From Candidatus Woesearchaeota archaeon (GTDB taxonomy: Archaea; Nanobdellota; Nanobdellia; Woesearchaeales; UBA10216): 64,000 nt of DNA. The translations under genes were made by a program, and so were the position numbers. The stretch spans positions 16,687 through 80,686 of the forward strand of contig JACPBS010000010.1 of the NCBI GenBank assembly GCA_016180195.1, in the 5' to 3' direction. The first letter of the stretch is position 1. Each line of letters starts with the position of its first letter. Positions 1 through 64,000 of this stretch are shown here, piece after piece. The notes under the pieces were generated by a model that was not told the DNA's origin, ran no database searches, and saw only the letters and a program-made list of their open reading frames with translations.

Positions 1-3
1 TGT

Positions 4-378
4 ATGTTAACGCAATCAAGGCCGAAAAGGAGCTCTTCAGGCTCCAGGTATATCAAGGCAAGGGATAAGCGGCTGTTTGAGTCTGGTAACGTGCCCACGC
101 ACACAAGGATTGGGGACCGGCAGACCAAGCTTGTAAGGGTCAAGGGTGGGGGCCTCAAGTTTAGGACGATAAATTCTAACATGGTTAATGTCCTTGATCC
201 GAAATCGAAGTCTTACAGGAAGGCAGCGATCAAGACAGTGGTTGACAACCCTGCAAGCAAGCACTTTATAAGGAGAAACATCATGACAAGAGGTACTGTT
301 ATCGAGACTGAGCTTGGCAAGGCAAGGGTCACTAACAGGCCTGGCCAGGAAGGAATGATAAACGCAGTCCTTATATGA
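4..378 (+). CDS. rps8e: 30S ribosomal protein S8e
   Basis: Translation (SRPKRSSSGSRYIKARDKR...GKARVTNRPGQEGMINAVLI) matches the S8e family end to end. Size about 124 aa. Confidence 0.85.
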   Translation: MLTQSRPKRSSSGSRYIKARDKRLFESGNVPTHTRIGDRQTKLVRVKGGGLKFRTINSNMVNVLDPKSKSYRKAAIKTVVDNPASKHFIRRNIMTRGTVIETELGKARVTNRPGQEGMINAVLI

Positions 379-1046
379 GATCTTTTTTTATTGAGGCAAG
401 GCTGAATAATAGCATTATCCTTTCTGATGAGCATCTTAGCGTGCTTCCCGCGAAAGTTGGACTTGCAGCTTCTGTGCAGCATGTTCACAGGATTGGCGAG
501 TTGAAGAAGCAGATAGAGAGTTCTGGAAGAGAGGCTGTGCTGTTAAAAGGCTTTCATTCCTTGCATGAAGGGCAGACCCTTGGCTGTGATTTTCCGACTG
601 CTGTTGAAGGGGTTGATGCCGTTGTCTTTGTTGGGACCGGGAAATTTCATTCGCTGGGTTTGTTGAAGGCGGGAAAGGCTGTCTTCATTTCTGACCCGGT
701 AAACATGACATTTCATAAGGCTGACTTGAAGGAGCATGAGAGGCATGAAAAAAGGAGGAAGGCTGCTGCCCTTAAATTCCTGCATTCAACTGAGATCGGT
801 GTTTTGGTCTCTACAAAGCCAGGCCAGCTCAATCTCAATGCTGCAGAGGCGCTGAAGGGCGTATTCAGGGAAAAGAATTTCTATTTCCTTTTGTTTGATA
901 CGGTTGATTTTTCAGAGCTCGAGAATTTTCCTTTTATTGAGTGCTATGTTAACACTGCCTGCCCAAGGATTATGGATGATTATGGCAAGTTTCCAAAGCC
1001 TGTTATCAACCTGGTGGAAGTCCTGAAATTGGCGGATGGTGGTTAA
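375..1046 (+). CDS. dph2: Dph2-like diphthamide synthesis radical-SAM enzyme, two-domain form (N-terminal domain absent)
   Basis: Strong similarity to archaeal Dph2 domains 2-3: FVGTGKFHSLGL, ELENFPFIECYVNTACPRIMDDYGKFPKPV. The ORF cannot extend upstream because it overlaps the S8e stop. Only 223 aa against about 340 aa for canonical Dph2. Confidence 0.6.
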   Translation: MRSFFIEARLNNSIILSDEHLSVLPAKVGLAASVQHVHRIGELKKQIESSGREAVLLKGFHSLHEGQTLGCDFPTAVEGVDAVVFVGTGKFHSLGLLKAGKAVFISDPVNMTFHKADLKEHERHEKRRKAAALKFLHSTEIGVLVSTKPGQLNLNAAEALKGVFREKNFYFLLFDTVDFSELENFPFIECYVNTACPRIMDDYGKFPKPVINLVEVLKLADGG

Positions 1047-1104
1047 TCGTAGTTGAAATACGAATTGCGGGCAATAAAAAAGAGAGCAACAGAGCGTCGT
1101 TCGT

Positions 1105-1235
1105 TTTAGTCGTGCGCTGGGGAGGGTTGTTCCCCAATTTGAGCAAAGCTCAAATTGGCCCATTCAGCCGCAGCTGAATTGGGCTTCGGAAACCCCCAGA
1201 GCCTTTCCTACAGGAAAGGCGTCGCACCATAAGGA
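1105..1235. ncRNA. Structured element R1, a divergent member of the A/B repeat family (strand not determined)
   Basis: Perfect hairpins CCAAUUUGAGC-AAA-GCUCAAAUUGG, AUUCAGC-CGCA-GCUGAAU and GCCUUUCC-UACA-GGAAAGGC. They are flanked by GUGCG...CGCAC. Hairpin order and flanks parallel the insert of element A at 50040-50100, with compensatory base changes. Confidence 0.4.
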
Positions 1236-1276
1236 AAAGAACTTCAGAAAGCTAACTACTTAATTTTTATCCAAAC

Positions 1277-1288
1277 ATTTAAATAGGT
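1277..1288 (+). promoter_or_regulatory. TATA-like box (tttaaata) about 25 nt upstream of the aIF-1A ATG, consistent with a leaderless transcript
   Basis: AT-rich TATA-like motif at the canonical archaeal distance from the start codon at 1310. Confidence 0.3.
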
Positions 1289-1309
1289 ACTGCCCGGACA
1301 CGCATTCCA

Positions 1310-1654
1310 ATGGGTTTGAAAAAGCAGCAGGAGGAGCAGCAGGAGGAACTGCAGCAGGAGATTAGCAGGACCAAGCTTCCTAGGGGAAAGGAAACTTTCG
1401 GGGTTGTCGAGCAGAGATTGGGTGGCACAAGGATGAAGACCCGGTGCCTGGATGGCAAGACCCGCGTCTGCAGGATTCCTGGAAGGCTTAAGAGGAAGCT
1501 TTGGGTCAGGGAGGGTGACATTGTGCTTGTCGAGCCCTGGGAGCTTTCAGGCGATGAAAAGGGGGATATAATTTTCAAGTACAGGAAGGCCCAGATACAG
1601 TGGCTTAAGAAGCAGGGCTATCTCAAGGGTATGGAGGAGTTTGAGGAGTTCTAG
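1310..1654 (+). CDS. eif1a: Translation initiation factor 1A (aIF-1A)
   Basis: GVVEQRLGGTRMKTRCLDGKTRVCRIPGRLKRKLWVREGDIVLVEPWE is the typical eIF-1A OB-fold sequence. Confidence 0.85.
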   Translation: MGLKKQQEEQQEELQQEISRTKLPRGKETFGVVEQRLGGTRMKTRCLDGKTRVCRIPGRLKRKLWVREGDIVLVEPWELSGDEKGDIIFKYRKAQIQWLKKQGYLKGMEEFEEF

Positions 1655-1928
1655 ATTTTAAAACATAATTCACGACTGCAGTCACTAACCCCTTGATGTT
1701 TGAATCGGTGATGGGTTTATTGTTGTATTGCTCCAATATCGGACTCAAGGTGTTGTCCTTGGATTTTATGATTGTTTCAACGTGAATAACATTTCTATCA
1801 TGCATGACATCAATTCCTATAAATTCTTGATCATGATCAGTCATTATTAACTTCGGTTCTTGACAATAATCTATCGTTATTAACTCCACAAAATTATTTG
1901 TTCCACGGAATTTATTGCGTGCTGCGGA

Positions 1929-2570
1929 TTATTTGTTTAAAGCCTCATTTATGGCTTTCTCAAACACAGGGTAAGGTTGAGCCCCTTCGATTAGCTTGCC
2001 GTTTATGAAGAAAGCGGGAGTGCCCGAAACCCCGTAAGCGATGCCGTCATCAAGGTCCTTCTGCACTTCTGATGAGAATTTGCCTGAGTCAAGGCATGAG
2101 TCGAATATTCCCCCGTCAATCCCGATTTCCCTTGCGTATTTTTTCAGGTTTTCCTTGTCGAGGGCGTTCTGGTTCTCGAATAGCTTGTCGTGGTACTGCC
2201 AGAATTTTGATTGCTCGTTTGCGCAGTTTGCGGCTTCGGCTGCGATTTTTGAGTTTGCGTGAAAGGAAAGCGGGAAATCCCTAAGGACAAACCTTGCCTT
2301 GCCTGTGTTGATAAAGTCTTTCTCTATTAATGGCAGGGTTTGCTGCGAGAATCTTCCGCAGTACGGGCATTGGAAGTCAGTGAATCCCACTATGGTTACA
2401 GGTGCGTTTTTTGCTCCGAGCGCAGGATCATTATCTTCGCTTATTGTCGTTTTCCCGGAATTGTCCTCAGGACTTATCTTTCCGTAAAGCATGATGATGC
2501 CTGCTACGCTGGCTATGGAAAGGACAAGGGATATTATGATGAGCGCAATTGCAATATTGTTCTTGACCAT
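1929..2570 (-). CDS. Membrane-anchored DsbA-family thiol:disulfide oxidoreductase
   Basis: N-terminal TM helix followed by a thioredoxin fold with a CPYC active site (FTDFQCPYCGRF) and DsbA-like length. Confidence 0.75.
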   Translation of the reverse strand: MVKNNIAIALIIISLVLSIASVAGIIMLYGKISPEDNSGKTTISEDNDPALGAKNAPVTIVGFTDFQCPYCGRFSQQTLPLIEKDFINTGKARFVLRDFPLSFHANSKIAAEAANCANEQSKFWQYHDKLFENQNALDKENLKKYAREIGIDGGIFDSCLDSGKFSSEVQKDLDDGIAYGVSGTPAFFINGKLIEGAQPYPVFEKAINEALNK

Positions 2571-2620
2571 AAGCTTTACAATTATTGTAATACTTTAAAT
2601 ATTTTTTGGTTTGAGTGTTT

Positions 2621-3061
2621 TTAGTCTTTTGTTTTCAGGTAATGAATTACCAGCAGGATGATTCCTATGCTTATGCTTGCGTCCGCTACGTTGAATGCGG
2701 GCCAAAACCCGAAGTCAATGAAATCTATAACATGGCCCCGGAATATCCTGTCTATTATGTTCCCTGTCGTTCCTCCGAGGATTAGGCCAACTCCGATTTT
2801 CGCGGTCTTGCTTTTTGTTTTTCTGTAGAACAGTAGTATTGCTGCGGAAAATGCGATGCCGATGATTCCCAGGATGAGCGATGAGTTCTTGAAGAGCCCG
2901 AATGCAGCACCTGTATTTTTAACAAGTTGTATCTTGAGAAGCCCAAGATCTATTGGGTAGGAAAGCTTGTTTGCAAGAAATTTCGAAAGCTGGTCTATGG
3001 CAACTATTGCTGCGGTCAGCAAAAGCAGGGCTTTACCATCCTCTTTTCCTGAAATATTCAT
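2621..3061 (-). CDS. lspA: Lipoprotein signal peptidase (signal peptidase II)
   Basis: LspA motifs NTGAAFG, GGTTGNIIDR and FNVAD. Four predicted TM segments. Confidence 0.8.
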   Translation of the reverse strand: MNISGKEDGKALLLLTAAIVAIDQLSKFLANKLSYPIDLGLLKIQLVKNTGAAFGLFKNSSLILGIIGIAFSAAILLFYRKTKSKTAKIGVGLILGGTTGNIIDRIFRGHVIDFIDFGFWPAFNVADASISIGIILLVIHYLKTKD

Positions 3062-3356
3062 CCCCCTGCATCATGCGTTCCACGTTTGCCATCCTCTGGT
3101 TCAGGCTGTCCATTGCCGCCTTGAGGGCATCCAGCTTGGCTGACACTACCTCCAGCTGTTTGCTTGCTGCGTATGAGCTGTTGTTTTGGAAGGCGTCAAT
3201 CTGCTGGGGCATGTATGACTGTGGTTGCGGGTAGGTGCTTTGGGGTGGAACCCAGCTCTGCTGCGGGTCTGGAATTGGCTCCTGCTGGCCAACACCCATG
3301 TCCATTGTTAGCTCATCATTTTTTTTCCAGAACATCAGCTTGTTGAAAAAGCCCAT
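3033..3356 (-). CDS. Hypothetical Gln/Pro-rich coiled-coil protein
   Basis: ORF with a low-complexity P/Q stretch then a heptad-like C-terminus. Overlaps the lspA 3' end by 29 nt. No family recognised. Confidence 0.3.
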   Translation of the reverse strand: MGFFNKLMFWKKNDELTMDMGVGQQEPIPDPQQSWVPPQSTYPQPQSYMPQQIDAFQNNSSYAASKQLEVVSAKLDALKAAMDSLNQRMANVERMMQGDEYFRKRGW

Positions 3357-3368
3357 GATTTTTTCACC

Positions 3369-6300
3369 TCAAATATCTGATCTCTTGATTGTCAGTATCC
3401 TTATGATGCCATTTATAATCTTTTTGAAAAGATTCTCTTCAGCGCCCATTTCTTTTTTTTCGGGCCGGGCATGTTCCTCGGTGATGTTGATCATCACGTT
3501 GTTGGATTTTACCGTGTGTTTTTTGTTGAGGTAGGAAAAAGTAGCGGTTGCCTCAGGCAGCTCCATTTCGTTTGCCTTTATCTTGTATGAGACCTTTTCC
3601 TCTTTTCCGGGCGCGAGGGATATGTTCCATGCCCTGCCTGAGTCTTTCAGTTCAGCTTCGAGCGCTGATTCATGGGTGCTCCTTAAGGTCAGGGTGATTG
3701 TTATCTCGTCTCCTGCTTTTGCATCTTGCTTTGATGAGCTCTTTTCCAGCGATGCAAATGATTTTTCAGATACTTCAACCATGGGGCTCGTTTCTGCGGA
3801 TACTGTATAGTTGTGGTTCCCATAAACGTAGCTTGCAGTGGGCTTCTCAAGCAGTGTGCTGCCTGTTTTGGAAAGCGAGATGTTGGACTTCAGCGTTCTT
3901 TCACCTGTAAGCCCGGCAATAACCCACTGGCTTTCGCCGTCTGTTATTTTTACGTCAAGCGGGGCTTCCTGAAGGTTTATGACCCTTATGGCGATCTCTA
4001 TTGGATCTAAGTTGTTTGCCTTTTCAGGAGCTGTCTTCTCCAGCTTTAGAAGGGGTTTGCTTATAACCTCTATGGTTTTGGAGTTTGAGGCTGTGTATAG
4101 GCGCAGGTTTTGATAGGTGTACGTTGCAGTTGCAGGGGGTATTTCAAAAGGGCCTGGCTCGGGTATTGACATGGTGTCATTTCTCGAGTATTCGGAATTG
4201 GGTTGGACCTGTAAGCTGAACTTCTCGTTCCCATTGATGATCTCGGCGTTGGCAGCCTCGCTGCCTATATTCCTCACGTTAAGGGTTACATTGAACTTGT
4301 CAGTGTTGTTTGCCTTTTCGGATGAATTTTTTGTGAGGATAAGGGCAGGGCCGTAGATGGGGGTTGTCTTTACCTTCAGGGAGGTGGTGGTGTGGTTGTA
4401 AGTGTAGTTGCTTCCTTGTCCGTCGGTGTAGGTTAAGTATGGCTTTAGGAGCACGCGGGTATCATTGAGCTTGGGCCTTATCTTGTGCTTCGATGTCAGG
4501 TAAACAGATTCCCCGGGGTCTATGTCAGGGATCTCCATGCTGGTGATGCCTATGGTGTCGAATTCCGGCTGCAAGGGGAAATGCAGCACAACCCCTTTTG
4601 CGGTTCTCGTGTCGCTTGGGTTTCTTATGACATAGTTTATCTCGCTTTCGTGTCCGGTATAGAATTCAGTGTCTGGAAATGTTGATGTTACTGAAAGCGG
4701 GAATTTTGCTGGAAGCACGGTTATCTTTGTCTCTTTTGAGATATTGTAGTGGCGTATTTCGGAGAATAGGAATTCATTTCCTGAGTCTGAGTACTCTGCA
4801 TTTGTGCGGATCTGGAATGTTTTTTCCTGGTTGACTTTCGGGGCTGTCACCTCATACGTGTAGACTGTGAGGGTGTCTTTTTTTGGAATGCTGATAGATG
4901 ATGAGCTGGTTTGGCCGTATCGGTCGAATTCGGGCGGGATCGTGTCGAATACATTGACATTGTTTATCCCTGTCAGGCGTGGGTTGTTCATTGTTACGGT
5001 AAAGGTGAATGTCTCTCCGCTTTCAACCGAGGTTTTTGATGGTATGTGGTTTATGGTCAGGTCCCTGATGTTTGTTACAGATATGGTGCTCTTCAGGGAT
5101 TTGGCGAATTTTCCCCCGTTAATGTTGTATGTCATGTTGATGTCGATAGGAAAGCCTGTTGTCGAGGAGGTGTTTGGGGCGTAAATTTCCTTTTCGATCG
5201 CGAGCACCTGGACGCCCTTCCCTATCTCGCTGAAATATACATCGGGAAGGTAGCCTACTCCGGTGTATGCGGACACGAGAACATCCTTGATGGGGGCGTA
5301 TGGGTTGAGGTTCTGGACCCAGATCTTTGCCTTGAAAAGCTGGTTTGATTCTATGACTGCATCATTAATGTTTGTTCTTATGGCAACTCCGGCGTCGGAT
5401 ACCTTTACTTCCTTTTTTGTTTCCTGCATTTCAAGATTTTCCTGTGTTGTCAAGTCGGCATATGATGCCCTTATGATTATCTGGGACGCTCCAATGCTGC
5501 CGCTTGAAATGTCAAAAGTGAAAGGCTTGGAAAAGAACCTGTTATTGCTAAGGTTCCTTTTCCTGATCTCGCCAGACCACTTGAACATTCCCTTTCCTGT
5601 CTTTGTAAACTGAAGGGGAGGATAAACGGTGATGTCTGGGCTGAACTCGATTTCAACTGTTGCATTTATACTGTTGTTTCCTTTGTTCGTAATGTTTATC
5701 GTAAAATTATTTGGCTGGCCCACGTATGTTGATGTTTTCCCCACCCCTGATTCTATAAGGAGGAAGTGTGCTGCGTTGATTGTTTGCTCGGAGGAGTATG
5801 CGTTCCTGGTCACGTAACCATCAAAATAGGAAAGGGTTGCTTTTGTGACTTGTTTTGCCTGCTTCTTGGCCTTTATCTTGTATTCGATCTCTTTTGTGCC
5901 TGACCTGCCGATTATTCCTGACCAGGAGACCATGTGGTTTGAGGCGTATGCGCCGTCAACATCGTACACCTCGAACGAATCTGAAAAAGAATCTTGGAAC
6001 GAGGCGTTCCTTGCAACCCCTCCTGTATTTGTCAGGGTGACAGTGAATGTTGCCTCCTCTCCTACCACCAGCTCGCTTTTTGAAACCGATCTTGTAATTG
6101 TGATCGAGGGTATCGTTGAGATTGCCCTTATAGATATCCTTTTCTTCTTTGCGGTGTAGTCGAAGTCAATATTGTCAAGGCAGACTCTGAAATAATCCGT
6201 TGATTCGCAGCTGTTGTTCGTTATTTCCAGCGAGCCCTTTCCGTAATCGGCGATTATTCCGTTTTCCGAGAGGTGGATAAAAATGACCTGCTTGTCAACA

Positions 6301-6407
6301 GTCAGTGAATTGCCCGAATATACGTAGCCTGCGAATACCTGGGAATCAGCTCTTGCAGCGAGCGCGAGCGTGATTAGGATTAACAGGATTATTGGCTCAC
6401 GTCTCAT
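3369..6407 (-). CDS. Large (1012 aa) secreted multi-domain surface protein, S-layer or adhesin-like
   Basis: N-terminal signal peptide (ILLILITLALAARA). Long array of beta-rich T/S/N-rich segments with many N-x-T/S sequons. C-terminal hydrophobic and basic tail. Confidence 0.6.
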   Translation of the reverse strand: MRREPIILLILITLALAARADSQVFAGYVYSGNSLTVDKQVIFIHLSENGIIADYGKGSLEITNNSCESTDYFRVCLDNIDFDYTAKKKRISIRAISTIPSITITRSVSKSELVVGEEATFTVTLTNTGGVARNASFQDSFSDSFEVYDVDGAYASNHMVSWSGIIGRSGTKEIEYKIKAKKQAKQVTKATLSYFDGYVTRNAYSSEQTINAAHFLLIESGVGKTSTYVGQPNNFTINITNKGNNSINATVEIEFSPDITVYPPLQFTKTGKGMFKWSGEIRKRNLSNNRFFSKPFTFDISSGSIGASQIIIRASYADLTTQENLEMQETKKEVKVSDAGVAIRTNINDAVIESNQLFKAKIWVQNLNPYAPIKDVLVSAYTGVGYLPDVYFSEIGKGVQVLAIEKEIYAPNTSSTTGFPIDINMTYNINGGKFAKSLKSTISVTNIRDLTINHIPSKTSVESGETFTFTVTMNNPRLTGINNVNVFDTIPPEFDRYGQTSSSSISIPKKDTLTVYTYEVTAPKVNQEKTFQIRTNAEYSDSGNEFLFSEIRHYNISKETKITVLPAKFPLSVTSTFPDTEFYTGHESEINYVIRNPSDTRTAKGVVLHFPLQPEFDTIGITSMEIPDIDPGESVYLTSKHKIRPKLNDTRVLLKPYLTYTDGQGSNYTYNHTTTSLKVKTTPIYGPALILTKNSSEKANNTDKFNVTLNVRNIGSEAANAEIINGNEKFSLQVQPNSEYSRNDTMSIPEPGPFEIPPATATYTYQNLRLYTASNSKTIEVISKPLLKLEKTAPEKANNLDPIEIAIRVINLQEAPLDVKITDGESQWVIAGLTGERTLKSNISLSKTGSTLLEKPTASYVYGNHNYTVSAETSPMVEVSEKSFASLEKSSSKQDAKAGDEITITLTLRSTHESALEAELKDSGRAWNISLAPGKEEKVSYKIKANEMELPEATATFSYLNKKHTVKSNNVMINITEEHARPEKKEMGAEENLFKKIINGIIRILTIKRSDI

Positions 6408-6964
6408 TTTTTCCCTGCCAAAGCTGTAGCTTTATCGAATGTCGTTTTGATGAATCCGAATGACCCTGAGCCTGGAACGTACCGGATCAGCTTGAATGTT
6501 ATGGTTTCGGGGTATATGCGGATATCCCCTTTTTTATAGCTGGAGATGAATGATTGGGGGCTTGATAAGACTGAGGAGAGCGTTGAAGGGTCTGACGCGA
6601 AGGAGGATTTCAGCATGATGAGCTTGTAGTTGGAGCCAAGTGCCCTTGCATAATCTTTTTGTGAAATGTATCCCGAGAGATTCTGTGTTTGCTGCTCATC
6701 GAGAGGGTAAATAGACTTTCCCTTAAGGATTGCCGCGTAAATCACGCTTTCCTCCTCTTGCACCGAAACTATGCTCGGGGACTTATCAAAGTTTATCTTG
6801 AAGGTGATCGCGTCATATGCGACCGCAAGGAACAGGACTCCGATCATTATTCCTAATATGGATATCCCTATGTGAAGGATGTCGAAAGCTTCCTGAAGCA
6901 TCTTGTGCACAATAAACACTGCTGCTAGAATGATGAATACGACTATCATTATTTCTATCGGCAT
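6404..6964 (-). CDS. Hypothetical membrane protein, translationally coupled to the large surface protein
   Basis: Two N-terminal TM helices. Its stop overlaps the downstream start as ATGA. Confidence 0.45.
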   Translation of the reverse strand: MPIEIMIVVFIILAAVFIVHKMLQEAFDILHIGISILGIMIGVLFLAVAYDAITFKINFDKSPSIVSVQEEESVIYAAILKGKSIYPLDEQQTQNLSGYISQKDYARALGSNYKLIMLKSSFASDPSTLSSVLSSPQSFISSYKKGDIRIYPETITFKLIRYVPGSGSFGFIKTTFDKATALAGKK

Positions 6965-7074
6965 CAGTGCACCTCTTCCAAGGGTCTTGTTCTTTGGCAG
7001 TTAGCATATAAATTTTTCTTATTCTTATGCATGAACCGGCAGTTTTTTATTAGGAAGGCATTTAGGGTGGAATA

Positions 7075-9003
7075 ATGGTTGAACTGAAAAGAGGTTTTGG
7101 TTTCTGGACAGTTCTGTGCCTCTCGATAGGGTCAATTATGGGCACATCAATCTTCTTTGGTGCAGGGATAGGATCAAGATATTCAGGCAATCTCACAGTC
7201 ATTGCGTGGTTGTTCCTTTCGGCAATCTCGATATATATCGCTATGTGTTTCGGGGAGCTTTCAAGCATGTTTCCTAAGAGCGGAGGAACGTATGAGTTCG
7301 GCAAGCAGACTTATGGAAGGTTCATCTCTTTTATTTTAGGATGGACTTCCTGGCTTGTCGGGAACATCTCAATTGTCGTTTTGATAGTGGCTTCAACAGA
7401 TCTTCTTGTCATGGACCTTCCTGGCGACTCTTACCTGCCGATCAAGCCATTGATAGCGCTCTTCATCATTATCCTGTTCAACTTTATCGCATTTGTGGGG
7501 ATAGAGGCAACTTCCATCATGATGATACTTTTTGCGGCAATTATAATAGGGGTTATAGCTGCTATTATCGCCAAGGGGGCATTTGTTTTCAGCTTATCAG
7601 GCGATTTGTTTCTGGGGAATCCTTCGGGGATTTTCGTCACGATATTCTTCCTGCTTGAAACCTACTTTGGATGGGAGGCCGCTACATTCCTGGCTGAGGA
7701 GACCAAGGACGCAAGGAAGAACATACCGAAAGCAATCCTTATTGGAACTGTGGTAATTGCTTTACTCGGCCTTGGCATGCTCCTGGTTACCTTCTCTCTT
7801 ATTCCTGTCAATGAACTGAAAGTTATTGCCTCGCCGACAGCCGAGGTTGCAAGGATTTTGTTCGGGCAGAATGGCGGGACAATTGCCGTCGCCGGGATTT
7901 TTGCGGCTTTGTTAGGTTCAGCAGCTTCCGGAATAATCACCCTGCCAAGGCTTACGCTGGCGATGGCGAGGGACAAGATGCAGTTTGAGCAGCTTAGCGC
8001 AATACATCCAAGGTACAAGACGCCTTACAAGGCCATTTTATTCCAGACAGTTGCAACCTCAATCCTGCTCGTGATGGGTTTTGGAAATTATGGCATCCTG
8101 TTGAGCATACTCGTTCCGCTTGCCATCCTGATGTACATCCCGATCATCATGGCAGTCCCGATTTTGAGGTTTCAGAGGCCTGAGATTGAGCGTCCTTTCA
8201 GGGCGCCGTTTGGAAAGATCCTTCCATTTGTTTTGGGCGGGTTTCTTTTGGTGGCGATGATAATCAGTGTTGGCAGCATAGAGAAAGGGCCTGCTTTGCT
8301 CAATCTGAGCATTTCATTGATGGCAATGGGCCTTCCTCTTTTCCTGCTCTTTGAGCTTTATTACGACCCTAAGATGATAACCGAGGTGAATGACCTGTTT
8401 TCTTATCTTAACCTTATGACCGAGAACATCAGCTTTCCCCATAGGATCCGGAAGGACATAATGAATGTTCTCGGTGAGTTGAAGGGGAAGACTGTGCTTG
8501 AGTTTGGGTGTGGTGTTGGCACAATGACCTCAATGCTGTTGAAGGAAGTCGGTCCAAAAGGCTCTGTTTACGCAACCCATTTCTCGAAGAACGACCTTAA
8601 GATCGCGGGCAAGAGGATAGAGCAGACAAGGTGGGAGACTGAAGGCTATGTTTTCGGCACAGCACGGTTTATCCATGATTCCCAGCAGTTTTATAGGGTG
8701 CATCCGGATATAATTCGGGCGGATGTCATAGTGTCAGTTGGCATGTTAGGTTACATTCAGGATATCAAGGCGATTCTCAAGGACATGAGGGAGATACTTA
8801 CTCCTGGAGGGAGCATTTGTTTTGTGGAATACTCTGACCTTATGCATCTTCTTCCCTCTGTTAGCTGGCTGGGTAATGACAGGAAGATTGAGGAGCTTTT
8901 TAGGGAGGCGGGATTTTCAGTGAGGGTTACCCGTCACAAGGGGCTATTCTGGAACAGGATTTTCATCTATGGCGTTAAGTATAAGGGGATTGTTGTGATT
9001 TGA
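7075..9003 (+). CDS. APC-family amino-acid permease fused to a C-terminal class I SAM-dependent methyltransferase domain
   Basis: About 430 aa with 12 TM helices and a permease-like profile. The cytosolic C-terminal domain carries MTase motif I (VLEFGCGVGTMTS) and a post-I acidic residue. Confidence 0.7.
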   Translation: MVELKRGFGFWTVLCLSIGSIMGTSIFFGAGIGSRYSGNLTVIAWLFLSAISIYIAMCFGELSSMFPKSGGTYEFGKQTYGRFISFILGWTSWLVGNISIVVLIVASTDLLVMDLPGDSYLPIKPLIALFIIILFNFIAFVGIEATSIMMILFAAIIIGVIAAIIAKGAFVFSLSGDLFLGNPSGIFVTIFFLLETYFGWEAATFLAEETKDARKNIPKAILIGTVVIALLGLGMLLVTFSLIPVNELKVIASPTAEVARILFGQNGGTIAVAGIFAALLGSAASGIITLPRLTLAMARDKMQFEQLSAIHPRYKTPYKAILFQTVATSILLVMGFGNYGILLSILVPLAILMYIPIIMAVPILRFQRPEIERPFRAPFGKILPFVLGGFLLVAMIISVGSIEKGPALLNLSISLMAMGLPLFLLFELYYDPKMITEVNDLFSYLNLMTENISFPHRIRKDIMNVLGELKGKTVLEFGCGVGTMTSMLLKEVGPKGSVYATHFSKNDLKIAGKRIEQTRWETEGYVFGTARFIHDSQQFYRVHPDIIRADVIVSVGMLGYIQDIKAILKDMREILTPGGSICFVEYSDLMHLLPSVSWLGNDRKIEELFREAGFSVRVTRHKGLFWNRIFIYGVKYKGIVVI

Positions 9004-9024
9004 CTGCTACGGGGCAAAAAAGCT

Positions 9025-9354
9025 TTATGCTTGGAAAGGGCCTTGACCCATTCTTGTTTCCAGGCTCTCCATTCTTGCCTTTGCTGCCTGCCAAAAATGC
9101 CTGTGCTTTTCCATTGAATTCTCATACCAGTAACGGGCTTCTTCCAGATAGTTTTTGGCCTGGTCAGGATCTCCTGTCAGGCTTTCCTCCACTAAGTCGA
9201 GAATGCAGTTGAGGCCGAGGCCATAAGTTCCGCTGCCACACCTAATTATTTTCTTGTGCATCCTCTCGCTGTCATAGCCAACGCAGACTATTGGGCATTG
9301 CCCTTTATAGTCCTCACAGGATTTAGTGCTGACCTGCCGGGCTCTATAAATCAT
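9025..9354 (-). CDS. Hypothetical Cys-containing small protein, paralogue of 9542-9844
   Basis: Shares the C-terminal helix motif (EEARYWYEN vs AEAAYWLEN) with the upstream ORF. No family recognised. Confidence 0.35.
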   Translation of the reverse strand: MIYRARQVSTKSCEDYKGQCPIVCVGYDSERMHKKIIRCGSGTYGLGLNCILDLVEESLTGDPDQAKNYLEEARYWYENSMEKHRHFWQAAKARMESLETRMGQGPFQA

Positions 9355-9541
9355 TTCTGCAAGCTTGTTCCTGTCTTCTTCCCGAACATCCTAGTTGAAC
9401 ATCGGGTGCCCCATCATGATGGACTTTACATCGTCGTAGTGGGGGCAAAGGGTGCTGAAAATCTCCCCGAACTCATCAATCTCAGAATCAATGAGGTACA
9501 TCAGGAGCCTAATTATGGTTGGAAGTTTTATCATAAAAATT

Positions 9542-9844
9542 CTATGATGAGCTTATTTTTTCCTGAAGATAAGAAATTCGGGCTTGGGCAGTTTCTCTTA
9601 TTGTTCGGCTTCCTATTTCTCCATTCTCAAGCCAGTACGCTGCCTCAGCAACCCATTCCGCAGCCATATCAGTGTTTCCGTTGAAAAGATGAGTTTCTGC
9701 AATACCAAGTACAACCCTAAATCCGTTGCTGTAGATTTGATGGCCGTAATGGGCTATGTCTGATGCGATTTCCTCAGCGTGCCTCTCTAATGTGTATTTC
9801 CCTTCTCCTTCATGCATTTGTCTTGCTTCGAAAAGTTCTATCAC
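9542..9844 (-). CDS. Hypothetical small protein, paralogue of 9025-9354
   Basis: See the paralogue. Tandem arrangement on the same strand. Confidence 0.35.
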   Translation of the reverse strand: MIELFEARQMHEGEGKYTLERHAEEIASDIAHYGHQIYSNGFRVVLGIAETHLFNGNTDMAAEWVAEAAYWLENGEIGSRTIRETAQARISYLQEKISSS

Positions 9845-9972
9845 AGCCAGTCTCCTATGTCCGCCGTTGACGTACCATTGGACCTTATCAAGAATCCTTT
9901 CAATTTCCCTGTATTTCGGGTCTGAATTATCTTCAGCAACCAGTTGGTCTAATCGCCTTCTTTTTATTCAGA

Positions 9973-10572
9973 TCACCTGCTTGCGTCAGCTTGCCTTTCG
10001 ATTTCCAGCTTTCTGGCAATCGCGTTTGAAGCTGTGGTTTTCTGGTATGCCGCAAGTATCTCTTCAGAAAGGGTTTCTACAATTCCTTTTTTCGTGTTGA
10101 ATTTCTTTCCGTATGCGCCCTGTATCATGTGCTTTATCGCGAAATCAATCCTTCTTTGGGGTGAGCAGTCAACTGCTTTCGGGTACCTTGCTCCTCCGTA
10201 CTCAATCGAGATTATTTCCTCCCTTGGTGCGGCGTTCTCTACAGCCTCTACAAACACCTTGACAGGGTTTGTCTTTGTCTTCTGTTCGATTACCTCGAAA
10301 GATTCCTGGACTATGTCGAAAACCCGGTTGGCCTTGCCTGTGTTTGTGTAGGAGGTGTACTTGTGTTTCTTTCCCTTGTGGCCTGATACCATGAGCTTGT
10401 TCATGAGCCTTTCGACTATAAATATCTTTGACTTGTAGAACTTCTGCTTGGCATATCTTGCCCCGGTCCTTGGCACTATTGGCCCCTTCACGGTTATGTA
10501 GTTTACAAGGCCTGTGTCATTTACCTTTATGCCGTCAACACTCCACTTGCCGAATGTCTTTATCTCAGCCAT
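9973..10572 (-). CDS. rps7: 30S ribosomal protein S7 (uS7)
   Basis: The region from the internal Met (MAEIKTFGKW...) matches archaeal S7/eukaryotic S5. The longer ORF upstream is non-homologous extension. Confidence 0.85.
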   Translation of the reverse strand: MAEIKTFGKWSVDGIKVNDTGLVNYITVKGPIVPRTGARYAKQKFYKSKIFIVERLMNKLMVSGHKGKKHKYTSYTNTGKANRVFDIVQESFEVIEQKTKTNPVKVFVEAVENAAPREEIISIEYGGARYPKAVDCSPQRRIDFAIKHMIQGAYGKKFNTKKGIVETLSEEILAAYQKTTASNAIARKLEIERQADASR

Positions 10573-10773
10573 GGTGTAGCGGAAAAAGAGGAGGTATTTA
10601 AAAGTTATGAAAACTTGGGCTGTTAAGTCTGTTGGATGAATATTCAAAAAAAAAATTAGAATACTTTTAGGATTCTAAGAATAATAACAAAGATCATGGC
10701 AATTGATAAAACAACTATTATGTTAAAGTTTTTCTTCAATATATCAGTTAGAACTTCCCTGATGGTGGGCATT

Positions 10774-10986
10774 TTATTTCCCTATAAGTTCGACTTTAGC
10801 TTTGTATTCTTTGGTTACAATTAGCCTGTCATTCTTAGCTTCGCTGTTAGTTCGTCGCCTGTTTCCCAGCCCACGTTTTTCCAGTAAACCTTCGTATTTC
10901 ATCCGGGTCCTCTGAACATGTGATCTCTTCATCCATTGGTTGCCCTTTTGAATTTGGAATCTTATGAGTTTAGGCTGAAACAGCAA
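10774..10986 (-). CDS. Hypothetical basic 70-aa ORF between EF-2 and S7
   Basis: ORF only. Lys/Arg-rich. Not recognisably S12, which would be expected in this position. Confidence 0.2.
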   Translation of the reverse strand: MLFQPKLIRFQIQKGNQWMKRSHVQRTRMKYEGLLEKRGLGNRRRTNSEAKNDRLIVTKEYKAKVELIGK

Positions 10987-13165
10987 CCCCGTCCACTTCC
11001 TTGAGGCCTTTTCTTTGCCTGATTGCCTGGATGACTTTCTGCTGGAGCTCGTATGGGAGCTTCTCGAAAAGCTGGTCTATTACGTAGAAGTTTCCTCTTC
11101 CCTCTGTTGAGCTCCTTAAGTCTGAGGTCATTCCGAACATCTCAGCAACTGGCAGTTTTGCCTTTACTGATATGTGCTCGCCTTCCTGTTGCATGTCTAT
11201 CAGCTGGCCTCTCCTGTTCTGAATGAGCTTTGATATGTCTCCCATGTAGTCCATTGGGGCTTCTATCTGCAATACCTGTACAGGCTCGTAGAGGACTGGT
11301 GCTGAGTTGAGCATTGAGAGCCTTATCGAGTCCCTGACTGCTGGCAGTACCTGTGCCGGCCCCCTGTGGATTGCGTCTTCGTGCAGCTTGGTGTCCATGA
11401 GCAACACCTTTATCTTGGTGCATGGTTCCCTTCCAAGCGGCCCGAAATTCATTACGTCCTCGAATGCATCCATTACCATCTCTATGACTTCCCCTATGTG
11501 GACTATTCCTCTTGTCATGTCAATGAGGATGTTTCCGTTGAATATGTCCTTGACGCGCCTTGATACCTTGCTCTCCATTCCTGCTTCCTCGAATGCTGAC
11601 CATAGGGCTTCGTCCTTTCTCTTGACCCTCATTTCCCCTATCTTCCCTTCTTTGATTGCAAAGTATATTGGATCTTCAAGAGGCTCTACCTTGAAGTAGA
11701 ACTTGTTGTGCTTGTTCGGGCTTTTCCCCTCTACTTCAGGCCCTGGCTTTGATATTGTTTCCCTGTATACGACTATCGGCTCGGAGGTTTGAACGTCAAC
11801 ACCTTTCTCTGTCTTTATCCTGTTTTCGATGACTTCAAGGTGGAGTTCTCCCATTCCGCTCATTAGGTGCTCTCCGGTTTCCTCGTTGATCTCGATCTTT
11901 ATGGTTGGGTCTTCCTTGCTTACCTGCCTGAGAACATCGACCAGTTTTGGAAGGTCTGATGGCTTCTTTGCCTCTATTGCCTTTGTTACCACTGGCTCAA
12001 AAATGTGCTTTATTGCCTCAAAAGGCTCGAAGTCAGGCTGGTCAGATACTGTTTCTCCTGAAAAGACTCCTTTGAGTCCGACAATGCCTATGACGTTGCC
12101 TGCGCTTACCTTTTCCACAGTCTCTCTTTTCGGCCCGTTGTAGATTGAAAGCTGCTGGACCCTTACCTGTTTCTTGCCCATGATCATGTAGATGTCCTGT
12201 CCTTGTCGTACTGTTCCTGAGAAAAGCCTTCCTGCAGCAACCTCGCCTGCGTGCTTGTCCCAGACTATTTTTGTGCATACAAACGCAACAGGCCCGTTTG
12301 GGTCGCAGTTGATCAGCGACTTTCCTGCTTCGGTTTCCGGGTCACCGTGCCAGATCTTCGGTATCCTGTATTTCTGGGCTTCAAGCGGGTTAGGATGGTG
12401 CTTAACCACCATTCCGAGAACAACCTTGTGGAGAGGGGCTTTTTTTGCCAGTTCCTTTATTTTGGTGTCATCGCCTGATTCGTATGCCTCTATCACATCC
12501 TTGAATGTGATCCCTGTCTTCTGCATGTAGGGGATGTTTAGCGCCCATTTATGATAAGCGCTTCCAAAAGAGACTGAGCCAAGGTTTACGTTGGCCTGCC
12601 ATTTTTCCTTGAATTCCTTTTCAGCGATCTGGGCTATCAGCTTATTGACATCATTGATGACCTTGATGAATCTTTCCTGCATCTTGTCAGGGGTAAGCTT
12701 GAGTTCCTTTATCAGCCTGTCTGCCTTGTTGATGAACAGTACTGGCCTGACTCGTTCCTTGAGTGCCTGCCTTAGGACTGTTTCTGTTTGCGGCATGATT
12801 CCTTCAACACAGTCCACTAGCAGAATTGATCCGTCGATCGCGCGCATTGCCCTTGTCACGTCTCCGCCAAAATCAACGTGTCCCGGGGTGTCGATCAGGT
12901 TGATCAGGAATTCCTCACCCTCGAACTCATATACCATTGACACGTTTGCAGCGTCTATCGTGATGCCTCTCTGTTGCTCGTCCTCGTGGAAATCAAGAGC
13001 CAGCTGCCTGCCAGCGAGCTCTTCGCTTATCATTCCTGCTCCTGCAAGGAGATTGTCTGAGAATGTGGTTTTTCCGTGATCAATATGTGCGCTGGTGCAT
13101 ATGTTCCTGATGTGAGTGGGCTTTTCCATAAGCCTCAATACCTTATCAACCATCTTTTCAGCCAT
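10970..13165 (-). CDS. fusA: Elongation factor 2 (aEF-2)
   Basis: GTPase G1-G4 motifs (AHIDHGKTT, DTPGH, NKAD) and domains II-V. Diphthamide-site motif HEDAIHRGPAQ. Confidence 0.95.
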   Translation of the reverse strand: MAEKMVDKVLRLMEKPTHIRNICTSAHIDHGKTTFSDNLLAGAGMISEELAGRQLALDFHEDEQQRGITIDAANVSMVYEFEGEEFLINLIDTPGHVDFGGDVTRAMRAIDGSILLVDCVEGIMPQTETVLRQALKERVRPVLFINKADRLIKELKLTPDKMQERFIKVINDVNKLIAQIAEKEFKEKWQANVNLGSVSFGSAYHKWALNIPYMQKTGITFKDVIEAYESGDDTKIKELAKKAPLHKVVLGMVVKHHPNPLEAQKYRIPKIWHGDPETEAGKSLINCDPNGPVAFVCTKIVWDKHAGEVAAGRLFSGTVRQGQDIYMIMGKKQVRVQQLSIYNGPKRETVEKVSAGNVIGIVGLKGVFSGETVSDQPDFEPFEAIKHIFEPVVTKAIEAKKPSDLPKLVDVLRQVSKEDPTIKIEINEETGEHLMSGMGELHLEVIENRIKTEKGVDVQTSEPIVVYRETISKPGPEVEGKSPNKHNKFYFKVEPLEDPIYFAIKEGKIGEMRVKRKDEALWSAFEEAGMESKVSRRVKDIFNGNILIDMTRGIVHIGEVIEMVMDAFEDVMNFGPLGREPCTKIKVLLMDTKLHEDAIHRGPAQVLPAVRDSIRLSMLNSAPVLYEPVQVLQIEAPMDYMGDISKLIQNRRGQLIDMQQEGEHISVKAKLPVAEMFGMTSDLRSSTEGRGNFYVIDQLFEKLPYELQQKVIQAIRQRKGLKEVDGVAVSA

Positions 13166-13816
13166 TTATTTCACCTTGGATAATGCGTCTTCGCATTGTT
13201 TTGTTATTCTATCAATGTCCTCCATTTCGTAGTTGGAGTCAATCTCAAAGTATGATTTGCGCTTGTTGTAAAATTCTATGAGCGGCTTTGTCTGGTTTTC
13301 GTAGACATCAAGCCTGTTGGCGATGACCGATTCGTCATCATCCTTTCTTTTAATAAGCTTTCCCTTGCATGAGTCGCATATCCCTTCTTTTTTCGGCTGG
13401 CTGTATCTTATATGGTAGATAGCGCCGCATCCAGTGCAGACCCTTCTGCCTGAAAGCCGCTTTATGATTGTTTTCCTGTCCGCATTCAGGTTCAGGATTG
13501 CGTCAGGCTTTGAAAATTTGTCCATTGCATTTGCCTGCTCAACAGTCCTGGGGTAGCCGTCAAGGAAGAATCCTTTTGATGCGTCTTCCTGCAATAGCCT
13601 TTTCCTTACCACCTGGTTTACCAGCTCGTCCGGGACAAGATTGCCTGATTCGACTATTGACTTTACTCGTAGCCCTAGCTCATCGCCTTTCCGGATGGCG
13701 CCTTTGAAGATATCTCCTGTTGATATGTGGGGCAGTCCGTATTTTTTTGAAAGCAGTGATGCAATTGTTCCTTTGCCAACACCGGGAGCGCCAAGAAGGA
13801 CAATTCTCATTTTCAA
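13166..13816 (-). CDS. adk: Adenylate kinase, long form with zinc-ribbon LID
   Basis: P-loop GAPGVGKGT. LID domain CTGCG...CDSC. Confidence 0.9.
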   Translation of the reverse strand: MKMRIVLLGAPGVGKGTIASLLSKKYGLPHISTGDIFKGAIRKGDELGLRVKSIVESGNLVPDELVNQVVRKRLLQEDASKGFFLDGYPRTVEQANAMDKFSKPDAILNLNADRKTIIKRLSGRRVCTGCGAIYHIRYSQPKKEGICDSCKGKLIKRKDDDESVIANRLDVYENQTKPLIEFYNKRKSYFEIDSNYEMEDIDRITKQCEDALSKVK

Positions 13817-14304
13817 AGGACAAGCTGCTCATGGACAGTCTTGTAGGTGTGAAGCTCTTTCTTGTCAAACCATAGGTTGATCTCGTGTTCACTGTCTTCC
13901 TTGTCAGAAGATGCATGGATAACATTTTTTACCGGGGATTTTCTGCTATCAGCATGTTCGTAGCTTACATGGCTGAAATCCCCTCTTATTGTGCCCGGAA
14001 GTGCTGCTTTTGGTTCAGTTGATCCTGTTAGCTTCCTGACGTTTTCTATTGCGTTGGCGCCTTCAAGCACGATTGCAACTACAGGCCCTGAGCTGATGAA
14101 TTCAACCATCTGCTGCCTCACGTGGTCTCCCCTTCTTTTCGCAAGATCTTCGGTGTAATGCCTGAGTGCAAATGATTTGTCTGCCCATTGCATCTTCATG
14201 CCCACTATTTTCAGCCCTGCATCCTCGAATTTTGATACGATCCTGCCAATCAGGCATCGCTGGACGCCGTCGGGCTTTATGAGAACCAATGTCCTTTCAA
14301 TCAT
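13813..14304 (-). CDS. ndk: Nucleoside diphosphate kinase
   Basis: LIKPDGV, NVIHASS(D) active-site His motif. About 160 aa. Confidence 0.9.
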
Positions 14305-14477
14305 TCTTCATCAGCCTTCTCGATTTCCTGGAATTTTCCGAATGTTGATTTCCTTCCGAGCTTGACCAGGCTTTTCTCGCACTTGCTGGAGCAGAAATAA
14401 AAAATCTTTCCGGTCTTTCGGACATACATCTTGCCTGTTCCCTTTTCCATTTCCTCGCCGCAAAAGCTGCATCTCAT
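14301..14477 (-). CDS. rpl24e: 50S ribosomal protein L24e
   Basis: A 58-aa ORF not in the supplied track: [43 protein letters not shown]. This is the typical L24e zinc-ribbon. ATGA overlaps with both neighbours. Confidence 0.75.
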
Positions 14478-14773
14478 TTTCTGCCCTGTGTGAGCTTCCT
14501 TGCCTCGATCTCTGTCTCGCGAAGCATCAGTAAGTCACCGACCCTTACCGGGCCCTTGACATTCCTTCTTAATACCTTGTTGGCATCTTTTCCCTCAAGG
14601 ACCTTGCACCTTACCTGTATTGCCTCTCCCCTGACTCCGGTTCTTCCCATGATTTCCTCAACCCGGGCAGGTGTTGCGATTGAGAATGTTACCTGGCCTG
14701 CTGCAGGCTTTTTTTCTTCCTGGGCGCCCTGTTCGCGCTTCTCAGGCTTCTGCTGCATCTTTTTCTCAACCAT
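14474..14773 (-). CDS. rps28e: 30S ribosomal protein S28e
   Basis: The S28e core is [31 protein letters not shown]...[24 protein letters not shown]. Confidence 0.85.
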
Positions 14774-14774
14774 T

Positions 14775-15104
14775 TTAAGCTTCCTTTATGATTTCCTTGA
14801 TTAGTTCTTTCGCATTGCCTTCCTGTATTATGGCCACGCTGCTGGTCCCGATCCCTAGCCCTGCTGCTGCACCAAGCTCTTCCTTGCTTTGTACCTCTAC
14901 AACAGGAATGCCTTTTTCCTTTGCGATTAGCGGGATGTGCATAACTATCTCTGGCGGGTTAGTATCCTTTGCAACAACAACAAGCTTCGCCACGCCTCGT
15001 TCAATGGCCTTCGTGACCTCGTTTGTGCCCTTTCTGAGCTTGCCTGTTGTCTTCGCTATCTCAATAGCCTCAAAAACCTTCTCAGCCAATTCCTTTGACG
15101 TCAT
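14775..15104 (-). CDS. rpl7ae: 50S ribosomal protein L7Ae (K-turn binding)
   Basis: From the internal Met ([11 protein letters not shown]...[32 protein letters not shown]) it matches L7Ae/L30e. The upstream part of the long ORF is non-homologous. Confidence 0.85.
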
Positions 15105-15255
15105 TTTATCCTCCTGTGATTGAAATTGCCGAATACGCGTACCAGAAAACATCTTCGGGCAATCGCCGTCATCAGCATCGAAAAAGAATAAGGGGTTGTT
15201 TATAATGTTTATGGTTGGCGGAAGGTTTAAACAGAAGTTATTCTTTAGTATAATT

Positions 15256-15471
15256 ATGAAGGTCAAAGGGAAGATATTGAAATGGGGTAACAGCTGGGGA
15301 TTGAGGCTTGACAAGGCTGAAGCAATAAAAACAGGTTTGGCTCCTGATGATGAAGTTGAAGTTGATATTAGAAGAAAGCTGACATTGGTAAAAGATGTTT
15401 TCGGCACTTTGAAAAAGACAGTGGATACGCAAAAGGCCCTTGATGAGATTGACGAACTATTCGAGGATTGA
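15256..15471 (+). CDS. AbrB/MazE-type swapped-hairpin DNA-binding protein (orphan antitoxin-like)
   Basis: [38 protein letters not shown] is a classic MazE/AbrB N-terminal motif. No toxin partner is adjacent. Confidence 0.55.
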
Positions 15472-15720
15472 ATGTATTTTTTCGATACTCACGGTAGAAG
15501 TGTTTCTTGGAAATCCGCAATATGAAAAATATTCCGATTATCCGCTTACTGTAACATTGCTTAATATTGGAGACTTTTATATTTATTAGAACTGTGGGTA
15601 AAGAAGCGGCCGACAAAAGAATTGCTGAAATAGCTTTTAATGCTTTAGAATTTGACAAAAAAAACAATGATCGAAGATTCGAAATTCGTGGATTTATCAA
15701 ACGTTGAATTTGTTAGGTAG

Positions 15721-16044
15721 CTATCCGAAACCTAAATCCAATGGCTTGCCGCTCTTCAGGTCGTCAAATATGTCATGTATGTCAATGACAAGTCCAAGGC
15801 CGACTCCAAGCATCATAAGGGTTTGTCCTGCATCAAGGATGGTCAGGCCCAGGAAGAAAACGAGTGTCATTGTAAAAAGCCTTATTAGGTCATCTATTGC
15901 AAACAGCAACTTGAATATCCCTGTTCCCCTTCTGAAGATAAGGCTTCCTATTCCGATAACCATCTTGGCTTTGTAATGGTGTGCGAATATAATAATTTTG
16001 TCAAAAGCCCGGAAAAAGATTGCTATTGACAAGTAACGAAACAT
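15721..16044 (-). CDS. Hypothetical small membrane protein
   Basis: ORF with two to three hydrophobic helices. A competing plus-strand ORF looks less protein-like. Confidence 0.25.
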   Translation of the reverse strand: MFRYLSIAIFFRAFDKIIIFAHHYKAKMVIGIGSLIFRRGTGIFKLLFAIDDLIRLFTMTLVFFLGLTILDAGQTLMMLGVGLGLVIDIHDIFDDLKSGKPLDLGFG

Positions 16045-16074
16045 TTAAAAAAGAAGGGCGATTCCAGTAAAACT

Positions 16075-16716
16075 ATGGAAGATGTTGGCGGGTTGGAGCC
16101 CCAGAGCAATGGCATTGCTTATATGTTGGTAAGTGTTCCTCTTTCAGGGTATCAGGAACTTTTTAAAAAAATAACAAACACCTCAGTCAACAGAGGGGCT
16201 TCTGGAGAGCCTGATTATATTCCTTTTCTTCGCAAAGAATATAAAATTCCTCTTATTAGCCGACACCCGATTCCGAATAAAGTTTTCGACGAACAGGAAC
16301 TTGCAAGCTCGGGATATATTAACATTGAACCTGATGCAGAAGCTGCGAAAGCAAGAAATCTGTCGCTTGGGATTGGGCGCGTAATGGCTGTTTTATGTCG
16401 CGAATCTACGCCTAGGGGAGAAACAGTATATTCAGTTCGCGAAGGTTATATGCCTGGTAAAAGCCCTGCAAGGGAGATTGGGACAATGATTTCATTGGAT
16501 GACTGGCCTTTCAGCCTGGATGAGGTTGTTGAAAGGGCTTTAGGTCTGGAAACGCGCTCAGATGGCTGCCCTGTTGTGATCATAACGAGCCCGCGGCCTG
16601 AATTGGGCTCGGGTGTGCTTTACCCTCCGAATGCTTTTGGGGGAAGTGTTAAGCTGGCCGTACTAAATGGTAGTTCTTTAATGGGGTTTCCTTATAAGAT
16701 TAATGATGCTTTTTAG
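16075..16716 (+). CDS. Hypothetical protein
   Basis: 213-aa ORF with typical composition. No family recognised. Confidence 0.4.
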   Translation: MEDVGGLEPQSNGIAYMLVSVPLSGYQELFKKITNTSVNRGASGEPDYIPFLRKEYKIPLISRHPIPNKVFDEQELASSGYINIEPDAEAAKARNLSLGIGRVMAVLCRESTPRGETVYSVREGYMPGKSPAREIGTMISLDDWPFSLDEVVERALGLETRSDGCPVVIITSPRPELGSGVLYPPNAFGGSVKLAVLNGSSLMGFPYKINDAF

Positions 16717-16745
16717 CCTGGTCTGATACCCGCCGCTTGGGATTT

Positions 16746-18512
16746 TCATTTTACAAGAACAACGATGCTTCCTGACCCTGATTTTAGAGGGGTCATTGCA
16801 ACGCCTATGAGGTTTAGTGAATTGATCTTTTCCGGGTATCCCTTCATTCCCATCCCCTTTCTTGAACCTGCAACTACAGGATCCCCTATTCTGATCTCCC
16901 CGTTCTCATCGCTTACCTTTACAACTACCCTGCCTGCGACAGCTACGGGCGTGTCTCCGTCGGCTGAAAGCATTATTGCTGTGGAATTTGAGACAACTCC
17001 GAGGATCGGGGATTGGTAGGGCTTGGAGGCCAATGCTCCGTTTCCATCATTGCCTATTACAAGTACATCTCCGGGGTTTGCCTTTTCAGTCATGAATCCT
17101 TCGGCTATGTCAGCATAGCTTCCGCCTGGGGTGTAGAGGATTCCATCGTTGTCAAAGCGCCATCGGTTATAATCAGGGTTGCCTGGAGTTGATTTCTGCA
17201 CGACCAGCGCAATATCAGCATCCCTGCCACCCCTGCTTATGAGGTAGGTTGTTCCAATTCCGGTTCCAAATGCACCCACTGCGTTCTCAATGGTAAATAG
17301 TGTTGCATCATCGTCAAAAGTCCCGTTTGCCTTTCCAAGATATATGCCGTTTTTTGATGCTGAGTAAATGGGGATTGCGACTTTTCCGTTAAAATAACCT
17401 GCAAATTTGCTGCCTTCTCCATAAACTCCAACCGCACCCGCAGTTGGGTGTATGTATCCTAAACGGCCAAGCCCCTGCTGGATTCCGTCGTTAACCCAGC
17501 CTCTTGTGCCTGTTCCCAGTGTTGAAGAGCCATCTACGCCTATTCCTGTTGTGGCTGTGCCCGATACCCCTGAGCTAGCCGTCGCACTTCCAGAAACACC
17601 GATCGAAGTTGCGGTTAAAGCCTGTCCCCAGACTCCAATTGCTGAGTCGCCTGTCGCAACGCCCTCAACGCCCCTTCCAAAATCCCCTGATGACCAGCCA
17701 TGGACACCTGCACTGGAAAAGCCTGTGTTGGTCCCATTTACAGCAGGCTCATAGACCCCTGAATAAATAACATTAAGCCTTCCCCTGGGAGTGCCTGTCC
17801 CAAGCCCTATCTTTCCAAGGTATTGGTAAAGCTCTGAACTGCTTATTGCGCTAGGTCCTAGAAATACAGCTATCCTGTCAGCATTTCCGCTTCCGGTTAT
17901 GCCTGATGGCCAGCCTGTCCTGCAATCCCCGTTAAGGCAGAGCCCAACACTCCCCGTAGGCCCACCAGCCTCCCTATAATTTGCATCGATAATCACATTA
18001 GATCCTCCAGGAGGAGAAAGGTGAATGTTGTTGTTGGCAGACCAGATTCTTCCGTTTATTATCGAGGTGCCCCAGCCCTTTGATTCGCCCTCGATCCTTA
18101 TCATGTTTGTGACGCTTACATTCCCGTCAAAGTACCCTGAAACGCCTGTGGTTGAAGCTCCATACACGCCATAGCCTGAGCCTGAGACGCCTACAGCTCC
18201 TATTCCTTGGGTAGAGCTGCCGACAACACCGTTGCCTGTTGTTGCTTCGCCAAGTACCCCGTAACCTGAGGAATTTGTACTTCTTCCATAAACTCCTCTG
18301 CCGCTTGGTTGATTATTCTCACCCCTTACAGAAACCGCGCCGCTTCCTGAAAATAAACTTCCAGACCAACCCGGGGAACCTACCCTATATTCGGTTGTTT
18401 CTCTGAAAACGCCTCCCTGAACTTCTGCTGCAGTGTGGGTTCCCCCGCCAGCAAAAACTAATCCTATTGATAAACAAAGCATAACAGAAACTAGCAAGCA
18501 CCTCTTTAACAT
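16746..18512 (-). CDS. Secreted Gly/Ser/Thr-rich repeat protein
   Basis: Signal peptide (LLVSVMLCLSIGLVFA). Dozens of short GxGV(Y/L)G-type repeats. Globular C-terminus. Confidence 0.55.
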   Translation of the reverse strand: MLKRCLLVSVMLCLSIGLVFAGGGTHTAAEVQGGVFRETTEYRVGSPGWSGSLFSGSGAVSVRGENNQPSGRGVYGRSTNSSGYGVLGEATTGNGVVGSSTQGIGAVGVSGSGYGVYGASTTGVSGYFDGNVSVTNMIRIEGESKGWGTSIINGRIWSANNNIHLSPPGGSNVIIDANYREAGGPTGSVGLCLNGDCRTGWPSGITGSGNADRIAVFLGPSAISSSELYQYLGKIGLGTGTPRGRLNVIYSGVYEPAVNGTNTGFSSAGVHGWSSGDFGRGVEGVATGDSAIGVWGQALTATSIGVSGSATASSGVSGTATTGIGVDGSSTLGTGTRGWVNDGIQQGLGRLGYIHPTAGAVGVYGEGSKFAGYFNGKVAIPIYSASKNGIYLGKANGTFDDDATLFTIENAVGAFGTGIGTTYLISRGGRDADIALVVQKSTPGNPDYNRWRFDNDGILYTPGGSYADIAEGFMTEKANPGDVLVIGNDGNGALASKPYQSPILGVVSNSTAIMLSADGDTPVAVAGRVVVKVSDENGEIRIGDPVVAGSRKGMGMKGYPEKINSLNLIGVAMTPLKSGSGSIVVLVK

Positions 18513-18544
18513 GTTGCTTTTTTTAACACTTATATATTTAAATT

Positions 18545-19471
18545 TTACCTATTGCACTGGATATCAAACCTTGTGGGATTTGGAACAGCGGTCCTGAAAT
18601 AGTCGTATATTGTCCCATCAGAATGAAGATAGAAATAGTCGTATATTGTCCCATCAGAATGAAGATAGTATTGGGCATCTATGTATTGTGTTATTGAATT
18701 TGTACTAGGATCATAAAGTCCTATTTTTAGAATTGCTCCGTTTTTTCCTTCTAATCCAACTATCAATCTTCCCAAATCCCAGAAAGGCTTTGCAGTTTGG
18801 GAAGCATCCGTAGTTAAGCCTCCTTCACTCACCAAGTTCTTTCCTGCGGTTAATTCTCCTGCAAGTCGAGGTGTTTGTGGGTTTTGTATTCCGAAATCAA
18901 ATAATATAGTGGTGCTGTCTGTGAATAATGTAGATGGCGTAACCTTGACTACCCAGGCAGCAGCACTTGACGTTGTGATGTAATCATTAATGTTTCCTGT
19001 TGTGATGAAAACAGTTCCGTTCATTACCTTAACTTGGCCGTCAATTGCATCGGTGTATGTATCGCCGTAAACCATGATTGCTGTTGGGTTTGTTGAGTCG
19101 GCACAAACAAAGCTTGATTCAAGAAAAGCATAGTTCCTATTAGGAAGCGGTGTTGATGTAGGCGTCGCAGTAGCGGTTGGTGTATATGTTGGTATTGGTG
19201 TTGCTGTTGCGGTTCTTGTGCTTGTCGGGGTTGCTGTTGGGCTGGAATGCGGCGTTGGTGTGTCAAAATCCTTGCTTACAGAGGGGAGATATACTAAGAA
19301 CTGCTGTCCTGGCTTTTGAGTACTGTAACCCTTATTTGCGCTGTTGCTGTTCTGATAGGCCTCCACGCCTCCGTTTCCGGAAAGAGCAGCGATAACTGCA
19401 GCGGTAGCTAGGGTAGCTAAGGTAAGCCCTGCTCTCAGTTCAATTCGCCTTAATAAGTTGTCAAGCGTCAT
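18545..19471 (-). CDS. Secreted protein with a Thr/Pro-rich linker
   Basis: N-terminal anchor or signal, then a PTPTATPTSTRTATATP linker and a beta-rich domain. Contains an exact 12-aa tandem duplication (YLHSDGTIYDYF x2). Confidence 0.5.
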   Translation of the reverse strand: MTLDNLLRRIELRAGLTLATLATAAVIAALSGNGGVEAYQNSNSANKGYSTQKPGQQFLVYLPSVSKDFDTPTPHSSPTATPTSTRTATATPIPTYTPTATATPTSTPLPNRNYAFLESSFVCADSTNPTAIMVYGDTYTDAIDGQVKVMNGTVFITTGNINDYITTSSAAAWVVKVTPSTLFTDSTTILFDFGIQNPQTPRLAGELTAGKNLVSEGGLTTDASQTAKPFWDLGRLIVGLEGKNGAILKIGLYDPSTNSITQYIDAQYYLHSDGTIYDYFYLHSDGTIYDYFRTAVPNPTRFDIQCNR

Positions 19472-19664
19472 GTTTTCATCGGGAAAAAATTTGCGGGCTT
19501 ATATATTTTACCACTTTTTAATAACAATTAATGATTCAAAACAGGCCTTTTTACCATATTAATCTTGTGTTTATACGATATATATTTTATATAATATTTA
19601 TACATGAAAAGAAAAACTTTAAAAAGGACCTGCTTGACCGGAATCCGGCAAAGAGGTGAGCTGA

Positions 19665-20612
19665 ATGAAGTATTCTGGTTTCGCGCTTCTTGCACTTATT
19701 GGTTTGGCGATTGTCCAGGTTGCGTTTATTGCGCAGTCTGAAAATAAGGCAACCGTTGAAATTAGGCAGGAGGAATATTCAGGCAAAGAAGAGGCTTTAG
19801 AAAGCCGTTCCGCTGATCAGGTGGAAGTCAACGAAACACTGGTTGAGGTAGCGCATGAGGTCAGGAAGACCCTTGTAATCCATAGGAAAAAGGGGCAGAG
19901 TGAAACTGTCAGTACGGTTACTGGTTCGGTGATTGAGATACAGGCGCCAGTATCCTCGGGCGTTCAGCCAATGCAGTTTCCTGACCTTTCACCTGCAATG
20001 GTGGGTGGTAGTGCAGTTTACGCAGGGGAGCCCGTTACGTTTGCTGCGGTGATTGAAAACAATGGAAACGGCGTTTCCCTTGATTTCAACATAAAATGGG
20101 TTATGGATTCGAGTGTTGTTGGTTATGGAAGCGTTAGGGGGATTCCTGCAAATTCGCGGCGTTCACTTCAATTTCCCTGGGTTGCTACCCCGGGATATCA
20201 TAATATTACCTTGATCCTGGATACGGATGCCCATGTCAATGAGTCTGACGAGACAAATAACCATGCATCGTACATGTTCGGGGTGCTTGAGAGCAGGCTG
20301 CCTGATCTTTTGCCAACCCCTATCTCGGCTCGGATTGATGGGACTTCTGCGGAATTTGAGAGTGCAGTTTTGAATGATGGGCAAACAAATTCTTCCGCAT
20401 TCAACATAAGGTGGGTTCTTGATGGTTTAACAGTGGGCTATGGAAGCATTGGCCGGATTCCTTCCAGGTCTTCATCAATGGAAAACTCAAGGATAGGCAT
20501 TGAGGTTGAAAGGGGGCTGCATAACATCACATTCTTGCTTGATGCAGATAACCATATCCTGGAATCTGATGAAGCTAATAATCAGGTAAGCCTCCAGTTC
20601 CTGATAGAATAA
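19665..20612 (+). CDS. Secreted protein with two CARDB-like domains
   Basis: Signal peptide. Two repeats ending in the CARDB-typical ESDETNN / ESDEANN motif, each with an NITLILDTD-like core. Confidence 0.6.
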   Translation: MKYSGFALLALIGLAIVQVAFIAQSENKATVEIRQEEYSGKEEALESRSADQVEVNETLVEVAHEVRKTLVIHRKKGQSETVSTVTGSVIEIQAPVSSGVQPMQFPDLSPAMVGGSAVYAGEPVTFAAVIENNGNGVSLDFNIKWVMDSSVVGYGSVRGIPANSRRSLQFPWVATPGYHNITLILDTDAHVNESDETNNHASYMFGVLESRLPDLLPTPISARIDGTSAEFESAVLNDGQTNSSAFNIRWVLDGLTVGYGSIGRIPSRSSSMENSRIGIEVERGLHNITFLLDADNHILESDEANNQVSLQFLIE

Positions 20613-20613
20613 T

Positions 20614-20943
20614 TCATGACAGTGTGGGTATTGGTGGTGGAGCTACATCATTTCCGGCTGGTTGGCTGATTGTGGGTATTTCAGGGGGGACAGATTCATT
20701 CTTCCCTTCCTGGCGGGGAATTGGCGGAGTTTCGGTTTGCTTAACAGGCTCTATTGGCAGTTTATCGTTTTTTTCAGGAAGTTTGGGCGGGATTATTTCC
20801 GATGGTCTGTTAAAATCATCCGCTTCATTGACATAATTGGTCTTGAATAGCATGAATGCGGACAAAGCCAGGAATAATGTCACTACGGCGACGCAAATCA
20901 CCCATAATTTTTCTACTTCTCCCTTTTCATTCATTTTAATCAT
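20614..20943 (-). CDS. Small membrane-anchored Pro-rich protein
   Basis: One TM helix, then a PPxxP-rich tail. Confidence 0.4.
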   Translation of the reverse strand: MIKMNEKGEVEKLWVICVAVVTLFLALSAFMLFKTNYVNEADDFNRPSEIIPPKLPEKNDKLPIEPVKQTETPPIPRQEGKNESVPPEIPTISQPAGNDVAPPPIPTLS

Positions 20944-22169
20944 CCGAAAACGTCTATTACCATCTTAACAAATTTTCCTTCGAACCAGACCATCTTTGTT
21001 GCCCGCGCAATTACAGTTGAATTCCCGCTTCGTGATATATTCAGCTTTCCTGTCCTTGGCTCGTAAGGATCTCCTTCGCAGCAAAGAACTTCCTTTCCTC
21101 CGGGGTATGGTCTTCTGAATCCCGATTTCCAGTCATGGCATGCGTCAGCTGATGCAGAGTCGTAAAATGTGCATCCGTTTGTTCCCTGGCAGCTTTTGTC
21201 GCACTTTCCATTGCTTCGCTGCCTTGTGCAGTCCGAATTGCAGTCATTTGGGCCGTATCCAAGCAGGAAATTTACTGTTGTTGTGTTGCCGCCTTTTATA
21301 AAAAGATTCCTGATGTCAGGTGTGTATGCCCCTCTTGAGGCTATTAGGGTGTAGTTATTTTCAGGAACCGCCATCAGATAGCTTCCGTCGCTTCTTGTAG
21401 TGCTTGAATTCGCAAAGGGTATCGTTTCCACTTTTGCCCCAGTCAGGAGCCCCAGGTCTATGCCTGTGACCGTGCCATTTACGCATCCCCTGCAATTTCC
21501 TGATGGGCAGTAGCTGAAAAAGGAGGAGTTGCAATCGCTTGTGGGGCCGTCGCATCCGTCATCCACCCCGTTCCCGTCAGAGTCAAGCATCCTCCAGTCG
21601 CCTCCAACGCATTTGAATCCGTTCTCGCATGAATTTTCATAGCAGGTTGCGTTGAGGCATAAGGCATAAACCCGTCCTCCGGTTGCAGCAAGCCCGCTTT
21701 GCTTGTAGTTGAAGCAGTCCCCCACATGGGCATCGTCAAAGTCGGATAGCGAGAATGCGCATGCGTCATAGTTTGCATTCAAGCAAGTGGTGTTCGCGTT
21801 GTCCAGGACTGAAGAGGCAAGGACTGGTGAGGAAGCAATGAATAGGGACCATGTAAGGTTTATTGGGTATGCTGAAGTTGTATTTGTGGACGCGTGTCCG
21901 TTTGATGCGTCGGACAGCCATGCTATCGTGTTCCTTGACGTGCTCAGGTTAGGAGCACCCTTGCAGCATATGCTTACCTTGTTGTTTGCTCCGATTGCGT
22001 TTGGCAATGAAGGATGGGCATTTTCCCAGTCAGTCATGTTGATGAGCGTGATTTCGTTGTTGCAGAAGTCCCCTGCGGATAGGTTTGCTGTTCGGCAGGA
22101 AAGCCTTGCTGAGGCACTTGGAGTAAGAAAAACCGCAATTAACAATAACAGGGCGAAATATTTTTTCAT
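20940..22169 (-). CDS. Cys-rich secreted protein with a carboxypeptidase-regulatory-like beta-sandwich segment
   Basis: Start set at MKKYFALLLLIAVFLTPSASA (signal peptide). More than 30 Cys. The GTVTGIDLGLLTGAKVET...SDGSYLM segment resembles a CarbopepD_reg-like fold. Confidence 0.5.
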   Translation of the reverse strand: MKKYFALLLLIAVFLTPSASARLSCRTANLSAGDFCNNEITLINMTDWENAHPSLPNAIGANNKVSICCKGAPNLSTSRNTIAWLSDASNGHASTNTTSAYPINLTWSLFIASSPVLASSVLDNANTTCLNANYDACAFSLSDFDDAHVGDCFNYKQSGLAATGGRVYALCLNATCYENSCENGFKCVGGDWRMLDSDGNGVDDGCDGPTSDCNSSFFSYCPSGNCRGCVNGTVTGIDLGLLTGAKVETIPFANSSTTRSDGSYLMAVPENNYTLIASRGAYTPDIRNLFIKGGNTTTVNFLLGYGPNDCNSDCTRQRSNGKCDKSCQGTNGCTFYDSASADACHDWKSGFRRPYPGGKEVLCCEGDPYEPRTGKLNISRSGNSTVIARATKMVWFEGKFVKMVIDVFG

Positions 22170-22212
22170 ATTACCTCTTTTGTTCTGCCTTATTGTTACG
22201 TATTTATATGTT

Positions 22213-22617
22213 TTATGGTGAAAAAGATGCGGCACAGTACCTGCAGCAAAAGGAGAATGCCTTGCTTCCGAATCTTTGTTTAAAACCTCTGCCATAAACC
22301 TTGCATCCGCAGTGGGCGCATGAGGTTATGCCGTGGAAAAGGGATTCGTAAGCTATGTTTCCGAACATTGTCAGCATTTTTTTTGCAAATTCCTTGCCTT
22401 TTTTTGTCATCCTGTAGGTCTTCTTGTCGCGTTTTCCCGTGTTGCCTGCCGAAATAATGCCTTTCTCGGAAAGAAGGGTGAGGAAAGGGTACACCTGGCT
22501 CGGGCTAACTTTTCGCTCTAGCTTTTCCCTTAGATCCTTTATTATCTCGTAGCCGTGCTTTGGCCTGTCCTTCAAGAGGAGCAATGTATAGAAATTTATA
22601 AGGCTGTTAATCTGCAT
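22213..22617 (-). CDS. PadR-family transcriptional regulator with a C-terminal Cys4 zinc ribbon
   Basis: wHTH with PKHGYEIIKDL...SQVYPFLTLLSEKGII (PadR signature). C-terminal CAHCGC...CCRYC. Start set at the internal Met. Confidence 0.6.
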   Translation of the reverse strand: MQINSLINFYTLLLLKDRPKHGYEIIKDLREKLERKVSPSQVYPFLTLLSEKGIISAGNTGKRDKKTYRMTKKGKEFAKKMLTMFGNIAYESLFHGITSCAHCGCKVYGRGFKQRFGSKAFSFCCRYCAASFSP

Positions 22618-22674
22618 AAGATGGCATTTTGGACCGAAATATTTAAATATTTCTATATATCTTTTTTTAGACAT

Positions 22675-23097
22675 ATGAAGCGTAAGATGGTGATTTCCGG
22701 GGTATTGGCAGTGGTCCTTGTGGTTGCTGGACTGGCTGCTTTTACCTTGATTAGCAAGCCTGTTCCAGTCAAGTATCAGACCCTTACAAGCGATGAGAAA
22801 GGGGTGGTGATTGATGTCACCCCCCTCAGCGTGGGCACCAAGGAACCAATGAAGTTCGATTTCGTGCTTACAACTCATCAGGGGTCTCTGGATTTTGATA
22901 TGACCCGGAATACCGTGATTGTGGATTCGAACGGGAACGTGTACACGCCTACGGAATGGGAGGGAAGCCCGCCTGGCGGCCATCACAGGTCAGGCACGTT
23001 GGCTTTCCAGCCGCTTAAAGCCAAGGCTTCGGGTGTTAAATTGCTCGTTAAGGATGTGGGCGTGCCTGAAAGGTTTTTTGAATGGGTTTTGAGGTGA
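22675..23097 (+). CDS. Hypothetical secreted or membrane-anchored protein
   Basis: Start set at MKRKMVISGVLAVVLVVAGLAA (signal anchor). Beta-rich remainder. Confidence 0.4.
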   Translation: MKRKMVISGVLAVVLVVAGLAAFTLISKPVPVKYQTLTSDEKGVVIDVTPLSVGTKEPMKFDFVLTTHQGSLDFDMTRNTVIVDSNGNVYTPTEWEGSPPGGHHRSGTLAFQPLKAKASGVKLLVKDVGVPERFFEWVLR

Positions 23098-23101
23098 AAA
23101 A

Positions 23102-23371
23102 ATGAGAAATGAGCTTGATGTTAACAGGGTTGGCATAAGCGTTGCGATTACGTCAGAGATCATCTCGTTCGCTTGCCTTTTATTGGTTGTTGCCCTTCCA
23201 AGACATATTATGTTGTTCATTGCCAACAGCATGACTCATTCATTTGACTTTGAGAGCATAATGACCGCAGGCATAACATTGCAGTCTGTTGTCACTGGTT
23301 TGGTTGCAATAGGCTTTTTAAGCTACGTGTCCGGCGCGATTTTTGCCATTGTATATAACAAGCTCAGGTAA
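23102..23371 (+). CDS. Hypothetical small membrane protein
   Basis: Three hydrophobic helices. Begins 5 nt after the upstream stop. Confidence 0.35.
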   Translation: MRNELDVNRVGISVAITSEIISFACLLLVVALPRHIMLFIANSMTHSFDFESIMTAGITLQSVVTGLVAIGFLSYVSGAIFAIVYNKLR

Positions 23372-23975
23372 AAAATTGCATTCAAAATCAGAATGGAGGG
23401 TTGATTTTTTCAACAAATTTGCAGAATTCTATGATTTTACCCGGTTCTTTCTCACCAATACAAAGATCACGGTGGATAATATCCGGCGTTTCCTTCCTGA
23501 AAGGAAGGTTGGGCTGATGGTTGACGTTGGTGGAGGTTCCGGGATAATTAGCAGGGAGTTTCGCGGAAATGCGAGGAAGCTTGTTGTTTTGGACCCGTCA
23601 GAGAGGATGATCAGGAGGGCAAGGTCAAGGGGTCTGAGTGCAGTGAGGGCGTTTGCGGAGGAAACAGGGCTCAAGAATAAGTCTGTTGATGCCATAATCA
23701 TGATAGATTCTTTTCACCATTTTCGTGATCATGAAAAGGCATTGCTTGAGATGTCCAGGATACTCAAGGACAATGGGGTGATAGTGGTGGAGGAAATAAG
23801 GCCTGATTCTTTTCCTGGAAGGTTCCTGTTTTCGCTGGAATGGGCTCTTGGCTGCGGTAGCAGGTTTTTTGCGCCCGATGAGCTTCAAGGGTTGTTTGAT
23901 GATTCTGGTTTCAAATCTGAAACAGTGAAAGTTGGGTTCAGGTATTATCTGAGGGCTGGAAAATGGCGAAAATGA
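23343..23975 (+). CDS. Class I SAM-dependent methyltransferase
   Basis: Motif [14 protein letters not shown], motif II and post-II residues. The ORF begins at a TTG codon, so the true start is uncertain. Confidence 0.65.
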
Positions 23976-26383
23976 TCATACAGATAAGGGGAATGGACTG
24001 CGCAAGCTGTGCAGCAACTATTGAAAAGTCGCTCAAGCGGGTGAAGGGGGTTTCGGATGCTAATGTTAATTTTGCTAGCGGAAAGGCCATGGTAGTGTAT
24101 GATGAGTCCAAGGCAAGTGAAGAGGGGCTGAATAAGGCTGTGGAGAACTCGGGCTACACGGTAGCGAGGACCGGGGCATTGCAGGGGGTGACGTTCTCTG
24201 TAAGGGGGATGGACTCGCAGCATTGTGCTTTGATTGTGGAGAATGCACTGAGGAAAGTGGCCGGGGTTAGTGAGGCTTCTGCCAGTTATCCGGGAATGAA
24301 GGCAATGGTGAAGTTTTCTCCTCCTGCCACAGTTGATCGGCTTAAGTCTGCAATTGTTGATGCAGGCTATTCTGTGGATGAGGAACCGGGTGACATGGAA
24401 AAGGCTGAAAGGGAAAGAGATATTCTAAAGCTAAGGTCAAAGTTCTTGTTTTCGTTTATCCTTGGCATTCCTCTTGCATACATGGCGATGGGAAGCCTCC
24501 TTAATCTGCCCATGCCCGGAATTGACGAGAAGTTGCTTGCAATTTTTCAGCTGGCGTTGACTGCGCCTATCTTGATCATCAATAATGAGTTTTATATCAG
24601 GGGAATAAGGGCTGTTGTTTTTGGAAGGACTGCTAACATGGACACCTTGGTTGCTGTTGGCACTGGGGCTGCTTTTATATACAGTCTTGTTGTGACTTTC
24701 CTTATTGTTTTTGGAAATGCCGCGGTAGGTGTTCATGACCTGTATTATGAGATCGCGGGCCTTCTCTTGATGTTCATAGTTCTGGGCAAGCTGCTTGAGG
24801 CGATTGCCAAGGGAAAGACTTCCGAGGCAATCAAGAAGCTTCTTGGGTTGCAGGCAAAAACAGCAGTTGTAGTCAGGAGGGGTAAGGAGTCTGTTATACC
24901 GATAGAAGAGGTTGTGGCCGGGGATATTGTTGTTGTAAAGCCAGGTCAAAAAATCCCGGTTGACGGCATTGTTATTGATGGCCATTCTTCAGTTGATGAG
25001 TCAATGGTGACCGGCGAGAGCATTCCAGTTGAGAAAGTTAAGGGAAGCACTGTAATCGGGTCTACGATTAATACAACCGGAAGCTTCAGGTTAAAGGCAA
25101 CAAAGGTTGGTAAGGACACGCTTCTTGCCCAGATTATAAAGCTCGTTGAGGAGGCCCAGAGCAGCAAGGCCCCTATACAGAAGCTGGCAGACCAGATATC
25201 TGCATATTTTGTTCCTGCAGTGGCTGGTGTGGCTCTTGTTTCTGCAATTGCTTGGTTTGCTTTGGGGTATGGATTTGTTTTTAGCCTTTCGATATTCATA
25301 GCTGTGCTGATAATAGCTTGCCCGTGCGCAATGGGGCTCGCAACCCCCACCGCAATTATGGTGGGGACTGATTTGGGCGCGCAGAACGGGATACTTTTCA
25401 AGACTGCAGAATCGCTCCAGGTAGCCCACAAGTCAGGAGTGATTGTGTTTGACAAGACAGGCACCCTGACAAGGGGTAAGCCTGAAGTGACTGATTTGAT
25501 TGCTCGTCGTGGCGATGAATTGCTTAGGCTTGCAGCTATTGCTGAGAAAAAATCGGAGCACCCGCTCGCGAATGCAATACTGGATGCTGCCGAAAAGCGG
25601 GGAATAAAAGTGCCTGAACCATTGAAGTTTATCTCTTTAACCGGCAGGGGTGTGGATGCAACATACGGAAGCAAGAGGATACTTTTCGGCAACAAGAGGC
25701 TGATGGCTGAGAGAAAAATCAGCCTGGCTGGCTTTGGGCAGGATATAGAGCGGCTTGAGAATCAGGGAAAGACAGCAATGATCCTTGCTCATGATGGGAA
25801 AGTGGCTGGCGTGATCGGTGTTGCTGACACGATAAAGGCAGATACAAGGGAAGCGATAAGCGAGCTTAAGGGCATGGGTAAGGAAGTGGTTATGATCACG
25901 GGTGATAATAGAAGGACTGCCGGGGCGATTGCATCTCAGCTCGGGATAGATACTGTGCTGGCAGAGGTTCTTCCCGAAGATAAGGAGAAGGAAATCAAGA
26001 GGCTGAAGTCAGAGGGGAAAAAGGTTGCGATGGTTGGTGACGGCATCAATGATGCTCCTGCCCTTGCAGCAGCAGATGTCGGGATTGCAATTGGATCTGG
26101 GACTGATGTGGCGATAGAAACAGGGGATATTGTCCTTGTAAAGAGCAATTTGAAGGATGTTGCCCTTGCATTTAGGCTTAGCAGCTACACGGAAAGGAAG
26201 ATAAAGCAGAATCTTTTCTGGGCTTTCTTTTATAACACGGCAGGGATTCCGATTGCAGCCGGTTTGTTATTCCCGTTCACTGGGTTTCTCCTTAACCCGA
26301 TTGTGGCAGGAGCTGCAATGGCGTTCAGCTCTGTTAGCGTAGTTGGCAATACATTGCTTATGAGAAGATTCAGGGCGAAGTAA
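23963..26383 (+). CDS. copA: Copper-translocating P1B-type ATPase with two N-terminal HMA domains
   Basis: [12 protein letters not shown] and [12 protein letters not shown] metal-binding motifs. CPC motif ([12 protein letters not shown]), [17 protein letters not shown]. Confidence 0.9.
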
Positions 26384-26410
26384 AAAGAGTAAAGCGCATG
26401 AATCGTTTTT

Positions 26411-26578
26411 CTATTTGTTGCATTCATTGCACCAATCCTCGGAAAGCGCTTCCTGCAGGATAAGCCATGCCTCCTGGACTTTTTTCAATTCAGTGTCAGG
26501 TTGCCTGTTTGTCAGTAGATCAGGGTGCGCTCTTTCAAGGAGCCTTATTGCTTGTTTCACATATAGTTGTCTCACCAT
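26411..26578 (-). CDS. 55-aa ORF with a J-domain-like helix II-HPD-helix III segment (speculative)
   Basis: Not in the ORF track. Reads MVRQLYVKQAIRLLERAHPDLLTNRQPDTELKKVQEAWLILQEAL. This resembles the DnaJ J-domain core but lacks helix I. Confidence 0.2.
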   Translation of the reverse strand: MVRQLYVKQAIRLLERAHPDLLTNRQPDTELKKVQEAWLILQEALSEDWCNECNK

Positions 26579-26659
26579 TTGTTGATATAAGCCTGATTAT
26601 GATTTAATGTTTTTGTATATACTAATAAATGTTTTAAATATCAATTGCTCCTTTTCTGC

Positions 26660-27823
26660 ATGCCCGTATACAGCCCGGAAGAAGACACTTATATGATTCT
26701 GGATGAGGTGAAGAAGCATGCATCCGGAAAAGTCCTGGAGATAGGAACCGGCTCAGGGATAATTGCGGTTGCTGCTGCTAAAAATAAGGATGTTGAATCA
26801 GTTACAGCTGTTGACATTGACAGGGAAGCCATTGAGGCTGCTTCAGGACTGGCTAAAAGGGAAAAAGTCAGGATCAGGTTCGTTCACGGCGACTTGTTCG
26901 CGAATATAAAAGGCAAATTTGACACGATAATTTTCAACCCTCCTTATCTCCCGCAGGATGAGGGAATTGAGGATGTGGCTATTTACGGTGGGAAAAAAGG
27001 GTATGAAACCATTGAAAGGTTTCTTGCCTCCAGCAGAAGTCACCTGGCTGAAAATGGAAAAATACTGCTTTTGTTCAGCAGCCTGACGAAAAAAGAAAGG
27101 GTCGATGCAATGATCGCCGATAGCTGCCTTGAATTTCAACCCTTGTCCGAAAAGCCCCTTTTTTTTGAAAGGCTTTATGTCTATCTTATTGAAAAATCGG
27201 CGCTGCTTAAGGAACTTGAGAATAAGGGGGTCCAGCATTTGAAAAGGTTTGCAAAGGGGCATAGGGGCATAATTTACTTGGGAAGGCTGAAAGGCAGGAA
27301 GGTCGCAGTAAAGGCAGAGCGAAAGCACATGGGCGCCAGATGCAGGGTATTGAATGAGGTGAGGTGGCTCGAGAGGCTTAACAAAAAAGGAATAGGTCCT
27401 AAGCTGTTGTTCGGAAGCAATGATTATTTTGTTTATGAGTTTGTTGAGGGCAGATTTATTGAGGATTTTATTAAGGAGAGCGGCAGGAAAAAGATTGTTG
27501 CCGCAATAAAAAATTTGCTGCATCAGTGCTACTTGATGGATGCGCTAAAGGTGAACAAGGAGGAGATGCATCATCCGGTGAAGCACATCATAGTTTCAAA
27601 GGGAAAGCCTGTCATGATAGATTTTGAAAGGTGCAGGTCAACGGAGAAGCCGAAGAATGTCACTCAGTTCCTTCAGTTTTTGTCCGGCGGCCATCTGGCA
27701 AGTCTGTTGCTAAAAAAAGGAATTAATTTTGACAAGAATGAATTAAGGGATATGGCGAAGGAATATAGCCTGAAAAGGGCAGGCATAAAAAGGCTGGTTG
27801 ATGGGATATTTCATGTATTTTGA
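26660..27823 (+). CDS. HemK/Mtq2-like N5-glutamine methyltransferase fused to a Bud32/RIO-type protein-kinase-like domain
   Basis: N-terminal half has VLEIGTGSGIIAV (motif I) and IIFNPPYLP (motif IV, NPPY). C-terminal half has GHRGIIYLG, VAVK and VMIDFE, which are Bud32/RIO-like. The usual HxD catalytic Asp is not apparent (MHHPVKHII). Confidence 0.65.
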   Translation: MPVYSPEEDTYMILDEVKKHASGKVLEIGTGSGIIAVAAAKNKDVESVTAVDIDREAIEAASGLAKREKVRIRFVHGDLFANIKGKFDTIIFNPPYLPQDEGIEDVAIYGGKKGYETIERFLASSRSHLAENGKILLLFSSLTKKERVDAMIADSCLEFQPLSEKPLFFERLYVYLIEKSALLKELENKGVQHLKRFAKGHRGIIYLGRLKGRKVAVKAERKHMGARCRVLNEVRWLERLNKKGIGPKLLFGSNDYFVYEFVEGRFIEDFIKESGRKKIVAAIKNLLHQCYLMDALKVNKEEMHHPVKHIIVSKGKPVMIDFERCRSTEKPKNVTQFLQFLSGGHLASLLLKKGINFDKNELRDMAKEYSLKRAGIKRLVDGIFHVF

Positions 27824-27990
27824 TATGTCAGAAATTGCAAATAAACCTAAAGGTTTATTGCACAATAAACGCCAAGCGTTTATTTGTGCTCTCAACGCAA
27901 ACTGTTCGCTTTAGCGCGCAGTAAGGACGAGCAATTTCTGATCATGAATCAAGAACACGCCCCGGGCTTTAGCCCGGCGGTTCTTGACAA

Positions 27991-28329
27991 TCAATTCAAT
28001 CCCAGGCTTGTTCTAAGTGCTTCATCAACCTTTTCCATAAAATCAACATCCAGTTTCCCTATTTTTTTCAGAAGTCTTGTTTTATCAACGGCTCTTATTT
28101 GGTTTAAAAGGGCTTTTGAATCCTTGTCAAGCCCAAAACCCTTTGGAATCAAAACTTCAAATGGATAAGAGTAATCAGTATTTTTTGAGCTTACAGGTGC
28201 AATTATTGTTGTATCGCTGTATTTGTTTCCAAAATCATTTTGAATAATTATTGCCGGCCTTGATTTATTAATCTCATGCCCCAAAGTGGGATTAAGATTC
28301 ACGATCCATATTTCTCCTCTATTTACCAT
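27991..28329 (-). CDS. mazF: MazF/PemK-family mRNA interferase toxin
   Basis: GEIWIVNLNPTLGHEINKSRPAIIIQND...IIAPVSS...LNQIRAVDKTRL is the classic MazF fold sequence. Confidence 0.8.
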   Translation of the reverse strand: MVNRGEIWIVNLNPTLGHEINKSRPAIIIQNDFGNKYSDTTIIAPVSSKNTDYSYPFEVLIPKGFGLDKDSKALLNQIRAVDKTRLLKKIGKLDVDFMEKVDEALRTSLGLN

Positions 28330-28547
28330 TCTTCAAACTCTGAAGAGGCAGGTTCCCATTCCTTCAAGGTTTCCAGGTTGGATTTCCCCAAGCTTTTGTA
28401 GCCAGTTATTAGTTCTTTTTTCAACTCCATTTTCTTCACCTTCTTAATCAGTCCTGAGATAATCTCGTCATAAGTCTCATTATCTTTTTTTAGCTCATCC
28501 AGGGCAAATTTGGTTTTATAGTGTATTTTCACTGTTGTAACATTCAT
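28323..28547 (-). CDS. Putative cognate antitoxin of MazF
   Basis: Small ORF immediately upstream, overlapping the toxin start by 7 nt. Start set at MNVTTVKIHY, right after a TATA box and direct repeats. Confidence 0.5.
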   Translation of the reverse strand: MNVTTVKIHYKTKFALDELKKDNETYDEIISGLIKKVKKMELKKELITGYKSLGKSNLETLKEWEPASSEFEEW

Positions 28548-28569
28548 GGTATACTTTAGGTATACTTTT
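28548..28569 (-). promoter_or_regulatory. Tandem direct repeat (GGTATACTTT x2, containing the GTATAC palindrome) between the TATA box and the antitoxin start; candidate autoregulatory operator
   Basis: Repeat seen directly. The TATA-like box catataaa lies just upstream on the minus strand. Confidence 0.35.
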
Positions 28570-28690
28570 GCATATAAAAATATTTTCATTTCGAATTGCA
28601 GATTAATAAACATTAGCCAAAAAAAACCGTAAATTTGGGCTATGGAATCGGAAAAGCTTTTAAAAATGAAAACCAGTTTTTCATTCCTTC

Positions 28691-28999
28691 ATGAAAATGA
28701 CCTTCAACCGGAAAGTATACTGCCTTTGCAGGAAAATACCGAAAGGAAAAGTGACGACCTACAAGATTGTTGCAGAAAAGCTGGGCACAAAAGCGTACCG
28801 CGCAGTTGGCAATGCGTTAAACAAAAATCCGGATTCAACCACAGTTCCATGCCATCGCATTGTAGGAAGTGATGGACACCTGACAGGATTTGCAAGAGGG
28901 ATAAGAAAGAAGAAAGGGATGCTGGAAAAGGAAGGGATAAAGATAACCTGTTTTAAAGTCATGGAATTGGAAAAACATGTTTTCAGGTTCGATTTCTGA
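28691..28999 (+). CDS. ogt: Short MGMT/Ogt-family protein (DNA-binding domain with active-site Cys)
   Basis: VTTYKIVAEKLGTKAYRAVGNALNKNP...VPCHRIVGSDGHLTGF carries the PCHR motif. Confidence 0.7.
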   Translation: MKMTFNRKVYCLCRKIPKGKVTTYKIVAEKLGTKAYRAVGNALNKNPDSTTVPCHRIVGSDGHLTGFARGIRKKKGMLEKEGIKITCFKVMELEKHVFRFDF

Positions 29000-29059
29000 T
29001 TATTGGAAACCATAAGGCAGCATGCTGCTGATGAAATACAAAAGTTTAAATCATGATTA

Positions 29060-29485
29060 TTGCGTAAGAAAAGGGGTTATGAGGCCTGGGAATTAAAAAT
29101 GCAGCACTTCATAGAGAAATGGGATTCTTACCTTGGGAAGCTGTTCGCGGTACTGGTTATCGGGATGGCTTTGATCGGGCCGCAAAGCCCGGAGGTCCTG
29201 CGGTATTTCAGCTATTTTGTTTTTGCTATGATCGGTGTTGCTGCTTTTGATATCGTTGCTAACTGGATGCAGCATGAAAGCAAGTTCTGGCACCTGGCAG
29301 CAGTGCTTTCTAATATTATGATGATCGTTAGCTGCCTGTTTATTCTTCAGTTTATGTTAAGCTTTACTTTGCCTTTCCGGATTCCGCCACTTCAGATTTT
29401 TGAGATGCAGAATTTCTTTCTTTACCTGGGTATCTTTTTGTTCATCGAGAATTCAATGTGGACCTGGGTTTATGATCGCGTTTAG
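29060..29485 (+). CDS. Hypothetical membrane protein
   Basis: Four predicted TM helices. No family recognised. Confidence 0.4.
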   Translation: MRKKRGYEAWELKMQHFIEKWDSYLGKLFAVLVIGMALIGPQSPEVLRYFSYFVFAMIGVAAFDIVANWMQHESKFWHLAAVLSNIMMIVSCLFILQFMLSFTLPFRIPPLQIFEMQNFFLYLGIFLFIENSMWTWVYDRV

Positions 29486-30288
29486 AAAGGCCTGAATGCA
29501 ACATATCCCTGGCTTTTTACAGCATCAGCGATGGACGCCCTTGTCTCAACAACGCATGGCAGATCATTGATTTTAAGGCCAAGCTTCCTGAGCTGTGTGT
29601 TATCGAGGTAGCCTTGTTTAAGGTAATTTGCAACTAAGAGTGATTCATCCCCTGTTTTGGTTAAGCGGAGATCATCGTTTTGTCCCATTGGCTTAGCATA
29701 CATCGGAACCTTATCGATTACGGCCATGTATTCTTCCCTTGTATTGGCATCAAGGGTTGGAACTGAAATGCGCGCGTCTGATCTTAAATACCCGAGATCC
29801 CGTAGCTGATCCCGGCTTAGGCCTATTCCGTCTGTAAATTTGGCTACTATGCCTGACAATGGTGTCACAGTAACCCACTGATTTAAATCCAACAGGTCTA
29901 AAACATTGTACCCTGACTTTCTGACAAGACCTTCAGGCACCAAAGGTGGTATGTAATCCAGAATGACAGGGCCTACGCCCTTAATGTCTGTCTGCTCTGT
30001 TGCCCTCATGCCGATTACAGTTCCGTTATGAAGAAGATACATGTGGTGATAATTTGAAGTTCCGTCAAGAGCTCCTGGTTCTTTGCGTTCGCCAACGCTA
30101 TCCTTATATTGCAAAACCCTTTTTTCAGGGAATGAAACTCCTTTTTCTTCGAATACTGTCTTTTGGAGTTCAACCCCTTGTCTTGCTGCTTTCCTTGCCC
30201 TTATGAAGAAATCCCCTTTGCCCCATGCATTATTGACAACTAATAGCTCAAGTGGTGAGAATATTATGCTTTTATCGGACATAATCAC
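29482..30288 (-). CDS. Hypothetical protein
   Basis: 268-aa ORF with globular composition. No family recognised. Confidence 0.4.
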   Translation of the reverse strand: MIMSDKSIIFSPLELLVVNNAWGKGDFFIRARKAARQGVELQKTVFEEKGVSFPEKRVLQYKDSVGERKEPGALDGTSNYHHMYLLHNGTVIGMRATEQTDIKGVGPVILDYIPPLVPEGLVRKSGYNVLDLLDLNQWVTVTPLSGIVAKFTDGIGLSRDQLRDLGYLRSDARISVPTLDANTREEYMAVIDKVPMYAKPMGQNDDLRLTKTGDESLLVANYLKQGYLDNTQLRKLGLKINDLPCVVETRASIADAVKSQGYVAFRPF

Positions 30289-30315
30289 TAAAAAGTAACA
30301 ACTAATATAAAAATA

Positions 30316-31251
30316 TTATGCTTCCCTTTTCTTCTTGGTCTTCTTTATCTCCCTTTCAAGCTTCAGCTTGTCCAGGAGTTCCTTGTACCTGTTCCTTATT
30401 GTTACCTCTGTTACGCCTGCAACATCCGCTACCTCTCTTTGGGTTCTTTTTTCTCCGTGTATGAGTGCGCTAACGTATAGTGCCGCTGCTGCAATTCCGG
30501 TTGGCCCCCTTCCTGATGTTAGCTCTGCTTTCTGTGCCTGTTCCAGTATCTCTATAGATCTTGATTGTGTTTCTGCGCTTAGCTTTAATGCAGATGAGAA
30601 TCTTGGTATGTAGTCTGCCGGGTTGCTGGGCAGTATGCTTATCCCTAGTTCCCGGGTTACAAACCTGTAAGTCCTTCCTATTTCCTTCTTGTCTATTCCG
30701 CTTGCCTCGGCAAGCTCATCAAGTGTCCTCGGTACCTCATGCCTTCTGCATGCTGCATAAAGAGCGCCTGCAACTACTGATTCCATTGACCTGCCTCTAA
30801 CAAGTCCCCTTTGGACTGCAAGTGTATAGACACGTGCGCTTTCCTCCTCAACAGATCTTGGAAGCTTGAGGTATGATGCCACCCTTTGAAGTTCGCCAAG
30901 CGCGAGCTTAAGGTTCCTTTCTATGGCTGTGCTTATCCTGTATTGCCATTTCCTGAGCCTGAAGAACTTGTTCCTGTTTTTGCCGCCGAGCTTGCTCAGG
31001 TCTGCTTTTCTCCCAACTTCTGTTCCAAGGCCTTGGTCATACTGCGTGTATGTCATGGGCGCGCCTGCACGCCTCCTCTTGTCTCCTGACTCTGAGTCGA
31101 ATTCGCGCCATTCCTGGCCGAAATCAACCATCCTGTCTTCTACAACAAGTCCGCAGTCCTTGCAGATAACCTCTCCCTTCTCCTTGTTCCAGAAAAGATT
31201 AATGCCCCCGCACTCAGGGCATTTCTTCACGTAGTCAGGCATTTGATCCAA
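30316..31251 (-). CDS. tfb: Transcription initiation factor IIB (TFB)
   Basis: N-terminal zinc ribbon CPECGG...CKDCG. B-finger and linker. Two cyclin-fold repeats. Confidence 0.9.
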   Translation of the reverse strand: MDQMPDYVKKCPECGGINLFWNKEKGEVICKDCGLVVEDRMVDFGQEWREFDSESGDKRRRAGAPMTYTQYDQGLGTEVGRKADLSKLGGKNRNKFFRLRKWQYRISTAIERNLKLALGELQRVASYLKLPRSVEEESARVYTLAVQRGLVRGRSMESVVAGALYAACRRHEVPRTLDELAEASGIDKKEIGRTYRFVTRELGISILPSNPADYIPRFSSALKLSAETQSRSIEILEQAQKAELTSGRGPTGIAAAALYVSALIHGEKRTQREVADVAGVTEVTIRNRYKELLDKLKLEREIKKTKKKREA

Positions 31252-31372
31252 AACCCCCCATAAATTTATAAATAATAAATAACACTAATATTTAAATTTT
31301 TCTATAAAATTCGACTGAATATTGAATTATTCGAAGTATTTCACTACTTGCTAAAAGAGAAAAATTTATTAT

Positions 31373-32938
31373 GTGTTGTTCATGTTTGCAAGAAAAATGG
31401 CAATTAGGTATTTCAATACGAATGAAGCTATCTTTGGATCTTCACGATACGTTAAAACCGTTGGATTGGCTGAGGCCATTATACGTGGTCAGGCCCCTGA
31501 TGGCGGATTGTACATGCCTGCACAGTTCCCCGCCATAAGTCCGGAGAGGATAGCATTGATGGGCGGGATGCGCTACCCTCAGATTTTCGTTGAGACGATG
31601 AAGGATTTTTTTTATGAAACCCTGCATCAGGAAACGCTTGAGCGTATTGCCCATGAAGCTTATGATTTTGAGCCTTATGTCGAGCATGTTTCAGGGATTG
31701 ACAAGATAGTGAGGCTGGATGAGGGCCCTACTGCTGCTTTCAAGGATTATGCTGCAGTTGTGTTTTTCAGGATTGTTAAGGCGATTGTTGAGCAGGAGCA
31801 GGGGTTTAAAGGTTCGCTCATAAGCAGGGCAAATGACAGGTTGGATGATCTTGTTTACGGGCAATCTCTCAAGGATATTGACCTTTTTACCTATTTTACA
31901 GCAACTTCAGGCGATACTGGAAGCGCAACCGGAATGGGATGCGTGGATGTGCCTGGGATGATGATGTTCATTTTCTACTCTTCCAGGATTGGGGAACATG
32001 TCAGCGATACGCAGGCAAGGATGATGGATTTCATCGGGAAGAACGTGTATGTTATAAGGGCTGACACTGATTTTGATGGCTGTGACCTGATTTCCAAGAC
32101 CCTCCAGATGGATCCTGATCTTGCATTCATGCACAAGTCAACGGCTAATTCAGTGAGCTTGGGGAGGCTTCTTCCTCAGGTTGCATATTATTTCTATGCA
32201 TATTCAAGGGTTGCTGAGAACGGGGAAGAAATCAGGGTGTCTGTTCCATCAGGAAATTTCGGGGACGCTATGGCGGGCTTGTTTTCCATGAAAATGGGGC
32301 TTCCTATAAAGCTGATAGTTGGGGTGAACGAGAATGACGTGTTCGAACGATTCATTAGGACAGGAATGTATGCCCCTTCTGAATCCACCAAGCCATGCCA
32401 TTCGAACTCCATGAATGTGGGTTGGCCCAGTAATGTGAGAAGGGTTTTTAACCTGTATGGGGGGCAGCTGGTTGAGGGAAAAGACCCTGAAACAGGGAAA
32501 AGAATAGTCTATTCTATGAAGATTCCTGATCTTAAAAGGTTAAGGGCAGACATTGCAGCATATGCGATAACCGATGATGAAACCGATGGGCTGATCTGGG
32601 AGTTTTACAATAAGCGCCATTTGATAGATGGACGGATTCATTCAACAATCGAGCCTCATGGGGCTGTTGCTTGGGGTGCTGCAATGAAGTTCAGGCAGCA
32701 AACAGGGTATCTGGGCAGGATAATTTGCTTTGAGACAGCTCATCCCGGAAAATTTCCTGAAAGGCTTCGCACGTTCGGGATCGAGCCTGAACTGCCTGAG
32801 TGCATTTCAACAGTTTTAGAGCTTCCTGAAGGCCGGAGAAGGTTTTGGACCGTGAATAATTATCAGGAGGCAAAAGACCTTGTTGTGCAGATTTACCGTG
32901 TAGAAAGGGGAAGGCAGGGTCTAAAGCCTGTTATCTAG
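31373..32938 (+). CDS. thrC: Threonine synthase, long E. coli/yeast-type
   Basis: PLP-Lys motif PTAAFKDYAA, TATSGDTGSA, SVPSGNFGD, HSTIEPHGAVAW and ETAHPGKF. These are collinear with E. coli ThrC. Confidence 0.8.
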   Translation: MLFMFARKMAIRYFNTNEAIFGSSRYVKTVGLAEAIIRGQAPDGGLYMPAQFPAISPERIALMGGMRYPQIFVETMKDFFYETLHQETLERIAHEAYDFEPYVEHVSGIDKIVRLDEGPTAAFKDYAAVVFFRIVKAIVEQEQGFKGSLISRANDRLDDLVYGQSLKDIDLFTYFTATSGDTGSATGMGCVDVPGMMMFIFYSSRIGEHVSDTQARMMDFIGKNVYVIRADTDFDGCDLISKTLQMDPDLAFMHKSTANSVSLGRLLPQVAYYFYAYSRVAENGEEIRVSVPSGNFGDAMAGLFSMKMGLPIKLIVGVNENDVFERFIRTGMYAPSESTKPCHSNSMNVGWPSNVRRVFNLYGGQLVEGKDPETGKRIVYSMKIPDLKRLRADIAAYAITDDETDGLIWEFYNKRHLIDGRIHSTIEPHGAVAWGAAMKFRQQTGYLGRIICFETAHPGKFPERLRTFGIEPELPECISTVLELPEGRRRFWTVNNYQEAKDLVVQIYRVERGRQGLKPVI

Positions 32939-34192
32939 GATTGCCTCGATTACTTTTTCAATGGATTCCGTGTTGCCATCCACCCTTAATATCTTTCCGT
33001 TCTTTGTTCCCGTAATTGGGGGCCTTCCTTTTTTGTATGAGTCTGTAAGTACAAGCACTGTTGGTTCATCAGGGTCTATTGTGTTTCCCACCAGCCTTCT
33101 TGCTGCAGCAACAACTGCCCCGCTTACAGGCCCCGGATGAAGGTCTGTGTAGATTGATATCAGCATCATGCTCTTGCGTATCTCACTATCGTCAACAGCT
33201 GATGCTGTTCCTTCTGTTTTTTGTATGGTTTCCAGAACCTCTATGCCATTTGCCGGATCACCCACTGACAAGGTTTCAGCCAGTGATTTCTCAGAGGGCT
33301 TTACCGGGATAATTCTTAATTTTCCTGTTTGGCGATATTTTTCCCAGGAGCTAACGATTGGGCTGCATTTGGAGTTCTGGACTGCATGCATACTTGTTTT
33401 AAGTTCTCCAATAAGCCCTGCTTTCTGGAATTCCTCAAGCCCCCTGTATATTTGCCACAATGAAAGTCCTGCAGCTACAGGATAGACGATGTTTCCAGGG
33501 GCTTTCCACCCAAGCTGCTCTGCTATTTCGAACCCGATCGTCTTTGACCCTTGTGAATATATGGGTCTTAATTGCGAGTTGACCCACGCAACACCATTGC
33601 GTATCATATCATTTTCAAGAAGTATTCTTTCCAGCAACCCGCTCACTGCAGAGTAATTTTCATCAACAACAATGACGTATGCTCCGAAAGATTCTGCCTT
33701 CCTAATCAGTTCCTCTTCAGCGCCTGAATGTAGGAGCACGATTGACTTGAGGCCTATTTGGTCAGCCTTGGCTGCAACCGCGGATGAAAGGTTGCCTGTT
33801 GAAGTGCCTCCAAGTGCCCTATAATTATATCCGGAAGAATTGAATTCAATGACCTTTTGCCCGGCAACATCAACACCTCGGTCCTTGAATGTGCCTGTGC
33901 TTGGCTCATCTTCATCTTTTATGTAAAGCCTGTTTGATCCTATTGCCTTCCCCAGTCTTTGCGCCCTGGTTAAAGTTGTGAATCCCACAATTGAATCTGG
34001 GACTGAGTCTGAAGGCAGGAAATCATGGTAGCGATACATGCTTGTCGGGCCTTCCTGTATCCGTGATCTGCTTATCCGGCCCGTTTCATAAAAAGGCACA
34101 TAGGGGGCCATGCAGCAATTGCTTGTATTAACCGGAGCGAATGGAATGCGATCGCCGCAGGAATAGCATTCAAGCCCTTTTTGCAAATCCAT
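32921..34192 (-). CDS. Threonine synthase, short archaeal/Bacillus-type with an N-terminal zinc-ribbon
   Basis: STGTFKDRG PLP motif on a fold-type II core. N-terminal CYSCGD...CC ribbon. The longest ORF begins at a TTG overlapping the next gene, so an internal Met start was chosen. Confidence 0.7.
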   Translation of the reverse strand: MDLQKGLECYSCGDRIPFAPVNTSNCCMAPYVPFYETGRISRSRIQEGPTSMYRYHDFLPSDSVPDSIVGFTTLTRAQRLGKAIGSNRLYIKDEDEPSTGTFKDRGVDVAGQKVIEFNSSGYNYRALGGTSTGNLSSAVAAKADQIGLKSIVLLHSGAEEELIRKAESFGAYVIVVDENYSAVSGLLERILLENDMIRNGVAWVNSQLRPIYSQGSKTIGFEIAEQLGWKAPGNIVYPVAAGLSLWQIYRGLEEFQKAGLIGELKTSMHAVQNSKCSPIVSSWEKYRQTGKLRIIPVKPSEKSLAETLSVGDPANGIEVLETIQKTEGTASAVDDSEIRKSMMLISIYTDLHPGPVSGAVVAAARRLVGNTIDPDEPTVLVLTDSYKKGRPPITGTKNGKILRVDGNTESIEKVIEAILDNRL

Positions 34193-34322
34193 GTGAATAG
34201 GTTTTCGGCAAGCCATTAAATAATTTCCTGCATCATTTATTCCAGTAAGAATATCTGGCGTGTTAGTAAGCGACAAAGTACTGTGCGCAAAACATATATA
34301 ACTGAAAATAAAAACGCAAGGT

Positions 34323-36230
34323 ATGTCAAAGGCATATTTTGCTGAGCACATGGGGAAGGATGATTTCCTGAAGCTGGCAGTGAAGTTTAATCCGAATGCA
34401 AATGTGAATCTTATTGGCAAGGCTTTTGATTTCGCTGAGCAGAGCCATCGTGGCCAGAAGAGGCTTTCTGGAAGGGATTATTTCCTTCATTGCAAGGAAG
34501 TTGCGTACATGCTTGTTAAGCTGAGGCTGGATACAGCCACGATTTGTGCAGGACTGCTCCATGATGTTCTTGAGGATTCTGACAGGAAGGGTGAAGAGAT
34601 CAGGAGAACTTTCGGCGAGGAAATCCATTATCTTGTTGTTGCCCTGACCAAGACGAAGAACATAAGCTTGCAGGCAAGCGATGAGGAAAGGGCGGAAAAC
34701 ATCAGGAAGGTTCTTCTTGCATCTATCAAGGATATAAGGGTGATTTTCATCAAGCTTGCTGACAGGCTCCATAATATGCGCACCCTTAAGTATCAGCCTT
34801 ATGATAAGCAGGTTGCTGTTTCAAGGGAGACCCTTGATATCTATGTTCCGATTGCGTATAAGCTTGGTATGTACAGGATAAAGTCTGAGCTTGAAGATCT
34901 GTGCCTTAAGCATCTTAACCCTTCTGTGTATATGGAGCTGAAGGTGAGGATTGACAAGAAGAAGGAGGAGAGGGAGCAGGAGGTTAAGTCTGTGATCAAG
35001 ACTGTGAAGAACATTCTAAGTTCAAGGGGGATTAAGGCAAAGATCAGCGGGAGGGCTAAGAATTTTTTCAGCATCTACAAGAAGATGCTCAGGAAAGGTG
35101 TCTCGTTTGAGGAGATTCACGACCTGTCCGCGATAAGGATCATTGCTGATAATCCTGATGACTGTTACAGGATTCTCGGCATAATCCATTCGACTTGGAC
35201 TCCTTTGGTCAAGAGGTTTGATGATTATATCGCATTTCCGAAGCCGAACATGTACCAGTCACTCCATACAGAGGTTTTGATCAACAAGAAGCCTGTTGAG
35301 GTTCAGATCAGGACTTGGAAGATGCATCACATTGCCGAAGAGGGGTTTGCCGCTCATTGGAGGTATAAGGATACGGAGAGGGATAAGAGGTTCGATCGGA
35401 AAATAGCGTGGCTCAAGCAGATTCTGGAATGGAGGATGTCCTCAAATGCCAAGGAATTCCTGGAGAACCTTAAGATTGATCTTTTCAAGGACGAGATTTA
35501 CGCTATCACCCCAAAAGGGGATCCTATATCGCTTCCCGAGAAGGCAACTCCGGTTGATTTTGCCTTCGCTGTTCATACGGATATAGGCAACCGCTGTGTC
35601 AGGGCCAAGGTGAATAATGCAATCGTTCCTTTGGATCATGAGCTCAAAAGTGGCGATGTTGTTGAGATAATAACTTCAAAGAATGCCGTTCCTTCAAGGA
35701 ACTGGCTGAAGTTCGTGAAGACAACCTTGGCTAAGAGCAAGATAAGGCACGGGCTTGGTATTCTGCTTCCTGAAGCTCAGTCTGAAAAGGAAATTGCTGA
35801 TGAGGAGCAGGTGATCTCAAGGATTGATTTTGAGAAGAGCTCCATGCTGAAGCTTTCCAGGTGTTGCCTGCCCAGGTATGGTGACCAGTTAACAGGCTAC
35901 AGGATGAAGGATGGTAAGATTGCTGTTCATAAGGCAGGCTGTGATAATTTCAGGCAGCTTGATTCAGGCAGGAAGATGTTGCTGGGTTGGAAGGGCATGG
36001 AGAGCTCGGGGACCGTGAAGCTCCGTGCAGAGGTGATTGAGAGCAGTGGGATGTTCCAGGAGGTTCTTGGTTCGCTTACGAGCAGCGGTGTAAAGATAGA
36101 ATCAATCCGTGCAAAGACGAGCAAGAACAGGCTGTTGATATTGCTCGAAGTGAAGCCTGGAAGCGAGTTGGGAAAGGCGATTGACACCCTAAAAAAGGTT
36201 GAGAACGTGATTGAGGTCAGGATAGAATAG
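34323..36230 (+). CDS. Full-length RelA/SpoT homologue (HD hydrolase + (p)ppGpp synthetase + TGS + ACT)
   Basis: HD motif (HRGQKR...LLHDVLED). Synthetase motifs (RAKNFFSIYKKM, YIAFPKPNMYQSLHT, EVQIRTWKMHHIAEEGFAAHWRYK). TGS (IYAITPKGD) and a C-terminal ACT. Confidence 0.85.
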   Translation: MSKAYFAEHMGKDDFLKLAVKFNPNANVNLIGKAFDFAEQSHRGQKRLSGRDYFLHCKEVAYMLVKLRLDTATICAGLLHDVLEDSDRKGEEIRRTFGEEIHYLVVALTKTKNISLQASDEERAENIRKVLLASIKDIRVIFIKLADRLHNMRTLKYQPYDKQVAVSRETLDIYVPIAYKLGMYRIKSELEDLCLKHLNPSVYMELKVRIDKKKEEREQEVKSVIKTVKNILSSRGIKAKISGRAKNFFSIYKKMLRKGVSFEEIHDLSAIRIIADNPDDCYRILGIIHSTWTPLVKRFDDYIAFPKPNMYQSLHTEVLINKKPVEVQIRTWKMHHIAEEGFAAHWRYKDTERDKRFDRKIAWLKQILEWRMSSNAKEFLENLKIDLFKDEIYAITPKGDPISLPEKATPVDFAFAVHTDIGNRCVRAKVNNAIVPLDHELKSGDVVEIITSKNAVPSRNWLKFVKTTLAKSKIRHGLGILLPEAQSEKEIADEEQVISRIDFEKSSMLKLSRCCLPRYGDQLTGYRMKDGKIAVHKAGCDNFRQLDSGRKMLLGWKGMESSGTVKLRAEVIESSGMFQEVLGSLTSSGVKIESIRAKTSKNRLLILLEVKPGSELGKAIDTLKKVENVIEVRIE

Positions 36231-36277
36231 TTTTATTTGATTAACTTTATAAAAAGGCTTGTTTTTTCATTTGGTCA

Positions 36278-37507
36278 ATGTCAGACAATGTTCAGCCGGA
36301 AGTCAATATAGGCATGGTAGGCCATGTGGATCATGGTAAGACTACGTTGACTGAGTCCCTGACTGGAAAGTGGACTGATACTCACAGCGAGGAGATAAGG
36401 CGAGGTATAACTATCAGGCTGGGGTATGCAGACTCTGCTTTTTTCAAGTGTGAAAAATGCCCTGAGCCTGATTGCTATTCAACCGTTCCTGTTTGCAATT
36501 CCTGTGGTTCCAAGTCTGTTTTTCTTAGGAAGGTCAGTTTTATTGATGCGCCTGGGCACGAGAGCCTGATGGCGACGATGCTTTCAGGTGCAGCGATTAT
36601 GGATGGGGCATTGCTGCTTGTTGCCGCAAATGAGCCATGCCCGCAGCCCCAGACCAGGGAGCATCTTACAGCGCTTCAGATCATCGGCGTAAAAAACATC
36701 GTGGTGGTGCAGAACAAGATTGACATCGTTTCAATGGGCGAGGCTTTGAAGAATCATGATGAGATCAAGGCTTTTCTTAAAGGCACTGGTTTTGATGATG
36801 CCCCTATTGTTCCGATTTCTTCTCAGCAAAGAATCAATGTTGATGCGTTGATTGATGCCATTCAGAAGACCATTCCAACACCTTCAAGGGATTCATCAAA
36901 GCCCCCGTTAATGTTTGTTGCGAGGTCTTTTGATATCAACAGGCCAGGTATTAATCCCCTTGAGATGTCAGGTGGTGTTTTGGGGGGGTCTGTCAAGCAG
37001 GGCATTTTGAAGGTTGGTGATTCGGTTGAGATAAGGCCTGGCAGGCGTTTGGAGCGCGCAGGGAAGACCATTTGGCAGCCCATTTCAACCAAGATAGTGG
37101 ATCTGAAGACAGGCGGTGAAAGCGTTCAGTCTGTAGGTCCTGGGGGTAGTATTGGGGTCATGACCCTGCTTGATCCAAGCATAGTTAAGTCAGACGCGCT
37201 TTCCGGTTCTGTTTTGGGAACTGATGTTTTGCCTGCTGTCTGGAATGATCTTAGTCTTGATGTTTTCCTGCTGGAAAGGGTTGTGGGGGCAAAGGATAAG
37301 CTTGTTGTTGACCCGATCAGGCTTGGCGAGAACCTTATGCTGAATGCCAATTCGGCCGCAACAGTCGGGGCTGTGATTGAGCTTCAGAAAGGAGGCATTA
37401 CCTGCAGGCTTAAGCTCCCTGTGTGCGCAGACAAGGGCTCCAGGGTTACCATTTCCAGGCTTATTGGCTCAAGATGGAGATTGATTGGTTACGGGATTAT
37501 TAAATAG
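36278..37507 (+). CDS. eif2g: Translation initiation factor 2 gamma subunit (aIF-2gamma)
   Basis: GHVDHGKTT and NKID G-motifs. Zinc-ribbon insert CEKC...CNSC. Domains II and III. Confidence 0.9.
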   Translation: MSDNVQPEVNIGMVGHVDHGKTTLTESLTGKWTDTHSEEIRRGITIRLGYADSAFFKCEKCPEPDCYSTVPVCNSCGSKSVFLRKVSFIDAPGHESLMATMLSGAAIMDGALLLVAANEPCPQPQTREHLTALQIIGVKNIVVVQNKIDIVSMGEALKNHDEIKAFLKGTGFDDAPIVPISSQQRINVDALIDAIQKTIPTPSRDSSKPPLMFVARSFDINRPGINPLEMSGGVLGGSVKQGILKVGDSVEIRPGRRLERAGKTIWQPISTKIVDLKTGGESVQSVGPGGSIGVMTLLDPSIVKSDALSGSVLGTDVLPAVWNDLSLDVFLLERVVGAKDKLVVDPIRLGENLMLNANSAATVGAVIELQKGGITCRLKLPVCADKGSRVTISRLIGSRWRLIGYGIIK

Positions 37508-37510
37508 GCT

Positions 37511-37951
37511 CTATTTTTTTGATTTTTCCTTGATAAAGATTGCCGCCGCTGCTAGAACTGTCAGTCCACCTATTGCCCAGAAATAGATCTTGTAGGGCGT
37601 TTCCTGTATGAATGGTGTGCCGATTGTCAGCATCCCGAAGTTTGCTATTATTAGGTTTTTTGATATGCATTTCCCGTATTTGAAGTACAGGAATAGTGTC
37701 AGGAGGAAGAGTGAGACCCCGATCAGCCATATTGGTGTCGCTATCTGCTGCAGGAAGAGCAGCGGCATTCCGGTAACTGTTATTCCTATCACGCTTAAAA
37801 GGGAAATCGCGGCCATGCATATGCTGTGGCAGAGATTATAGGAGCTGAATATTCCGGATATCCCTGACGCGCTGCTTGCCCCGCTTATCAGTTTTTCTTT
37901 TGCTGTTTTTGTGTTTGGCATCCTTTTCCGTTTTTTCCCAGTTCGTTTCAC
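37511..37951 (-). CDS. Hypothetical membrane protein with an intramembrane CxxxC
   Basis: Four TM helices. CHSIC lies in the first helix. Last gene of the redox operon. Confidence 0.4.
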   Translation of the reverse strand: MKRTGKKRKRMPNTKTAKEKLISGASSASGISGIFSSYNLCHSICMAAISLLSVIGITVTGMPLLFLQQIATPIWLIGVSLFLLTLFLYFKYGKCISKNLIIANFGMLTIGTPFIQETPYKIYFWAIGGLTVLAAAAIFIKEKSKK

Positions 37952-38012
37952 GTTGTGAATGCCGAACTTAAGTAGTTTTAATCCATCTTTTTTCTAAAAA
38001 GTGGTGCGGGGC

Positions 38013-39182
38013 CTATTGCTGCGTTGCTGCTGGGTTTTCAATTACTTTCCCTGTTTCAAGGTCCTTGTACGGGTGTCCGGGCCATTGGTCGAACTTTCTG
38101 AATATGTATTTTCCGTCGCTTTCTATTGTTCCCACAACAGTCCATGGGGCATTGAGGTTATTGTATGCTTCGACATCTGAAAGTATTATTGTAGGTACTG
38201 ATGTTATGTTGTATTTCCTTATGAGGCTTTTCCCCTCTGTGCTTGAGATGTCAACGGTCTTTTGCGTGTCAAGCTCGATTCCGAATCCTAGCTTGAGTAT
38301 GCTTATGTGATCTGTGACGTTGTAGCATTGGCCGCATTTGCTGTCGTTTAGCATTATTGCTGATGCCAGGCCTATTGTTTTCCCGGATTCAAGCTCGTAA
38401 TATGGCGGGTTTGCTTCCCTCATCACGTATGTTCCGTCTTTTTCAATCGTTCCTATGGAATCCCATACCTCTGCTATTATTGGGTATTTTGAGGCATCGC
38501 TTGAAAGCAGCATTGCGGGCACCTTTGTTATGTTATATTTCTTGGCAAGCGCCGCACCCTGGTCTGATGATGCATCTAGCTCGTTTTCCTTGTATATCCC
38601 TATGCCTGCCGCTCTCATCTGTGTTGCCATTGAGTTCATGCTTGAGCATTTGGCACACAATTTGGAGTTCAGGTATGTTATGGTTATTCTTCCCACGATT
38701 TTCTGTTCAGCCAGGTCCCTGTATGGTGGTCCTACGCTGCCGAGAACCATGGCATTATTTTCCTTGTTGAACCCTGATAGCGATAATTTTTCTGTTTCCC
38801 CTGTAATGACTATGGTTGGTACGTTTTTTATCCCGTATTTGTTTATGATTTCCTGTGCTTCAGGGCTTGTATAGTCTATGCTTTTTTCGCTTGTTACGTT
38901 GACGTTCAATCCCTTTATGTTCTGTATTAGACCTTCAATCTGGAAGCAGTCTGTGCAGCTTTTATCTGTTATTGATGTCAGTTGGATTGCTGCTGGTTTG
39001 GCAACGTTTTTTGCTTCAGCGAGCTTGGAGCTTATTGTTGAGCTTAGGCTTGATATCTGTGCCTGGTTGAAGATCATTATTGCGAGCAGCACTGCCATCA
39101 TTGCAGGTATTATGATGTTCTTATGCGTCTTGTGGACTGGTAAGTGTTTGTGTTGTTCCATTTGTTTCACCTTAGGCTGCAT
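38013..39182 (-). CDS. Membrane-anchored protein with three thioredoxin-fold repeats (CxxC each)
   Basis: Three repeats with CTDC / CAKC / CGQC, each followed by a KYGI(K)NVPTIVI-type cis-Pro loop. N-terminal TM anchor. Confidence 0.6.
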   Translation of the reverse strand: MQPKVKQMEQHKHLPVHKTHKNIIIPAMMAVLLAIMIFNQAQISSLSSTISSKLAEAKNVAKPAAIQLTSITDKSCTDCFQIEGLIQNIKGLNVNVTSEKSIDYTSPEAQEIINKYGIKNVPTIVITGETEKLSLSGFNKENNAMVLGSVGPPYRDLAEQKIVGRITITYLNSKLCAKCSSMNSMATQMRAAGIGIYKENELDASSDQGAALAKKYNITKVPAMLLSSDASKYPIIAEVWDSIGTIEKDGTYVMREANPPYYELESGKTIGLASAIMLNDSKCGQCYNVTDHISILKLGFGIELDTQKTVDISSTEGKSLIRKYNITSVPTIILSDVEAYNNLNAPWTVVGTIESDGKYIFRKFDQWPGHPYKDLETGKVIENPAATQQ

Positions 39183-39640
39183 CCTGATAGCTGGCTGATA
39201 GCTTCCAGTGTCTGAACTTGCCTGTACATTGTTCCGTTTATCTCCCAGGTCGGGGTTATGGTTATTTGCTTCTCATCGCAGAGCGCTTTTTGCTCGTCGC
39301 AAATCACGTATTTCAGGTTTTTGAAGGATTCGCCGAACATGCTTTTCTGTCTTCCGGTGTACTTGCACCATTCATTTCCATATATGACAACGTCTTTTGT
39401 TGCCAGGCATTTTGTAAATTCATCAACCTTTGCCGCGTTTGCGCTGGATGACTTGAAAATCAGGAATATTCCGAATAGAATCATTAGTGCAACAAACCCG
39501 AGGGCTGCCTTCAGGAAAATGTCTTTCCTGTTGCTTTCCGCCTTGTCTTTTTTCCGCTCTTCCCTTGTTTGTTCCCTTTTTAGCTTTCTTTTCTCAGCCC
39601 TTGTAAGCTCTGGGCTGTCAGGGTTTGTTGGCTCTTCCAT
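39167..39640 (-). CDS. Membrane-anchored glutaredoxin/thioredoxin-fold protein
   Basis: Basic N-terminus, TM helix, then VVIYGNEWCKYTG...ITITPTWEING (Trx-fold signature). Confidence 0.5.
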   Translation of the reverse strand: MEEPTNPDSPELTRAEKRKLKREQTREERKKDKAESNRKDIFLKAALGFVALMILFGIFLIFKSSSANAAKVDEFTKCLATKDVVIYGNEWCKYTGRQKSMFGESFKNLKYVICDEQKALCDEKQITITPTWEINGTMYRQVQTLEAISQLSGCSLR

Positions 39641-39643
39641 TGA

Positions 39644-39853
39644 TTACACCGAAGGCAATGCGCTTTGGATCGTTTCTGTGTTGTCAGGCACAGCAGCTTG
39701 CTGCCCGGCAAATCTTCCGCATCCACCTGCTCCCTGTGGCTGGTTGTTTGCGCTGTATGTTGCGTATCCTGTCTGCTGCGATTTTGATTCGCATCCTGCA
39801 ACAATCAGCGATGTCAGAGCCAGCACTGCCATAACTAGTAATATTTTCCTCAT
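39644..39853 (-). CDS. Small secreted protein with a lipobox (LIVAGC)
   Basis: Signal peptide MRKILLVMAVLALTSLIVAG/C fits the [LVI][ASTVI][GAS]C consensus. Confidence 0.45.
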   Translation of the reverse strand: MRKILLVMAVLALTSLIVAGCESKSQQTGYATYSANNQPQGAGGCGRFAGQQAAVPDNTETIQSALPSV

Positions 39854-39865
39854 TTTTTTTTCCTC

Positions 39866-40066
39866 CTAGCATCCACCTACCATTGTAGGCAGCTCATTTA
39901 TGTTGTTTGTTGACTGTCCTGTGCCTGTATTCGTGGCAGCAGATCCCCCTATTTTTATTGAGCCCTCTTCGATCTTTGCTTTCAGGCTTGTAAGCTGGTA
40001 TGCTTGAACTGCCGAGGCTATTAGCAGGAAGCCCAATACTATGATCATGATAAGGTTTTTGTTCAT
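39866..40066 (-). CDS. Small secreted protein ending in ELPTMVGGC
   Basis: Signal peptide MNKNLIMIIVLGFLLIASAVQA. The C-terminal 8 residues are conserved with the upstream gene despite synonymous codon changes. Confidence 0.45.
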   Translation of the reverse strand: MNKNLIMIIVLGFLLIASAVQAYQLTSLKAKIEEGSIKIGGSAATNTGTGQSTNNINELPTMVGGC

Positions 40067-40076
40067 TTTTTTCCTC

Positions 40077-40784
40077 CTAGCATCCTCCAACCATTGTTGG
40101 CAGGTCTCCGATGTTTGACTTGTCGCCTGCTTTAATTTTTTTGAGCAGATCCTTGTCGTTAAGGACTGCGGGTGTTATCTCGATGCCGTTTTCCACTGCG
40201 GCAACGCCCTTCTCAACCATGTTCTTGGGGTAGTACAATGCTTTCCATCGTGTAAGCTCGGCGAGAACCTGCTCGTTTGTCCATTTGTCAGGCTCATTTT
40301 TCAGGAGGTATTTTGTGAGCCCCCTGAAAGATGCCGCGTGTGCGCATCCGCATGCATCCCTTCCGCTTGGGTCGACCACATATGGTGCGCCGCAGCAGAA
40401 CTCGCAGCTTATCCGGGTTGTAACGTTTATGTATCTTGTTTTTTCATCTGCACTTAGCTGGGAAGTGGGTATTTTTCTGTCAAGGTTTGCCAGGACATTT
40501 ATGCTTTGCTCAGGCGTGTCATAGCTGACTCCTATATCTTCTCCGTAGCTAGGCATTCCTTTGGGTATGATTGCCGCGATTACGTTCTGGACAACATCCC
40601 CGCCCTGCTTTACCTTGAACGACGTGTCTTTGCTGGAGCTTCCCGATCCGATGTTGAAGAATCCTGTTTTCTGCCCGCCAATGGCGGCTGATACTGATAG
40701 CACCTGCAGGCTGTTAAACACAACAAGCAGGGCCAGGATCGCTACTCCGATTAGTTCCCAGTTGTTCTTTATCCTGTCGCGCAT
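40077..40784 (-). CDS. Membrane-anchored protein with a Cys cluster (CEFCCG...CGC), ending in DLPTMVGGC
   Basis: N-terminal TM helix. C-terminal motif shared with the downstream paralogue. First gene of the operon. Confidence 0.5.
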   Translation of the reverse strand: MRDRIKNNWELIGVAILALLVVFNSLQVLSVSAAIGGQKTGFFNIGSGSSSKDTSFKVKQGGDVVQNVIAAIIPKGMPSYGEDIGVSYDTPEQSINVLANLDRKIPTSQLSADEKTRYINVTTRISCEFCCGAPYVVDPSGRDACGCAHAASFRGLTKYLLKNEPDKWTNEQVLAELTRWKALYYPKNMVEKGVAAVENGIEITPAVLNDKDLLKKIKAGDKSNIGDLPTMVGGC

Positions 40785-40958
40785 TCTGAAAGATCCCCCG
40801 ATTCAAAGATTATCAACACCTAAACTATTTTATTAAAAATTTGGGTGTTTCATTATACTTTACAGGCTTTGTAATGCTTATATTTAAATTTTTGTTTTCT
40901 GATAACCTTTACACTCCCCGTAAAATATTTATAGTTGATTCTTCATTTGCTTTTTCTG

Positions 40959-41333
40959 ATGAAGGGCATTAAGTTTAACACCGATTTCGAATCTGTTCTC
41001 AGCCCTTTGGAGAGGGATGTTCTGCAGCTTTTGTGGCCTGACAGGAGGATGAAGGTCAGGCATATTTATGAAAAGCTGAGGCCAAGGAGGGATGTTGCGC
41101 TAAGCAGCGTGGCGGTTATCCTGGACAGGCTTTTTGAGAAGGGGGTTGTTGACAGGGAGATAGAGACAGGAAGGGGCGGGATAAGATATGTCTATTATCC
41201 GCTTCATGACCGCAAGCAGTTCGAGAGATCTTTGATCGAGACAACTGTGAACAGCCTTATTGACCGTTTTGGAACAACTGCTGTTTCGTATTTCAACAGC
41301 AGGTTTGGGGATGAGGGTGAGAAGAAGAAATGA
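40959..41333 (+). CDS. BlaI/MecI/CopY-family winged-helix repressor
   Basis: LSPLERDVLQLLWPDRRMKVRHIYEKL...VAVILDRLFEKGVVDRE is the Penicillinase_R pattern. Confidence 0.65.
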   Translation: MKGIKFNTDFESVLSPLERDVLQLLWPDRRMKVRHIYEKLRPRRDVALSSVAVILDRLFEKGVVDREIETGRGGIRYVYYPLHDRKQFERSLIETTVNSLIDRFGTTAVSYFNSRFGDEGEKKK

Positions 41334-42079
41334 TCTGCAATGAGTGCGCGCCGCTTTTCTTTGGCGACCCTGTGAAGATTGTTATCGCGGTTTCATCGCT
41401 GGCTGTTGCCCTTCTGACCTTTTTGCTTATCCTGAAAAGGGACCTTTCTTATGGGGTCAGGGTGTTTTTGATTTATCTTCACGTGTTCTCGCTTGTTTTC
41501 CCTTTTGTTTTTTATCTTTTTTTCAGCGGGTGCAGCACACTTTTTTCGGGGTGCAGCAAGATTGTTCCTGTGATTTACATGCTGCTGATAACTGGCGTTA
41601 TTTCTGCCATAATCGGCTCTGTTTGCGCGCCAATCGTGTTCATGTGGAGAAGCTCGAGGTGCAGGCTCAATGATCGGGGGATTTCAAGATTTGTATGCAG
41701 GGAATCGGGTGTTGCCGGAATAAGGCCGCCATCGCTTTTCATTGTTGACTCGGCAAGTCCCTTTGCCTTCTCTTTTTCGAACATAAGGCCTGTGATTTTT
41801 GTTTCAGTCGGTCTTCTAGACCTGCTTGGGAGGAAGGAGCTTGAGGCCGTTTTGCTGCATGAGATCATGCACATCAGGAATGGTGCTTCGATTTTCAGGT
41901 TTTCTGCTTTTTTCATGAGGGTGTTCTCCCCCCTTTCTATGTTTGCTTCCCTTGGTCGCGAGCTGGATGAGGAAGAGCTCGGCGCTGACAGGTATGCGTG
42001 CCTGAGGCAGGGCACTTCAAGATTTGTTGAATCTGCAAAAAGGAAGATTGACCTGTTTTTTTACTGGAGGAAAATATAA
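41330..42079 (+). CDS. BlaR1/MecR1-like M56 zinc-metalloprotease membrane protein
   Basis: Four TM helices. HExxH (LLHEIMHIRN) in the cytoplasmic loop. Overlaps the repressor gene stop. Confidence 0.65.
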   Translation: MICNECAPLFFGDPVKIVIAVSSLAVALLTFLLILKRDLSYGVRVFLIYLHVFSLVFPFVFYLFFSGCSTLFSGCSKIVPVIYMLLITGVISAIIGSVCAPIVFMWRSSRCRLNDRGISRFVCRESGVAGIRPPSLFIVDSASPFAFSFSNIRPVIFVSVGLLDLLGRKELEAVLLHEIMHIRNGASIFRFSAFFMRVFSPLSMFASLGRELDEEELGADRYACLRQGTSRFVESAKRKIDLFFYWRKI

Positions 42080-42083
42080 ACTG

Positions 42084-43175
42084 ATGAGGAAATCTGTTTA
42101 CCTGGTCCCGTTTGCAGTTATATTTTTCCTATTCGCTCTGGCTTCGTTTTTCCGTGACTCCATTGATGTTTCGCTGATTTCGAATTTGAGGAATATTTCT
42201 TTTGCTATAGCTTTTCTCGGCGGTGTTATGAGCATATTCTCGCCTTGCTCGATTGCGGTTGTTCCTGCTTTTGTGTCCTATGCATTCAAGGAAAGGCGGG
42301 ATGTTGGAAAGATGACCCTTGCATTTTTTGTCGGTTTTTCCCTGGCTTTTGTAACCCTTGGGTTGCTGATTGCTTACCTCGGTAAGATATCTTTTGTGTA
42401 TTTCCAGAACACATCCTCTGACCTTATCCTTGCCATTGGCTTCCTTTTGGTGATATTTGGGTTTATGGCATTTCTCGGCAGGGGTTTTACTTTCATCAGT
42501 ATCGGGATGAGGCCCGGGCATGACGTGGCGGGTGTTTTCCTTTTCGGCATTCTTTTTGCAGTCGGTTGGAGTGCCTGCAGCGGGCCTATCATCGCGGGCA
42601 TAATTTCTGTTGCAGCAGCATTCAGCAATTATGCGTATTCCGCTCTTCTTCTTTTTTTCTATTCGCTTGGGGTTGCTGTTCCCTTATTCTCGATGGCCTT
42701 CGCATATGACAGGTATAATCTCGCTGAGAATCCTTTTGTGAAGGGCAGGTATTTCGGTTTTTCTGTTCTCGGAAGGGATTTCATGGTTCATTCGACGAAT
42801 GCTGTTGCAGGCATCATGCTTGCAGGGCTTGGTCTCCTGTTTATCGTCTATAGGGGGACGACTTTTCTTACAGGCCTTGATCTTTTTGGCAGGTTTTTGC
42901 TTTTTGTTTTTCTGCTGCTGTGCGCCTATGTTGTGTATGAGCTTGCAGCCAAGAGGCTTGTTTCAGGGGCTAATGGCCGGCATGTCGCGTTTGTCCTGTT
43001 GTTTTTTGTTTCCCTTTCGGTTTTCATGTACATAAACTCTAATTTTATTGTGACAACTGTTGGTTATTCCGAGCTTTTTGACAGGATAATGCTTCAGAAC
43101 AGCGCAGTTTTCAATGTTGTTGGGGTGGTGCTTCTTGCTTTTTTTGTTTTTCTTATCCTGAGGGGAAAATATTAA
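42084..43175 (+). CDS. CcdA/DsbD-family transmembrane thiol-disulfide electron transporter
   Basis: AFLGGVMSIFSPCSIAVVPAFVSY (DsbD_2 signature, Cys in TM1) and a second Cys in TM4 (WSACSGPI). Confidence 0.7.
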   Translation: MRKSVYLVPFAVIFFLFALASFFRDSIDVSLISNLRNISFAIAFLGGVMSIFSPCSIAVVPAFVSYAFKERRDVGKMTLAFFVGFSLAFVTLGLLIAYLGKISFVYFQNTSSDLILAIGFLLVIFGFMAFLGRGFTFISIGMRPGHDVAGVFLFGILFAVGWSACSGPIIAGIISVAAAFSNYAYSALLLFFYSLGVAVPLFSMAFAYDRYNLAENPFVKGRYFGFSVLGRDFMVHSTNAVAGIMLAGLGLLFIVYRGTTFLTGLDLFGRFLLFVFLLLCAYVVYELAAKRLVSGANGRHVAFVLLFFVSLSVFMYINSNFIVTTVGYSELFDRIMLQNSAVFNVVGVVLLAFFVFLILRGKY

Positions 43176-43200
43176 ATACTGCAGGTCTTACTCTTTGAGT

Positions 43201-43374
43201 ATGTTTGAAAACCTGTTCAACAAGACAAATATTCTGCTTGCCTCAATTATACTTGCCTTGTATATCGCATTCATTGTTTCGAGGTTGCTGTTCAGCGGCA
43301 AGAGCAAGTATGAGAAGGACATGGATAGGATCCTCACTTCGGATAAGCACAAGGTGAAGGGCAGGTTTGAGTAA
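43201..43374 (+). CDS. Hypothetical 57-aa single-TM protein
   Basis: Not in the track. Reads MFENLFNKTNILLASIILALYIAFIVSRLLFSG... Confidence 0.25.
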   Translation: MFENLFNKTNILLASIILALYIAFIVSRLLFSGKSKYEKDMDRILTSDKHKVKGRFE

Positions 43375-43388
43375 GGGAAGGGATTGGT

Positions 43389-44120
43389 TTGGATGCGCTT
43401 TTTTTGATCCTTTTTTCAGTTTCGATAGTCAGCCTTGTTTCGATACTTGCTGTTTTTTTTCTTAAGGTTGGCAGCCAGAGGCTTTTTTGGATAATAAGCT
43501 TTGCAGCGGGCACGATGCTTGGGGCTGCTTTCCTTGACATGCTTCCTGAGGCTGTTGAGGTTTCAGGGGGCTCTGTGCTTGTTTACAGCCTTGCCGGAAT
43601 CGCGGGTTTTTTTATCCTTGAGCATTTTATTCATTGGCATCACCACAGGCATGAGAGCAAGTCCTTGAAGTCCGCAGTGTATCCCATACTTGTGGGGGAC
43701 GCGATTCATAATTTCGTGGATGGCACAGTCATAGCTGCCAGTTTCCTCACTGATGTTCGGGTTGGGATAGCTGCAACTGCTGCCATTATCTTTCACGAGG
43801 TTCCGCAGGAGCTTGGTGACGCAGGCATCCTGATATATAGCGGTCTCAGCAGGTTTAAGGCTGCCGTATTTAATTTTGCGTCTGCGATTACTGCGTTCGT
43901 TGGCGCGCTTCTTGCTTTTTATTTCAATGCCCGGTTTGAATGGCTTAATGTTATCCTGGTTAGCTTTGCGGCCGGAGGTTTTATTTACATCGCCGCAGGA
44001 GACCTGCTTCCTGAGCTTAGGAAGGAGCTCGATGTAAAGAAGTCCGGGGTGCACATCATGCTTTTCCTGTCTGGAATCATGGCGATCTGGCTCATAATAA
44101 GGGTGGTTGGGGCGGTCTGA
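43389..44120 (+). CDS. zupT: ZIP-family metal transporter (ZupT-like)
   Basis: HHHRHE loop. GDAIHNFVDG and HEVPQELGDAG signatures. Confidence 0.85.
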   Translation: MDALFLILFSVSIVSLVSILAVFFLKVGSQRLFWIISFAAGTMLGAAFLDMLPEAVEVSGGSVLVYSLAGIAGFFILEHFIHWHHHRHESKSLKSAVYPILVGDAIHNFVDGTVIAASFLTDVRVGIAATAAIIFHEVPQELGDAGILIYSGLSRFKAAVFNFASAITAFVGALLAFYFNARFEWLNVILVSFAAGGFIYIAAGDLLPELRKELDVKKSGVHIMLFLSGIMAIWLIIRVVGAV

Positions 44121-44846
44121 ATGCTTCCTTATTTCACCTTATCATCTTTTAAGCTGGGATTTATCACGATTCATGTCTGGGGGATTTTTGCTGCGCTTGG
44201 TTTCATTGTTGGGATGTTTTTTGCTTCAAGGGAGGCTGCGAAAAGGGGGCTGGACCCTGATGCGATCCATGATTCTGCTCCATGGGTGATGCTTGGCGCC
44301 ATTGTGGGGGCGCGGATTGTTTTCCTTCTGGAGAACCCCTGGGCTGTTTCAGGCTTTTTTGATATTTTCAGTGTTTGGAATGGGGGCCTTGCTTTTCATG
44401 GGGGCTTTTTTGGGGGAGTCGGTGTTTTTTTGGCTTATATGAGGCACAAGGGCTTGAGTGTCTTAAGATATTCAGATGCGATTGCTCCTGGCATAGCTAT
44501 AGGCCATGCGGTTGGCAGGTTAGGATGCCATGTAACTGGCATGCATGTTGGCAAGGAGTCTTCGCTTCCGTGGTCAATATTTCATGAGGGGGCTGCCAGG
44601 CATCCGGTTATTCTGTATGAGATTGCGGCTTTGCTCCTCATTTTTTTTGTTCTTTTGTGGGTGAGGGAAAGGAAATTCTCCCGTGTTGATGGGCGTGTTT
44701 TCTTCATGTACATTGCATTGTATAGCTTCGCAAGGTTTTTCATTGAGTTTTTCAGGACAGACCCTGTTTATTTTGGCTTTTCAGCAGCTCAATTTATTGT
44801 CGTTGCCGTTTTTGCTGCTTCCCTGTTTTTCCTGTTTAGAAAATAG
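44121..44846 (+). CDS. lgt: Prolipoprotein diacylglyceryl transferase
   Basis: WNGGLAFHGGFFGG (Lgt GGLxxHGG motif). GRLGCHVTG is a degenerate Lgt signature. C-terminal ARFFIEFFRTDP...SAAQ. Confidence 0.75.
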   Translation: MLPYFTLSSFKLGFITIHVWGIFAALGFIVGMFFASREAAKRGLDPDAIHDSAPWVMLGAIVGARIVFLLENPWAVSGFFDIFSVWNGGLAFHGGFFGGVGVFLAYMRHKGLSVLRYSDAIAPGIAIGHAVGRLGCHVTGMHVGKESSLPWSIFHEGAARHPVILYEIAALLLIFFVLLWVRERKFSRVDGRVFFMYIALYSFARFFIEFFRTDPVYFGFSAAQFIVVAVFAASLFFLFRK

Positions 44847-45524
44847 CTATTCTATTGTTTTCAGGAACTCTATCGCCATTTCCCGGATATTGCTTTCAGT
44901 GCTTATGCCTGTCCACGGGTCTTTTTCATGGACTATGTTGACAACCACTATGTTTGCTCCGTTGAATATTGCGCTCCTTGATTCCTTGAGGTCTATGCCC
45001 CCTGCTGCCGAGATTAGCACACTGTATTTGCTCCTTATCTTGTTTATGTGCTTGTACTGTATAACCTTTCCCCGTGTTCTCTCTTCGTCCCTTCCCCTGT
45101 GCATTATAACCACATTTGGAGGTTCCTTGAGCTTTCTGATGACTGATAAGGGTTCCTGAATTCCGAGCATGTCTATCATTGAAAGCATTCCTGCATTTGT
45201 GCATGCTTTTATGAATAGGTTTGTTGTTTCTGTTGGCGCAGACCCGTGTACTGTGGCTGCATTAGCCCCTGCATCGCGGGCTTCATTCACTTCATCTTCT
45301 GCTCCGTCAAGGGTTTTCAGGTCCGCTACTATTATTCCGTCCCAGATATGTGATAGTTTCTTTATTCCCTTGAGTCCTTCCCGCTTTATGAAGGGTGTTC
45401 CTGCCTCGATCATTATCCTGCTGTCTTTTGGCAGTGTTAAGATTACCCTGGCTGCTGAGGACAAGTCGTGGTTGAATGCTATCTGCAGGTATCTTATTTT
45501 TGGGTCGAGCAAAGGATTTTTCAT
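44847..45524 (-). CDS. 3-hexulose-6-phosphate synthase / KGPDC-family (OMP decarboxylase fold) protein
   Basis: LQIAFNHD...IMIEAGTPFI...VADLKTLD pattern of HPS and KGPDC enzymes. Confidence 0.55.
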   Translation of the reverse strand: MKNPLLDPKIRYLQIAFNHDLSSAARVILTLPKDSRIMIEAGTPFIKREGLKGIKKLSHIWDGIIVADLKTLDGAEDEVNEARDAGANAATVHGSAPTETTNLFIKACTNAGMLSMIDMLGIQEPLSVIRKLKEPPNVVIMHRGRDEERTRGKVIQYKHINKIRSKYSVLISAAGGIDLKESRSAIFNGANIVVVNIVHEKDPWTGISTESNIREMAIEFLKTIE

Positions 45525-46270
45525 CTTTTGACAATCTTTCCAAGCAGGTCTCCCATGTCTGAGGGGAGGAACAGCACTATCTTTTCAGAAGGGTCTGCTG
45601 CTATGTCCCGTATTGTCTGCAAGGTCCTGAGGTGAAGTGCGCCGTGGCTTTTGGAAAGGTTTTCTGCTGCTTTCCTGAGATTATCAGAAGCCTTCAGTTC
45701 CCCGTCTGATGCTATGATCATCGCTCTTCTTTCCCTTTCAGCTTCTGCCTGCTTGGCCATTGCCCTTTTCATTTCAGATGGAAGCTCTATTTCCTGTATC
45801 TTGATTGCCTCTATATCAACACCCCATCCTGATGTTTCTGAGTCAACTATGTTTTTTATGCTCCCCGCTATCTTCTCTCTTTCCGCAAGAACGAAATCCA
45901 GCTCATAGTTGCCCATTACATCCCTTAGTGCTGCCTGCGTGTATTGCCTGACTGCGTATTCAAAATCCTCTATCTTGATAACAGCGATCTCGGGCTTTTC
46001 AACCTTGAAATAAACCACTGTATTTGCCAGCACAGGTATGTTGTCCTTGGTCATTACTTCCTGTCTGGGTATGTCGGCTGTTTTTATCCTTAAGTCAACT
46101 GTCCTTATTCCTTCTATGATCGGAATGAAGAATATAAGTCCGGGTCCTTCCACCCTTGAATACCTTCCCAGCCTGAATATGACTGCCCTCTCATATTCTA
46201 TCAGCACCCTTATTCCTAGAATGGCTATAAAAAACAGAAGTACTAAAACAGAAATCAGGAACCAGACCAT
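45521..46270 (-). CDS. SPFH/band-7 (stomatin-like) membrane protein
   Basis: N-terminal TM. Stomatin core (RLGRY...DIPRQEVMTKDNIPV...AALRDVMG) and C-terminal coiled coil. Confidence 0.8.
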   Translation of the reverse strand: MVWFLISVLVLLFFIAILGIRVLIEYERAVIFRLGRYSRVEGPGLIFFIPIIEGIRTVDLRIKTADIPRQEVMTKDNIPVLANTVVYFKVEKPEIAVIKIEDFEYAVRQYTQAALRDVMGNYELDFVLAEREKIAGSIKNIVDSETSGWGVDIEAIKIQEIELPSEMKRAMAKQAEAERERRAMIIASDGELKASDNLRKAAENLSKSHGALHLRTLQTIRDIAADPSEKIVLFLPSDMGDLLGKIVKR

Positions 46271-46373
46271 TTTTTCACCTCTATTTCATTTTGAGGAGCG
46301 TAAGTTTTTAATGTTTTTTTTTTTGCTCCCGTTATGTTTGACAAACCTGACTATTATTAAAAGCTCAGGTGTT

Positions 46374-46649
46374 TTATTTTATCTTTGATATGTCCTTTCT
46401 CAGCTTTGAAAGGTCGGTTTGCAGCTTTTCCGTGGCTTCTATTATTGCTTTTCTGGGTTTTATCTCGCCATCAGTTTCCAGCAGCATTCTTGGGATGCCT
46501 ACAAGAGGATGGTCCAGGTTGTATGTGCTTACCTTGACATGCTTGTTTGACCACAATGCAGTCTTTACGCTGTTCAATAACGAGTGCCCTTCCCCCTTGA
46601 CTTCGAGAAATATCTTTTTTGGAGTTTCCTCAACGATATTTATTTCCAT
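46374..46649 (-). CDS. rpoL: DNA-directed RNA polymerase subunit L (Rpo11)
   Basis: MEINIVEE...EGHSLLNSVKTAL...HPLVGIPRMLLETDG. A TATA box tatttaaata lies about 25 nt upstream. Confidence 0.75.
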   Translation of the reverse strand: MEINIVEETPKKIFLEVKGEGHSLLNSVKTALWSNKHVKVSTYNLDHPLVGIPRMLLETDGEIKPRKAIIEATEKLQTDLSKLRKDISKIK

Positions 46650-46673
46650 TTTTAACTTGTGTTTCACGCCTAT

Positions 46674-47282
46674 TTAAATACCTTTCGCTAGCCTGAAGCA
46701 GCTGACTTCAATTCGCTCTATCTTTTTTTTGTGAAAGCTCATTGTTTTTTTCAGCGGCATCATGAACTGGAGCTTGTCAGTGATTTTGTATTTGTTGTCT
46801 TCCGAGATCGCCTTTAGGAATCCTTCAGTCGCGGTCTTGTGGAAGCTATAGATTATTGGTGCTGTCTGGAATGCCTTTTCCAGGAACTCCCTGTCCGAGT
46901 GCCTTGTTTTTGTTCCAAATGGGGGGTTTTGGATCACGATGTCTGTTTTTTCATTGAAGCCTGAAATGTCCGAGCAGATTATTTTCGCCTTGAGGCCTGC
47001 TGATGATAGGTTTTCTCCTGCTATTTCCAGTGCTTCAGGGTCTTTGTCAACAAGCATTGCCTTTTTTGCACCGAGAAGCAGGCAGCCTATGCCCAATATC
47101 CCTGTTCCGCATCCGAGGTCCGCGATGCTTTTGCCTTTTAGGTCGCCTTTCATGTAGGCAGTCCAAATCACTTCGGCAGCTGTTTCAGAATCAGTCATGT
47201 ACTGTTCTGATGTCGCGCTTGGGGAGGAAAACCCCTTGAGTTTTGATAGGATCACTGCGAGCTGTGATTGGCTGGATATCAT
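46674..47282 (-). CDS. METTL5/COG2263-type N6-adenine RNA methyltransferase
   Basis: DLGCGTGILGIG (motif I) and VIQNPPFG (NPPF motif IV). Confidence 0.7.
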   Translation of the reverse strand: MISSQSQLAVILSKLKGFSSPSATSEQYMTDSETAAEVIWTAYMKGDLKGKSIADLGCGTGILGIGCLLLGAKKAMLVDKDPEALEIAGENLSSAGLKAKIICSDISGFNEKTDIVIQNPPFGTKTRHSDREFLEKAFQTAPIIYSFHKTATEGFLKAISEDNKYKITDKLQFMMPLKKTMSFHKKKIERIEVSCFRLAKGI

Positions 47283-47390
47283 GCTGCGATGATCAATATT
47301 GGTAATATAAAAAATATCCTTTCAATCACCAAAAACTATTTAAGCAACCCTTAACAGGTTTGTTGCTTTTGAGTTGTGGGGTGGTAATTA

Positions 47391-47921
47391 ATGCGAAAAG
47401 AGGTCTTATCTAGTTTCCTGACTGAAGCCCAGGAGGTTAGGGCTGAGCTGGGAATTGCATTGAAGGATATCTATGAAGAGTTTGATGAGCATCTTGAGGC
47501 TATAAACCAGTCAACAGAGGAGGTTCAGGCTAACCATGAATACCTCTGTAGGCTTGATTGCAAGATTGACAGGCTGGGCGAGAGGGTTGAGCAGATTGCT
47601 TTGACGCTTAAGAATGCGGGCATGAATTTTGAGGAGGCAAGGATAGAGGATATCAAGCTGAGTGAAAAGGAAAAGGATGTCTTTCTCGTGATGTACACTG
47701 CAGACAAAATGCTTTCTTATAGGGACATATCTTCAGGGATCAGGGAAAGCGAGTTTCTGGTGCGTGGGCATATCACGAACATGATCCATAAAGGCATTCC
47801 TATAAAGAAGAAATACATCAACAATGAGGTGAGGATGCACCTCGATGTCCGCTTTAGGGAGCATCAGGCCAAGACTAACTTTTTGGGGATAAGCCAGAAG
47901 ACAGTAAGGGAGTTTGGCTAA
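47391..47921 (+). CDS. Hypothetical protein with an N-terminal coiled coil and a possible C-terminal wHTH
   Basis: ORF only. Composition-based. Confidence 0.4.
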   Translation: MRKEVLSSFLTEAQEVRAELGIALKDIYEEFDEHLEAINQSTEEVQANHEYLCRLDCKIDRLGERVEQIALTLKNAGMNFEEARIEDIKLSEKEKDVFLVMYTADKMLSYRDISSGIRESEFLVRGHITNMIHKGIPIKKKYINNEVRMHLDVRFREHQAKTNFLGISQKTVREFG

Positions 47922-47929
47922 CTCCCTTA

Positions 47930-49000
47930 TTATCCCCTGCTTTGTCTGATTGCGTTGGCCCTTGAGTCAAAACAATTCCTGCTTCTGGAGTCCGCAGAGA
48001 AAATGGTTGCCTTATATCCTGAGAGGAGCCGTCCCAGAGTTTCGGGCAGCATGTTTTCTCCCCCAGTTGACCTTGCCATCTCGGACATCCTGCTTATCTG
48101 CTGTCCCATTTCTCTCGCTCCGGTCATCACGCATCTTGAAAGCTCACTGAATGCGCTGTAGACCGCATCCATTCCTATATAGCTTTCCCTGAAGAACCTG
48201 TACACCTCTTTTGTCCTGTCAACATGCTCTGCAACATCACCTACATAGTTGTTAAGCCTGTCAAGAAGAAGCACTCCGTAGTTTACCAGCTCTATATGTG
48301 TTTTCAGCAGGTCAAGTTCCGCTGACCTGAACACGATGGTCTGGTTGCATTTGGAAAGCTCGTTGTCAAGGGACATCAGCTTCCTGTGAAGTGAGCTGTG
48401 GGCCTTGTAGAGCATTGGATATTGAGGGTCATTCGGGTGCGCCTTGCTTAGCCTTGCTTCAGCTTCCTTGTAAAGCGAAAGCACTTCCTTTGATGACAGC
48501 TCTATGCCTTCATAATTCTGGATGGAGTCGAAGAATTTTGCCAGAACCGTGTCATCCCTGTAAACAACTATGTTGTCCAGCACATGCTCTGAATAGACCA
48601 GGGCTCCTGTCAGTGATGTGCTTAGTGCCCTTATGACATCCACCTCGTCCTCAAATAGCTGCTCCAGGCTTTTTGGATCCTGCCTCCTTCCGCTGATCTT
48701 TTCTATCGCAACCCTTGCCACCCTGTCTCCTATGTAAAGGATTGTTGAGTTCTCAGTCCTTATCCTGTGGTCAATTGCTGACTGAACCATCACAAGGCTG
48801 TCCAGTCCCTCCTTCACATCAAGAAAACCTGACGATCCGGCATTTTGTCTTCCTGTTAATGCTTTTCTCAGCTCTTCAGCTGTGCTTTCATGTCCCCTTG
48901 TTTCTCGATTCGCGTATCCTTGGCTTTCAAGTTTCTTTATGAATTCATCATCTGCATCATTCCCGTTCAGTCCTCCCTTTAGCACATGCATTTTTTGCAC
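47930..49000 (-). CDS. Hypothetical alpha-helical protein
   Basis: 356-aa ORF. Downstream of and probably co-transcribed with 49010-49513. Confidence 0.45.
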   Translation of the reverse strand: MQKMHVLKGGLNGNDADDEFIKKLESQGYANRETRGHESTAEELRKALTGRQNAGSSGFLDVKEGLDSLVMVQSAIDHRIRTENSTILYIGDRVARVAIEKISGRRQDPKSLEQLFEDEVDVIRALSTSLTGALVYSEHVLDNIVVYRDDTVLAKFFDSIQNYEGIELSSKEVLSLYKEAEARLSKAHPNDPQYPMLYKAHSSLHRKLMSLDNELSKCNQTIVFRSAELDLLKTHIELVNYGVLLLDRLNNYVGDVAEHVDRTKEVYRFFRESYIGMDAVYSAFSELSRCVMTGAREMGQQISRMSEMARSTGGENMLPETLGRLLSGYKATIFSADSRSRNCFDSRANAIRQSRG

Positions 49001-49009
49001 CTCGCATTG

Positions 49010-49513
49010 TTATTTCAGAAGCTTTTCCAGCTCGGCTTTCAGGATCTCATTCTTTTGCCTGCCCTCAAGCCTGTTCCATATGGATTTGGAATATTCCTTT
49101 GCATCAGCCCTGTTAAGCATGAGTTCGATCCGTTTTTCCCTGTCAAGAATATTCAATGCTTTCCCTGCATGCTCTGATGCCTGTTCATGGCTCATTGACC
49201 CGTAGTCTATGCCTCTAAGCCTGTAGTCCAGATCCCCTGCATGAATCCCGTTTTCCCCTATCCTGACAGGCAATTCCTCTTTTTTCCCATGGGATTCATA
49301 GACAAGGGTGTATTCGAGATCCCCGTTCCTTTGCGCTGCTTTAATTGAAATCTCCGGCTTTTTTTTGCCGAAGTATCTGTCAACTGAATTGTCAAAATCT
49401 GTTTTTCCGCCTATATATGCTATGGTTGAAACAGCTGCTCCAAGTACAAGCATTCTTTTTATCGGGGTGAAAAAGCCCGCATCATTTTTCCTCGTGTAGT
49501 TCTGCTTTATCAT
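49010..49513 (-). CDS. Hypothetical membrane-anchored protein
   Basis: N-terminal TM, then a charged domain. Confidence 0.4.
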   Translation of the reverse strand: MIKQNYTRKNDAGFFTPIKRMLVLGAAVSTIAYIGGKTDFDNSVDRYFGKKKPEISIKAAQRNGDLEYTLVYESHGKKEELPVRIGENGIHAGDLDYRLRGIDYGSMSHEQASEHAGKALNILDREKRIELMLNRADAKEYSKSIWNRLEGRQKNEILKAELEKLLK

Positions 49514-49576
49514 GCATCATATTATGCGGTTTGTTTTATTATCAGTATCGGGAAATAATCCGATTATTATCCGTGC

Positions 49577-49903
49577 ATGATGGAATGTCTTCGGTGCCGG
49601 TGCGAAGATTCCGAAACCGCATCCATTTGTGAGAAAATTTTTATAACAATGGAAAAAATTATAGCCATGCTGCAGTGTTATTTGAAGGGGGCTTGCCATG
49701 GACTTTATGGCCCTGGAACAGTGGTTTACGCGAGGAGAAGTGATGGTGCCGTAGTTAAGGGAGAATTCTATACCATCGAAAGCGTTATGAACGATAATGG
49801 AAGCTGCGGGAAAACCCTTGAGCTGGCACTGAGGGAAGTGGAAGGTTCGTATTCCCGAAATACGTTCAGGGTCAATGAGGAATGCCTGTCAAGGATGGCT
49901 TAG
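49577..49903 (+). CDS. Hypothetical small Cys-containing protein
   Basis: ORF only. True start uncertain. Confidence 0.3.
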   Translation: MMECLRCRCEDSETASICEKIFITMEKIIAMLQCYLKGACHGLYGPGTVVYARRSDGAVVKGEFYTIESVMNDNGSCGKTLELALREVEGSYSRNTFRVNEECLSRMA

Positions 49904-49929
49904 GGTATGTGATCCCTTGGTTAAACAAA

Positions 49930-50175
49930 GGCGAATTGGGTTTTACAAGCAGAATACGTCTTCTAACAGTTCTTCTAATAGTGCCAACAACTGTTGGCGA
50001 TCCGGGGGATGCCCCATCCGGGGTGGCGAGAAGCTCCCAAATTGAGCAAAGCTCAATTGGGCCAAATCACGCTGAAAGCGTGATTTGGGTTTTTGCCAAA
50101 CCAAAAAAGCGTCCAACCATTGTTGTTGGCACAATCAAGGAAAACAGGCAACAATTTTTTACTCATGCTGCGGAG
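49930..50175. repeat. Structured repeat element A (candidate ncRNA or MITE), 54 nt upstream of the argS ATG
   Basis: Shares two near-identical blocks (about 70 nt and 60 nt) and the ACUCAUGCUGCGGA terminus with element B. Contains an 11-bp closing helix and an R1-like hairpin insert. Confidence 0.5.
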
Positions 50176-50227
50176 ATGCTGCTGGTATGCATAACCTTAA
50201 TAAACATCATTCCTGTTTCAATCTGCT

Positions 50228-51898
50228 ATGAATGTTTTTAGGGATGCAGTTGCAAAGCTCATTTCAGATGAGACAGGTATTCCAAGGGAAGAGGCTGAGC
50301 GGCACATTTCCATTCCCCCTTCTCAGGACCTTGGTGACTTTGCATTTCCTTGCTTTTCGCTTTCAAAGAAGTTAAGGATGGCTCCTGACAGGATTGCTGT
50401 TGATTTGAAGTCCAAGATCAGCCCAGGCAGGTTTTTTGAGAAGGTTGAGGCTCATGGCCCCTACCTTAATTTCTTCATGAACAGGGCATGGATGGCTGGG
50501 AAGGTTGTTGATGCAGTGATGGTTGAGGGTAAGGATTATGGGTCCTTGAAGTCCAAAGGCACTGTTTTGGTGGAGCACACGAGCATTAACCCGAATGCAA
50601 GCCCTCATGTGGGCAGGGCGAGGAACAGCATTATTGGGGATTCCATAGTCAGGCTTCTTAGGTTTCATGGCTACAAGGTTGATGCGCATTTTTTTGTCAA
50701 TGATATCGGGAAGCAGATCGCTCTTCTTGTGCTTGGATGCAGGGGCAGGAAGCTCGCTTTTAAGGATATGCTTTCAGAGTATATCAGGATTAATTCTGAG
50801 CTTGAGGCAGACCCGGGCATTGAAAGGGATGTTTTTGCCCTATTGAAAAAGCTTGAGGATGGTGATAAGGAAGTCCGGAAGGAGTTCAGGCAGGTTGTTG
50901 AAATGTGCGTTAAAGGGCAGTCAGGAATCCTTTATGAGCTAGGCATTAGGTTTGACTGCTTTGACTATGAGTCTGATTATCTTTTCAGCCGGAAGACTGG
51001 CGAGGTTCTAGGCAGGCTTGAATCCTCAGGGAAGGTGTTTGTTGATGCTGAAGGCAGGAAAGTTCTCAACCTTGAGGGATTTAATCTGGACATGAAATCG
51101 CCGGTTCTTGTTTTAACGCGGGCGGATGGGACTTCCCTTTATGGATTGAGGGATTTGGCTTATACTGTTGACAAGTTATCGAAGGGAAGGAACATAGTTG
51201 TGCTTGGGGAGGATCATAAGCTTTATTTCAGGCAGCTTTCTGCAGCGTTATCTCTCCTTGGCTTTCCTGCTCCTGAGGCTGTGCATTACTCGTTTGTCCT
51301 GCTGGCCAGCGGGAAGATGTCAACAAGGTCCGGGAACGTTGTTTTGCTTGAGGATTTTATGTCTCAGGCGTTGGAAAAGGCGGAAGCTGAGATAAGGGGG
51401 AGGAAGAAGGCCCGTTTTTCGAAGCAGCTTGCGCGCAGCATCGGGTATGGAGCATTAAAATATCACATAATAAAGGTCAGCCCTGAGAAAAATGTAACGT
51501 TTGACTGGGATCATGCCCTTAGCTTTGAAGGCGAGTCTGCTCCTTATATCCAGTATGCCCATGCAAGGATAGCCGGTATTATCAGTAAGGCAGGCCATTC
51601 AAAAAAGGGCAAGGTTGATTATTCTCTCCTTAAGACTTCTGTGGAGCATGAGCTGGTCAAGCTGCTTGCTGATTTCCCTGATGTGGCTGAGAAGGCTGCC
51701 CTACAGTTGAGGCCTCATCTTATTGCTAATTATGCGCAGTCCCTTGCAGACTGCTTCAACAGGTTCTATCATGAATGCCCGGTTATCAGCGATGATCATG
51801 ATCTAAGCACAGCCAGGCTTGTGCTTGTCTCTGCTGCCAGGCAGGTTCTCGAAACCAGCCTTAATCTTCTCGGGATCGAGGCTGTAAGGAAGATGTAG
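50228..51898 (+). CDS. argS: Arginyl-tRNA synthetase
   Basis: Class I core with the HVGRARNSIIGD HIGH-region. Arg-specific add-on N-terminal domain. C-terminal DALR anticodon-binding domain. Confidence 0.9.
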   Translation: MNVFRDAVAKLISDETGIPREEAERHISIPPSQDLGDFAFPCFSLSKKLRMAPDRIAVDLKSKISPGRFFEKVEAHGPYLNFFMNRAWMAGKVVDAVMVEGKDYGSLKSKGTVLVEHTSINPNASPHVGRARNSIIGDSIVRLLRFHGYKVDAHFFVNDIGKQIALLVLGCRGRKLAFKDMLSEYIRINSELEADPGIERDVFALLKKLEDGDKEVRKEFRQVVEMCVKGQSGILYELGIRFDCFDYESDYLFSRKTGEVLGRLESSGKVFVDAEGRKVLNLEGFNLDMKSPVLVLTRADGTSLYGLRDLAYTVDKLSKGRNIVVLGEDHKLYFRQLSAALSLLGFPAPEAVHYSFVLLASGKMSTRSGNVVLLEDFMSQALEKAEAEIRGRKKARFSKQLARSIGYGALKYHIIKVSPEKNVTFDWDHALSFEGESAPYIQYAHARIAGIISKAGHSKKGKVDYSLLKTSVEHELVKLLADFPDVAEKAALQLRPHLIANYAQSLADCFNRFYHECPVISDDHDLSTARLVLVSAARQVLETSLNLLGIEAVRKM

Positions 51899-51947
51899 TC
51901 TGTGGTTTTCGCTACTTTTAAATATCGGGCTCATATCCCGGCAGCTG

Positions 51948-54900
51948 ATGGAAGGGCTTGATTTTAAGACTACTGCTGATATCAAGGTTCCACAGAGGAT
52001 TGTGGACCAGGTGATTGGTCAGGAGGACGCTGTCAGGACTATTAGGAAGGCTGCAAAGCAACGGAGGCATGTTCTTCTCATAGGCAATCCTGGAACTGGC
52101 AAGTCAATGTTGGGGATGGCCCTTGCTGAGCTTCTTCCTAAGGAGAAGCTTGTTGATGTAATTTCCTTTTCAAACCCTAATGACGAGAACCAGCCTTTGA
52201 TCAGGACGGTTCCGGCTGGCCAGGGCAGGGAGCTCGTGACTAAGTCCAGGCTTGAGGCGACGAATGTCTTCAAGTACCAGAACGCAATTATGCTTGCTCT
52301 TCTCATAGTGACGATCATTTCGCCATGGTGGGCATTTAACCATTATACAAACGTTGGGGGTTATCTTCTTGGCGGTTTGATGTTCATCGCTTTTTTCCTT
52401 GGAGGGATGGTTTTTTTCGCGAGCTTCATCCTGTTCATTAATTTTGGCAGGAAGGCTGATAACAGGGGCAGGATTCCGAAGGTCATAGTTGATAATTTCA
52501 GCAAGAAGCAGGTTCCTTTTTTTGACGCAACCGGGGCTCATGCAGGTGCATTGCTTGGCGATGTATTGCATGATCCTTTCCAGTGTATCCCTGGCGACGA
52601 ACTTATTCATTTGCCTAATGGAAAGCCGGTTAAGATCAAGGATCTGGTTGATCCATTTTTAGATTCAGATGGCGAGAAGGAACTTCGTGATCAGGATCAA
52701 TTCGATGTGTTGTCCGGCATAAAATCTGGTTTCGGATTCACTTCTGCGAAAGTTTTTAGGGTTTTCAGAAGATTTTTTGATGATGAACTGATTGTTTTGG
52801 AGACTTCGAGGGGTTATAAGATCAGGGTTACTCCGAACCATCCTGTTGCCATTTATTCGCCTGCGGGCCATATTGACTTCATTCCTGCAGCCTCAATTTC
52901 AAGAAAAATGAGATGTGTTGTTCCAAACAGGATTCCTATCACGGCTAGTGAAAGGTTAAGCCCTTCTTTTATTAATTTCCTTGCAGAAACCTTGTCAGAT
53001 GGCTGCATAAGGGAGAGGTCTGTTGCTTTTAAAGTTAGAACAAAATGGAAGGCAGAGGCATATAAAGCCACGATCAAGGCTATTGGTCATGTTCCGAGAA
53101 TAATAAACAGGGGCGGCGATATTGAAATTTATTTAAATTCTGCAGAACTTGTAAGAACCCTTTTAAAAATGGGGGTAAAAAAGAATGGGAAAAAAGAACT
53201 TCCTGAAGTATTATTTGGCTTGCCAAAAGAGGGCGTATTTAGATTTTTGGCCCGTTACATCTCGATAGATGGATATGTGGGTAAGCAGGGTCAGTTTGAA
53301 ATAGTTTCCAAGGAGCTTATTCCAGATATTACTGCGCTCCTCCTTAAGATAGGTGTTAGGGCAAAAATAAGGCATAGGCCTGACCACGGGTTTGGGTTGG
53401 CAAAGGGCATAATTCAGCCACGAATTATCTTTTCAGATTTTGAGTTTGCAGGAGTTTATAGGGAGTTGACGATTAATCCAACTCATAAGGCAAACCTGGA
53501 TTCCTATTTGAGTTCGACCAGTTTCAGGCATGTTTCGAAAGATGATGTGATTCCTGTTGAATTTGGCTGGATGGAAAGGATCAGGCTAAAGGCCGGGCTT
53601 AGTAAGGGTAAAACTCATGATGCATATTATGCCTTAAACCCGGAAGTCCCAAGCCATTCGGCTCCAACACGGCGTTTGCTTCAAAAGGTTTTGGATAGGT
53701 TCCTTTCTTTTACCAACGATGAAGACCTTTTTAGGCTGCGTGATGTTGTGCAGGGCACTTTTGATTTTGATGAAATTGTTTCCGTCTCAAAGGAGAAATT
53801 CTTGGGGCATGTTTATAATCTAACCACCAGTACTGGTACTTATGTGGTTGCGCAGTTGCTCACCCATAATTCCGGCGGCCTTGGAACGCCTGCCCATGAG
53901 AGGGTTGTTGCTGGAATGATCCATAAGGCGCACATGGGTGTTCTTTTTATTGATGAGATAGCAACGCTTCAGCCTTCGACCCAGCAGGAGCTTTTGACTT
54001 CGCTGCAGGAAGGCAAGTATTCCATAACAGGTCAGAGTGAGAGGTCTGCTGGCGCCATGGTCAGGACTGAGTCAGTTCCGTGTAATTTCATTCTTGTTGC
54101 TGCCGGGAATATAGAGACAATCAGGCAGATGCACCCTGCATTAAGGTCAAGGGTTAGGGGTTATGGGTATGAGGTTTTTATGAAGGAGACCATGCCTGAT
54201 ACTGAGGAAAACAGGCTTAAGATCGCGAATTTTGTTGCTCAGGAGGTGTCCAAGGACAAGAAGATACCTCATTTCAGCAGGGATGCTGTGGATCAGATAA
54301 TAATTGCTGCCAGGAGGGCTGCTAACAGGAAGGGTCATTTGACGCTTCATCTTAGGGAGCTTGGAGGGCTTGTCCGTGCAGCAGGTGACCTGGCTACAGA
54401 GGAAAGTTCCAAGTTTGTTGAAAAGAAGCACGTCCTCAATGCGAAGAAGATGGCCAGAACCCTTGAGCAGCAGATCGCTGACAAGATAATTGAGCACAGG
54501 AAGGAGTATGAGGTCATTATTACCTCTGGCAAGAAAATTGGCAGGGTGAATGGGCTTGCGGTTCTTGGGGGCGGCACATCTTATTCAGGTCTTATCATGC
54601 CTATCGAGGCCGAGGTCACGCCTGGCGGGGAGGCTAAGGAAATTATTGCTACAGGCAAGCTGGGGGAGATTGCCAAAGAGGCTGTGTTGAATGTTTCTGC
54701 TATCATAAAGAAGTTTTTCGGAGAGGATATCAGGAAGACCCGTGATATCTATGTCCAGTTCCTCCAGACCTATGGGGAGGGTGTTGAGGGGGATTCTGCA
54801 AGCATCGCGGTGGCAACAGCAATAATCTCTGCATTGAAGGGCATCCCGGTAAAGCAGGATGTTGCGATGACTGGCAGCCTTTCTGTTCGCGGAGAGGTGC

Positions 54901-55118
54901 TTCCTGTTGGAGGGGTCTCATCAAAGGTTGAGGCTGCGCTTGAGGCGGGCATAATGAATGTGATTGTCCCGAGGACTAATCTCAAGGATATCATCATGGA
55001 CAAGTCGGATTACTCTAAAATAAGGATAATTCCCGTTGATAACATCGGTGAAGTTCTTTCAGAGGCCCTTGAGTGGAAGGGTAATGAGCACATCCTGAAG
55101 AAGATCTCTTATGCTTGA
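51948..55118 (+). CDS. lonB: Archaeal membrane-bound Lon protease (LonB) interrupted by an intein
   Basis: Walker A LLIGNPGTGKS. Two TM helices inserted in the AAA module. SGGLGTPAHERV and GVLFIDEI motifs. Ser-Lys protease domain (DSASIAVATAI...K). Confidence 0.9.
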   Translation: MEGLDFKTTADIKVPQRIVDQVIGQEDAVRTIRKAAKQRRHVLLIGNPGTGKSMLGMALAELLPKEKLVDVISFSNPNDENQPLIRTVPAGQGRELVTKSRLEATNVFKYQNAIMLALLIVTIISPWWAFNHYTNVGGYLLGGLMFIAFFLGGMVFFASFILFINFGRKADNRGRIPKVIVDNFSKKQVPFFDATGAHAGALLGDVLHDPFQCIPGDELIHLPNGKPVKIKDLVDPFLDSDGEKELRDQDQFDVLSGIKSGFGFTSAKVFRVFRRFFDDELIVLETSRGYKIRVTPNHPVAIYSPAGHIDFIPAASISRKMRCVVPNRIPITASERLSPSFINFLAETLSDGCIRERSVAFKVRTKWKAEAYKATIKAIGHVPRIINRGGDIEIYLNSAELVRTLLKMGVKKNGKKELPEVLFGLPKEGVFRFLARYISIDGYVGKQGQFEIVSKELIPDITALLLKIGVRAKIRHRPDHGFGLAKGIIQPRIIFSDFEFAGVYRELTINPTHKANLDSYLSSTSFRHVSKDDVIPVEFGWMERIRLKAGLSKGKTHDAYYALNPEVPSHSAPTRRLLQKVLDRFLSFTNDEDLFRLRDVVQGTFDFDEIVSVSKEKFLGHVYNLTTSTGTYVVAQLLTHNSGGLGTPAHERVVAGMIHKAHMGVLFIDEIATLQPSTQQELLTSLQEGKYSITGQSERSAGAMVRTESVPCNFILVAAGNIETIRQMHPALRSRVRGYGYEVFMKETMPDTEENRLKIANFVAQEVSKDKKIPHFSRDAVDQIIIAARRAANRKGHLTLHLRELGGLVRAAGDLATEESSKFVEKKHVLNAKKMARTLEQQIADKIIEHRKEYEVIITSGKKIGRVNGLAVLGGGTSYSGLIMPIEAEVTPGGEAKEIIATGKLGEIAKEAVLNVSAIIKKFFGEDIRKTRDIYVQFLQTYGEGVEGDSASIAVATAIISALKGIPVKQDVAMTGSLSVRGEVLPVGGVSSKVEAALEAGIMNVIVPRTNLKDIIMDKSDYSKIRIIPVDNIGEVLSEALEWKGNEHILKKISYA
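52584..53870 (+). mobile_element. Intein (about 429 aa) with a LAGLIDADG homing-endonuclease domain inside LonB
   Basis: Begins CIPGDELIHL. Two LAGLIDADG-like motifs (NFLAETLSDGCI, FLARYISIDGYVG). Ends VVAQLLTHN followed by Ser. Extein junction restores DPFQ|SGGLGTPAH. Confidence 0.8.
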
Positions 55119-55189
55119 TCACTTTTGAATAGTAAGAAAACTATTTAAACTTTTTGTTCCTGAAATGCAACCAAAAGAGGTGCTTTGAG

Positions 55190-55849
55190 ATGGCTAACAC
55201 GGATTTTTCGTTAATGTATCCGCTGTTTGAGCTTTGGGACAGCTTCGCAAGGGCAGTTCCATCGATAATTGGCGGATTGTTTGTGATTGCAGTTGGTTAT
55301 GTTGTCGGTGCTGCGTTTGGTTTTTTGACACATAGGTTTTTGGAGAAGTCAGGCATCGATCATCATGTTAAGAGGGCAGGTGTTGCCCATTCGATCGGGT
55401 TTGTCAGCATTTCGAATCTTGCAGGTGGCATTACCAAATGGTACGTTTTTTCGTTGTTCCTTATCCCTGCGTCAGAGATAATGAGGCTTGGAACAATATC
55501 CACCCTTTTAAGGGATCTTGCGACATGGATTCCTGATCTGATCGCAGCAGTGATTATCCTGCTTGTAGGCCTTATCATTTCAGACTACATTGCTGATAGG
55601 ATGCTGCACGCAAAGAGGAAGGGAGTCAAGCTTGCAAGCTCTGCAGTCCGATGGTTCCTGATATTCTTTGTGGCAATGACAGCACTGGACCAGATAGGCA
55701 TTAACATATCGTTTGCCACGACCACCAGCTTGATCCTGGTTGCAGGTTTTGCGCTTGGCCTTGCTATCGCGCTCGGGCTAGGGTTCGGGTTTGCATTGAA
55801 AGAAGAGGCAAAGACAACGATCAAGCACATCAAGAAGAACGTGGTTTGA
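55190..55849 (+). CDS. Hypothetical polytopic membrane protein
   Basis: Five to six TM helices. Start set at MANTDF. Confidence 0.45.
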   Translation: MANTDFSLMYPLFELWDSFARAVPSIIGGLFVIAVGYVVGAAFGFLTHRFLEKSGIDHHVKRAGVAHSIGFVSISNLAGGITKWYVFSLFLIPASEIMRLGTISTLLRDLATWIPDLIAAVIILLVGLIISDYIADRMLHAKRKGVKLASSAVRWFLIFFVAMTALDQIGINISFATTTSLILVAGFALGLAIALGLGFGFALKEEAKTTIKHIKKNVV

Positions 55850-56069
55850 CGGATAGCTAATAAGACAGGTAACTGCAAGAGTGCTGTTTGCCTTATCGGT
55901 AATCAGTATATTCGGCGTGTTATTTGTTTTTTTCTTTTTTTACTGGCTTTTCTTTTTCATTGTTCCTTCTGTCGTGGGCAGGTATTATCTTCGGATTGAA
56001 GGGATTGAATTCGTCTGATCAACTTTGGCAAAGATTGGATTGGCTGAGGATAGCTCCGATTGGGATTTT

Positions 56070-56756
56070 TTATTTCCCCATCCTTCTTTCCCTTACTTCA
56101 TATTCGGCAAGGCATTGCATGATGTCTTCCTTTTCAAGTTCGGGGAACAGCTTGTCAATGAATATGAGCTCTGTGTATGCGAGCTGCCATAGGAGGAAGT
56201 TGCTCAGCCTTTTTTCCCCTCCGGGCCTTATAAGCAGGTCCGGCTCGCTTGAAAGGTAAAGGTAGCTTGAGAAGGTATCCTCGCTTATTTCGGGTTCGTT
56301 CCCTTTTTTTGCTTCGATTGCTATCCTTTTGGCAGCCTCAACTATTTCAGTTCTCCCGCCGTATGCGATTGCGAAGTTAACGGTCATCCTTTTTTGGGAC
56401 TTTGTGATTTCCTGGAGATCAGCCATTTCATTCTGCAGCTGCATGGGCAGCAGGCTTAGATTGCCTATGAACCTTACCCTTGTTCCAGTATCCTTTAGCC
56501 TGCTGTCGTTCTTTGCCTTTTTTATTGATTCGCTGAACAGCATGAACAGCGCGTTTATCTCAACAGCGCTCCTCTTGAGGTTCTCGGTAGAAAGAGTATA
56601 AAGCGTGACCTCCCTGACACCTGCGTCCTTTAGCCATCCAAGCACCTCAATTAGCTTTTTCGCCCCATATTCGTGGCCTTTGAGCCGGTTCATTCCGAGC
56701 TTTTTTGCATACCTTCGGTTGCCATCAAGTATTATTGCGACGTGTCCTGGCGGCAT
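56070..56756 (-). CDS. uppS: cis-Prenyltransferase (undecaprenyl/dehydrodolichyl diphosphate synthase)
   Basis: HVAIILDGNRRYAKK, ALFMLFSESIKK and RPGGEKRLSNFLLWQLAYTEL motifs. Confidence 0.85.
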   Translation of the reverse strand: MPPGHVAIILDGNRRYAKKLGMNRLKGHEYGAKKLIEVLGWLKDAGVREVTLYTLSTENLKRSAVEINALFMLFSESIKKAKNDSRLKDTGTRVRFIGNLSLLPMQLQNEMADLQEITKSQKRMTVNFAIAYGGRTEIVEAAKRIAIEAKKGNEPEISEDTFSSYLYLSSEPDLLIRPGGEKRLSNFLLWQLAYTELIFIDKLFPELEKEDIMQCLAEYEVRERRMGK

Positions 56757-56806
56757 TTATTATGTCAATCAACAATTATTTAAATAAGTATTGCAGAAGC
56801 TGGATC

Positions 56807-57463
56807 ATGGCTAAGGTTTCGCCTTCCATCCTTGCTGCTGATTTCAGCTCTTTGGGAAAGGAGGTGTACAGGGTCGGCAAGGCTGCTGATATGATTCATT
56901 TTGATGTCATGGATGGCCTTTTCGTGCCGAATATCACTTTTGGTCCTGCGGTTCTTGCTTCAATTCGAAGACATACGGCCTTGCCCATCGAGGCGCATCT
57001 TATGATCCAGAAGCCTTCAGGCTTTTTGGATCGGTTTGCTGTCTCTGGAGCCACGTTCATTACCGTTCATGTTGAAGCTGATTCGAGTATTCGTACGTTG
57101 AAAAGGATAAGGGAGTTGGGTGCTTTGCCTGGAATCGCATTGAACCCTTCAACCCCTGTCTCCGCGGTTAAGCCTGCCCTGGGCCATGTTTCCTTGGTTC
57201 TTGTGATGACTGTGAATCCGGGTTTTGGAGGGCAGGGTTTTATCATGTCATCCATTTCAAGGATTAGGCAGATAAGGTCCATGATCCTGGAACAGGATCT
57301 TGATGTGCTGATTGAGGTTGACGGAGGCATTAATCTTGATACGGCCAAGAAGGCTGTAGGTGCAGGGGCAGATGTTCTTGTGGCCGGTTCTTATGTTTAT
57401 GGGAGCAGAAACCCTGCTCAGGCGATAAATGCGTTGAAGAAGCTAAAATGCAAAGATATTTAA
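56807..57463 (+). CDS. rpe: Ribulose-phosphate 3-epimerase
   Basis: SPSILAADF, HFDVMDG and VMTVNPGFGGQ signatures. Start set at MAKVS, with a TATA box about 25 nt upstream. Confidence 0.85.
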   Translation: MAKVSPSILAADFSSLGKEVYRVGKAADMIHFDVMDGLFVPNITFGPAVLASIRRHTALPIEAHLMIQKPSGFLDRFAVSGATFITVHVEADSSIRTLKRIRELGALPGIALNPSTPVSAVKPALGHVSLVLVMTVNPGFGGQGFIMSSISRIRQIRSMILEQDLDVLIEVDGGINLDTAKKAVGAGADVLVAGSYVYGSRNPAQAINALKKLKCKDI

Positions 57464-57487
57464 ATAATTAATCACTATCCAGTAGTT

Positions 57488-58336
57488 ATGAATCTGGATG
57501 GGATAGTTTCAGCTTATGAAGTCAGGGATAGAGTTGCGAGGCTTGGTGAATGGCCTTTCCTGAAATGCCTGGCTTACGCTGCTGCAGTTGCGAATTCATT
57601 TTCTCCCTTACTTGTTAATGCTCTGTCAAATCAGGATTATGGGCAGGCCATGATTCAGGCTGCTGTAAATGGAGCAATATCTTTCCCTGCATCATATGTT
57701 TTTTCCCGAATGCTTGTAAGGTACCGGTGTGAATCCATGGTGGATGAGCTTACAGGCCTTCCCAATCTTAGGGCGCTGAAGCAGAGAATGCCAGAGGAAC
57801 TGAGCAGGGCATATAGGCAGCAGTCTCCTGTTTTTTTCCTGCAGATGGATCTTAAGGGGCTGAAATACGTAAATAATAATTTCGGGCTTGATGCCGGAAA
57901 TCAGCTGCTTCTGGAAGCTGTTTTGCGGATGAAGGAGCAGTTGAGGCCTTACGACTTTGTCGGAAGGTGCAGTACAACCGGGGGTTCTGATGAGTTCGTG
58001 GCAGTGCTTCCTTTGGGGTCCAATTACCCTAACAATGGCTTGTCTGGCTACGCATATTCTGTTTGCGAAAGAATAGTTGATTCAGGGAGTAGATCTCCTA
58101 TCGAATTCATGAATGGCAGGTTTTCTGAGAGGATTTCCCCCGAATTCAGGTGCGGAGCCCTCGTATACAGTCCGCCGGAGAAAAATGGGCATGCATTCGA
58201 TTCATGCGGGGAATCAGCAGAGATCCTTAAACAGCTAGGAATCCTGCTTGTAGACGTGAAGAGCCGCAACGAGATCATAGTTAGGGAATTTGGCAGAAAA
58301 GAAAATGTTCATAATTTTCCAACAGGAAAATTATGA
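57488..58336 (+). CDS. GGDEF-like domain protein (degenerate GGSDEF motif) with a hydrophobic N-terminus
   Basis: DELTGLPNLRAL, FLQMDLKGLKYVNNNFGLDAGNQLL and GRCSTTGGSDEFVAVLP are collinear with diguanylate cyclase domains. Confidence 0.65.
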   Translation: MNLDGIVSAYEVRDRVARLGEWPFLKCLAYAAAVANSFSPLLVNALSNQDYGQAMIQAAVNGAISFPASYVFSRMLVRYRCESMVDELTGLPNLRALKQRMPEELSRAYRQQSPVFFLQMDLKGLKYVNNNFGLDAGNQLLLEAVLRMKEQLRPYDFVGRCSTTGGSDEFVAVLPLGSNYPNNGLSGYAYSVCERIVDSGSRSPIEFMNGRFSERISPEFRCGALVYSPPEKNGHAFDSCGESAEILKQLGILLVDVKSRNEIIVREFGRKENVHNFPTGKL

Positions 58337-58353
58337 GCTGGTTAGAGGAAGAT

Positions 58354-58602
58354 TTATCTCCTCTTCTTCTTTCTTCCTCCTCGTGCCATCTTGGCTCTTG
58401 ACACGTCCCCTTTTCCATCTATGAAGTAAAGGTATCCTTTCTCCTTCTTGACGCCGGGCTTAGCGACTACTTCCTGCTTCTGTCTTCCCTTCTTTCCTCC
58501 TCCCCGGACCATCTTTGCCTTGGCCACGTTTCCTTTCTTGTCGACAAAGTACAGGTAGCCTGATTCCTTCTTAACTCCTACTTTTGCAACCTTTTCAGCC
58601 AT
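58354..58602 (-). CDS. Small basic protein made of two tandem about 35-aa repeats
   Basis: KKESGYLYFVDKKGNVAKAKMVRGG and KKEKGYLYFIDGKGDVSRAKMARGG. Lys/Arg-rich. Confidence 0.5.
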   Translation of the reverse strand: MAEKVAKVGVKKESGYLYFVDKKGNVAKAKMVRGGGKKGRQKQEVVAKPGVKKEKGYLYFIDGKGDVSRAKMARGGRKKKRR

Positions 58603-58690
58603 TATGTTTCACCCTTTTTAGATTTTTATCCTCGGAAAATCTGCTTTTCCTGCCTGCTCCTTCGTTAAGCTTATATTTAAATGTTGCGTT

Positions 58691-59161
58691 TTACCGACGA
58701 GAATCAGCCAGTTCATCTGTTTTTGCAAAGTATTCCTTTGCGCGCTGGACGATGCTTTGAAGCACGAATTTTTCTATTTTCTGATCATAGATCTCGTTAA
58801 GCGACATGAATTCGGTTATCCTGTACTTGTTCAGGACTTTTTCGATTATGAACAGATCCTTTAGCCTCTTTAGCTGCCTTCTGATGTTTGAGGAGGCTAT
58901 CCCGGTCAGTTGAAGCTTGTGTTTTTTCCTGTTTTCTATGACTTTCTTCTCGATTTCCGTTGCGCTCAGGGCTTTTCGCTTTTTCTTGCTCCTCAGCAGG
59001 ACTTGAAGCACGTCAACCATGACATCCCTTGAGTCGCCGGGTTGGAGCATGCCGATTGTGAGGCAGACTTTTTTTATGAGCTCCCTTTCCTTGAGGTTCA
59101 TTGGTTTCTCATACTTTCTGAGGGTAAGCTCTGAAAGCGGAGTGTCGCGCGATATGTTCAT
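58691..59161 (-). CDS. Putative wHTH DNA-binding protein
   Basis: Helix-turn-helix-like segment (LTGIASSNIRRQLKRLKDL) then a beta wing. Start set at MNISRD. Confidence 0.35.
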   Translation of the reverse strand: MNISRDTPLSELTLRKYEKPMNLKERELIKKVCLTIGMLQPGDSRDVMVDVLQVLLRSKKKRKALSATEIEKKVIENRKKHKLQLTGIASSNIRRQLKRLKDLFIIEKVLNKYRITEFMSLNEIYDQKIEKFVLQSIVQRAKEYFAKTDELADSRR

Positions 59162-59396
59162 GACAGGAATATTTAAGAAATGATTATATAAAAATTTTTT
59201 TAATGCATTGGTTTTCAAAATTTTGTTGAAATTTTGCGTCGGAAAATTTTTTGCATGAAAAAAATTTCTTTTTTCCATCCTGCGTTTTGATTTTTTTCTG
59301 AAATTTCTCGTCGAGGATTTTTTTGTTTTTTAAAAAAATAGAAAGGTTTAAATATATGTTGCAGCAATAATAATGCATCAGGTGATAATTACCAAG

Positions 59397-59888
59397 ATGA
59401 GTGAAACTGAAGAAACATCTTCTGACAAACAAATTTCAAGGCGCGGAAAATTCGGCGTTAAGTTTGGTTTCGGCCCGCACCTGACCTTGGATGCATATGA
59501 CTGCGATCAGGAAAAGCTTGATGACATGAATGTTCTTTACGGGCTGTTGGATACGCTTCCGGGAAGGATAGGCATGACCAAGCTTATGCCTCCATACATA
59601 CTTTACTATGATGGAAAGGAGAAGCCTGAGGACAGGGGATTCAGCGGAGTCGTTATAATTGCTGAATCGCATATCACTATCCATACATATCCTGAGAAAA
59701 GATTCCTTACATGTGACATTTATTCATGCAAGAATTTTGATATAGACCGCACAGTCGAGTATCTTGTCAAGGCATTCTCGATAGGGAACTTCAGCAAGAG
59801 GGTGACGAACAGGGGTAGGGAGTTTCCAAAGGACATGAACATGGTTGAAAACATAGTGAACCATGACAGGTCCAAGGCAGACCAGTAG
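59397..59888 (+). CDS. Pyruvoyl-dependent decarboxylase of the SpeH/AdoMetDC family (possible arginine decarboxylase)
   Basis: SGVVIIAESHITIHTYPE matches the AdoMetDC proenzyme cleavage and active region. Confidence 0.7.
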   Translation: MSETEETSSDKQISRRGKFGVKFGFGPHLTLDAYDCDQEKLDDMNVLYGLLDTLPGRIGMTKLMPPYILYYDGKEKPEDRGFSGVVIIAESHITIHTYPEKRFLTCDIYSCKNFDIDRTVEYLVKAFSIGNFSKRVTNRGREFPKDMNMVENIVNHDRSKADQ

Positions 59889-59921
59889 TTTGTTGCTGGC
59901 AAATTTTATATATTTCTTAAC

Positions 59922-60812
59922 ATGACCAGGAAAATGAATCCTCACTTTTCATCCCCTTTTAACTTCGGGGCAATCCCCAGGCAGCTATCGGGTTATGAGA
60001 AATCCAGAATAGTGATCCTTCCTGTCCCCTATGACGCGACAACCTCGTTTAAGCCGGGTGCAAGGGATGGCCCGTCAGCTATAATCTCCGCATCCAGGAG
60101 CATGGAGCTTTTTGACTTGGAGTCTGGGAAGAACCTTTCCGAGCTCGGGATATGTACGCTTGACGAGCTCGACATTCTTGTTGATCCTGAGAAGATGGCA
60201 AGCAGGGTTTGTGAAGCAGTCATGCAGCTTTTGCATGACAAGAAGTTTGTTGTGATGCTTGGAGGGGAGCATTCTCTAAGTATAGGCTCTGTAAGGGCAT
60301 TCAAGGACTCTTATCCTGGGTTGTCAGTTCTTCATCTCGATGCTCATGCAGATCTTAGGGACGAGAACGGGGGTTCGAGATTTGATCATGGCTGTGCAGC
60401 AAGGAGGATTTCGGAAATCTGTCCTGTTGTTCAAGCGGGAATCAGGAGCCTGAGCAAGGAGGAAGCTGATTTCATCAAAGAATCCAAGCAAAGGATATTC
60501 TTTGCAAAGGACATGGCGGAGAATGATTCATGGATGGATGAGGCAATATCCGCATTGGGGGATGAAGTTTATGTTACCCTTGATCTGGATGTATTAGACC
60601 CGGGCATTATGCCTTCTGTTGGCACTCCCGAGCCCGGTGGCCTGGGATGGTATCCCCTTCTCGCTTTCCTGAAAAGGGTGTCTGGGAAAAAAAAGGTGGT
60701 TGGATTTGATGTTGTTGAGCTTTCGCCGCAGAAGAACGTGTCTTCAGATTTCCTTGCTGCGAAGCTTGTTTACAAGATGATGGGTTACTTCAATGAAAGG
60801 AATTTACACTAA
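59922..60812 (+). CDS. speB: Agmatinase (ureohydrolase family)
   Basis: GGEHSLS, DAHADLRD and TLDLDVLDP manganese-binding motifs. Confidence 0.85.
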   Translation: MTRKMNPHFSSPFNFGAIPRQLSGYEKSRIVILPVPYDATTSFKPGARDGPSAIISASRSMELFDLESGKNLSELGICTLDELDILVDPEKMASRVCEAVMQLLHDKKFVVMLGGEHSLSIGSVRAFKDSYPGLSVLHLDAHADLRDENGGSRFDHGCAARRISEICPVVQAGIRSLSKEEADFIKESKQRIFFAKDMAENDSWMDEAISALGDEVYVTLDLDVLDPGIMPSVGTPEPGGLGWYPLLAFLKRVSGKKKVVGFDVVELSPQKNVSSDFLAAKLVYKMMGYFNERNLH

Positions 60813-61545
60813 GTTCTCGGCTAAGGGCTATCTTCAGGAGTATTTCATGGAAAATGAGTATGACTATGATGATGAGAGCAAGTTTCTCCTTCAATTCTTT
60901 CATGACACCTATTCAATGATGGGGCCCAGAAAGAGGCTTTTGGAGGTGGGGGGAGGCCCTATAATATATTCGATAATCAGCGCCAGTTCTGCCGTGGATG
61001 AGATTTTCTTCTCAGATTACCTTGAGGAAAACCTTGGCGAGGTAAGGAAATGGCTTCAGAAGAAGGACGATGCATTCAACTGGGACAAGTACTTTGAGCT
61101 GGTTTTGAGGCTGGAGAAAAAAGAAGTTACCCTTGCAGCTTTGGAATCGTGCAAGGAGAGATTAAGGCGCAAGGTAAAAAAGCTGGTCCGATGTGATATA
61201 TTGAATTCAAATCCGATCGGCGATTCCGGGAAGTTTGACGTGGTTGCAAGCAATTTTTGCGTAGAGGGGGTTGTATCAACAGCCGATGACTTCAGGCAGT
61301 CCCTTGGAAACATTGTTTCTCTGCTTGGCAAGGACGGTCTTTTGGTCATGACTTTATTGAAAAATGGCACTTCGTACAAGGTCAGGGACCAGTTGTTTTC
61401 TGTTTTTCCAGTCAACGAGGCTTTCATTGAAGCCCAAGTTAAGGCCCTGGGATTCTTTAAGATAAAAATAAGGTCAATTGACATCGAAGATAAGGATCGC
61501 GGTTATTCTGGTTTTATAGGTTTGACTGCTAAGAAAAAAAATTGA
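60793..61545 (+). CDS. NNMT/PNMT/TEMT-family small-molecule N-methyltransferase
   Basis: YLQEYF, LEVGGGPIIYSIISA, DYLEENLGEVRKWLQKKDDAFNWD and RCDILNSNPIG are collinear with the nicotinamide N-methyltransferase family. Confidence 0.7.
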   Translation: MKGIYTKFSAKGYLQEYFMENEYDYDDESKFLLQFFHDTYSMMGPRKRLLEVGGGPIIYSIISASSAVDEIFFSDYLEENLGEVRKWLQKKDDAFNWDKYFELVLRLEKKEVTLAALESCKERLRRKVKKLVRCDILNSNPIGDSGKFDVVASNFCVEGVVSTADDFRQSLGNIVSLLGKDGLLVMTLLKNGTSYKVRDQLFSVFPVNEAFIEAQVKALGFFKIKIRSIDIEDKDRGYSGFIGLTAKKKN

Positions 61546-61599
61546 ATTGGTGAGCATTGCTTAAGTACAGGCATTCAGTATCTTCAACCTAATTTGACA

Positions 61600-61870
61600 A
61601 CTATTCGCAGAATAGCCTCCTCCATAAGAGCAGCCCGGTCTAACAGTTGTTCTAATAGTGCCAACAACGGTTGGCGATCCGGGGGATGCCCCATCCGGGG
61701 TGGCGAGAGCTTTTTTCGCCCAGCAAAAAAGCGTCCAACCATTGTTATTGTTGGCACAATCAAGGAAAACAGGCAAAAATTTTCAGATAAATTTCGCCTT
61801 GGGTTCAAATCCCCACCCTTTAGGTCGAAGATTGCTCCGATCAGCGGATTTTTGTTACTCATGCTGCGGA
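61600..61870. repeat. Structured repeat element B (candidate ncRNA or MITE), 53 nt upstream of a DUF2156-like gene
   Basis: Same two conserved blocks and terminus as element A. Instead of the hairpin insert it carries a tRNA T-arm-like segment GGGUUCAAAUCCCC near its 3' end. Confidence 0.5.
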
Positions 61871-61922
61871 CCCATTTTCAAAAACTTTATTAACTTGCTA
61901 TGCAATTAACTTTTTCAGGATA

Positions 61923-62843
61923 ATGGCATCAGCTTCTATGTTGGATTACGGTGTCAAAGTTATAGAACTGTCTGATAAGCCTTTTTTTGAGAGGGCTTAC
62001 AGTTCATTGAAGATGCCTCTCGCGGATCAGGACTTTTCTATGATTTACATCTGGGATAAGCTTATCAACATTAGATGGTTCCCTCTTAATGGTAATCTTT
62101 GTGCATTTGCTGATTTCGGAGGCAGTACTGTCCTGTGGGGCCCTGTTATTGGGGGTGGAAAGCTTAAGGAAACATTGAGTGCATGCTTCTCTTTGCTCGG
62201 AAAGGACGGAAGGCTTTGCTACCTGCCCGAGGAGCTTTATGATGAGTACAGCGAGCTTGAAGGCTTCAAGCTCGTCAGTCAAAGCCAGGAGTATATTTAT
62301 TCGGTGAAGGACCTTGTCGAGCTTAAGGGTGGCAGGTACGGCAAGAAAAGGAACCTAATAAACCATTTCCTTTCGAATTACCGCCCCATGGTCGAGGTTT
62401 TTGACTCGGAAAGGCATCGTAAGGGTTGCCTTGAGCTTTTGGATGTCTGGAAAAGGCAGAAGGCCGAGTCTTCATCAATAAATAAGAGCATAAGGTTCCA
62501 GTTCAATACCGAAGCGCGGCTGGCAAGGGAGACAGTCATTCTGGCAGACGAGCTGGGTCTTAAGGGGCTTGTAGTGGTTATAGATGGCAGGATCCAGGGA
62601 ATGACCTTTGGAAGCTTGCTTAATGCGGACACATGCAGCGTTATTGTTGAAAAGACCAATCTTATGTTTAAGGGTCTTCCTGAATTCATTTTTTCTGAAT
62701 TTCTGAAGAGATGCTGGGGTTCCTGTACATTTGTGAATGCGCAGGAGGATATGGGTGTCGAATATCTCAAGTCAGCCAAGATGAGCTATCATCCTGTGAG
62801 GCTGCTGAAAAGCTATATGGTGGTTAGGGATGAAGCTGATTGA
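61923..62843 (+). CDS. DUF2156 / MprF C-terminal-like protein (putative aminoacyl-tRNA-dependent transferase)
   Basis: KKRNLINHF motif and a C-terminal GNAT-like segment. Paralogue of the next gene. Confidence 0.45.
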   Translation: MASASMLDYGVKVIELSDKPFFERAYSSLKMPLADQDFSMIYIWDKLINIRWFPLNGNLCAFADFGGSTVLWGPVIGGGKLKETLSACFSLLGKDGRLCYLPEELYDEYSELEGFKLVSQSQEYIYSVKDLVELKGGRYGKKRNLINHFLSNYRPMVEVFDSERHRKGCLELLDVWKRQKAESSSINKSIRFQFNTEARLARETVILADELGLKGLVVVIDGRIQGMTFGSLLNADTCSVIVEKTNLMFKGLPEFIFSEFLKRCWGSCTFVNAQEDMGVEYLKSAKMSYHPVRLLKSYMVVRDEAD

Positions 62844-63774
62844 GGATGTGAAGGGCAATGAAAGCCTTATCACTGGCTGTATCAAGCGGCATGGCAGCTC
62901 TCCTGAACATAATTATTTTCATTACCTTGATCTTGAGGAGCCTTCCGGGAAGAATGTGTTCATAAGCTTTGGCAGCTGGAAGGGGCTTCTTGCCCAGTTT
63001 TTTCCCAGCATGAATGAATGGGTCGTTCTGGGTAATGTGCTGGCGCCGGAGAATGAAAGGCTTGATCTCCTTGTGGAGGCTGCGGGCAGGCTTTCAGCTA
63101 AGTTTGTGGTAGAATCTTCAGATGAGTTCAGGAGGGAAGCGGCGAAACGGGAAGGGGTGAGGGTTGCTGACCCGAGATTTGCGCTTTATTGGCCTGTGTT
63201 TGATTTTTCAGAATGGTCGGGTGACAGGATGGAGGGGGGTGTTTGGAAAAAGCTTAGGAACATCAGGAATCGTTTTGCCAGGATGAAAAAGTTCGAGATT
63301 GTTGATTCTGCTGATGTTCCAAGGGAGCAGCTCAATGCCCTGGTTATGGAGTGGGTTATGCGCAGGAAGCAGAAAGGCCTTGATATAAGCAGGCGTGGCA
63401 ATAATAAGGCGTTTTATCATAGATACCTCAACATGGTTGAAAGCGGATTCAAGGGTTTCGGGCATGCAAAGACTATGATTGTTGACGGAGAGCCCTGCAG
63501 TATAATGGCTGGCTGGGATATCCCGAATTCTGAGGGCGGCTATTATTCTTCTGTTGGCATTTACAGTTATAAGCATGAGGGGTTGGGTGAATTTGCCAAT
63601 ATGCACGATCTTTCGATGATCAAGGAATGTGGCTATCGTTTTGTAGATTTTGGAGGAAGCCCAAAGCCTTTGCTTGATTACAAGCTCAAGTTCAGGCCTA
63701 CTTCCATATACAAGACCTGCACGTTTGTGTTGCAAAGCCCGAATCCCTTGGTGATTGGTCCGATTCAGGTATAG
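62830..63774 (+). CDS. DUF2156 / MprF C-terminal-like protein, paralogue
   Basis: WKKLRNIRNRFARMKKFEIVD motif. Overlaps the upstream gene by 14 nt. Confidence 0.45.
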   Translation: MKLIEDVKGNESLITGCIKRHGSSPEHNYFHYLDLEEPSGKNVFISFGSWKGLLAQFFPSMNEWVVLGNVLAPENERLDLLVEAAGRLSAKFVVESSDEFRREAAKREGVRVADPRFALYWPVFDFSEWSGDRMEGGVWKKLRNIRNRFARMKKFEIVDSADVPREQLNALVMEWVMRRKQKGLDISRRGNNKAFYHRYLNMVESGFKGFGHAKTMIVDGEPCSIMAGWDIPNSEGGYYSSVGIYSYKHEGLGEFANMHDLSMIKECGYRFVDFGGSPKPLLDYKLKFRPTSIYKTCTFVLQSPNPLVIGPIQV

Positions 63775-64000
63775 GAATCCTCGCGTTCCATTCTTTCCTG
63801 GGGGTTAGTTGAACTGTATTTCCTGAAAATCTTCTTTATAGTTTTATATTGCTCGTTTCTTTTTGGTTCTGGGCCCAGCTCTAAATCTACTTGCATGTAG
63901 AACCTTACGAATTGTCCGTGAAGGGCTTCAGCTCTTTCTTTTGCGCTAGTATGATGATGAATCAGTTCACGCAATGACGGTCTATAATGTTCAATTTGTC

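Follow-up and report, generated by a model that had tools for sequence, protein, structure and literature searches.

The intergenic element R1 (positions 1112-1227, 117 nt) of the window, by which we mean the entire 64,000-nt stretch of DNA analysed here, taken from a Candidatus Woesearchaeota (DPANN) metagenome-assembled genome (MAG), is most plausibly interpreted as one nested member of a family of small palindromic repeats found in Woesearchaeota. We regard R1 as a nest of small non-coding palindromic DNA repeats and its central unit, a double-hairpin module, as a non-autonomous mobile element, and give this reading a probability of roughly 0.6. As the module comes and goes among closely related genomes, it looks like selfish mobile DNA and not like a regulator of the nearby aIF-1A gene. 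The genomes of DPANN archaea are very small and presumed to be poor in selfish DNA, and a full-text literature search returned nothing specific on hairpin, MITE or REP repeats in DPANN or Woesearchaeota.

Architecture of R1

R1 is a genuine, non-random and highly structured element. Minimum-free-energy folds of both RNA strands and of the DNA describe it as a composite palindrome to which no strand is assigned. The closing stem pairs GTGCG (1112-1116) with CGCAC (1223-1227), as the original prediction had proposed, and could be extended by a C1117-G1221 pair if T1222 is bulged. Within it, an inner enclosing stem of CTGGGG (1117-1122) and CCCCAG (1194-1199) spans 1117-1199, with the double-hairpin module in its loop and a trivial GGG/CCC hairpin (1124-1134) likewise inside. 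The first hairpin of the module, h1 (1134-1158, CCAATTTGAGC AAA GCTCAAATTGG), consists of 11 perfect base pairs and an AAA loop. The second, h2 (1158-1184, GCCCATTCAGC CGCA GCTGAA-T-TGGGC), comprises 11 bp, a CGCA loop and a bulged T at 1179 in its 3' arm. Together, h1 and h2 make up the core of R1 (1134-1184), which is the 52-nt module. A third hairpin, h3 (1201-1220, GCCTTTCC TACA GGAAAGGC), follows 3' of the inner stem and is the anticipated 8-bp stem with a UACA loop. The four perfect hairpins that had been described are thus three strong ones, of which one is bulged, and the trivial GGG/CCC pairing as the fourth.

The RNA fold of R1 is better than those of all 200 dinucleotide shuffles (z = -6.1 on the plus and -5.9 on the minus strand), and no shuffle is as good as the DNA fold (z = -6.5). 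The predicted pairs comprise 43 Watson-Crick and 0 G-U pairs.

R1 in the spacer between dph2 and aIF-1A

The 5' side of R1 is occupied by the rpS8e gene (4-378) and a short dph2-like gene (375-1046, plus strand), which matches positions 90-288 of 302 of PF01866. On the 3' side lies the aIF-1A gene (1310-1654, plus strand; PF01176, E = 1.3e-19), identical to MBI2133803.1; its best matches in species-representative genomes come from Woesearchaeota, with 81-86% identity. A DsbA-like gene is located nearby on the minus strand. R1 starts 66 nt past the dph2 stop codon and ends at 1227, about 45 nt 5' of the conserved aIF-1A TATA box (1278-1285). This box is part of a BRE/TATA promoter (CCAAACATTTAAATAG, 1271-1286, plus strand) that is kept in relatives, and the motif AAACATTTAWATA is found at -44 to -31 from the aIF-1A start in the window and in seven relatives (L009, L013, L017, L100, L101, L103 and L106). 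The claimed location between the short dph2-like gene and the aIF-1A promoter is therefore correct.

Since R1 lies wholly upstream of the TATA box, it is outside the aIF-1A 5' UTR. At the orthologous position upstream of aIF-1A, R1 is absent in L100, L101, L103, L106, L013 and L107, and the similarity between the window and L101 ends just 5' of the aIF-1A promoter motif. A role of R1 as a cis-regulatory leader or riboswitch of aIF-1A was rejected on account of its position upstream of the promoter and its absence from the orthologous loci. In the window, the spacer (1046-1310) holds R1 and nothing else. Close relatives carry YdjM and a minus-strand gene there, L107 has YdjM only, and L017 shows additional genes together with two hairpin clusters. 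These differences in gene content mark the dph2-aIF-1A spacer as a variable spot. R1 is specific to the lineage of the window; it is probably dispensable for aIF-1A expression, and its place between dph2 and the promoter is probably incidental.

A double-hairpin module shared among loci

The module is defined by two adjacent hairpins of about 26 nt each, or approximately 52-54 nt in total. Each hairpin is built from a 3-4 bp foot, one bulged base, a 7-9 bp stem and a loop of 3-5 nt. Hairpin 1 usually has its bulge, an A, in the 5' arm, and hairpin 2 has a bulged T in the 3' arm; owing to this mirror-image arrangement the module reads alike on both strands. R1 shows the pattern in part: h2 carries the bulged T (1179), and h1 is perfect because its 3' arm contains a matching extra T.

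Scanning the window and 85 fetched loci (445 kb in all) for hairpins of at least 10 bp with at most one bulge yielded 52 hairpins, compared to 16.6 +/- 2.9 in dinucleotide shuffles. Adjacent hairpin pairs were seen 17 times and never in the shuffles, and 12 of these 17 pairs showed the pattern of a 5'-arm bulge followed by a 3'-arm bulge, for which the shuffles again gave 0. G-U pairs accounted for 2.8% of the 433 predicted pairs, as opposed to 13% in shuffles.

A covariance model of the module, with R1 among its training sequences, placed the unit in R1 at 1133-1183, with 61.7 bits on the plus and 45.8 bits on the minus strand, and scored the copy in a second repeat of the window, repeat A, at 65.5 bits. 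Copies outside the training set were found at 27836-27886 of the window (21.2 bits, E = 0.005), in L017 (1610-1660, E = 2e-9) and in L103 (3556-3607, E = 1.3e-10). MAFFT failed to align the AT-rich modules of L057, L079 and window position 27836 with the others, so the model is biased towards h1 of the CCCAATTTGAGC type.

Only three modules are present in the 64-kb window. The second copy (50036-50088, no strand assigned) is a 53-nt insertion in the loop of the hairpin GGCGA..TCGCC of repeat A. The third (27836-27889) is divergent and starts 13 nt past a stop codon; together with one more hairpin, it forms a 114-nt composite (27828-27941, no strand assigned; DNA fold z = -6.0) that is closed by an 11-bp outer stem (TCAGAAATTGC/GCAATTTCTGA) and sits between convergent genes. 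This third module lies between a methyltransferase gene and mazF, which contradicts the proposal that each family member is located upstream of a translation-related gene. Modules of other genomes adjoin lspA, DsbA, TFS, Nudix, HisRS and membrane-protein genes in both orientations. They occur between tandem, convergent and divergent genes, and their relation to genes is not fixed. As a side observation, the MazF toxin gene and a putative antitoxin gene (27991-28613) directly adjoin the third composite.

The 22-mer core of h1 (CCAAWTTGAGCAAAGCTCAAWT), a hairpin whose sequence recurs in repeat A, had only 5 exact matches among 241 million metagenome records, and the five contigs are otherwise without similarity to the window. 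Like the three modules in 64 kb, this low number gives no sign of a high copy number and counts against the mobile reading. Each of them carries a second hairpin of different sequence 3' of h1 (5' in L089), and the hairpin pair is usually found within a variable outer stem. Viral contigs had 0 matches to the h1 pattern, whether in its original or in a relaxed form, and 0 to the core sequence of repeats A and B. No shared target sequence or element terminus could be defined for the module.

Gain, loss and nesting of the module

Between repeat A and its paralogue B, the module is a precise 53-nt indel with no duplicated flank, and the host hairpin GGCGA..TCGCC is intact in B. Replication slippage or deletion could be an alternative origin of such indels between palindromes. 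In L017, a relative whose aIF-1A is 85% identical and whose synteny is conserved, a 54-nt module (3717-3770, corresponding to 18 codons) is located 10 nt past the stop codon that precedes lspA; the window has no module at this site. This module is in frame at the 5' end of lspA and would add 18 residues if an upstream ATG were used. Four genomes (L100, L101, L103 and L106) share the 90% aIF-1A cluster of the window. In L100, L101 and L106, no module lies within 6.3 kb, and L103 has a module downstream of aIF-1A with nothing R1-like upstream. Its h1 equals that of repeat A save for a compensated foot, which is CCC/GGG in A and CGC/GCG in L103.

Composites of about 115 nt, in which an outer stem surrounds the module and often one further hairpin is added, also recur as whole units. 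L090 and L091 have a 114-nt composite in common, with 96% identity and differences mainly in the loops; it is bordered by 11-bp terminal inverted repeats and unrelated flanks that show no duplication. Similar composites are R1 (117 nt), window 27828-27941 (114 nt), L090 (114 nt) and L017 2330-2445, with z-scores of the DNA folds between -5.9 and -7.4. A composite in L092 (1500-1700) has a 21-nt direct repeat (CCAAATATGCAAACATTTCTC) on either side; flank duplication is not seen in the remaining copies.

The module is mostly found in the loop of another hairpin, with a variable outer stem in R1, repeat A, L017 (2330-2445 and 1480-1730), L090-L093 and L103. At L017 2330-2445, the loop of a bulged hairpin accommodates an entire module and a second bulged hairpin comes next, and L017 1480-1730 displays several levels of nesting. 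Hairpins with a GCTTTAG-type loop adjoin modules in the window (27895-27985) and in L057 (1230-1390), for example CCGGGC TTTA GCCCGG inside CAAGAAC/GTTCTTG, and may be a separate element type. One such copy in L057 (CGCGC/GUGCG) contains a G-U pair.

Relation of R1 to repeats A and B

Repeats A (approximately 49962-50160) and B (approximately 61639-61785) share two blocks at 97% identity and are distinguished by indels: A contains the 53-nt module insert (50036-50088), and B contains a separate 68-nt insert farther downstream. R1 matches the insert of A over 34 nt at 85%, and a gap-tolerant alignment of the two has z = 11.7. Outside the module, R1 and B show a collinear but weak alignment (z = 2.55, p ~0.02; four control spacers, z -0.8 to 0.7) through the blocks CCCC, AGAGC-hairpin-GCGTC, ACCAT, AAGGAAAA and TTCAGA, in which h3 matches the B hairpin GCTTTTTT..AAAAAAGC. 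The parallels to A that had been noted hold for its insert; the shared start of block 2 (AAGGCGTCGCACC/AAAGCGTCCAACC) is present but weak.

R1 differs from both repeats by lacking their 11-bp terminal inverted repeat GTGCCAACAAC and their core GGGGGATGCCCCATCCGGGG. A covariance model of the A/B frame, built from B and from A without the module, recovered only B (174 bits) and A (108 bits) in the window; even without filters and with E values up to 10 allowed, it gave no match at R1. Under the refuting condition set by the original prediction, membership of R1 in the A/B repeats could therefore not be demonstrated. In turn, the module model found no unit in B. The membership of R1 in one family with A and B, as suggested by the original prediction, is upheld for the module common to R1 and the insert of A, but not for the frame, since B is without the module and the A/B frame model misses R1. 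A common origin of the R1 and A/B frames is no more than a possibility.

The two repeats show several further features. Their 11-bp terminal inverted repeat (GTGCCAACAAC..GTTGTTGGCAC) is accompanied by alternative local or long-range pairings, and their common sequence runs on to TTACTCATGCTGCGGA, just 5' of each downstream promoter. A and B look like a MITE- or SMR-like element, or else a duplicated upstream region. The A/B core motif GGGGRTGCCCCATCCGGGG (window 61680-61700) is found at 95% over 20 nt in a distant Woesearchaeote (L040, 3425-3455), where it forms the center of a hairpin of about 170 nt with three perfect long-range stems (z = -8.9). The 68-nt insert of B (61785-61855) contains a tRNA T-arm-like TTGGGTTCAAATCCCCA, followed by CCCTTTAG, and may be a tRNA fragment or the remnant of an attachment site.

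Structured RNA as an alternative

R1 and its relatives might instead constitute a structured non-coding RNA or RNA module, such as a protein-binding or stabilizing 3' UTR of the S8e-dph2 transcript, with its pairing under selection. We consider this unlikely. The fold score (z = -6) agrees with such an RNA, as do the bulges, whose place and base are kept while the stems covary among copies; compensatory differences in perfect stems would also be expected of a selected structure. R1, A and B further point in one direction, and the next start codon follows each of them after 81-98 nt when the extra insert of B is discounted. An AT-rich AATAAAAAA (1073-1081), located some 30 nt 5' of R1, might serve as a TATA box. 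However, the stems are almost purely Watson-Crick paired and the module is equally good on both strands, R1 is missing at the orthologous locus in all four of the closest relatives, and modules occur in both orientations and also between divergent genes. The module is, moreover, an indel between paralogues that are 97% identical.

Searches for known RNAs also speak against an RNA reading. Neither the window nor six loci had an Rfam match that reached the gathering score, and ARAGORN detected no tRNA or tmRNA anywhere in the 64-kb window. At permissive E-values, R1, A, B and 27780-28010 gave only weak matches to unrelated snoRNA and sRNA families, plus one to HEARO. The HEARO match (27808-27988; 17.5 bits compared to a gathering score of 83) was treated as noise, because the hairpin-rich locus L057 gave equally weak unrelated matches; L057 and four further loci gave no match to HEARO.

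Assembly evidence at R1

Nine independent Logan contigs, assembled from eight runs, stop or start at the edges of the R1 interior, and none crosses it (approximately 1119-1197). Contigs carrying dph2 end at 1118 (two) and 1122 (one), and those carrying aIF-1A start at 1198 (three), 1185 (one) and 1276 (one). The R1 interior at 1123-1184 is consequently attested by the window's own assembly only. The breaks are suggestive of repetition or strain polymorphism of the interior. Hairpins alone do not break such assemblies, given that two Logan runs (L104 and L105) yielded contigs that span the L103-type module. At A and B, the Logan contig ends disagree with a simple k = 31 repeat model, so these breakpoints are usable only qualitatively.

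In part, R1 could be a product of the assembly itself, in which dph2 and aIF-1A contigs were joined via a repeated hairpin cluster and the intervening DNA was collapsed. The uncrossed segment 1123-1184 and the presence of YdjM and another gene between dph2 and aIF-1A in close relatives are compatible with such a join, which we nonetheless hold to be quite improbable. The arms at the independent left and right contig ends, GTGCGCTGGGG and CCCCAG...CGCAC, are complementary to each other, as would be the case for a palindrome cut in two, and this argues for both ends being parts of the same element. The genes of this spacer also vary anyway, as seen in the order dph2-YdjM-aIF-1A of L107 and the extra genes of L017. 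A homologue search for YdjM of the window's strain found none traceable to the window's sequencing runs, and the closest Logan candidates were two short ones from other runs or projects.

Protein-binding sites and terminators

A further alternative treats the palindromes as double-stranded DNA sites for a dimeric protein, with functions as operator, in chromatin or insulation, or in recombination, and R1 as several such sites clustered 5' of the aIF-1A promoter. The exact 11-3-11 palindrome of h1, which is identical across several genomes, and the location upstream of a promoter would suit this view. Yet stem sequences are unrelated among most hairpins of the family, which share geometry alone, and a single-base bulge is meaningless in duplex DNA. 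Copies also reside where convergent genes have their 3' ends and, in one case, at a gene's 5' end, and they are not kept at orthologous promoters. On balance, binding sites of this kind are very improbable.

The least probable of these alternatives, that the hairpins are transcription terminators or mRNA 3'-end stabilizers of the upstream gene, is consistent with R1 lying 66 nt past the dph2 stop codon and the 27836 module 13 nt past a stop codon between convergent genes, but archaeal intrinsic termination relies on oligo-T tracts and none follows the R1 hairpins, the L017 module at 1610 is located between divergently transcribed genes, and that at 3717 lies between an upstream stop codon and the lspA start in an operon-like pair.

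Proposed insertion mode and known systems

For the reading of the module as non-autonomous mobile DNA, we propose that it inserts without target duplication and that its folded single-stranded DNA would be recognized by an enzyme supplied in trans. Insertion may occur preferentially into single-stranded hairpin loops, and this proposed preference would account for copies inside other hairpins and for nested clusters such as R1. R1 itself would then represent an older palindromic frame, possibly a degenerate relative of A/B, whose GGGG/CCCC hairpin loop was later invaded by the module. A Pfam scan of the roughly 48 open reading frames of the window found no transposase, integrase, HUH/Y1 or RAYT protein.

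The nearest precedents in behavior, by analogy, are PATE and SMR-A elements, REP and REPIN sequences, and mitochondrial double-hairpin elements. In Haloquadratum walsbyi, terminal-only PATEs of 52 bp consist of two palindromes and cause no target duplication; SMR-A elements of about 110 bp have inverted terminal repeats and insert into the palindromes of other elements, likewise with no target duplication (PMC3119063). The module resembles PATEs in size and plan, being archaeal, non-coding and palindrome-based with 52-54 nt compared to 52 bp. SMR-A elements, in turn, may be likened to the R1-type composites (114-117 nt compared to about 110 bp), which also nest in palindromes. PATEs differ in their host phylum and in that their palindromes derive from IS605-type ends, whereas the module has mirror-image bulges and no IS200/IS605 gene nearby. 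Subterminal imperfect palindromes at both ends and no target-site duplication, the hallmarks of IS200/IS605-derived PATEs and MITEs, apply here as well, in that neither the A-B junctions nor the L090/L091 flanks show a duplication. The same-polarity hairpins and matching resident IS ends of IS200/IS605 derivatives are not seen: the module is reverse-complement symmetric, and no resident IS was found.

REP, REPIN and BIME sequences are short imperfect extragenic palindromes in opposite-polarity pairs and mosaics, which are mobilized by RAYT and read as folded single strands (PMC3116915, PMC2817692, PMC3733652). The likeness to the module lies in the paired short palindromes, their extragenic position and their clustering into mosaics. 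The module differs, however, in that it has no GTAG/CGTC tag, its two hairpins do not pair into one long REPIN hairpin, and the open reading frames of the window include no RAYT. With regard to the tag (PMC3733652), R1 has neither GTAG nor CGTC at its palindrome ends, and the feet read CCCA, CACA, TGCA, CGCA and similar. The mitochondrial DHE of Allomyces and RHE of sponges consist of 2-3 adjacent hairpins, are intergenic and occasionally located in genes, and are patchy among close relatives, with no flanking duplications, conserved stems and variable loops (PMC2800124). These elements belong to eukaryote organelle genomes, and the analogy concerns behavior only.

More tentatively, and at odds clearly below even, we suggest that the module represents a previously undescribed class of structure-recognized mobile element in DPANN. 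Such a class would be characterized by a 52-nt strand-symmetric pair of hairpins with A and T bulges, duplication-free insertion into loops, and self-nesting clusters in otherwise streamlined genomes, which would indicate hot spots where genes are gained and lost, the dph2-aIF-1A spacer among them. If the mobile reading is true, self-nesting hairpin repeats would account for the assembly breaks that recur in such MAGs and for their spurious "structured RNA" candidates, and they would provide markers of strain-level variation. The family would also point to an enzyme that recognizes bulged DNA hairpins, and it would counsel caution against calling strong folds beside translation genes regulatory RNAs.

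Further features of the window

Several features of the window outside the repeats were recorded as well. The LonB-type protease gene (51948-55118) carries an intein with a LAGLIDADG homing-endonuclease domain. A RelA/SpoT-type protein with HD, RelA_SpoT, TGS and ACT domains (34323-36230) and a GGDEF-domain protein (57488-58336) are encoded, both of which are unusual for a small-genome archaeon. A perfect 36-nt tandem duplication (18596-18667) is contained within the open reading frame 18545-19471. Finally, isolated perfect hairpins are found at gene ends, namely one of 12 bp at 58309-58336, which overlaps the stop codon of the GGDEF gene, and one of 10 bp at 47905-47929.

Follow-up and report, generated by a model that had tools for sequence, protein, structure and literature searches.

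Long RelA/SpoT homologue (RSH) proteins are classically defined by four domains, HD (hydrolase), SYNTH (synthetase), TGS and ACT; the Helical (AH) domain, approximately 110-130 aa in Rel, is a feature of the structural era that lies outside this definition. To our knowledge (p)ppGpp has never been found in surveys of cultivated archaea. In B. subtilis Rel, residue H420 of the TGS domain stacks on the CCA end of the tRNA, and both D264G and H420E are loss-of-function substitutions (PMC7797070). The same work showed that the Helical domain is needed together with the TGS for stable and specific tRNA binding and that the TGS without it binds tRNA unstably. RSH classes are separated by a charge motif, RXKD in the bifunctional enzymes and EXDD in RelA, which is not required for catalysis (PMC2666561).

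The standard census of the family found, as of 2011, no long RSH in archaea but small alarmone synthetase/hydrolase proteins only (PMC3153485). RelA/SpoT has since been reported in 41.7% of Woesearchaeota with a predicted bacterial origin (Li et al., 2021, PMC8407392), in a study that also describes DPANN archaea as living either attached to other cells or in their midst, with many bacterial-derived genes. The statement in a sequence-only reading of the present locus that long RSHs are rare in archaea holds outside DPANN but not for the Woesearchaeota, where they are common. In the literature searched there was no characterised archaeal long RSH and no description of Helical domain loss, motif conservation, synteny with TFB or promoters for the archaeal proteins.

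The gene considered here lies in a 64-kb stretch of DNA (64,000 nucleotides, the window) from a Candidatus Woesearchaeota archaeon with a tiny genome. It occupies 34323..36230 on the + strand as an open reading frame with an ATG start, 635 aa and a stop codon, and its product is identical to GenBank MBI2133843.1. As that entry is already annotated and DPANN genes of this kind were reported in 2021, the presence of the gene is not new. All four domains named by the sequence-only reading were recovered above the Pfam gathering scores, with E-values far beyond anything chance can account for: HD_4 at aa 34-183 (34422..34871; E=1e-44), in agreement with alignment to B. subtilis Rel, RelA_SpoT at aa 243-352 (35049..35378; E=2e-41), TGS at aa 392-451 (E=1e-20), a domain placed at aa 392-455 (35496..35687), and ACT_4 at aa 564-633, which is a marginal match (E=1.5e-6; 29.2 bits against a cut-off of 27). 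The ACT/RRM domain as a whole was placed at aa 557-635 (35991..36227) with the help of an AF2 model (pLDDT 83.1), in which residues 565-634 adopt a beta-alpha-beta-beta-alpha-beta arrangement. The Pfam listing also contains PF28438 RelA_RIS, which together with alignment identifies a zinc-finger (ZFD or RIS) domain at aa 508-556 (35844..35990). Between TGS and ZFD, at aa 456-507 (35688..35843), linker length, an alignment gap and the AF2 model define a remnant of the Helical domain; all of these features are on the + strand.

At the level of the whole protein, the NCBIfam model TIGR00691 (spoT_relA) was matched with 648.6 bits against a cut-off of 499.2, and Foldseek with the AF2 model returned ribosome-bound RelA (RelA-70S), Rel and full-length SpoT as the top matches. 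Three narrower classes were rejected. The protein is not a small alarmone synthetase/hydrolase, which has a single catalytic domain and no CTD, since it combines the two catalytic domains with a CTD; the SAS model NF053588 scored 33.5 against a cut-off of 320. The monofunctional RelA class was excluded by intact HD motifs, a charge motif that reads RFDD and a score below cut-off for the RelA equivalog NF008124 (384.5 against 728), and the gamma/beta-proteobacterial SpoT class by the score for the SpoT equivalog NF008303 (473.1 against 947).

The residues required of the two active sites are in place. In the HD domain H56, H80, D81, E84, D85, D147 and N151 are intact, within HDxxED and LADRLHN motifs, with H80/D81 aligning to H77/D78 of B. 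subtilis Rel. The SYNTH domain contains G243-R-A-K246 (GRxK), D267, Y311, H315 and E326/Q328 of an EVQIRT motif, D267, Y311 and E326 aligning to D264, Y308 and E324 of the B. subtilis protein. Further along, TGS residue H418 aligns to H420, and alignment to mycobacterial and E. coli RelA zinc-finger domains identified C514, C515, H536 and C540 as the zinc ligands. Conservation was assessed over 62 members of the clade, which are 48-76% identical to the 635-aa protein, and all 19 key residues were either invariant or present in 61 of the 62, which bears out the earlier claim that hydrolase and synthetase catalytic motifs are both present. H56, H80, D81, E84 and D147 are found in 62/62 sequences, as are R244, K246, D267, Y311, H315, E326, Q328 and H418, with D85 and N151 in 61/62 and the zinc ligands in 61-62/62; several other ZFD positions are also invariant. 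By domain, conservation is highest in TGS (0.78), followed by SYNTH (0.75) and HD (0.71), and lowest in ACT/RRM (0.46) and ZFD (0.53). Both active sites and the tRNA-sensing domain of this abundant clade are under strong purifying selection.

On this evidence the protein is probably a functional bifunctional (p)ppGpp synthetase/hydrolase of the Rel type, whose gene came from bacteria in a single acquisition and has been vertically inherited since. Such an enzyme would make (p)ppGpp from ATP and GTP or GDP and would hydrolyse (p)ppGpp, and it is predicted to carry out both reactions in vivo. It might instead be effectively monofunctional in the cell, either as a SpoT-like housekeeping hydrolase that removes (p)ppGpp by scavenging or destruction, for instance alarmone taken up from bacteria nearby or from hosts, or as a synthetase with a silent hydrolase. 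The ratio of the two activities is not deducible from sequence alone, the full-length structural match with the highest TM-score is the compact SpoT structure 7qpr, and the life of DPANN archaea on or among other cells, with many bacterial-derived genes (PMC8407392), would suit a scavenger. The equal and complete conservation of both active sites over 62 sequences nevertheless makes this quite improbable, the SYNTH domain being conserved at least as much as the HD domain. Loss of an activity is normally accompanied by motif decay, as described for the RelA HD domain (PMC2666561), and the invariant tRNA-sensing histidine of the TGS would be needed only for switching between synthesis and hydrolysis.

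The charge motif is less easily assigned. The sequence-only reading had called for a check on the acidic motif equivalent to ExDD; both aspartates of that motif are present, but the first residue is arginine, giving R298-F-D-D301, which is neither RXKD nor EXDD but combines parts of the motif of bifunctional enzymes (RXKD) and that of RelA (EXDD). Across the clade (x-F-D-D) position 298 is arginine in 27/62 sequences and otherwise variable, position 300 is aspartate in 41/62 and position 301 is aspartate in 62/62. Because this motif matches neither characterised class, neither the preferred substrate nor the product (ppGpp, pppGpp or pGpp) is predictable. An enzyme of this kind could mainly make pGpp or another 3'-pyrophosphorylated nucleotide, as exchange of RXKD for EXDD in a bifunctional Rel yielded pGpp and altered the preference for GTP and GDP (PMC2666561) and a Clostridioides RSH is reported to make pGpp only. 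A non-canonical product is unlikely given that the guanine-stacking tyrosine (Y311) and the GRxK and EVQIRT residues are invariant and point to guanosine substrates; pGpp would in any case be an alarmone of the same family and hence a refinement of the bifunctional Rel reading rather than a different function.

The one unusual feature of the archaeal protein is that most of its Helical regulatory domain has been lost, and in this respect the earlier description of a full-length RSH needs qualification: the four named domains are there, but the Helical domain is shorter by approximately 75 aa throughout the clade. From TGS to zinc finger the archaeal clade has a linker of 51-57 aa, where 31 bacterial Rel proteins have one of 128-139 aa, and alignment with bacterial Rel places a gap of approximately 75 aa, common to the whole clade, within the Helical domain. 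The first Helical helix is kept and conserved (0.74) and is followed by a variable linker (0.34); over residues 459-499 the helices of the AF2 model are all short. Linker lengths among 170 RSH sequences fall into three classes. The idea that all short-linker RSHs form a single clade was rejected, as P0229 and P0269 nest among the bacterial long forms; their short linkers look like independent deletions. Two intermediate-linker forms, P0158 and P0139, have bacterial-type gene contexts. The archaeal clade is a natural experiment in the removal of the greater part of this regulatory domain, and as such it bears on current models of how Rel is locked onto tRNA.

From the conserved TGS histidine, ZFD and RRM we infer that a ribosome carrying deacylated tRNA in its A site may activate the protein. 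Its default state would be hydrolase-ON, as in bacterial Rel, and it would switch to synthetase-ON once the TGS recognises deacylated tRNA by its free CCA end; this would most likely happen on the archaeal ribosome, to which ZFD and RRM would anchor the protein. With a shortened Helical domain, tRNA locking would be unlike the bacterial mechanism. The likely targets would be GTP-dependent translation factors and enzymes of purine nucleotides rather than RNA polymerase. Activation by the ribosome is uncertain, given how little of the Helical domain is left and that archaeal and bacterial ribosomes differ. These same two points, together with the unstable tRNA binding of the B. subtilis TGS without its Helical domain and the low conservation of ACT/RRM and ZFD, would suit a bifunctional enzyme regulated off the ribosome, its CTD sensing free deacylated tRNA, a small ligand (for example amino acids at ACT/RRM) or a partner protein; protein partners are reported to regulate SpoT-type enzymes. 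Regulation off the ribosome is somewhat unlikely, however, in view of the invariant zinc ligands and additional ZFD positions, of a ZFD/RIS domain whose only known role is binding to the ribosome (A-site finger; PMC5829649), of the retained first Helical helix and of the TGS being the most conserved domain. Tentatively, and in the knowledge that it may well be wrong, a genuine (p)ppGpp stringent response can be proposed for Woesearchaeota-type DPANN in which a Helical-less Rel docks on the archaeal ribosome by zinc finger and RRM, the TGS histidine reads deacylated tRNA, and the alarmone acts on archaeal translation GTPases and nucleotide enzymes. If true, this would give the domain Archaea its first alarmone signalling pathway, and the Helical deletion throughout the clade would represent the adaptation of a bacterial stringent factor to the archaeal ribosome.

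Long RSHs are overwhelmingly bacterial (PMC3153485) and the best solved relatives of this protein are all bacterial, so that a bacterial gene mis-joined to archaeal DNA, by contamination or chimeric assembly, has to be considered. The window is archaeal in content, with TFB, aIF-2gamma, an EF-2-type GTPase, S7, L7Ae, diphthamide synthase and LonB with an intein; scanning the 64 kb with Rfam and for tRNAs gave no matches, and hence no rRNA or tRNA marker for taxonomy. An identical protein in the same gene order, with archaeal neighbours, was recovered from four independent SRA assemblies and the protein is also carried by an NCBI MAG contig of 102 kb. GC and GC3 of the gene match those of the neighbouring genes and do not stand out within the window. 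Close homologues (48-76% identity) number more than 100; all named ones are from Woesearchaeota or Nanoarchaeota and none is bacterial. With an archaeal TATA box upstream, no Shine-Dalgarno sequence, and synteny of TFB and RSH in five diverged relatives, the contamination reading is already refuted and its probability is negligible. The gene is resident in an archaeal genome.

As had been noted from the sequence, the gene sits between a thrC-like gene and aIF-2gamma. The upstream neighbour is a thrC-like PALP gene of 423 aa (32921..34192 as called, - strand), one of two convergent thrC-like PLP-enzyme genes identified by Pfam and NCBIfam (the other at 31373..32938, + strand) that separate RSH from a TFB gene with a Zn-ribbon and two TFIIB repeats (Pfam; 30316..31251, - strand). 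Beyond TFB lies the upstream part of a conserved block (26645..28999, + strand) containing, by Pfam, an MTS-type methyltransferase (26645..27823) and an MGMT-like DNA_binding_1 gene (28691..28999), with a PemK toxin pair inserted between the two. By tblastn the order MTS-MGMT-TFB-RSH is kept in 5 relatives while RSH identity drops from 76% to 54%. The divergent TFB/RSH pair was seen at five loci (L005, L040, L042, L043 and L044), with TFB 90-99% identical, and among the loci compared the thrC-like insertion is shared solely with L043, a relative at 76% identity. Downstream, aIF-2gamma (36278..37507, + strand; TIGR03680, 613 bits against 514.5) is replaced by other genes in L040, L042, L043 and L044. 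A functional meaning for its adjacency to RSH was rejected, as the arrangement is absent in every relative examined and aIF-2gamma has a TATA box of its own; the adjacency is strain-specific.

Archaeal TATA boxes were identified by eye. Upstream of RSH a putative BRE-like element (GCGCAAAA, 34285-34292, + strand) is followed by a putative TATA-like box (ATATATAA, 34294-34301, + strand) that ends 22 nt before the ATG, a spacing that implies an mRNA that is probably leaderless or has a very short leader. No Shine-Dalgarno sequence is present upstream of RSH. TATA-like boxes 22-35 nt 5' of the RSH start were found in 6/7 archaeal loci, comparable A/T boxes being seen in L005, L040, L043, L044 and L045. 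Directly 3' of the RSH stop codon lies a T-tract (TTTTATTT, within 36231..36255, + strand), and a separate TATA-like box (TTTATAAAA, 36247-36255, + strand) stands 23 nt before the aIF-2gamma ATG; this succession suggests that RSH and aIF-2gamma are separately transcribed. Scans around RSH for sigma-70 promoters (4 promoter-like sites against 4.3 expected) and intrinsic terminators (4 against 3.5 expected) were at chance level and were set aside as uninformative.

The origin of the gene was approached through a neighbour-joining tree of 170 RSHs with 200 bootstrap replicates. A bacterial comparison set came from a scan with the single protein, biased by peptide patterns, that yielded 34 bacterial Rel genes, mostly from Desulfobacterales, and 1 archaeal relative and was of no use for judging archaeal distribution. 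In the tree 33 short-linker archaeal-type sequences fall together, and they have the Helical domain deletion in common; exact bootstrap support is 45%, and the group appears with three or fewer intruders in 151 of the 200 replicates. The tree thus supports a single archaeal group only moderately, and the taxonomy of its deepest members was drawn from gene context alone, the contexts of L048 and L049 being compatible with archaea but not decisive. No specific bacterial donor was identified, as Rel proteins from Firmicutes, Atribacterota and Desulfobacterota are all equally close to the archaeal protein (approximately 43-45% identity). A bacterial Rel gene would have been acquired once, by the ancestor of a large DPANN lineage (Woesearchaeota/Nanoarchaeota-type), and would since have passed down by vertical descent, keeping its place in the chromosome beside TFB, with expression driven by an archaeal promoter. 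The archaeal protein is short enough for easy expression and the family is a good experimental target for archaeal alarmone signalling.

Among known systems the DPANN RelA/SpoT genes of Li et al., covered there by one sentence and a supplementary tree, and the PGAP-annotated Woesearchaeota proteins such as MBI2133843.1 belong to the same family as the protein described here. The bifunctional Rel proteins of Firmicutes (B. subtilis Rel, 6yxa/6htq; RelSeq of S. equisimilis, 1vj7; S. aureus Rel, 7oiw) share with it the domain order HD-SYNTH-TGS-(Helical)-ZFD-RRM/ACT, and B. subtilis Rel 6yxa is the closest solved relative (E=3e-144, approximately 50% identity over the N-terminal region and TGS). 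Their catalytic residues, H420 equivalent and zinc ligands are all intact in the archaeal protein, which differs in lacking approximately 75 aa of a Helical domain of approximately 114 aa, in a charge motif of RFDD rather than RFKD, and in having an archaeal host, ribosome and promoter and an activity that is predicted from sequence. E. coli RelA (5iqr, 5kpv), which is monofunctional and ribosome-dependent, has the same overall fold and, in its ribosome-bound form, is the top Foldseek match, with TGS and ZFD/RRM that can be aligned and both aspartates of EXDD in common (xFDD); its HD domain is degenerate whereas the archaeal hydrolase motifs are intact, and its charge motif begins with glutamate rather than arginine. 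The SpoT proteins of E. coli and A. baumannii (7qpr), bifunctional but hydrolase-dominant, have the bifunctional motif set in common with the archaeal protein, and 7qpr gives the best full-length TM-score to its compact model (0.50), but identity in the structural alignment is only 24%.

The RelA/SpoT homologue (RSH) gene occupies positions 34323..36230 of the plus strand, exactly as the sequence-only reading had placed it, and opens with an ATG to encode a protein of 635 aa. The four domains of a long RSH that had been claimed were all recovered by Pfam, as HD_4 (aa 34-183, E=1e-44), RelA_SpoT (aa 243-352, E=2e-41), TGS (aa 392-451, E=1e-20) and ACT_4 (aa 564-633, E=1.5e-6; 29.2 bits against a cut-off of 27 bits), and the zinc-finger domain PF28438 RelA_RIS is also present in the precomputed Pfam annotation. 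In NCBIfam the protein scores 648.6 bits against TIGR00691 'RelA/SpoT family protein' (cut-off 499) and lies far under the cut-offs of both the RelA and the SpoT equivalog models. It is ~80-100 aa shorter than typical Rel. The original finding is real and its interpretation correct in essentials; the gene is neither a contaminant nor degenerate.

The description 'full-length' holds for the four named domains and fails for the Helical domain, of which ~75 aa are missing clade-wide. From the end of the TGS domain (PSRxW) to the CC motif of the zinc finger there are 51-57 aa in the archaeal clade and 128-139 aa in bacterial Rel (31 genes), and across 170 RSHs the linker falls into length classes of 34-61, 66-102 and 113-187 aa. 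In the alignment the first conserved post-TGS helix is retained by the archaeal proteins, which after the gap resume about a dozen residues ahead of the CC motif. An AlphaFold model (pLDDT 83.1, pTM 0.66), for which ribosome-bound RelA (5iqr), B. subtilis Rel and full-length SpoT are the top-ranking Foldseek matches, has just short helices at residues 459-499. The short linker, the alignment gap and the model together indicate that the archaeal clade has lost most of a domain that aids tRNA locking in bacteria.

Searched exhaustively, a set of 1.84 billion representative proteins yielded 31,679 matches to the RSH. Outside its own clade the best 'short' single-stretch matches are 39-46% identical, one named example being from Nanoarchaeota, and the best 'long' two-stretch matches are 43-45% identical, the named ones all being bacterial (Mitsuokella, a Clostridia MAG, Caldatribacteriaceae and Deltaproteobacteria). 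In a neighbour-joining tree of 170 taxa and 617 columns, 31 short-linker sequences and the query form a pure clade, the base of which is joined by the archaeal pair P0122/P0124; the contig of P0122 also carries Orc1/Cdc6 and a TFIIS-type ribbon gene. A 33-member group was recovered exactly in 90/200 bootstraps, and in 151/200 it held at most three intruders, so that tree support is moderate; the shared Helical-domain deletion is separate evidence, independent of the tree, that the group arose once. From the tree and the search matches no donor phylum could be identified. Two other short-linker forms, and the intermediate-linker forms, nest among bacteria or in bacterial contexts (apt-rel-dtd and OmpA for the latter), which implies that the region has been shortened independently in bacteria too. 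The archaeal contig L045, with two Orc1/Cdc6 genes, a TFIIS-type ribbon gene, ribosomal S2 and a short-linker long RSH, encodes a separate 270-aa RelA_SpoT-only (SAS-like) protein at 10088-10900 (-), ~2.5 kb from the long RSH; some archaea may therefore possess more than one alarmone synthetase.

A contaminant bacterial contig had been named among the things that would refute the original claim, and the contig is archaeal. The window carries genes for TFB, aIF-2gamma, L7Ae, diphthamide synthase and ArgRS, an EF-2-type GTPase gene next to that of ribosomal protein S7, and an intein-containing LonB protease that has the archaeal LID domain. Nucleotide composition is even throughout, and the RSH gene (GC 0.463, GC3 0.572) is inside the core-gene range. 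The identical protein (GenBank MBI2133843.1, on a 102-kb contig) occurs with the same neighbours in independent assemblies from four SRA runs. Among the matches listed, 120 homologues are 48-76% identical and 620-675 aa long, and the named ones are all Candidatus Woesearchaeota or Nanoarchaeota. Scans of the 64-kb window found no tRNA, rRNA or other Rfam family at the gathering threshold.

Five relatives share a block of an MTS methyltransferase, an MGMT-like gene, TFB (-) and RSH (+), with RSH 54-76% identical to the window protein and TFB 90-99% identical among block-bearing relatives, a pattern that points to vertical inheritance of the gene; in two marine and groundwater relatives a ribosomal L1-L10-P1 cluster lies just past the block. 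The gene had been described as sitting between thrC and aIF-2gamma, and these flanks are present, though not conserved in relatives: upstream are thrC-like genes at 31373-32938 (+) and 32921-34192 (-; a PLP enzyme called as 423 aa), and downstream is aIF-2gamma (36278-37507, +; TIGR03680, 613 bits). Only the window and its 76%-identical relative L043 were seen to carry the thrC-like pair, as an insertion that separates TFB from RSH, and the gene 3' of RSH varies by lineage (aIF-2gamma, Fic, glycogen phosphorylase-like or unknown genes), so both neighbours are incidental. The conserved partner of RSH is TFB. The thrC-like genes are convergent with 3' ends overlapping by 18 bp, one having Thr_synth_N, PALP and THR4_C and the other being PRK08197-like; a 499-aa ORF, longer than the 423-aa call and running over the start of RSH, arises artefactually from mechanical listing of ORFs. 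At 27991-28613 (-) the MTS-MGMT-TFB block is interrupted by a PemK-family toxin gene with a small DUF7557 gene, likely a toxin-antitoxin pair. In the marine Woesearchaeota relative L040 (9959-13160) a Fic-domain gene is directly 3' of RSH, with a ParE toxin gene ~3 kb beyond. L005 (CAYJXD010000029.1), titled 'uncultured Methanosarcinales archaeon', has the MTS-MGMT-TFB-RSH order, a TFB 96% identical to that of the window and a short-linker RSH 67% identical; this contig is most likely part of a Woesearchaeota-type DPANN genome and has been mis-binned or mislabelled.

No Shine-Dalgarno sequence was found upstream of the RSH ATG. A TATA-like ATATATAA (34294-34301, +), with its 3' end 22 nt from the ATG, has a purine-rich BRE-like stretch just 5' of it, and TTTAAAT-type boxes are found 22-35 nt upstream of RSH in L005, L040, L043, L044 and L045; the arrangement would fit archaeal leaderless transcription. 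The RSH stop codon is followed by a T-tract and then, 23 nt ahead of the ATG of aIF-2gamma, by a further TATA box, which suggests that the two genes probably each have their own promoter.

Elsewhere in the window there are bacterial-type envelope genes, namely a DsbA-like thioredoxin (1929-2570, -), a DsbD-like membrane protein (42024-43175, +), prolipoprotein diacylglyceryl transferase Lgt (44121-44846, +; E=9e-56) and two adjacent MprF-like LPG_synthase_C genes (61923-63774, +), consistent with the heavy cross-domain transfer reported for DPANN. A 282-aa ORF (57488-58336, +) has a partial GGDEF (diguanylate cyclase) match (E=8e-18) that covers just the first 89 positions of a 161-position profile, and its 'GGSDEF' signature is degenerate. 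Since c-di-GMP enzymes, too, are unusual among archaea, the ORF may represent another bacterial-derived signalling gene or an inactive remnant. Large DUF11/CARDB-repeat proteins at 3369-6407 (-) and 19665-20612 (+) are probably surface or adhesion proteins, which are typical of episymbiotic DPANN cells. LonB (51948-55118, +; 1056 aa) has an Intein_splicing match (aa 223-641) that splits the AAA+ module into two halves. At 10970-14304 (-) nucleotide-metabolism and translation-factor genes are juxtaposed: the EF-2-type GTPase gene is immediately preceded by those for nucleoside diphosphate kinase and adenylate kinase, and ribosomal S7 (9973-10647) follows nearby on the same strand.

Both catalytic sites had been taken to be intact, and conservation bears this out. 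Alignment to B. subtilis Rel 6yxa (E=3e-144) equates H80/D81 with H77/D78, D267 with D264, Y311 with Y308, E326 with E324 and H418 with H420; in B. subtilis Rel synthesis is abolished by D264G, and with H420E the deacylated CCA end is no longer recognised (PMC7797070). When 62 clade members are aligned, each of 19 key residues is found in all of them or in 61/62, these being H56, H80, D81, E84, D85, D147 and N151 of the hydrolase, R244, K246, D267, Y311, H315, E326 and Q328 of the synthetase, H418 of TGS and the zinc ligands C514, C515, H536 and C540. Mean conservation is 0.78 in TGS, 0.75 in the synthetase, 0.74 in the first post-TGS helix, 0.71 in HD, 0.53 in ZFD, 0.46 in ACT/RRM and 0.34 in the residual linker. 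This pattern is what purifying selection produces when it acts on tRNA sensing as well as on both activities, and a decaying transferred gene would not show it. At the position of the ExDD motif the final two Asp are present and the Glu is absent: the charge motif, R298-F-D-D301, matches neither RXKD of bifunctional enzymes nor EXDD of RelA. Within the clade position 1 is variable (R in 27/62), position 3 is mostly D (41/62) and position 4 is D throughout. In mycobacterial Rel the RXKD/EXDD motifs are non-essential for catalysis, their part being to tune pGpp formation, the response to Mg2+ and the preference for GTP or GDP (PMC2666561); RFDD is therefore no argument against activity and does not fix the product spectrum.

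The RSHs that a census in 2011 recorded for archaea were all small and single-domain, and the absence of long ones was counted there among archaeal traits (PMC3153485). According to Li et al. (2021), who predicted a bacterial origin, the share of genomes with RelA/SpoT is 69.0% in Diapherotrites, 41.7% in Woesearchaeota, 21.3% in Pacearchaeota and 19.0% in Nanoarchaeota (PMC8407392). No (p)ppGpp was detected in Haloferax or Sulfolobus (PMC8646023). Our literature search gave nothing further on DPANN alarmone enzymes, and no description of the architecture, conservation, synteny or activity of this gene was found in it. Given the earlier report and the GenBank entry, the existence and annotation of the gene were already known, and as a presence/absence fact it is not new. 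The present analysis adds the loss of the Helical domain throughout the clade, the hybrid charge motif, a conserved locus linked to TFB and a putative archaeal promoter; the gene itself is no surprise to the specialist, and the family is a practical entry to an open question.

The best-supported reading of the archaeal RSH is as a Rel-type switching enzyme. In such an enzyme the hydrolase and synthetase states would be mutually exclusive and the switch controlled by the C-terminal region, with H418 of TGS reading the uncharged tRNA 3' end and the ZFD/RRM anchoring the enzyme to the ribosome. The sequence-level prerequisites for this mechanism are in place; the activities, ribosome dependence and downstream targets are what we infer. 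With its Helical region truncated, the enzyme may still undergo ribosome- and tRNA-dependent activation on an archaeal ribosome, or its regulation may have moved off the ribosome, and this choice is the main uncertainty. In B. subtilis Rel, TGS-Helical binds tRNA stably and TGS alone does not (PMC7797070). B. subtilis Rel has a full Helical domain at residues 470-583 (PMC7797070), whereas the archaeal RSH has the first helix and then a gap of ~75 aa.

Follow-up and report, generated by a model that had tools for sequence, protein, structure and literature searches.

A BlaI-linked thiol-redox gene cluster of ultra-small archaea and bacteria, with two previously undescribed protein families and a possible role in copper stress

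Introduction

Copper stress is tied in the Scs system to a DsbD-like transporter, a Cu(I)-binding DsbA-like protein termed ScsC, a membrane thioredoxin (Trx) termed ScsD and a small CxxC membrane protein (PMC10907172). On the regulatory side, TACA/TGTA half-sites are the known signature of the BlaI/MecI/CopY repressors (PMC7253601).

The locus described here belongs to a MAG of Candidatus Woesearchaeota (DPANN), an ultra-small archaeon from groundwater, and was analysed within a stretch of 64 kb, termed the window below. A sequence-only reading had interpreted it as an envelope thiol-redox and oxidative-folding system divergent from BlaI/BlaR1-like regulators. That interpretation is partly supported: its gene identities hold, but the conserved core goes beyond the Trx proteins and includes two unannotated proteins that share the C-terminal sequence LPxMVGGC-COOH. 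These two families, Cys235 and ggcS, have never been described before.

Layout and distribution of the locus

All nine genes are present (Table 1), six on the minus strand (37511-40784) and three divergent ones on the plus strand (40935-43175), and the packed arrangement facing blaI, protease and ccdA that had been read from the sequence was confirmed in its coordinates, the gene identities by Pfam, a structure model and PDB homology. Neighbouring minus-strand genes are spaced by -16 to +12 nt, with the single exception of 61 nt ahead of the last gene, mem146, while the protease gene overlaps blaI by 4 nt. A ZIP transporter gene comes after ccdA in the window.

Table 1. Features of the locus and of the distant dsbA gene in window coordinates
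Feature	Position	Strand	Length or sequence	Characteristics
DsbA	1929-2570	minus		Thioredoxin_4 E 3e-36, DSBA E 1e-22; active site CPYC; TM-anchored
Predicted operator at dsbA	2577-2589		TACAATTATTGTA	7 nt upstream of DsbA start codon
mem146	37951-37511	minus	146 aa	Polytopic membrane protein, CHSIC
3xTrx protein (trx3)	39182-38013	minus	389 aa	TM segment, three Trx units
VKOR-type Trx protein (grx157)	39640-39167	minus	157 aa	TM segment, Trx fold
Small lipoprotein	39853-39644	minus	69 aa	Lipobox LIVAGC
ggcS	40090 (TTG) or 40066 (ATG) to 39866	minus	74 or 66 aa	TM segment, linker
Cys235	40784-40077	minus	235 aa	One N-terminal TM segment, Cys cluster
Predicted operator O1	40861-40873		TACAGGCTTTGTA (TACA-N5-TGTA)	Divergent promoter
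Weaker operator-like site	40909-40923		TTACACTCCCCGTAA	1 mismatch; next to blaI TATA box
BlaI-like repressor	40935-41333	plus		Penicillinase_R E 3e-15; alternative ATG 40959
M48/M56-like protease	41330-42079	plus		HExxH; Peptidase_M48 E 6e-7, M56 E 2e-5
CcdA/DsbD-type protein	42024 or 42084 to 43175	plus		DsbD_TM E 6e-12; likely ATG start 42084

Homologues of Cys235 occur in 302 species genomes of DPANN archaea and CPR/Patescibacteria, and the system is restricted to such ultra-small lineages. The core trio of Cys235, ggcS and the 3xTrx protein, usually together with BlaI, protease and CcdA, spans both DPANN and CPR (about 300 species). In total, 82 non-redundant Cys235 loci were used for the neighbour counts, and next to Cys235 were found 3xTrx (60/82), BlaI (48/82, across phyla), the protease (40-45/82) and CcdA (32-51/82). 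Given this recurrence of neighbours, the clustering of these genes is not chance. In CPR, blaI, protease, Cys235, ggcS and trx3 follow each other in this order as one co-directional operon. The architecture had been regarded as not a described archaeal system; literature searches indeed returned no account of such a system, but its occurrence in CPR/Patescibacteria means that it is not specific to archaea.

Two families with a common LPxMVGGC-COOH tail

Cys235 is predicted to be membrane-anchored in an N-in, C-out topology with a helical extracytoplasmic part, which bears the invariant cluster CExCC...CGCxH (C127, E128, C130, C131, C145, G146, C147 and H149), and its C-terminus is the invariant LPxMVGGC-COOH. 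No relative was found in Pfam, NCBIfam or PDB, and a Foldseek search of PDB with the AF2 model (pLDDT 88.7; 81-88 in the tail) gave nothing below E=1. The family is new, comprises 319 representatives among 1.84e9 proteins searched and includes one fusion to an FKBP prolyl isomerase.

The much smaller ggcS, encoded next to Cys235 in 78 of the 82 loci, is built from a TM helix at the N-terminus, a conserved juxtamembrane VQAxQL, a Gly/Ser-rich linker and the same tail as Cys235, and has neither a Pfam model nor a PDB relative. Ends of the ...GGC-COOH type are limited to Cys235, ggcS and a few unclustered small ORFs resembling the tethered peptide, and the Met of MVGGC is replaced by Gln in about 7% of the tails.

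Other minus-strand proteins

The small lipoprotein carries a conserved Gly-flanked cysteine in the motif GGGCG and is found mainly in Woesearchaeota. The protein encoded by grx157 had been taken for a glutaredoxin-fold protein; a Trx fold it does have, yet of the VKOR type rather than that of glutaredoxin, as homology to the Trx-like domain of a bacterial VKOR shows (PDB 3kp8, E 2e-24). In its active site WCKYT the CxxC has turned into CxxT (CKYT) with loss of the resolving Cys, which is absent in most family members as well, while C78, C92 and C154 are invariant and a TPTW cis-Pro loop is present.

The Trx fold of the three proposed repeats in the 3xTrx protein was confirmed by the AlphaFold (AF2) model (pLDDT 93.2), for which Foldseek matched PDI, ERp57, ERdj5 and P. 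furiosus PDO, the last also being found by PDB homology (1j08/1a8l, E 1e-9). The units carry CTDC, CAKC and CGQC, each with a cis-Pro, and all three motifs and cis-Pro residues are conserved; this is a TM-anchored PDI/PDO-like protein. Repeats lacking the Trx fold would have refuted the sequence-only reading, and the structure prediction did not bring about that refutation. The accessory member mem146 (about 24-28/82 loci) belongs to a DPANN-restricted family without annotation, in which VCHxxC opens TM1 and a third Cys is present.

Repressor, protease, CcdA and operators

The repressor is a winged-helix protein of the BlaI/MecI/CopY family, with M. tuberculosis BlaI 2g9w (E 3e-6) as the closest solved structure, followed by MecI (E 3e-4). 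In contrast to CopY, which has a CxC metal site, its sequence contains no Cys and thus no C-terminal CxC metal motif, so copper would need to act via the protease. The latter, translationally coupled to blaI, combines three N-terminal TM helices with HEIMH. Its earlier assignment as a BlaR1-type M56 protease stands for the HExxH membrane protease and fails for M56, which scores below the Pfam cut-off whereas M48 passes; nor does the protein carry a BlaR1 sensor or ligand-binding domain, and it is best described as a sensor-less, BlaR1/HtpX-like zinc metalloprotease. Cys68 (conserved in 96%) and Cys75 (72%) both lie in the short loop between TM2 and TM3, which is predicted to be extracytoplasmic and corresponds in position to the BlaR1 loop L2. 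From this arrangement we infer a proteolytic BlaR1-like switch. Loci of the Iainarchaeota type have, in place of BlaI and the protease, a membrane-anchored wHTH regulator whose C-x5-CPHE loop faces outward; this second sensor is unrelated but also has a thiol/His loop, and it backs the sensing idea.

The ccdA product, in which the catalytic C75 and C185 are both invariant and about 150 additional C-terminal residues hold several TM helices, is a predicted transmembrane thiol-disulfide electron transporter.

A search for a BlaI operator palindrome upstream of the operon had been suggested, and a predicted one was found there, in the divergent promoter, in the TACA/TGTA form with a 5-nt spacer. 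This site, O1, lies just downstream of the TATA-like TTTAAATATAA on the minus strand, and paired operator sites as in the window recur in three further loci (L024, L031 and L033). Exact TACA-N5-TGTA occurs twice in the 64 kb versus 0.23 expected, the second site lying ahead of dsbA, after a TATA-like box and before the start codon, with GCTT...ATAC flanks that match the family consensus. DsbA, whose earlier identification is confirmed by Thioredoxin_4, DSBA and CPYC, thereby joins the predicted BlaI-like regulon.

Among 84 upstream regions of Cys235 homologues, 25 contain the N5 spacer, compared with 0-3 for the other spacers from 0 to 11 and 1.6% of random regions. A total of 1.19 Mb contains 53 operator sites, of which 28 precede Cys235 and others precede cupredoxin, ccdA, mem146 and further Cys-membrane genes. 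Together with the adjacency of the two across phyla, the operator ties the BlaI-like repressor to this operon as had been proposed. The CPR loci have no N5 operator, which counts against the explanation preferred below.

Copper genes in the neighbourhoods

Copper genes, i.e. CopA, CuA-type or CupA-type cupredoxins, HMA and PadR-TRASH, were counted in the 31 loci with at least 18 kb: CopA was present in 15, a cupredoxin in 21 and at least one copper gene in 26. The CuA-type cupredoxins match Thermus CuA (E 7e-13) with the full C-x3-C-x3-H-x2-M ligand set, and the CupA-type ones match S. pneumoniae CupA (E 2e-10) with CxMxM. L008 and L009, which are closely related to the window, have a CuA cupredoxin within the blaI-protease-ccdA operon. 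The window itself has PadR-TRASH and CopA 14 kb off, CopA adjoining its own PadR-TRASH regulator.

These neighbourhoods point strongly to copper. Metal-resistance genes often form islands, so adjacency may overstate the functional coupling. The following counts against the copper reading: the CopA gene of the window has no TACA-N5-TGTA site, neither a cupredoxin nor CopA is adjacent to the operon there, and Cys235 and ggcS lack a recognised copper motif (HMA CxxC or Met-rich).

Proposed function and alternatives

The preferred explanation, at a probability of roughly 0.45, is a stress-inducible, Scs-like and CcdA-powered envelope system that would join thiol repair to Cu(I) buffering against copper and oxidative damage. 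The data above show gene content, folds, conservation, the operator and the genomic link to copper; in the following scheme we infer the function and the signal, that the repressor is removed by proteolysis, which way the electrons flow and that the GGC-tail proteins bind copper. At rest, a BlaI-like dimer would occupy TACA-N5-TGTA at the Cys235 operon, the blaI-protease-ccdA operon and dsbA, with the occupied operators placed between TATA box and start site. Cu(I) binding, or a disulfide driven by copper or an oxidant, in the TM2-TM3 loop may activate the cytoplasmic HExxH domain, and the activated protease would remove the repressor, resulting in derepression. CcdA would bring in electrons from cytoplasmic thioredoxin; the 3xTrx protein, the VKOR-type CxxT Trx protein and DsbA would reduce and isomerise wrongly oxidised surface cysteines. 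Cys235, ggcS and the GGCG lipoprotein would act as membrane-tethered, Gly-flanked thiols held reduced by the Trx chain, which may bind and buffer Cu(I), or be sacrificed or serve as relays, close to the membrane at which CopA exports copper. Re-reduction or demetallation of the loop cysteines would reset the switch. Against this explanation count the M56 score of the protease below the Pfam cut-off, the repressor without the CxC site of CopY and the Gln variants of the tail; in addition, the CxxC...CxC part of the Cys235 cluster may have no more than a structural role as a Zn site.

General oxidative protein folding, which was the sequence-only reading, here as a machine for organisms without quinones, is doubtful. 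Cys235 would replace DsbB/VKOR as disulfide generator or relay with an Ero1/Erv-like logic of helical domain, active-site Cys cluster and flexible C-terminal shuttle cysteine, oxidising DsbA as well as the VKOR-type and PDI-like proteins; electrons for isomerisation would come from CcdA, with ggcS as a shuttle thiol on a tether. DsbA within the same predicted regulon, the PDI-like partner adjoining Cys235 (60/82 loci) and the FKBP fusion fit such a machine, as do the all-helical Cys235 with its invariant Cys cluster and a confidently modelled tail (pLDDT 81-88) that looks docked, and the homology of grx157 to the Trx domain serving as the usual substrate of VKOR, in a cluster with no VKOR or DsbB. 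However, neither a cofactor nor an electron acceptor can be proposed: no FAD or quinone motif and no Foldseek similarity to Erv/Ero1 was found, and the loss of the resolving Cys in most grx157 members suits a DsbA-like oxidase cycle poorly. Housekeeping folding would need no stress-type repressor/protease switch, nor does it account for how strongly CopA, CupA-type chaperones and metal regulators are enriched; with such copper-rich neighbourhoods, "oxidative folding" is probably too generic.

Extracytoplasmic cupredoxin maturation, analogous to the CcdA/DsbD to TlpA to CoxB route plus Sco1/PCuAC, is unlikely. The Trx proteins would reduce CuA cysteines while Cys235 and ggcS deliver copper via their Met/Cys tails in a PCuAC-like manner, and the known CuA assembly route, with a membrane Trx and copper chaperones bearing a flexible C-terminal arm, favours this idea (PMC7558416). 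CuA-type cupredoxin lipoprotein genes are present in 31/82 loci, some cupredoxin genes having the same operator 6 nt upstream or lying inside the blaI-protease-ccdA operon, and Lgt is adjacent in 11 loci. Yet the window and many other loci with the full core have no cupredoxin within 10-25 kb, some nearby cupredoxins are CupA-type resistance chaperones or lack any copper ligands, no Sco or PCuAC homology was found, and it is not evident why an assembly line should be under a proteolytic stress switch.

Defence against a thiophilic agent other than copper (Hg, Ag, Cd, As(III) or sulfane sulfur/polysulfide), in which the tethered thiols would be traps and the small membrane proteins with Cys would be MerT/MerC-like carriers, is quite improbable, since the enriched metal genes are copper-specific (CPC-type P1B ATPase with HMA domains, CupA-/CuA-type cupredoxins) and the neighbourhoods showed no MerA, MerR, ArsR or ArsC genes. 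What speaks for it are several small membrane proteins beside the core that lack annotation and have Cys motifs within the membrane (CHxxC, ACCAHH, GCPTCG), one CPR locus in which the Trx protein is joined to a rhodanese domain, the ZIP transporter gene of the window, and weak NCBIfam similarities to ArsF/ArsG and TsoB, although these NCBIfam hits fall far under their cut-offs.

Finally, it is very improbable that LPxMVGGC-COOH is a sorting or processing signal for C-terminal lipidation, cross-linking or attachment to the S-layer or a host cell, with Cys235 as the enzyme recognising the tail and the Trx/CcdA proteins keeping an acceptor cysteine reduced. In its favour, the invariant tail is confined to two co-encoded families, one barely more than anchor, linker and tail, it is modelled as ordered in Cys235 and the system occurs only in episymbiotic ultra-small lineages, but the motif is unlike the known sortase, exosortase and rhombosortase signals, which need a TM helix after the motif, neither a transpeptidase-like fold nor a catalytic triad came to light, and the copper neighbourhood and stress-type regulator are left unexplained.

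Comparison with known systems

The proposed envelope system of thiol repair and Cu(I) buffering would thus be functionally analogous to the copper-induced Scs and to DsbD-DsbC, but would be placed on a BlaI/BlaR1-type proteolytic switch.

Gene organization and host

The gene cluster is tentatively classed as an inducible envelope thiol and copper stress system containing new protein families, and its host is a Candidatus Woesearchaeota (DPANN) MAG in which the 235-aa protein is identical to HYU11_04165. The archaeal markers S8e, aIF1A, aIF2-gamma and TFIIB are spread along the whole contig and lie on both sides of the region, on which ground a chimeric contig was rejected. As described in the sequence-only reading, six packed minus-strand genes face three divergent plus-strand genes; the six run from 40784 to 37511 with spacings of -16 to +12 nt and 61 nt before the last gene. 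All soluble domains are predicted to be extracellular by simple hydropathy and charge analysis.

Positions and properties of the features in the window
Feature	Position	Strand	Properties
DsbA	1929-2570	-	PF13462, E 3e-36; PF01323, E 1e-22; active site CPYC
Second exact operator site, GCTTTACAATTATTGTAATAC	2577-2589		Flanked by a TATA-like box and the DsbA ATG, 7 nt 5' of the latter
LspA (signal peptidase II)	2621-3061	-	Peptidase_A8, E 2.7e-35
Large secreted protein	3369-6407	-	1012 aa; DUF11, CARDB and BatD repeats
Large secreted protein	20940-22295	-	451 aa; Cys-rich; no Pfam match
PadR-family regulator	22213-22650	-	C-terminal TRASH domain
CopA P1B-ATPase	23963-26383	+	CPC motif, two HMA domains
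RelA/SpoT homologue, long form	34323-36230	+	635 aa; HD_4, RelA_SpoT, TGS, ACT
mem146	37511-37951	-	146 aa; polytopic membrane protein, VCHSIC
trx3, three-Trx-unit protein	38013-39182	-	389 aa; TM-anchored
Trx-fold protein, VKOR type	39167-39640	-	157 aa; TM-anchored
Lipoprotein		-	69 aa; lipobox LIVAGC
ggcS, small tethered peptide	39866-40090	-	66-74 aa; TM-anchored
Cys235, Cys-cluster protein	40077-40784	-	235 aa; single N-terminal TM helix
Inverted repeat, AACACCTAAA...TTTGGGTGTT	40815-40849		Probable 5' leader of the Cys235 mRNA
Operator site, TACAGGCTTTGTA	40861-40873		TACA-N5-TGTA, in the divergent promoter
One-mismatch operator-like site	40909-40923		Beside the blaI TATA box
BlaI-like repressor	40935-41333	+	Penicillinase_R, E 3e-15
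HExxH membrane protease	41330-42079	+	249 aa; 4-nt overlap with the repressor gene
CcdA	42024-43175	+	DsbD_TM, E 6e-12; followed by a ZIP transporter, then Lgt
Single-TM protein	43195-43374	+	59 aa; C-terminal end ...ILTSDKHKVKGRFE
Lgt	44121-44846	+	Pfam LGT, E 8.6e-56

The inverted repeat in the Cys235 leader was set aside as a regulatory element, since it folds no more stably than shuffled sequence (z = 0.19), and is probably unstructured; Rfam returned no RNA family in the window. The single-TM protein between ccdA and the ZIP transporter, conserved at 11 related loci, matched no family.

Several other genes of the window deserve mention. Lgt and LspA are bona fide bacterial-type lipoprotein enzymes, each flanked by archaeal marker genes, and the operon itself encodes lipobox proteins. 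A 2025 paper stated that archaeal Lgt or Lsp homologues had not been identified so far (PMC12462473). Both genes were probably acquired horizontally from bacteria, with CPR perhaps as the donor. The two large secreted proteins, as probable disulfide-rich surface proteins, are candidate clients of the envelope thiol system. The RelA/SpoT homologue lies immediately 5' of aIF2-gamma, and a shorter homologue is found near one CPR locus (L006); (p)ppGpp enzymes are unusual in archaea.

Two protein families ending in Gly-Gly-Cys

Cys235 had no match in Pfam or NCBIfam, whether the single protein or all 76 aligned members were searched, and a profile search against PDB sequences gave none either. Its AlphaFold2 model (pLDDT 88.7) is mostly helical, and Foldseek retrieved nothing for it from the PDB (best E 1.6). 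An exhaustive profile search recovered 319 relatives among 1.84 billion representatives. Alignments of the family display an invariant cluster, C127-E-x-C130-C131 ... C145-G-C147-x-H149, and a C-terminus of the form [LVIA]-P-x-[MQ]-V-G-G-C with the stop codon immediately after. As this tail is modelled at pLDDT 81-88, the prediction hints that it docks onto the domain of the same protein.

The small peptide ggcS is in effect Cys235 minus its central domain: its TM helix is followed by a conserved VQAxQL stretch, then by a Gly/Ser linker and LPxMVGGC-COOH. Across 82 loci, GGC-COOH ends are all but confined to the Cys235 and ggcS families (80 and 79 copies), with six unclustered ORFs besides, four of which are small, ggcS-like proteins made up of a TM helix and linker and ending in MVGGC. 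A third glycine-flanked cysteine, within a GGGCG motif, is carried by the Woesearchaeota lipoprotein. One Cys235-family member in the representative library (P0352) bears an N-terminal FKBP-type prolyl isomerase domain (E 3.6e-12); domain fusions were set aside as a clue to the role of Cys235, this single case being too thin and possibly an artefact of assembly or gene calling.

Repressor and membrane protease

The assignment of the first divergent gene to the BlaI/CopY type was borne out by Pfam (PF03965, E 3.3e-15; 56.9 bits, cut-off 22.6), and the nearest solved relatives are M. tuberculosis BlaI (2g9w, E 3e-6) and then MecI (E 3e-4). The protein is devoid of cysteine and thus of the C-terminal CxC-x4-CxC Cu/Zn site of CopY, so that its predicted mode of inactivation is BlaI/MecI-like rather than CopY-like. 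Repressor and protease genes are adjacent in about 40 of the 48 BlaI-containing loci.

The protease carries three TM helices ahead of a domain with an invariant HEIMH at residues 177-181 and a conserved E..AD. It scores 30 bits as Peptidase_M48 (cut-off 20.3) and 24.4 bits as M56 (cut-off 31), and its best NCBIfam and PDB matches are to HtpX, in the latter case to an HtpX fragment. No further domain is present, and because the chain ends about 70 residues past HExxH, a BlaR1 sensor domain is absent. Of the BlaR1-type M56 sensor that had been proposed, the membrane HExxH protease beside blaI therefore stands, whereas the M56 assignment falls below the cut-off and the penicillin-binding sensor domain is missing. 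TM2 and TM3 are joined by a loop of 12 uncharged residues in which Cys68 (96%) and Cys75 (72%) are conserved; by the positive-inside rule this loop is predicted to face outward, and it corresponds in position to the extracellular loop L2 of BlaR1.

Nine Iainarchaeota-type loci have, in place of BlaI and the protease, a two-TM wHTH regulator (DUF7343, a membrane-anchored winged helix) encoded about 500 nt upstream of the Cys235 homologue. Its predicted outward loop has a conserved C-x5-C-P-H-E, and it may be a one-component transmembrane metal/redox sensor.

Predicted operator and regulon

The window has no canonical cop box (TACANNTGTA), which was set aside as the operator in favour of an N5 variant found by comparative analysis. 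The BlaI operator palindrome that had been proposed for the intergenic region 40785-40934 is present there in this form, TACA-N5-TGTA, the spacing of which differs from that in described BlaI/MecI/CopY family members. Upstream of Cys235 homologues it was found in 25 of 84 regions, against zero to three regions for every other spacer of 0-11 nt and 1.6% in random regions of the same loci; the extended consensus reads GYTTTACA-N5-TGTAAARC. The loci, 1.19 Mb in all, contain 53 exact sites, of which 28 lie just 5' of Cys235; others precede genes for cupredoxins, ccdA, mem146 and further Cys-membrane proteins. The 64-kb window holds two exact sites (0.23 expected), one in the divergent promoter and the other ahead of DsbA.

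Since TACA/TGTA half-sites are documented as typical of BlaI, MecI and CopY (PMC7253601) and the sites are enriched, control of the adjacent operon by the repressor and membership of DsbA in the same regulon are both well supported on computational grounds. The N5 operator was not found upstream of blaI in the CPR loci, so it is claimed for the DPANN lineages only.

Thioredoxin-fold proteins, CcdA and DsbA

The three consecutive repeats of trx3 do adopt the Trx fold that the sequence-only reading attributed to them: the AlphaFold2 model (pLDDT 93.2) comprises three beta-alpha-beta Trx units, and Foldseek matched it to PDI, ERp57, ERdj5, calsequestrin and P. furiosus PDO with probabilities of 0.95-1.0. 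The family profile hits PDO (1J08/1A8L) with E 1e-9, the three CxxC motifs are conserved at 95%, 81% and 95%, and cis-Pro residues 122, 222 and 330 are invariant or nearly so. The 157-aa protein, formerly labelled glutaredoxin-fold, is instead homologous over the whole domain to the Trx-like domain of Synechococcus VKOR (3kp8/3kp9/4nv2, E 2e-24 to 6e-24, profile against PDB). Its active site reads WCKYT here, with CxxT predominating among homologues and CPHC retained in a few.

CcdA (PF02683, E 5.8e-12) consists of the TM core of the transporter alone, with catalytic C75 and C185 invariant in 62 homologues, in keeping with the electron-transporter identity first given to it; residues of about 232-383, some 150 beyond DsbD_TM, contain about four extra predicted TM helices. 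The DsbA recognized elsewhere in the window is likewise genuine. For mem146 and the other small Cys-bearing membrane proteins, searches found no annotation anywhere.

These proteins bear on an alternative in which the cluster would be a quinone-independent oxidative-folding machine, with Cys235 substituting for DsbB/VKOR and its tail serving as shuttle cysteine. The inclusion of DsbA in the regulon and a VKOR-type Trx protein without a VKOR, no VKOR-like protein being found among the recurrent neighbours of Cys235 loci, speak for such a machine, but the CxxT active site, the lack of an identifiable cofactor and the stress-type switch speak against it, and on balance it is unlikely.

Distribution and gene neighbourhoods

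A scan of one genome per species found a Cys235 relative encoded at 302 loci, in DPANN archaea (Woese-, Aenigmat-, Micr-, Iain-, Nanohalo- and Nanoarchaeota, among others) and in CPR/Patescibacteria (Magasanik-, Buchanan- and Parcubacteria, among others); MAG titles such as 'uncultured Methanosarcinales' or 'Gammaproteobacteria' are evident automatic mislabels of DPANN/CPR bins. Neighbourhoods were analysed at 82 non-redundant loci, 80 from the scan and two from look-ups of encoding contigs. The counts are lower bounds, as many contigs are short and locus ORFs were called mechanically; those for BlaI come from direct BLAST, since one ORF cluster (cluster 2) mixed true BlaI with Cys235 antisense ORFs.

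Recurrent neighbours of Cys235 (lower bounds, 82 loci)
Neighbour	Loci
ggcS	78
Three-Trx-unit protein	60
BlaI	48
Protease	40-45
CcdA	32-51
Cupredoxins	31
mem146	24-28
VKOR-type Trx protein	27
Unknown 216-aa protein	26
CopA	20
Small membrane protein, ACCAHH motif	18
Small membrane protein, GCPTCG motif	13
DUF1573	13
DsbA	13
Lgt	11
PadR-TRASH	10
HMA chaperones	8

In DPANN gene maps, Cys235-ggcS-trx3 are divergent from blaI-protease, and in CPR maps blaI, protease, Cys235, ggcS and trx3 form a single co-directional operon. The family of ~216 aa adjoins ccdA at 26 loci, in two of which it has the operator ahead of it; it combines a TM anchor with CDACGMP...C...C and HxH/HMH motifs, has no match in Pfam or NCBIfam and is absent from the window. 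Downstream of the core in both CPR and DPANN loci, two small, unannotated polytopic membrane families with the intramembrane Cys motifs M-x-ACC-x-H and GC-x-x-CG recur, as do tandem DUF1573 proteins with a CxC motif.

Association with copper genes

Sequence of 18 kb or more was available at 31 loci; a CopA-type ATPase was found at 15 of these, a cupredoxin at 21 and at least one copper gene at 26. By our own estimate, a single-copy gene in a genome of ~1 Mb would be expected to fall within that range only a few per cent of the time. Two types of cupredoxin occur: CuA-type lipoproteins that have the complete H...C-x3-C-x3-H-x2-M ligands (Thermus CuA, E 7e-13) and CupA-type proteins marked by CxMxM (S. 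pneumoniae CupA, E 2e-10; CopA N-terminal domain, E 1e-6). In two close relatives of the window (L008 and L009), a CuA cupredoxin is encoded within the blaI-protease-ccdA operon, and in four loci the operator lies 6 or 22 nt 5' of the cupredoxin ORF.

The window itself has a second copper module with a separate regulator, in which the PadR-TRASH gene is divergent from a methyltransferase gene and CopA, 14 kb from the Cys235 operon; this CopA has no operator upstream, and no CupA homologue occurs in the 64-kb window. In other phyla the PadR-TRASH/CopA pair adjoins the Cys235 operon.

By analogy with TlpA-Sco-PCuAC, the cluster could be a maturation line for CuA or cupredoxins, which the CuA-type lipoproteins under the same operator might suggest; cupredoxins are nevertheless absent at many loci, the window included, and this alternative is accorded somewhat less credence than oxidative folding.

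Proposed mechanism

An inducible Scs-like thiol/copper system is the preferred, still tentative reading (probability about 0.45), and its starting points are the observed gene content, folds, conservation, operator and copper association. As to the signal, copper or oxidants would modify the outward Cys loop of the protease, and the activated protease would then remove the BlaI-like repressor. The regulon would provide a reducing chain, in which electrons would pass from cytoplasmic thioredoxin through CcdA to the PDI-like and other Trx proteins, together with tethered glycine-flanked thiols (Cys235, ggcS and the lipoprotein) that could take up Cu(I) or else serve a relay or sacrificial function. 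The circuit would close once the sensor loop is reduced again.

A bolder proposal, also unlikely, is that Cys235 and ggcS form an extracytoplasmic redox/metal device of a new kind, specific to CPR/DPANN. The ggcS tail would be a glutathione-like, protein-borne thiol cofactor on a flexible, membrane-tethered 'fishing line', for which the CExCC...CGCxH centre of Cys235 would be the site of docking, charging or discharging, with recycling by CcdA through the three-domain PDI; Cys235 would be a new enzyme, either a quinone-independent disulfide generator or relay replacing DsbB/VKOR or a Cu-thiolate centre; and control would lie with a sensor-less BlaR1-like protease reading the redox/metal state of its own outward loop. 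If true, this proposal would bring to light a new catalyst for thiol chemistry outside the cell. That the cluster instead counters a thiophilic agent other than copper is improbable given the copper genes at most of the longer loci. That the invariant Gly-Gly-Cys tail is a sorting or attachment signal is very improbable.

In this proposed thiol/copper system, the regulators, CcdA, the PDI/PDO-like protein, the VKOR-type Trx protein and DsbA are members of known families, with the caveats given above for each of them. Literature searches (MVGGC; DPANN with cupredoxin; BlaR1 with archaea and copper) returned no prior description, which agrees with the initial view that this is not a described archaeal system; the whole assembly, the N5 operator, the sensor-less Cys-loop protease, the two GGC-tail families and their exclusive CPR/DPANN distribution were not found described.

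A large part of microbial diversity consists of DPANN archaea and CPR bacteria, whose surface biology is mostly unannotated. A conserved, regulated module of about ten genes here gains a testable function, a defined operator and a defined regulon, and two new protein families, each with Gly-Gly-Cys as its invariant C-terminus, are confined to these episymbiotic lineages. The proteolytic signalling logic of BlaI/BlaR1, if proteolysis takes place as proposed, would be extended to archaea with sensing that dispenses with a ligand-binding domain. Should the copper/thiol reading be true, it would show how exposed cysteines are protected in cells without an outer membrane, without glutathione and mostly without quinones.

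Comparison with known systems

ScsABCD of Salmonella, Proteus and Caulobacter is likewise an inducible envelope module with a DsbD-family importer, a DsbA-like oxidoreductase, a membrane Trx and a small Cys membrane protein; some of its components bind Cu(I), and copper stress has been tied to thiol repair (PMC10907172). In contrast to Scs, the present system has a minimal CcdA without the alpha and gamma domains of ScsB, a BlaI-like repressor with a membrane protease instead of CpxRA, the families Cys235 and ggcS that have no Scs counterpart, and hosts, DPANN archaea and CPR bacteria, that lack an outer membrane. Orthology to ScsB, ScsC or ScsD was not detected, and the resemblance is functional and architectural only.

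In the CcdA/DsbD pathways to ResA, CcmG or TlpA and in CuA assembly by TlpA-Sco1-PCuAC (PMC7558416), as here, a CcdA with both catalytic cysteines stands beside membrane-anchored Trx-fold CxxC proteins; in relatives of the window, CuA-type cupredoxins are co-regulated. The Trx partner here is, however, a three-domain PDI/PDO-like protein, genes for cytochrome c, Sco and PCuAC are absent, and cupredoxins are missing at many loci. In sequence and fold, trx3 most resembles PDO (P. furiosus 1A8L, A. aeolicus 2AYT) and eukaryotic PDI, with which it shares tandem Trx units bearing CxxC and cis-Pro. It has three such units, however, against two in PDO and four in PDI, and an N-terminal TM helix anchors it on the outside of the cell, whereas PDO is cytoplasmic. 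The 157-aa protein aligns fully with the VKOR Trx-like domain (Synechococcus, 3KP8/3KP9), including the region of the extra Cys pair and the PTW cis-Pro loop, yet it is not fused to a VKOR and its active site is CxxT in most members.

CopY-CupA-CopA of Streptococcus pneumoniae also couples a BlaI-family repressor to copper efflux and a membrane-anchored cupredoxin Cu(I) chaperone (PMC7558416), and CupA homologues with conserved CxMxM occur in related loci; the repressor here lacks the CopY CxC-x4-CxC, and the window has neither a CupA nor an operator ahead of CopA.

With BlaI-BlaR1 and MecI-MecR1, the system shares a Penicillinase_R repressor closest to a solved M. tuberculosis BlaI, an adjoining, translationally coupled gene for a polytopic HExxH membrane protease, and an operator of TACA/TGTA half-sites. 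A sensor-less BlaI-BlaR pair, Rv1846c/Rv1845c, also exists in M. tuberculosis. Unlike the classical pairs, the present one has no penicillin-binding sensor, a protease that scores higher as M48/HtpX than as M56, half-sites separated by 5 nt instead of the 2 nt of the cop box, and an archaeal host in which the operator lies between TATA box and start site; and whereas the targets of BlaI-BlaR1 and MecI-MecR1 are beta-lactamase or PBP2a, those here are thiol and copper genes.
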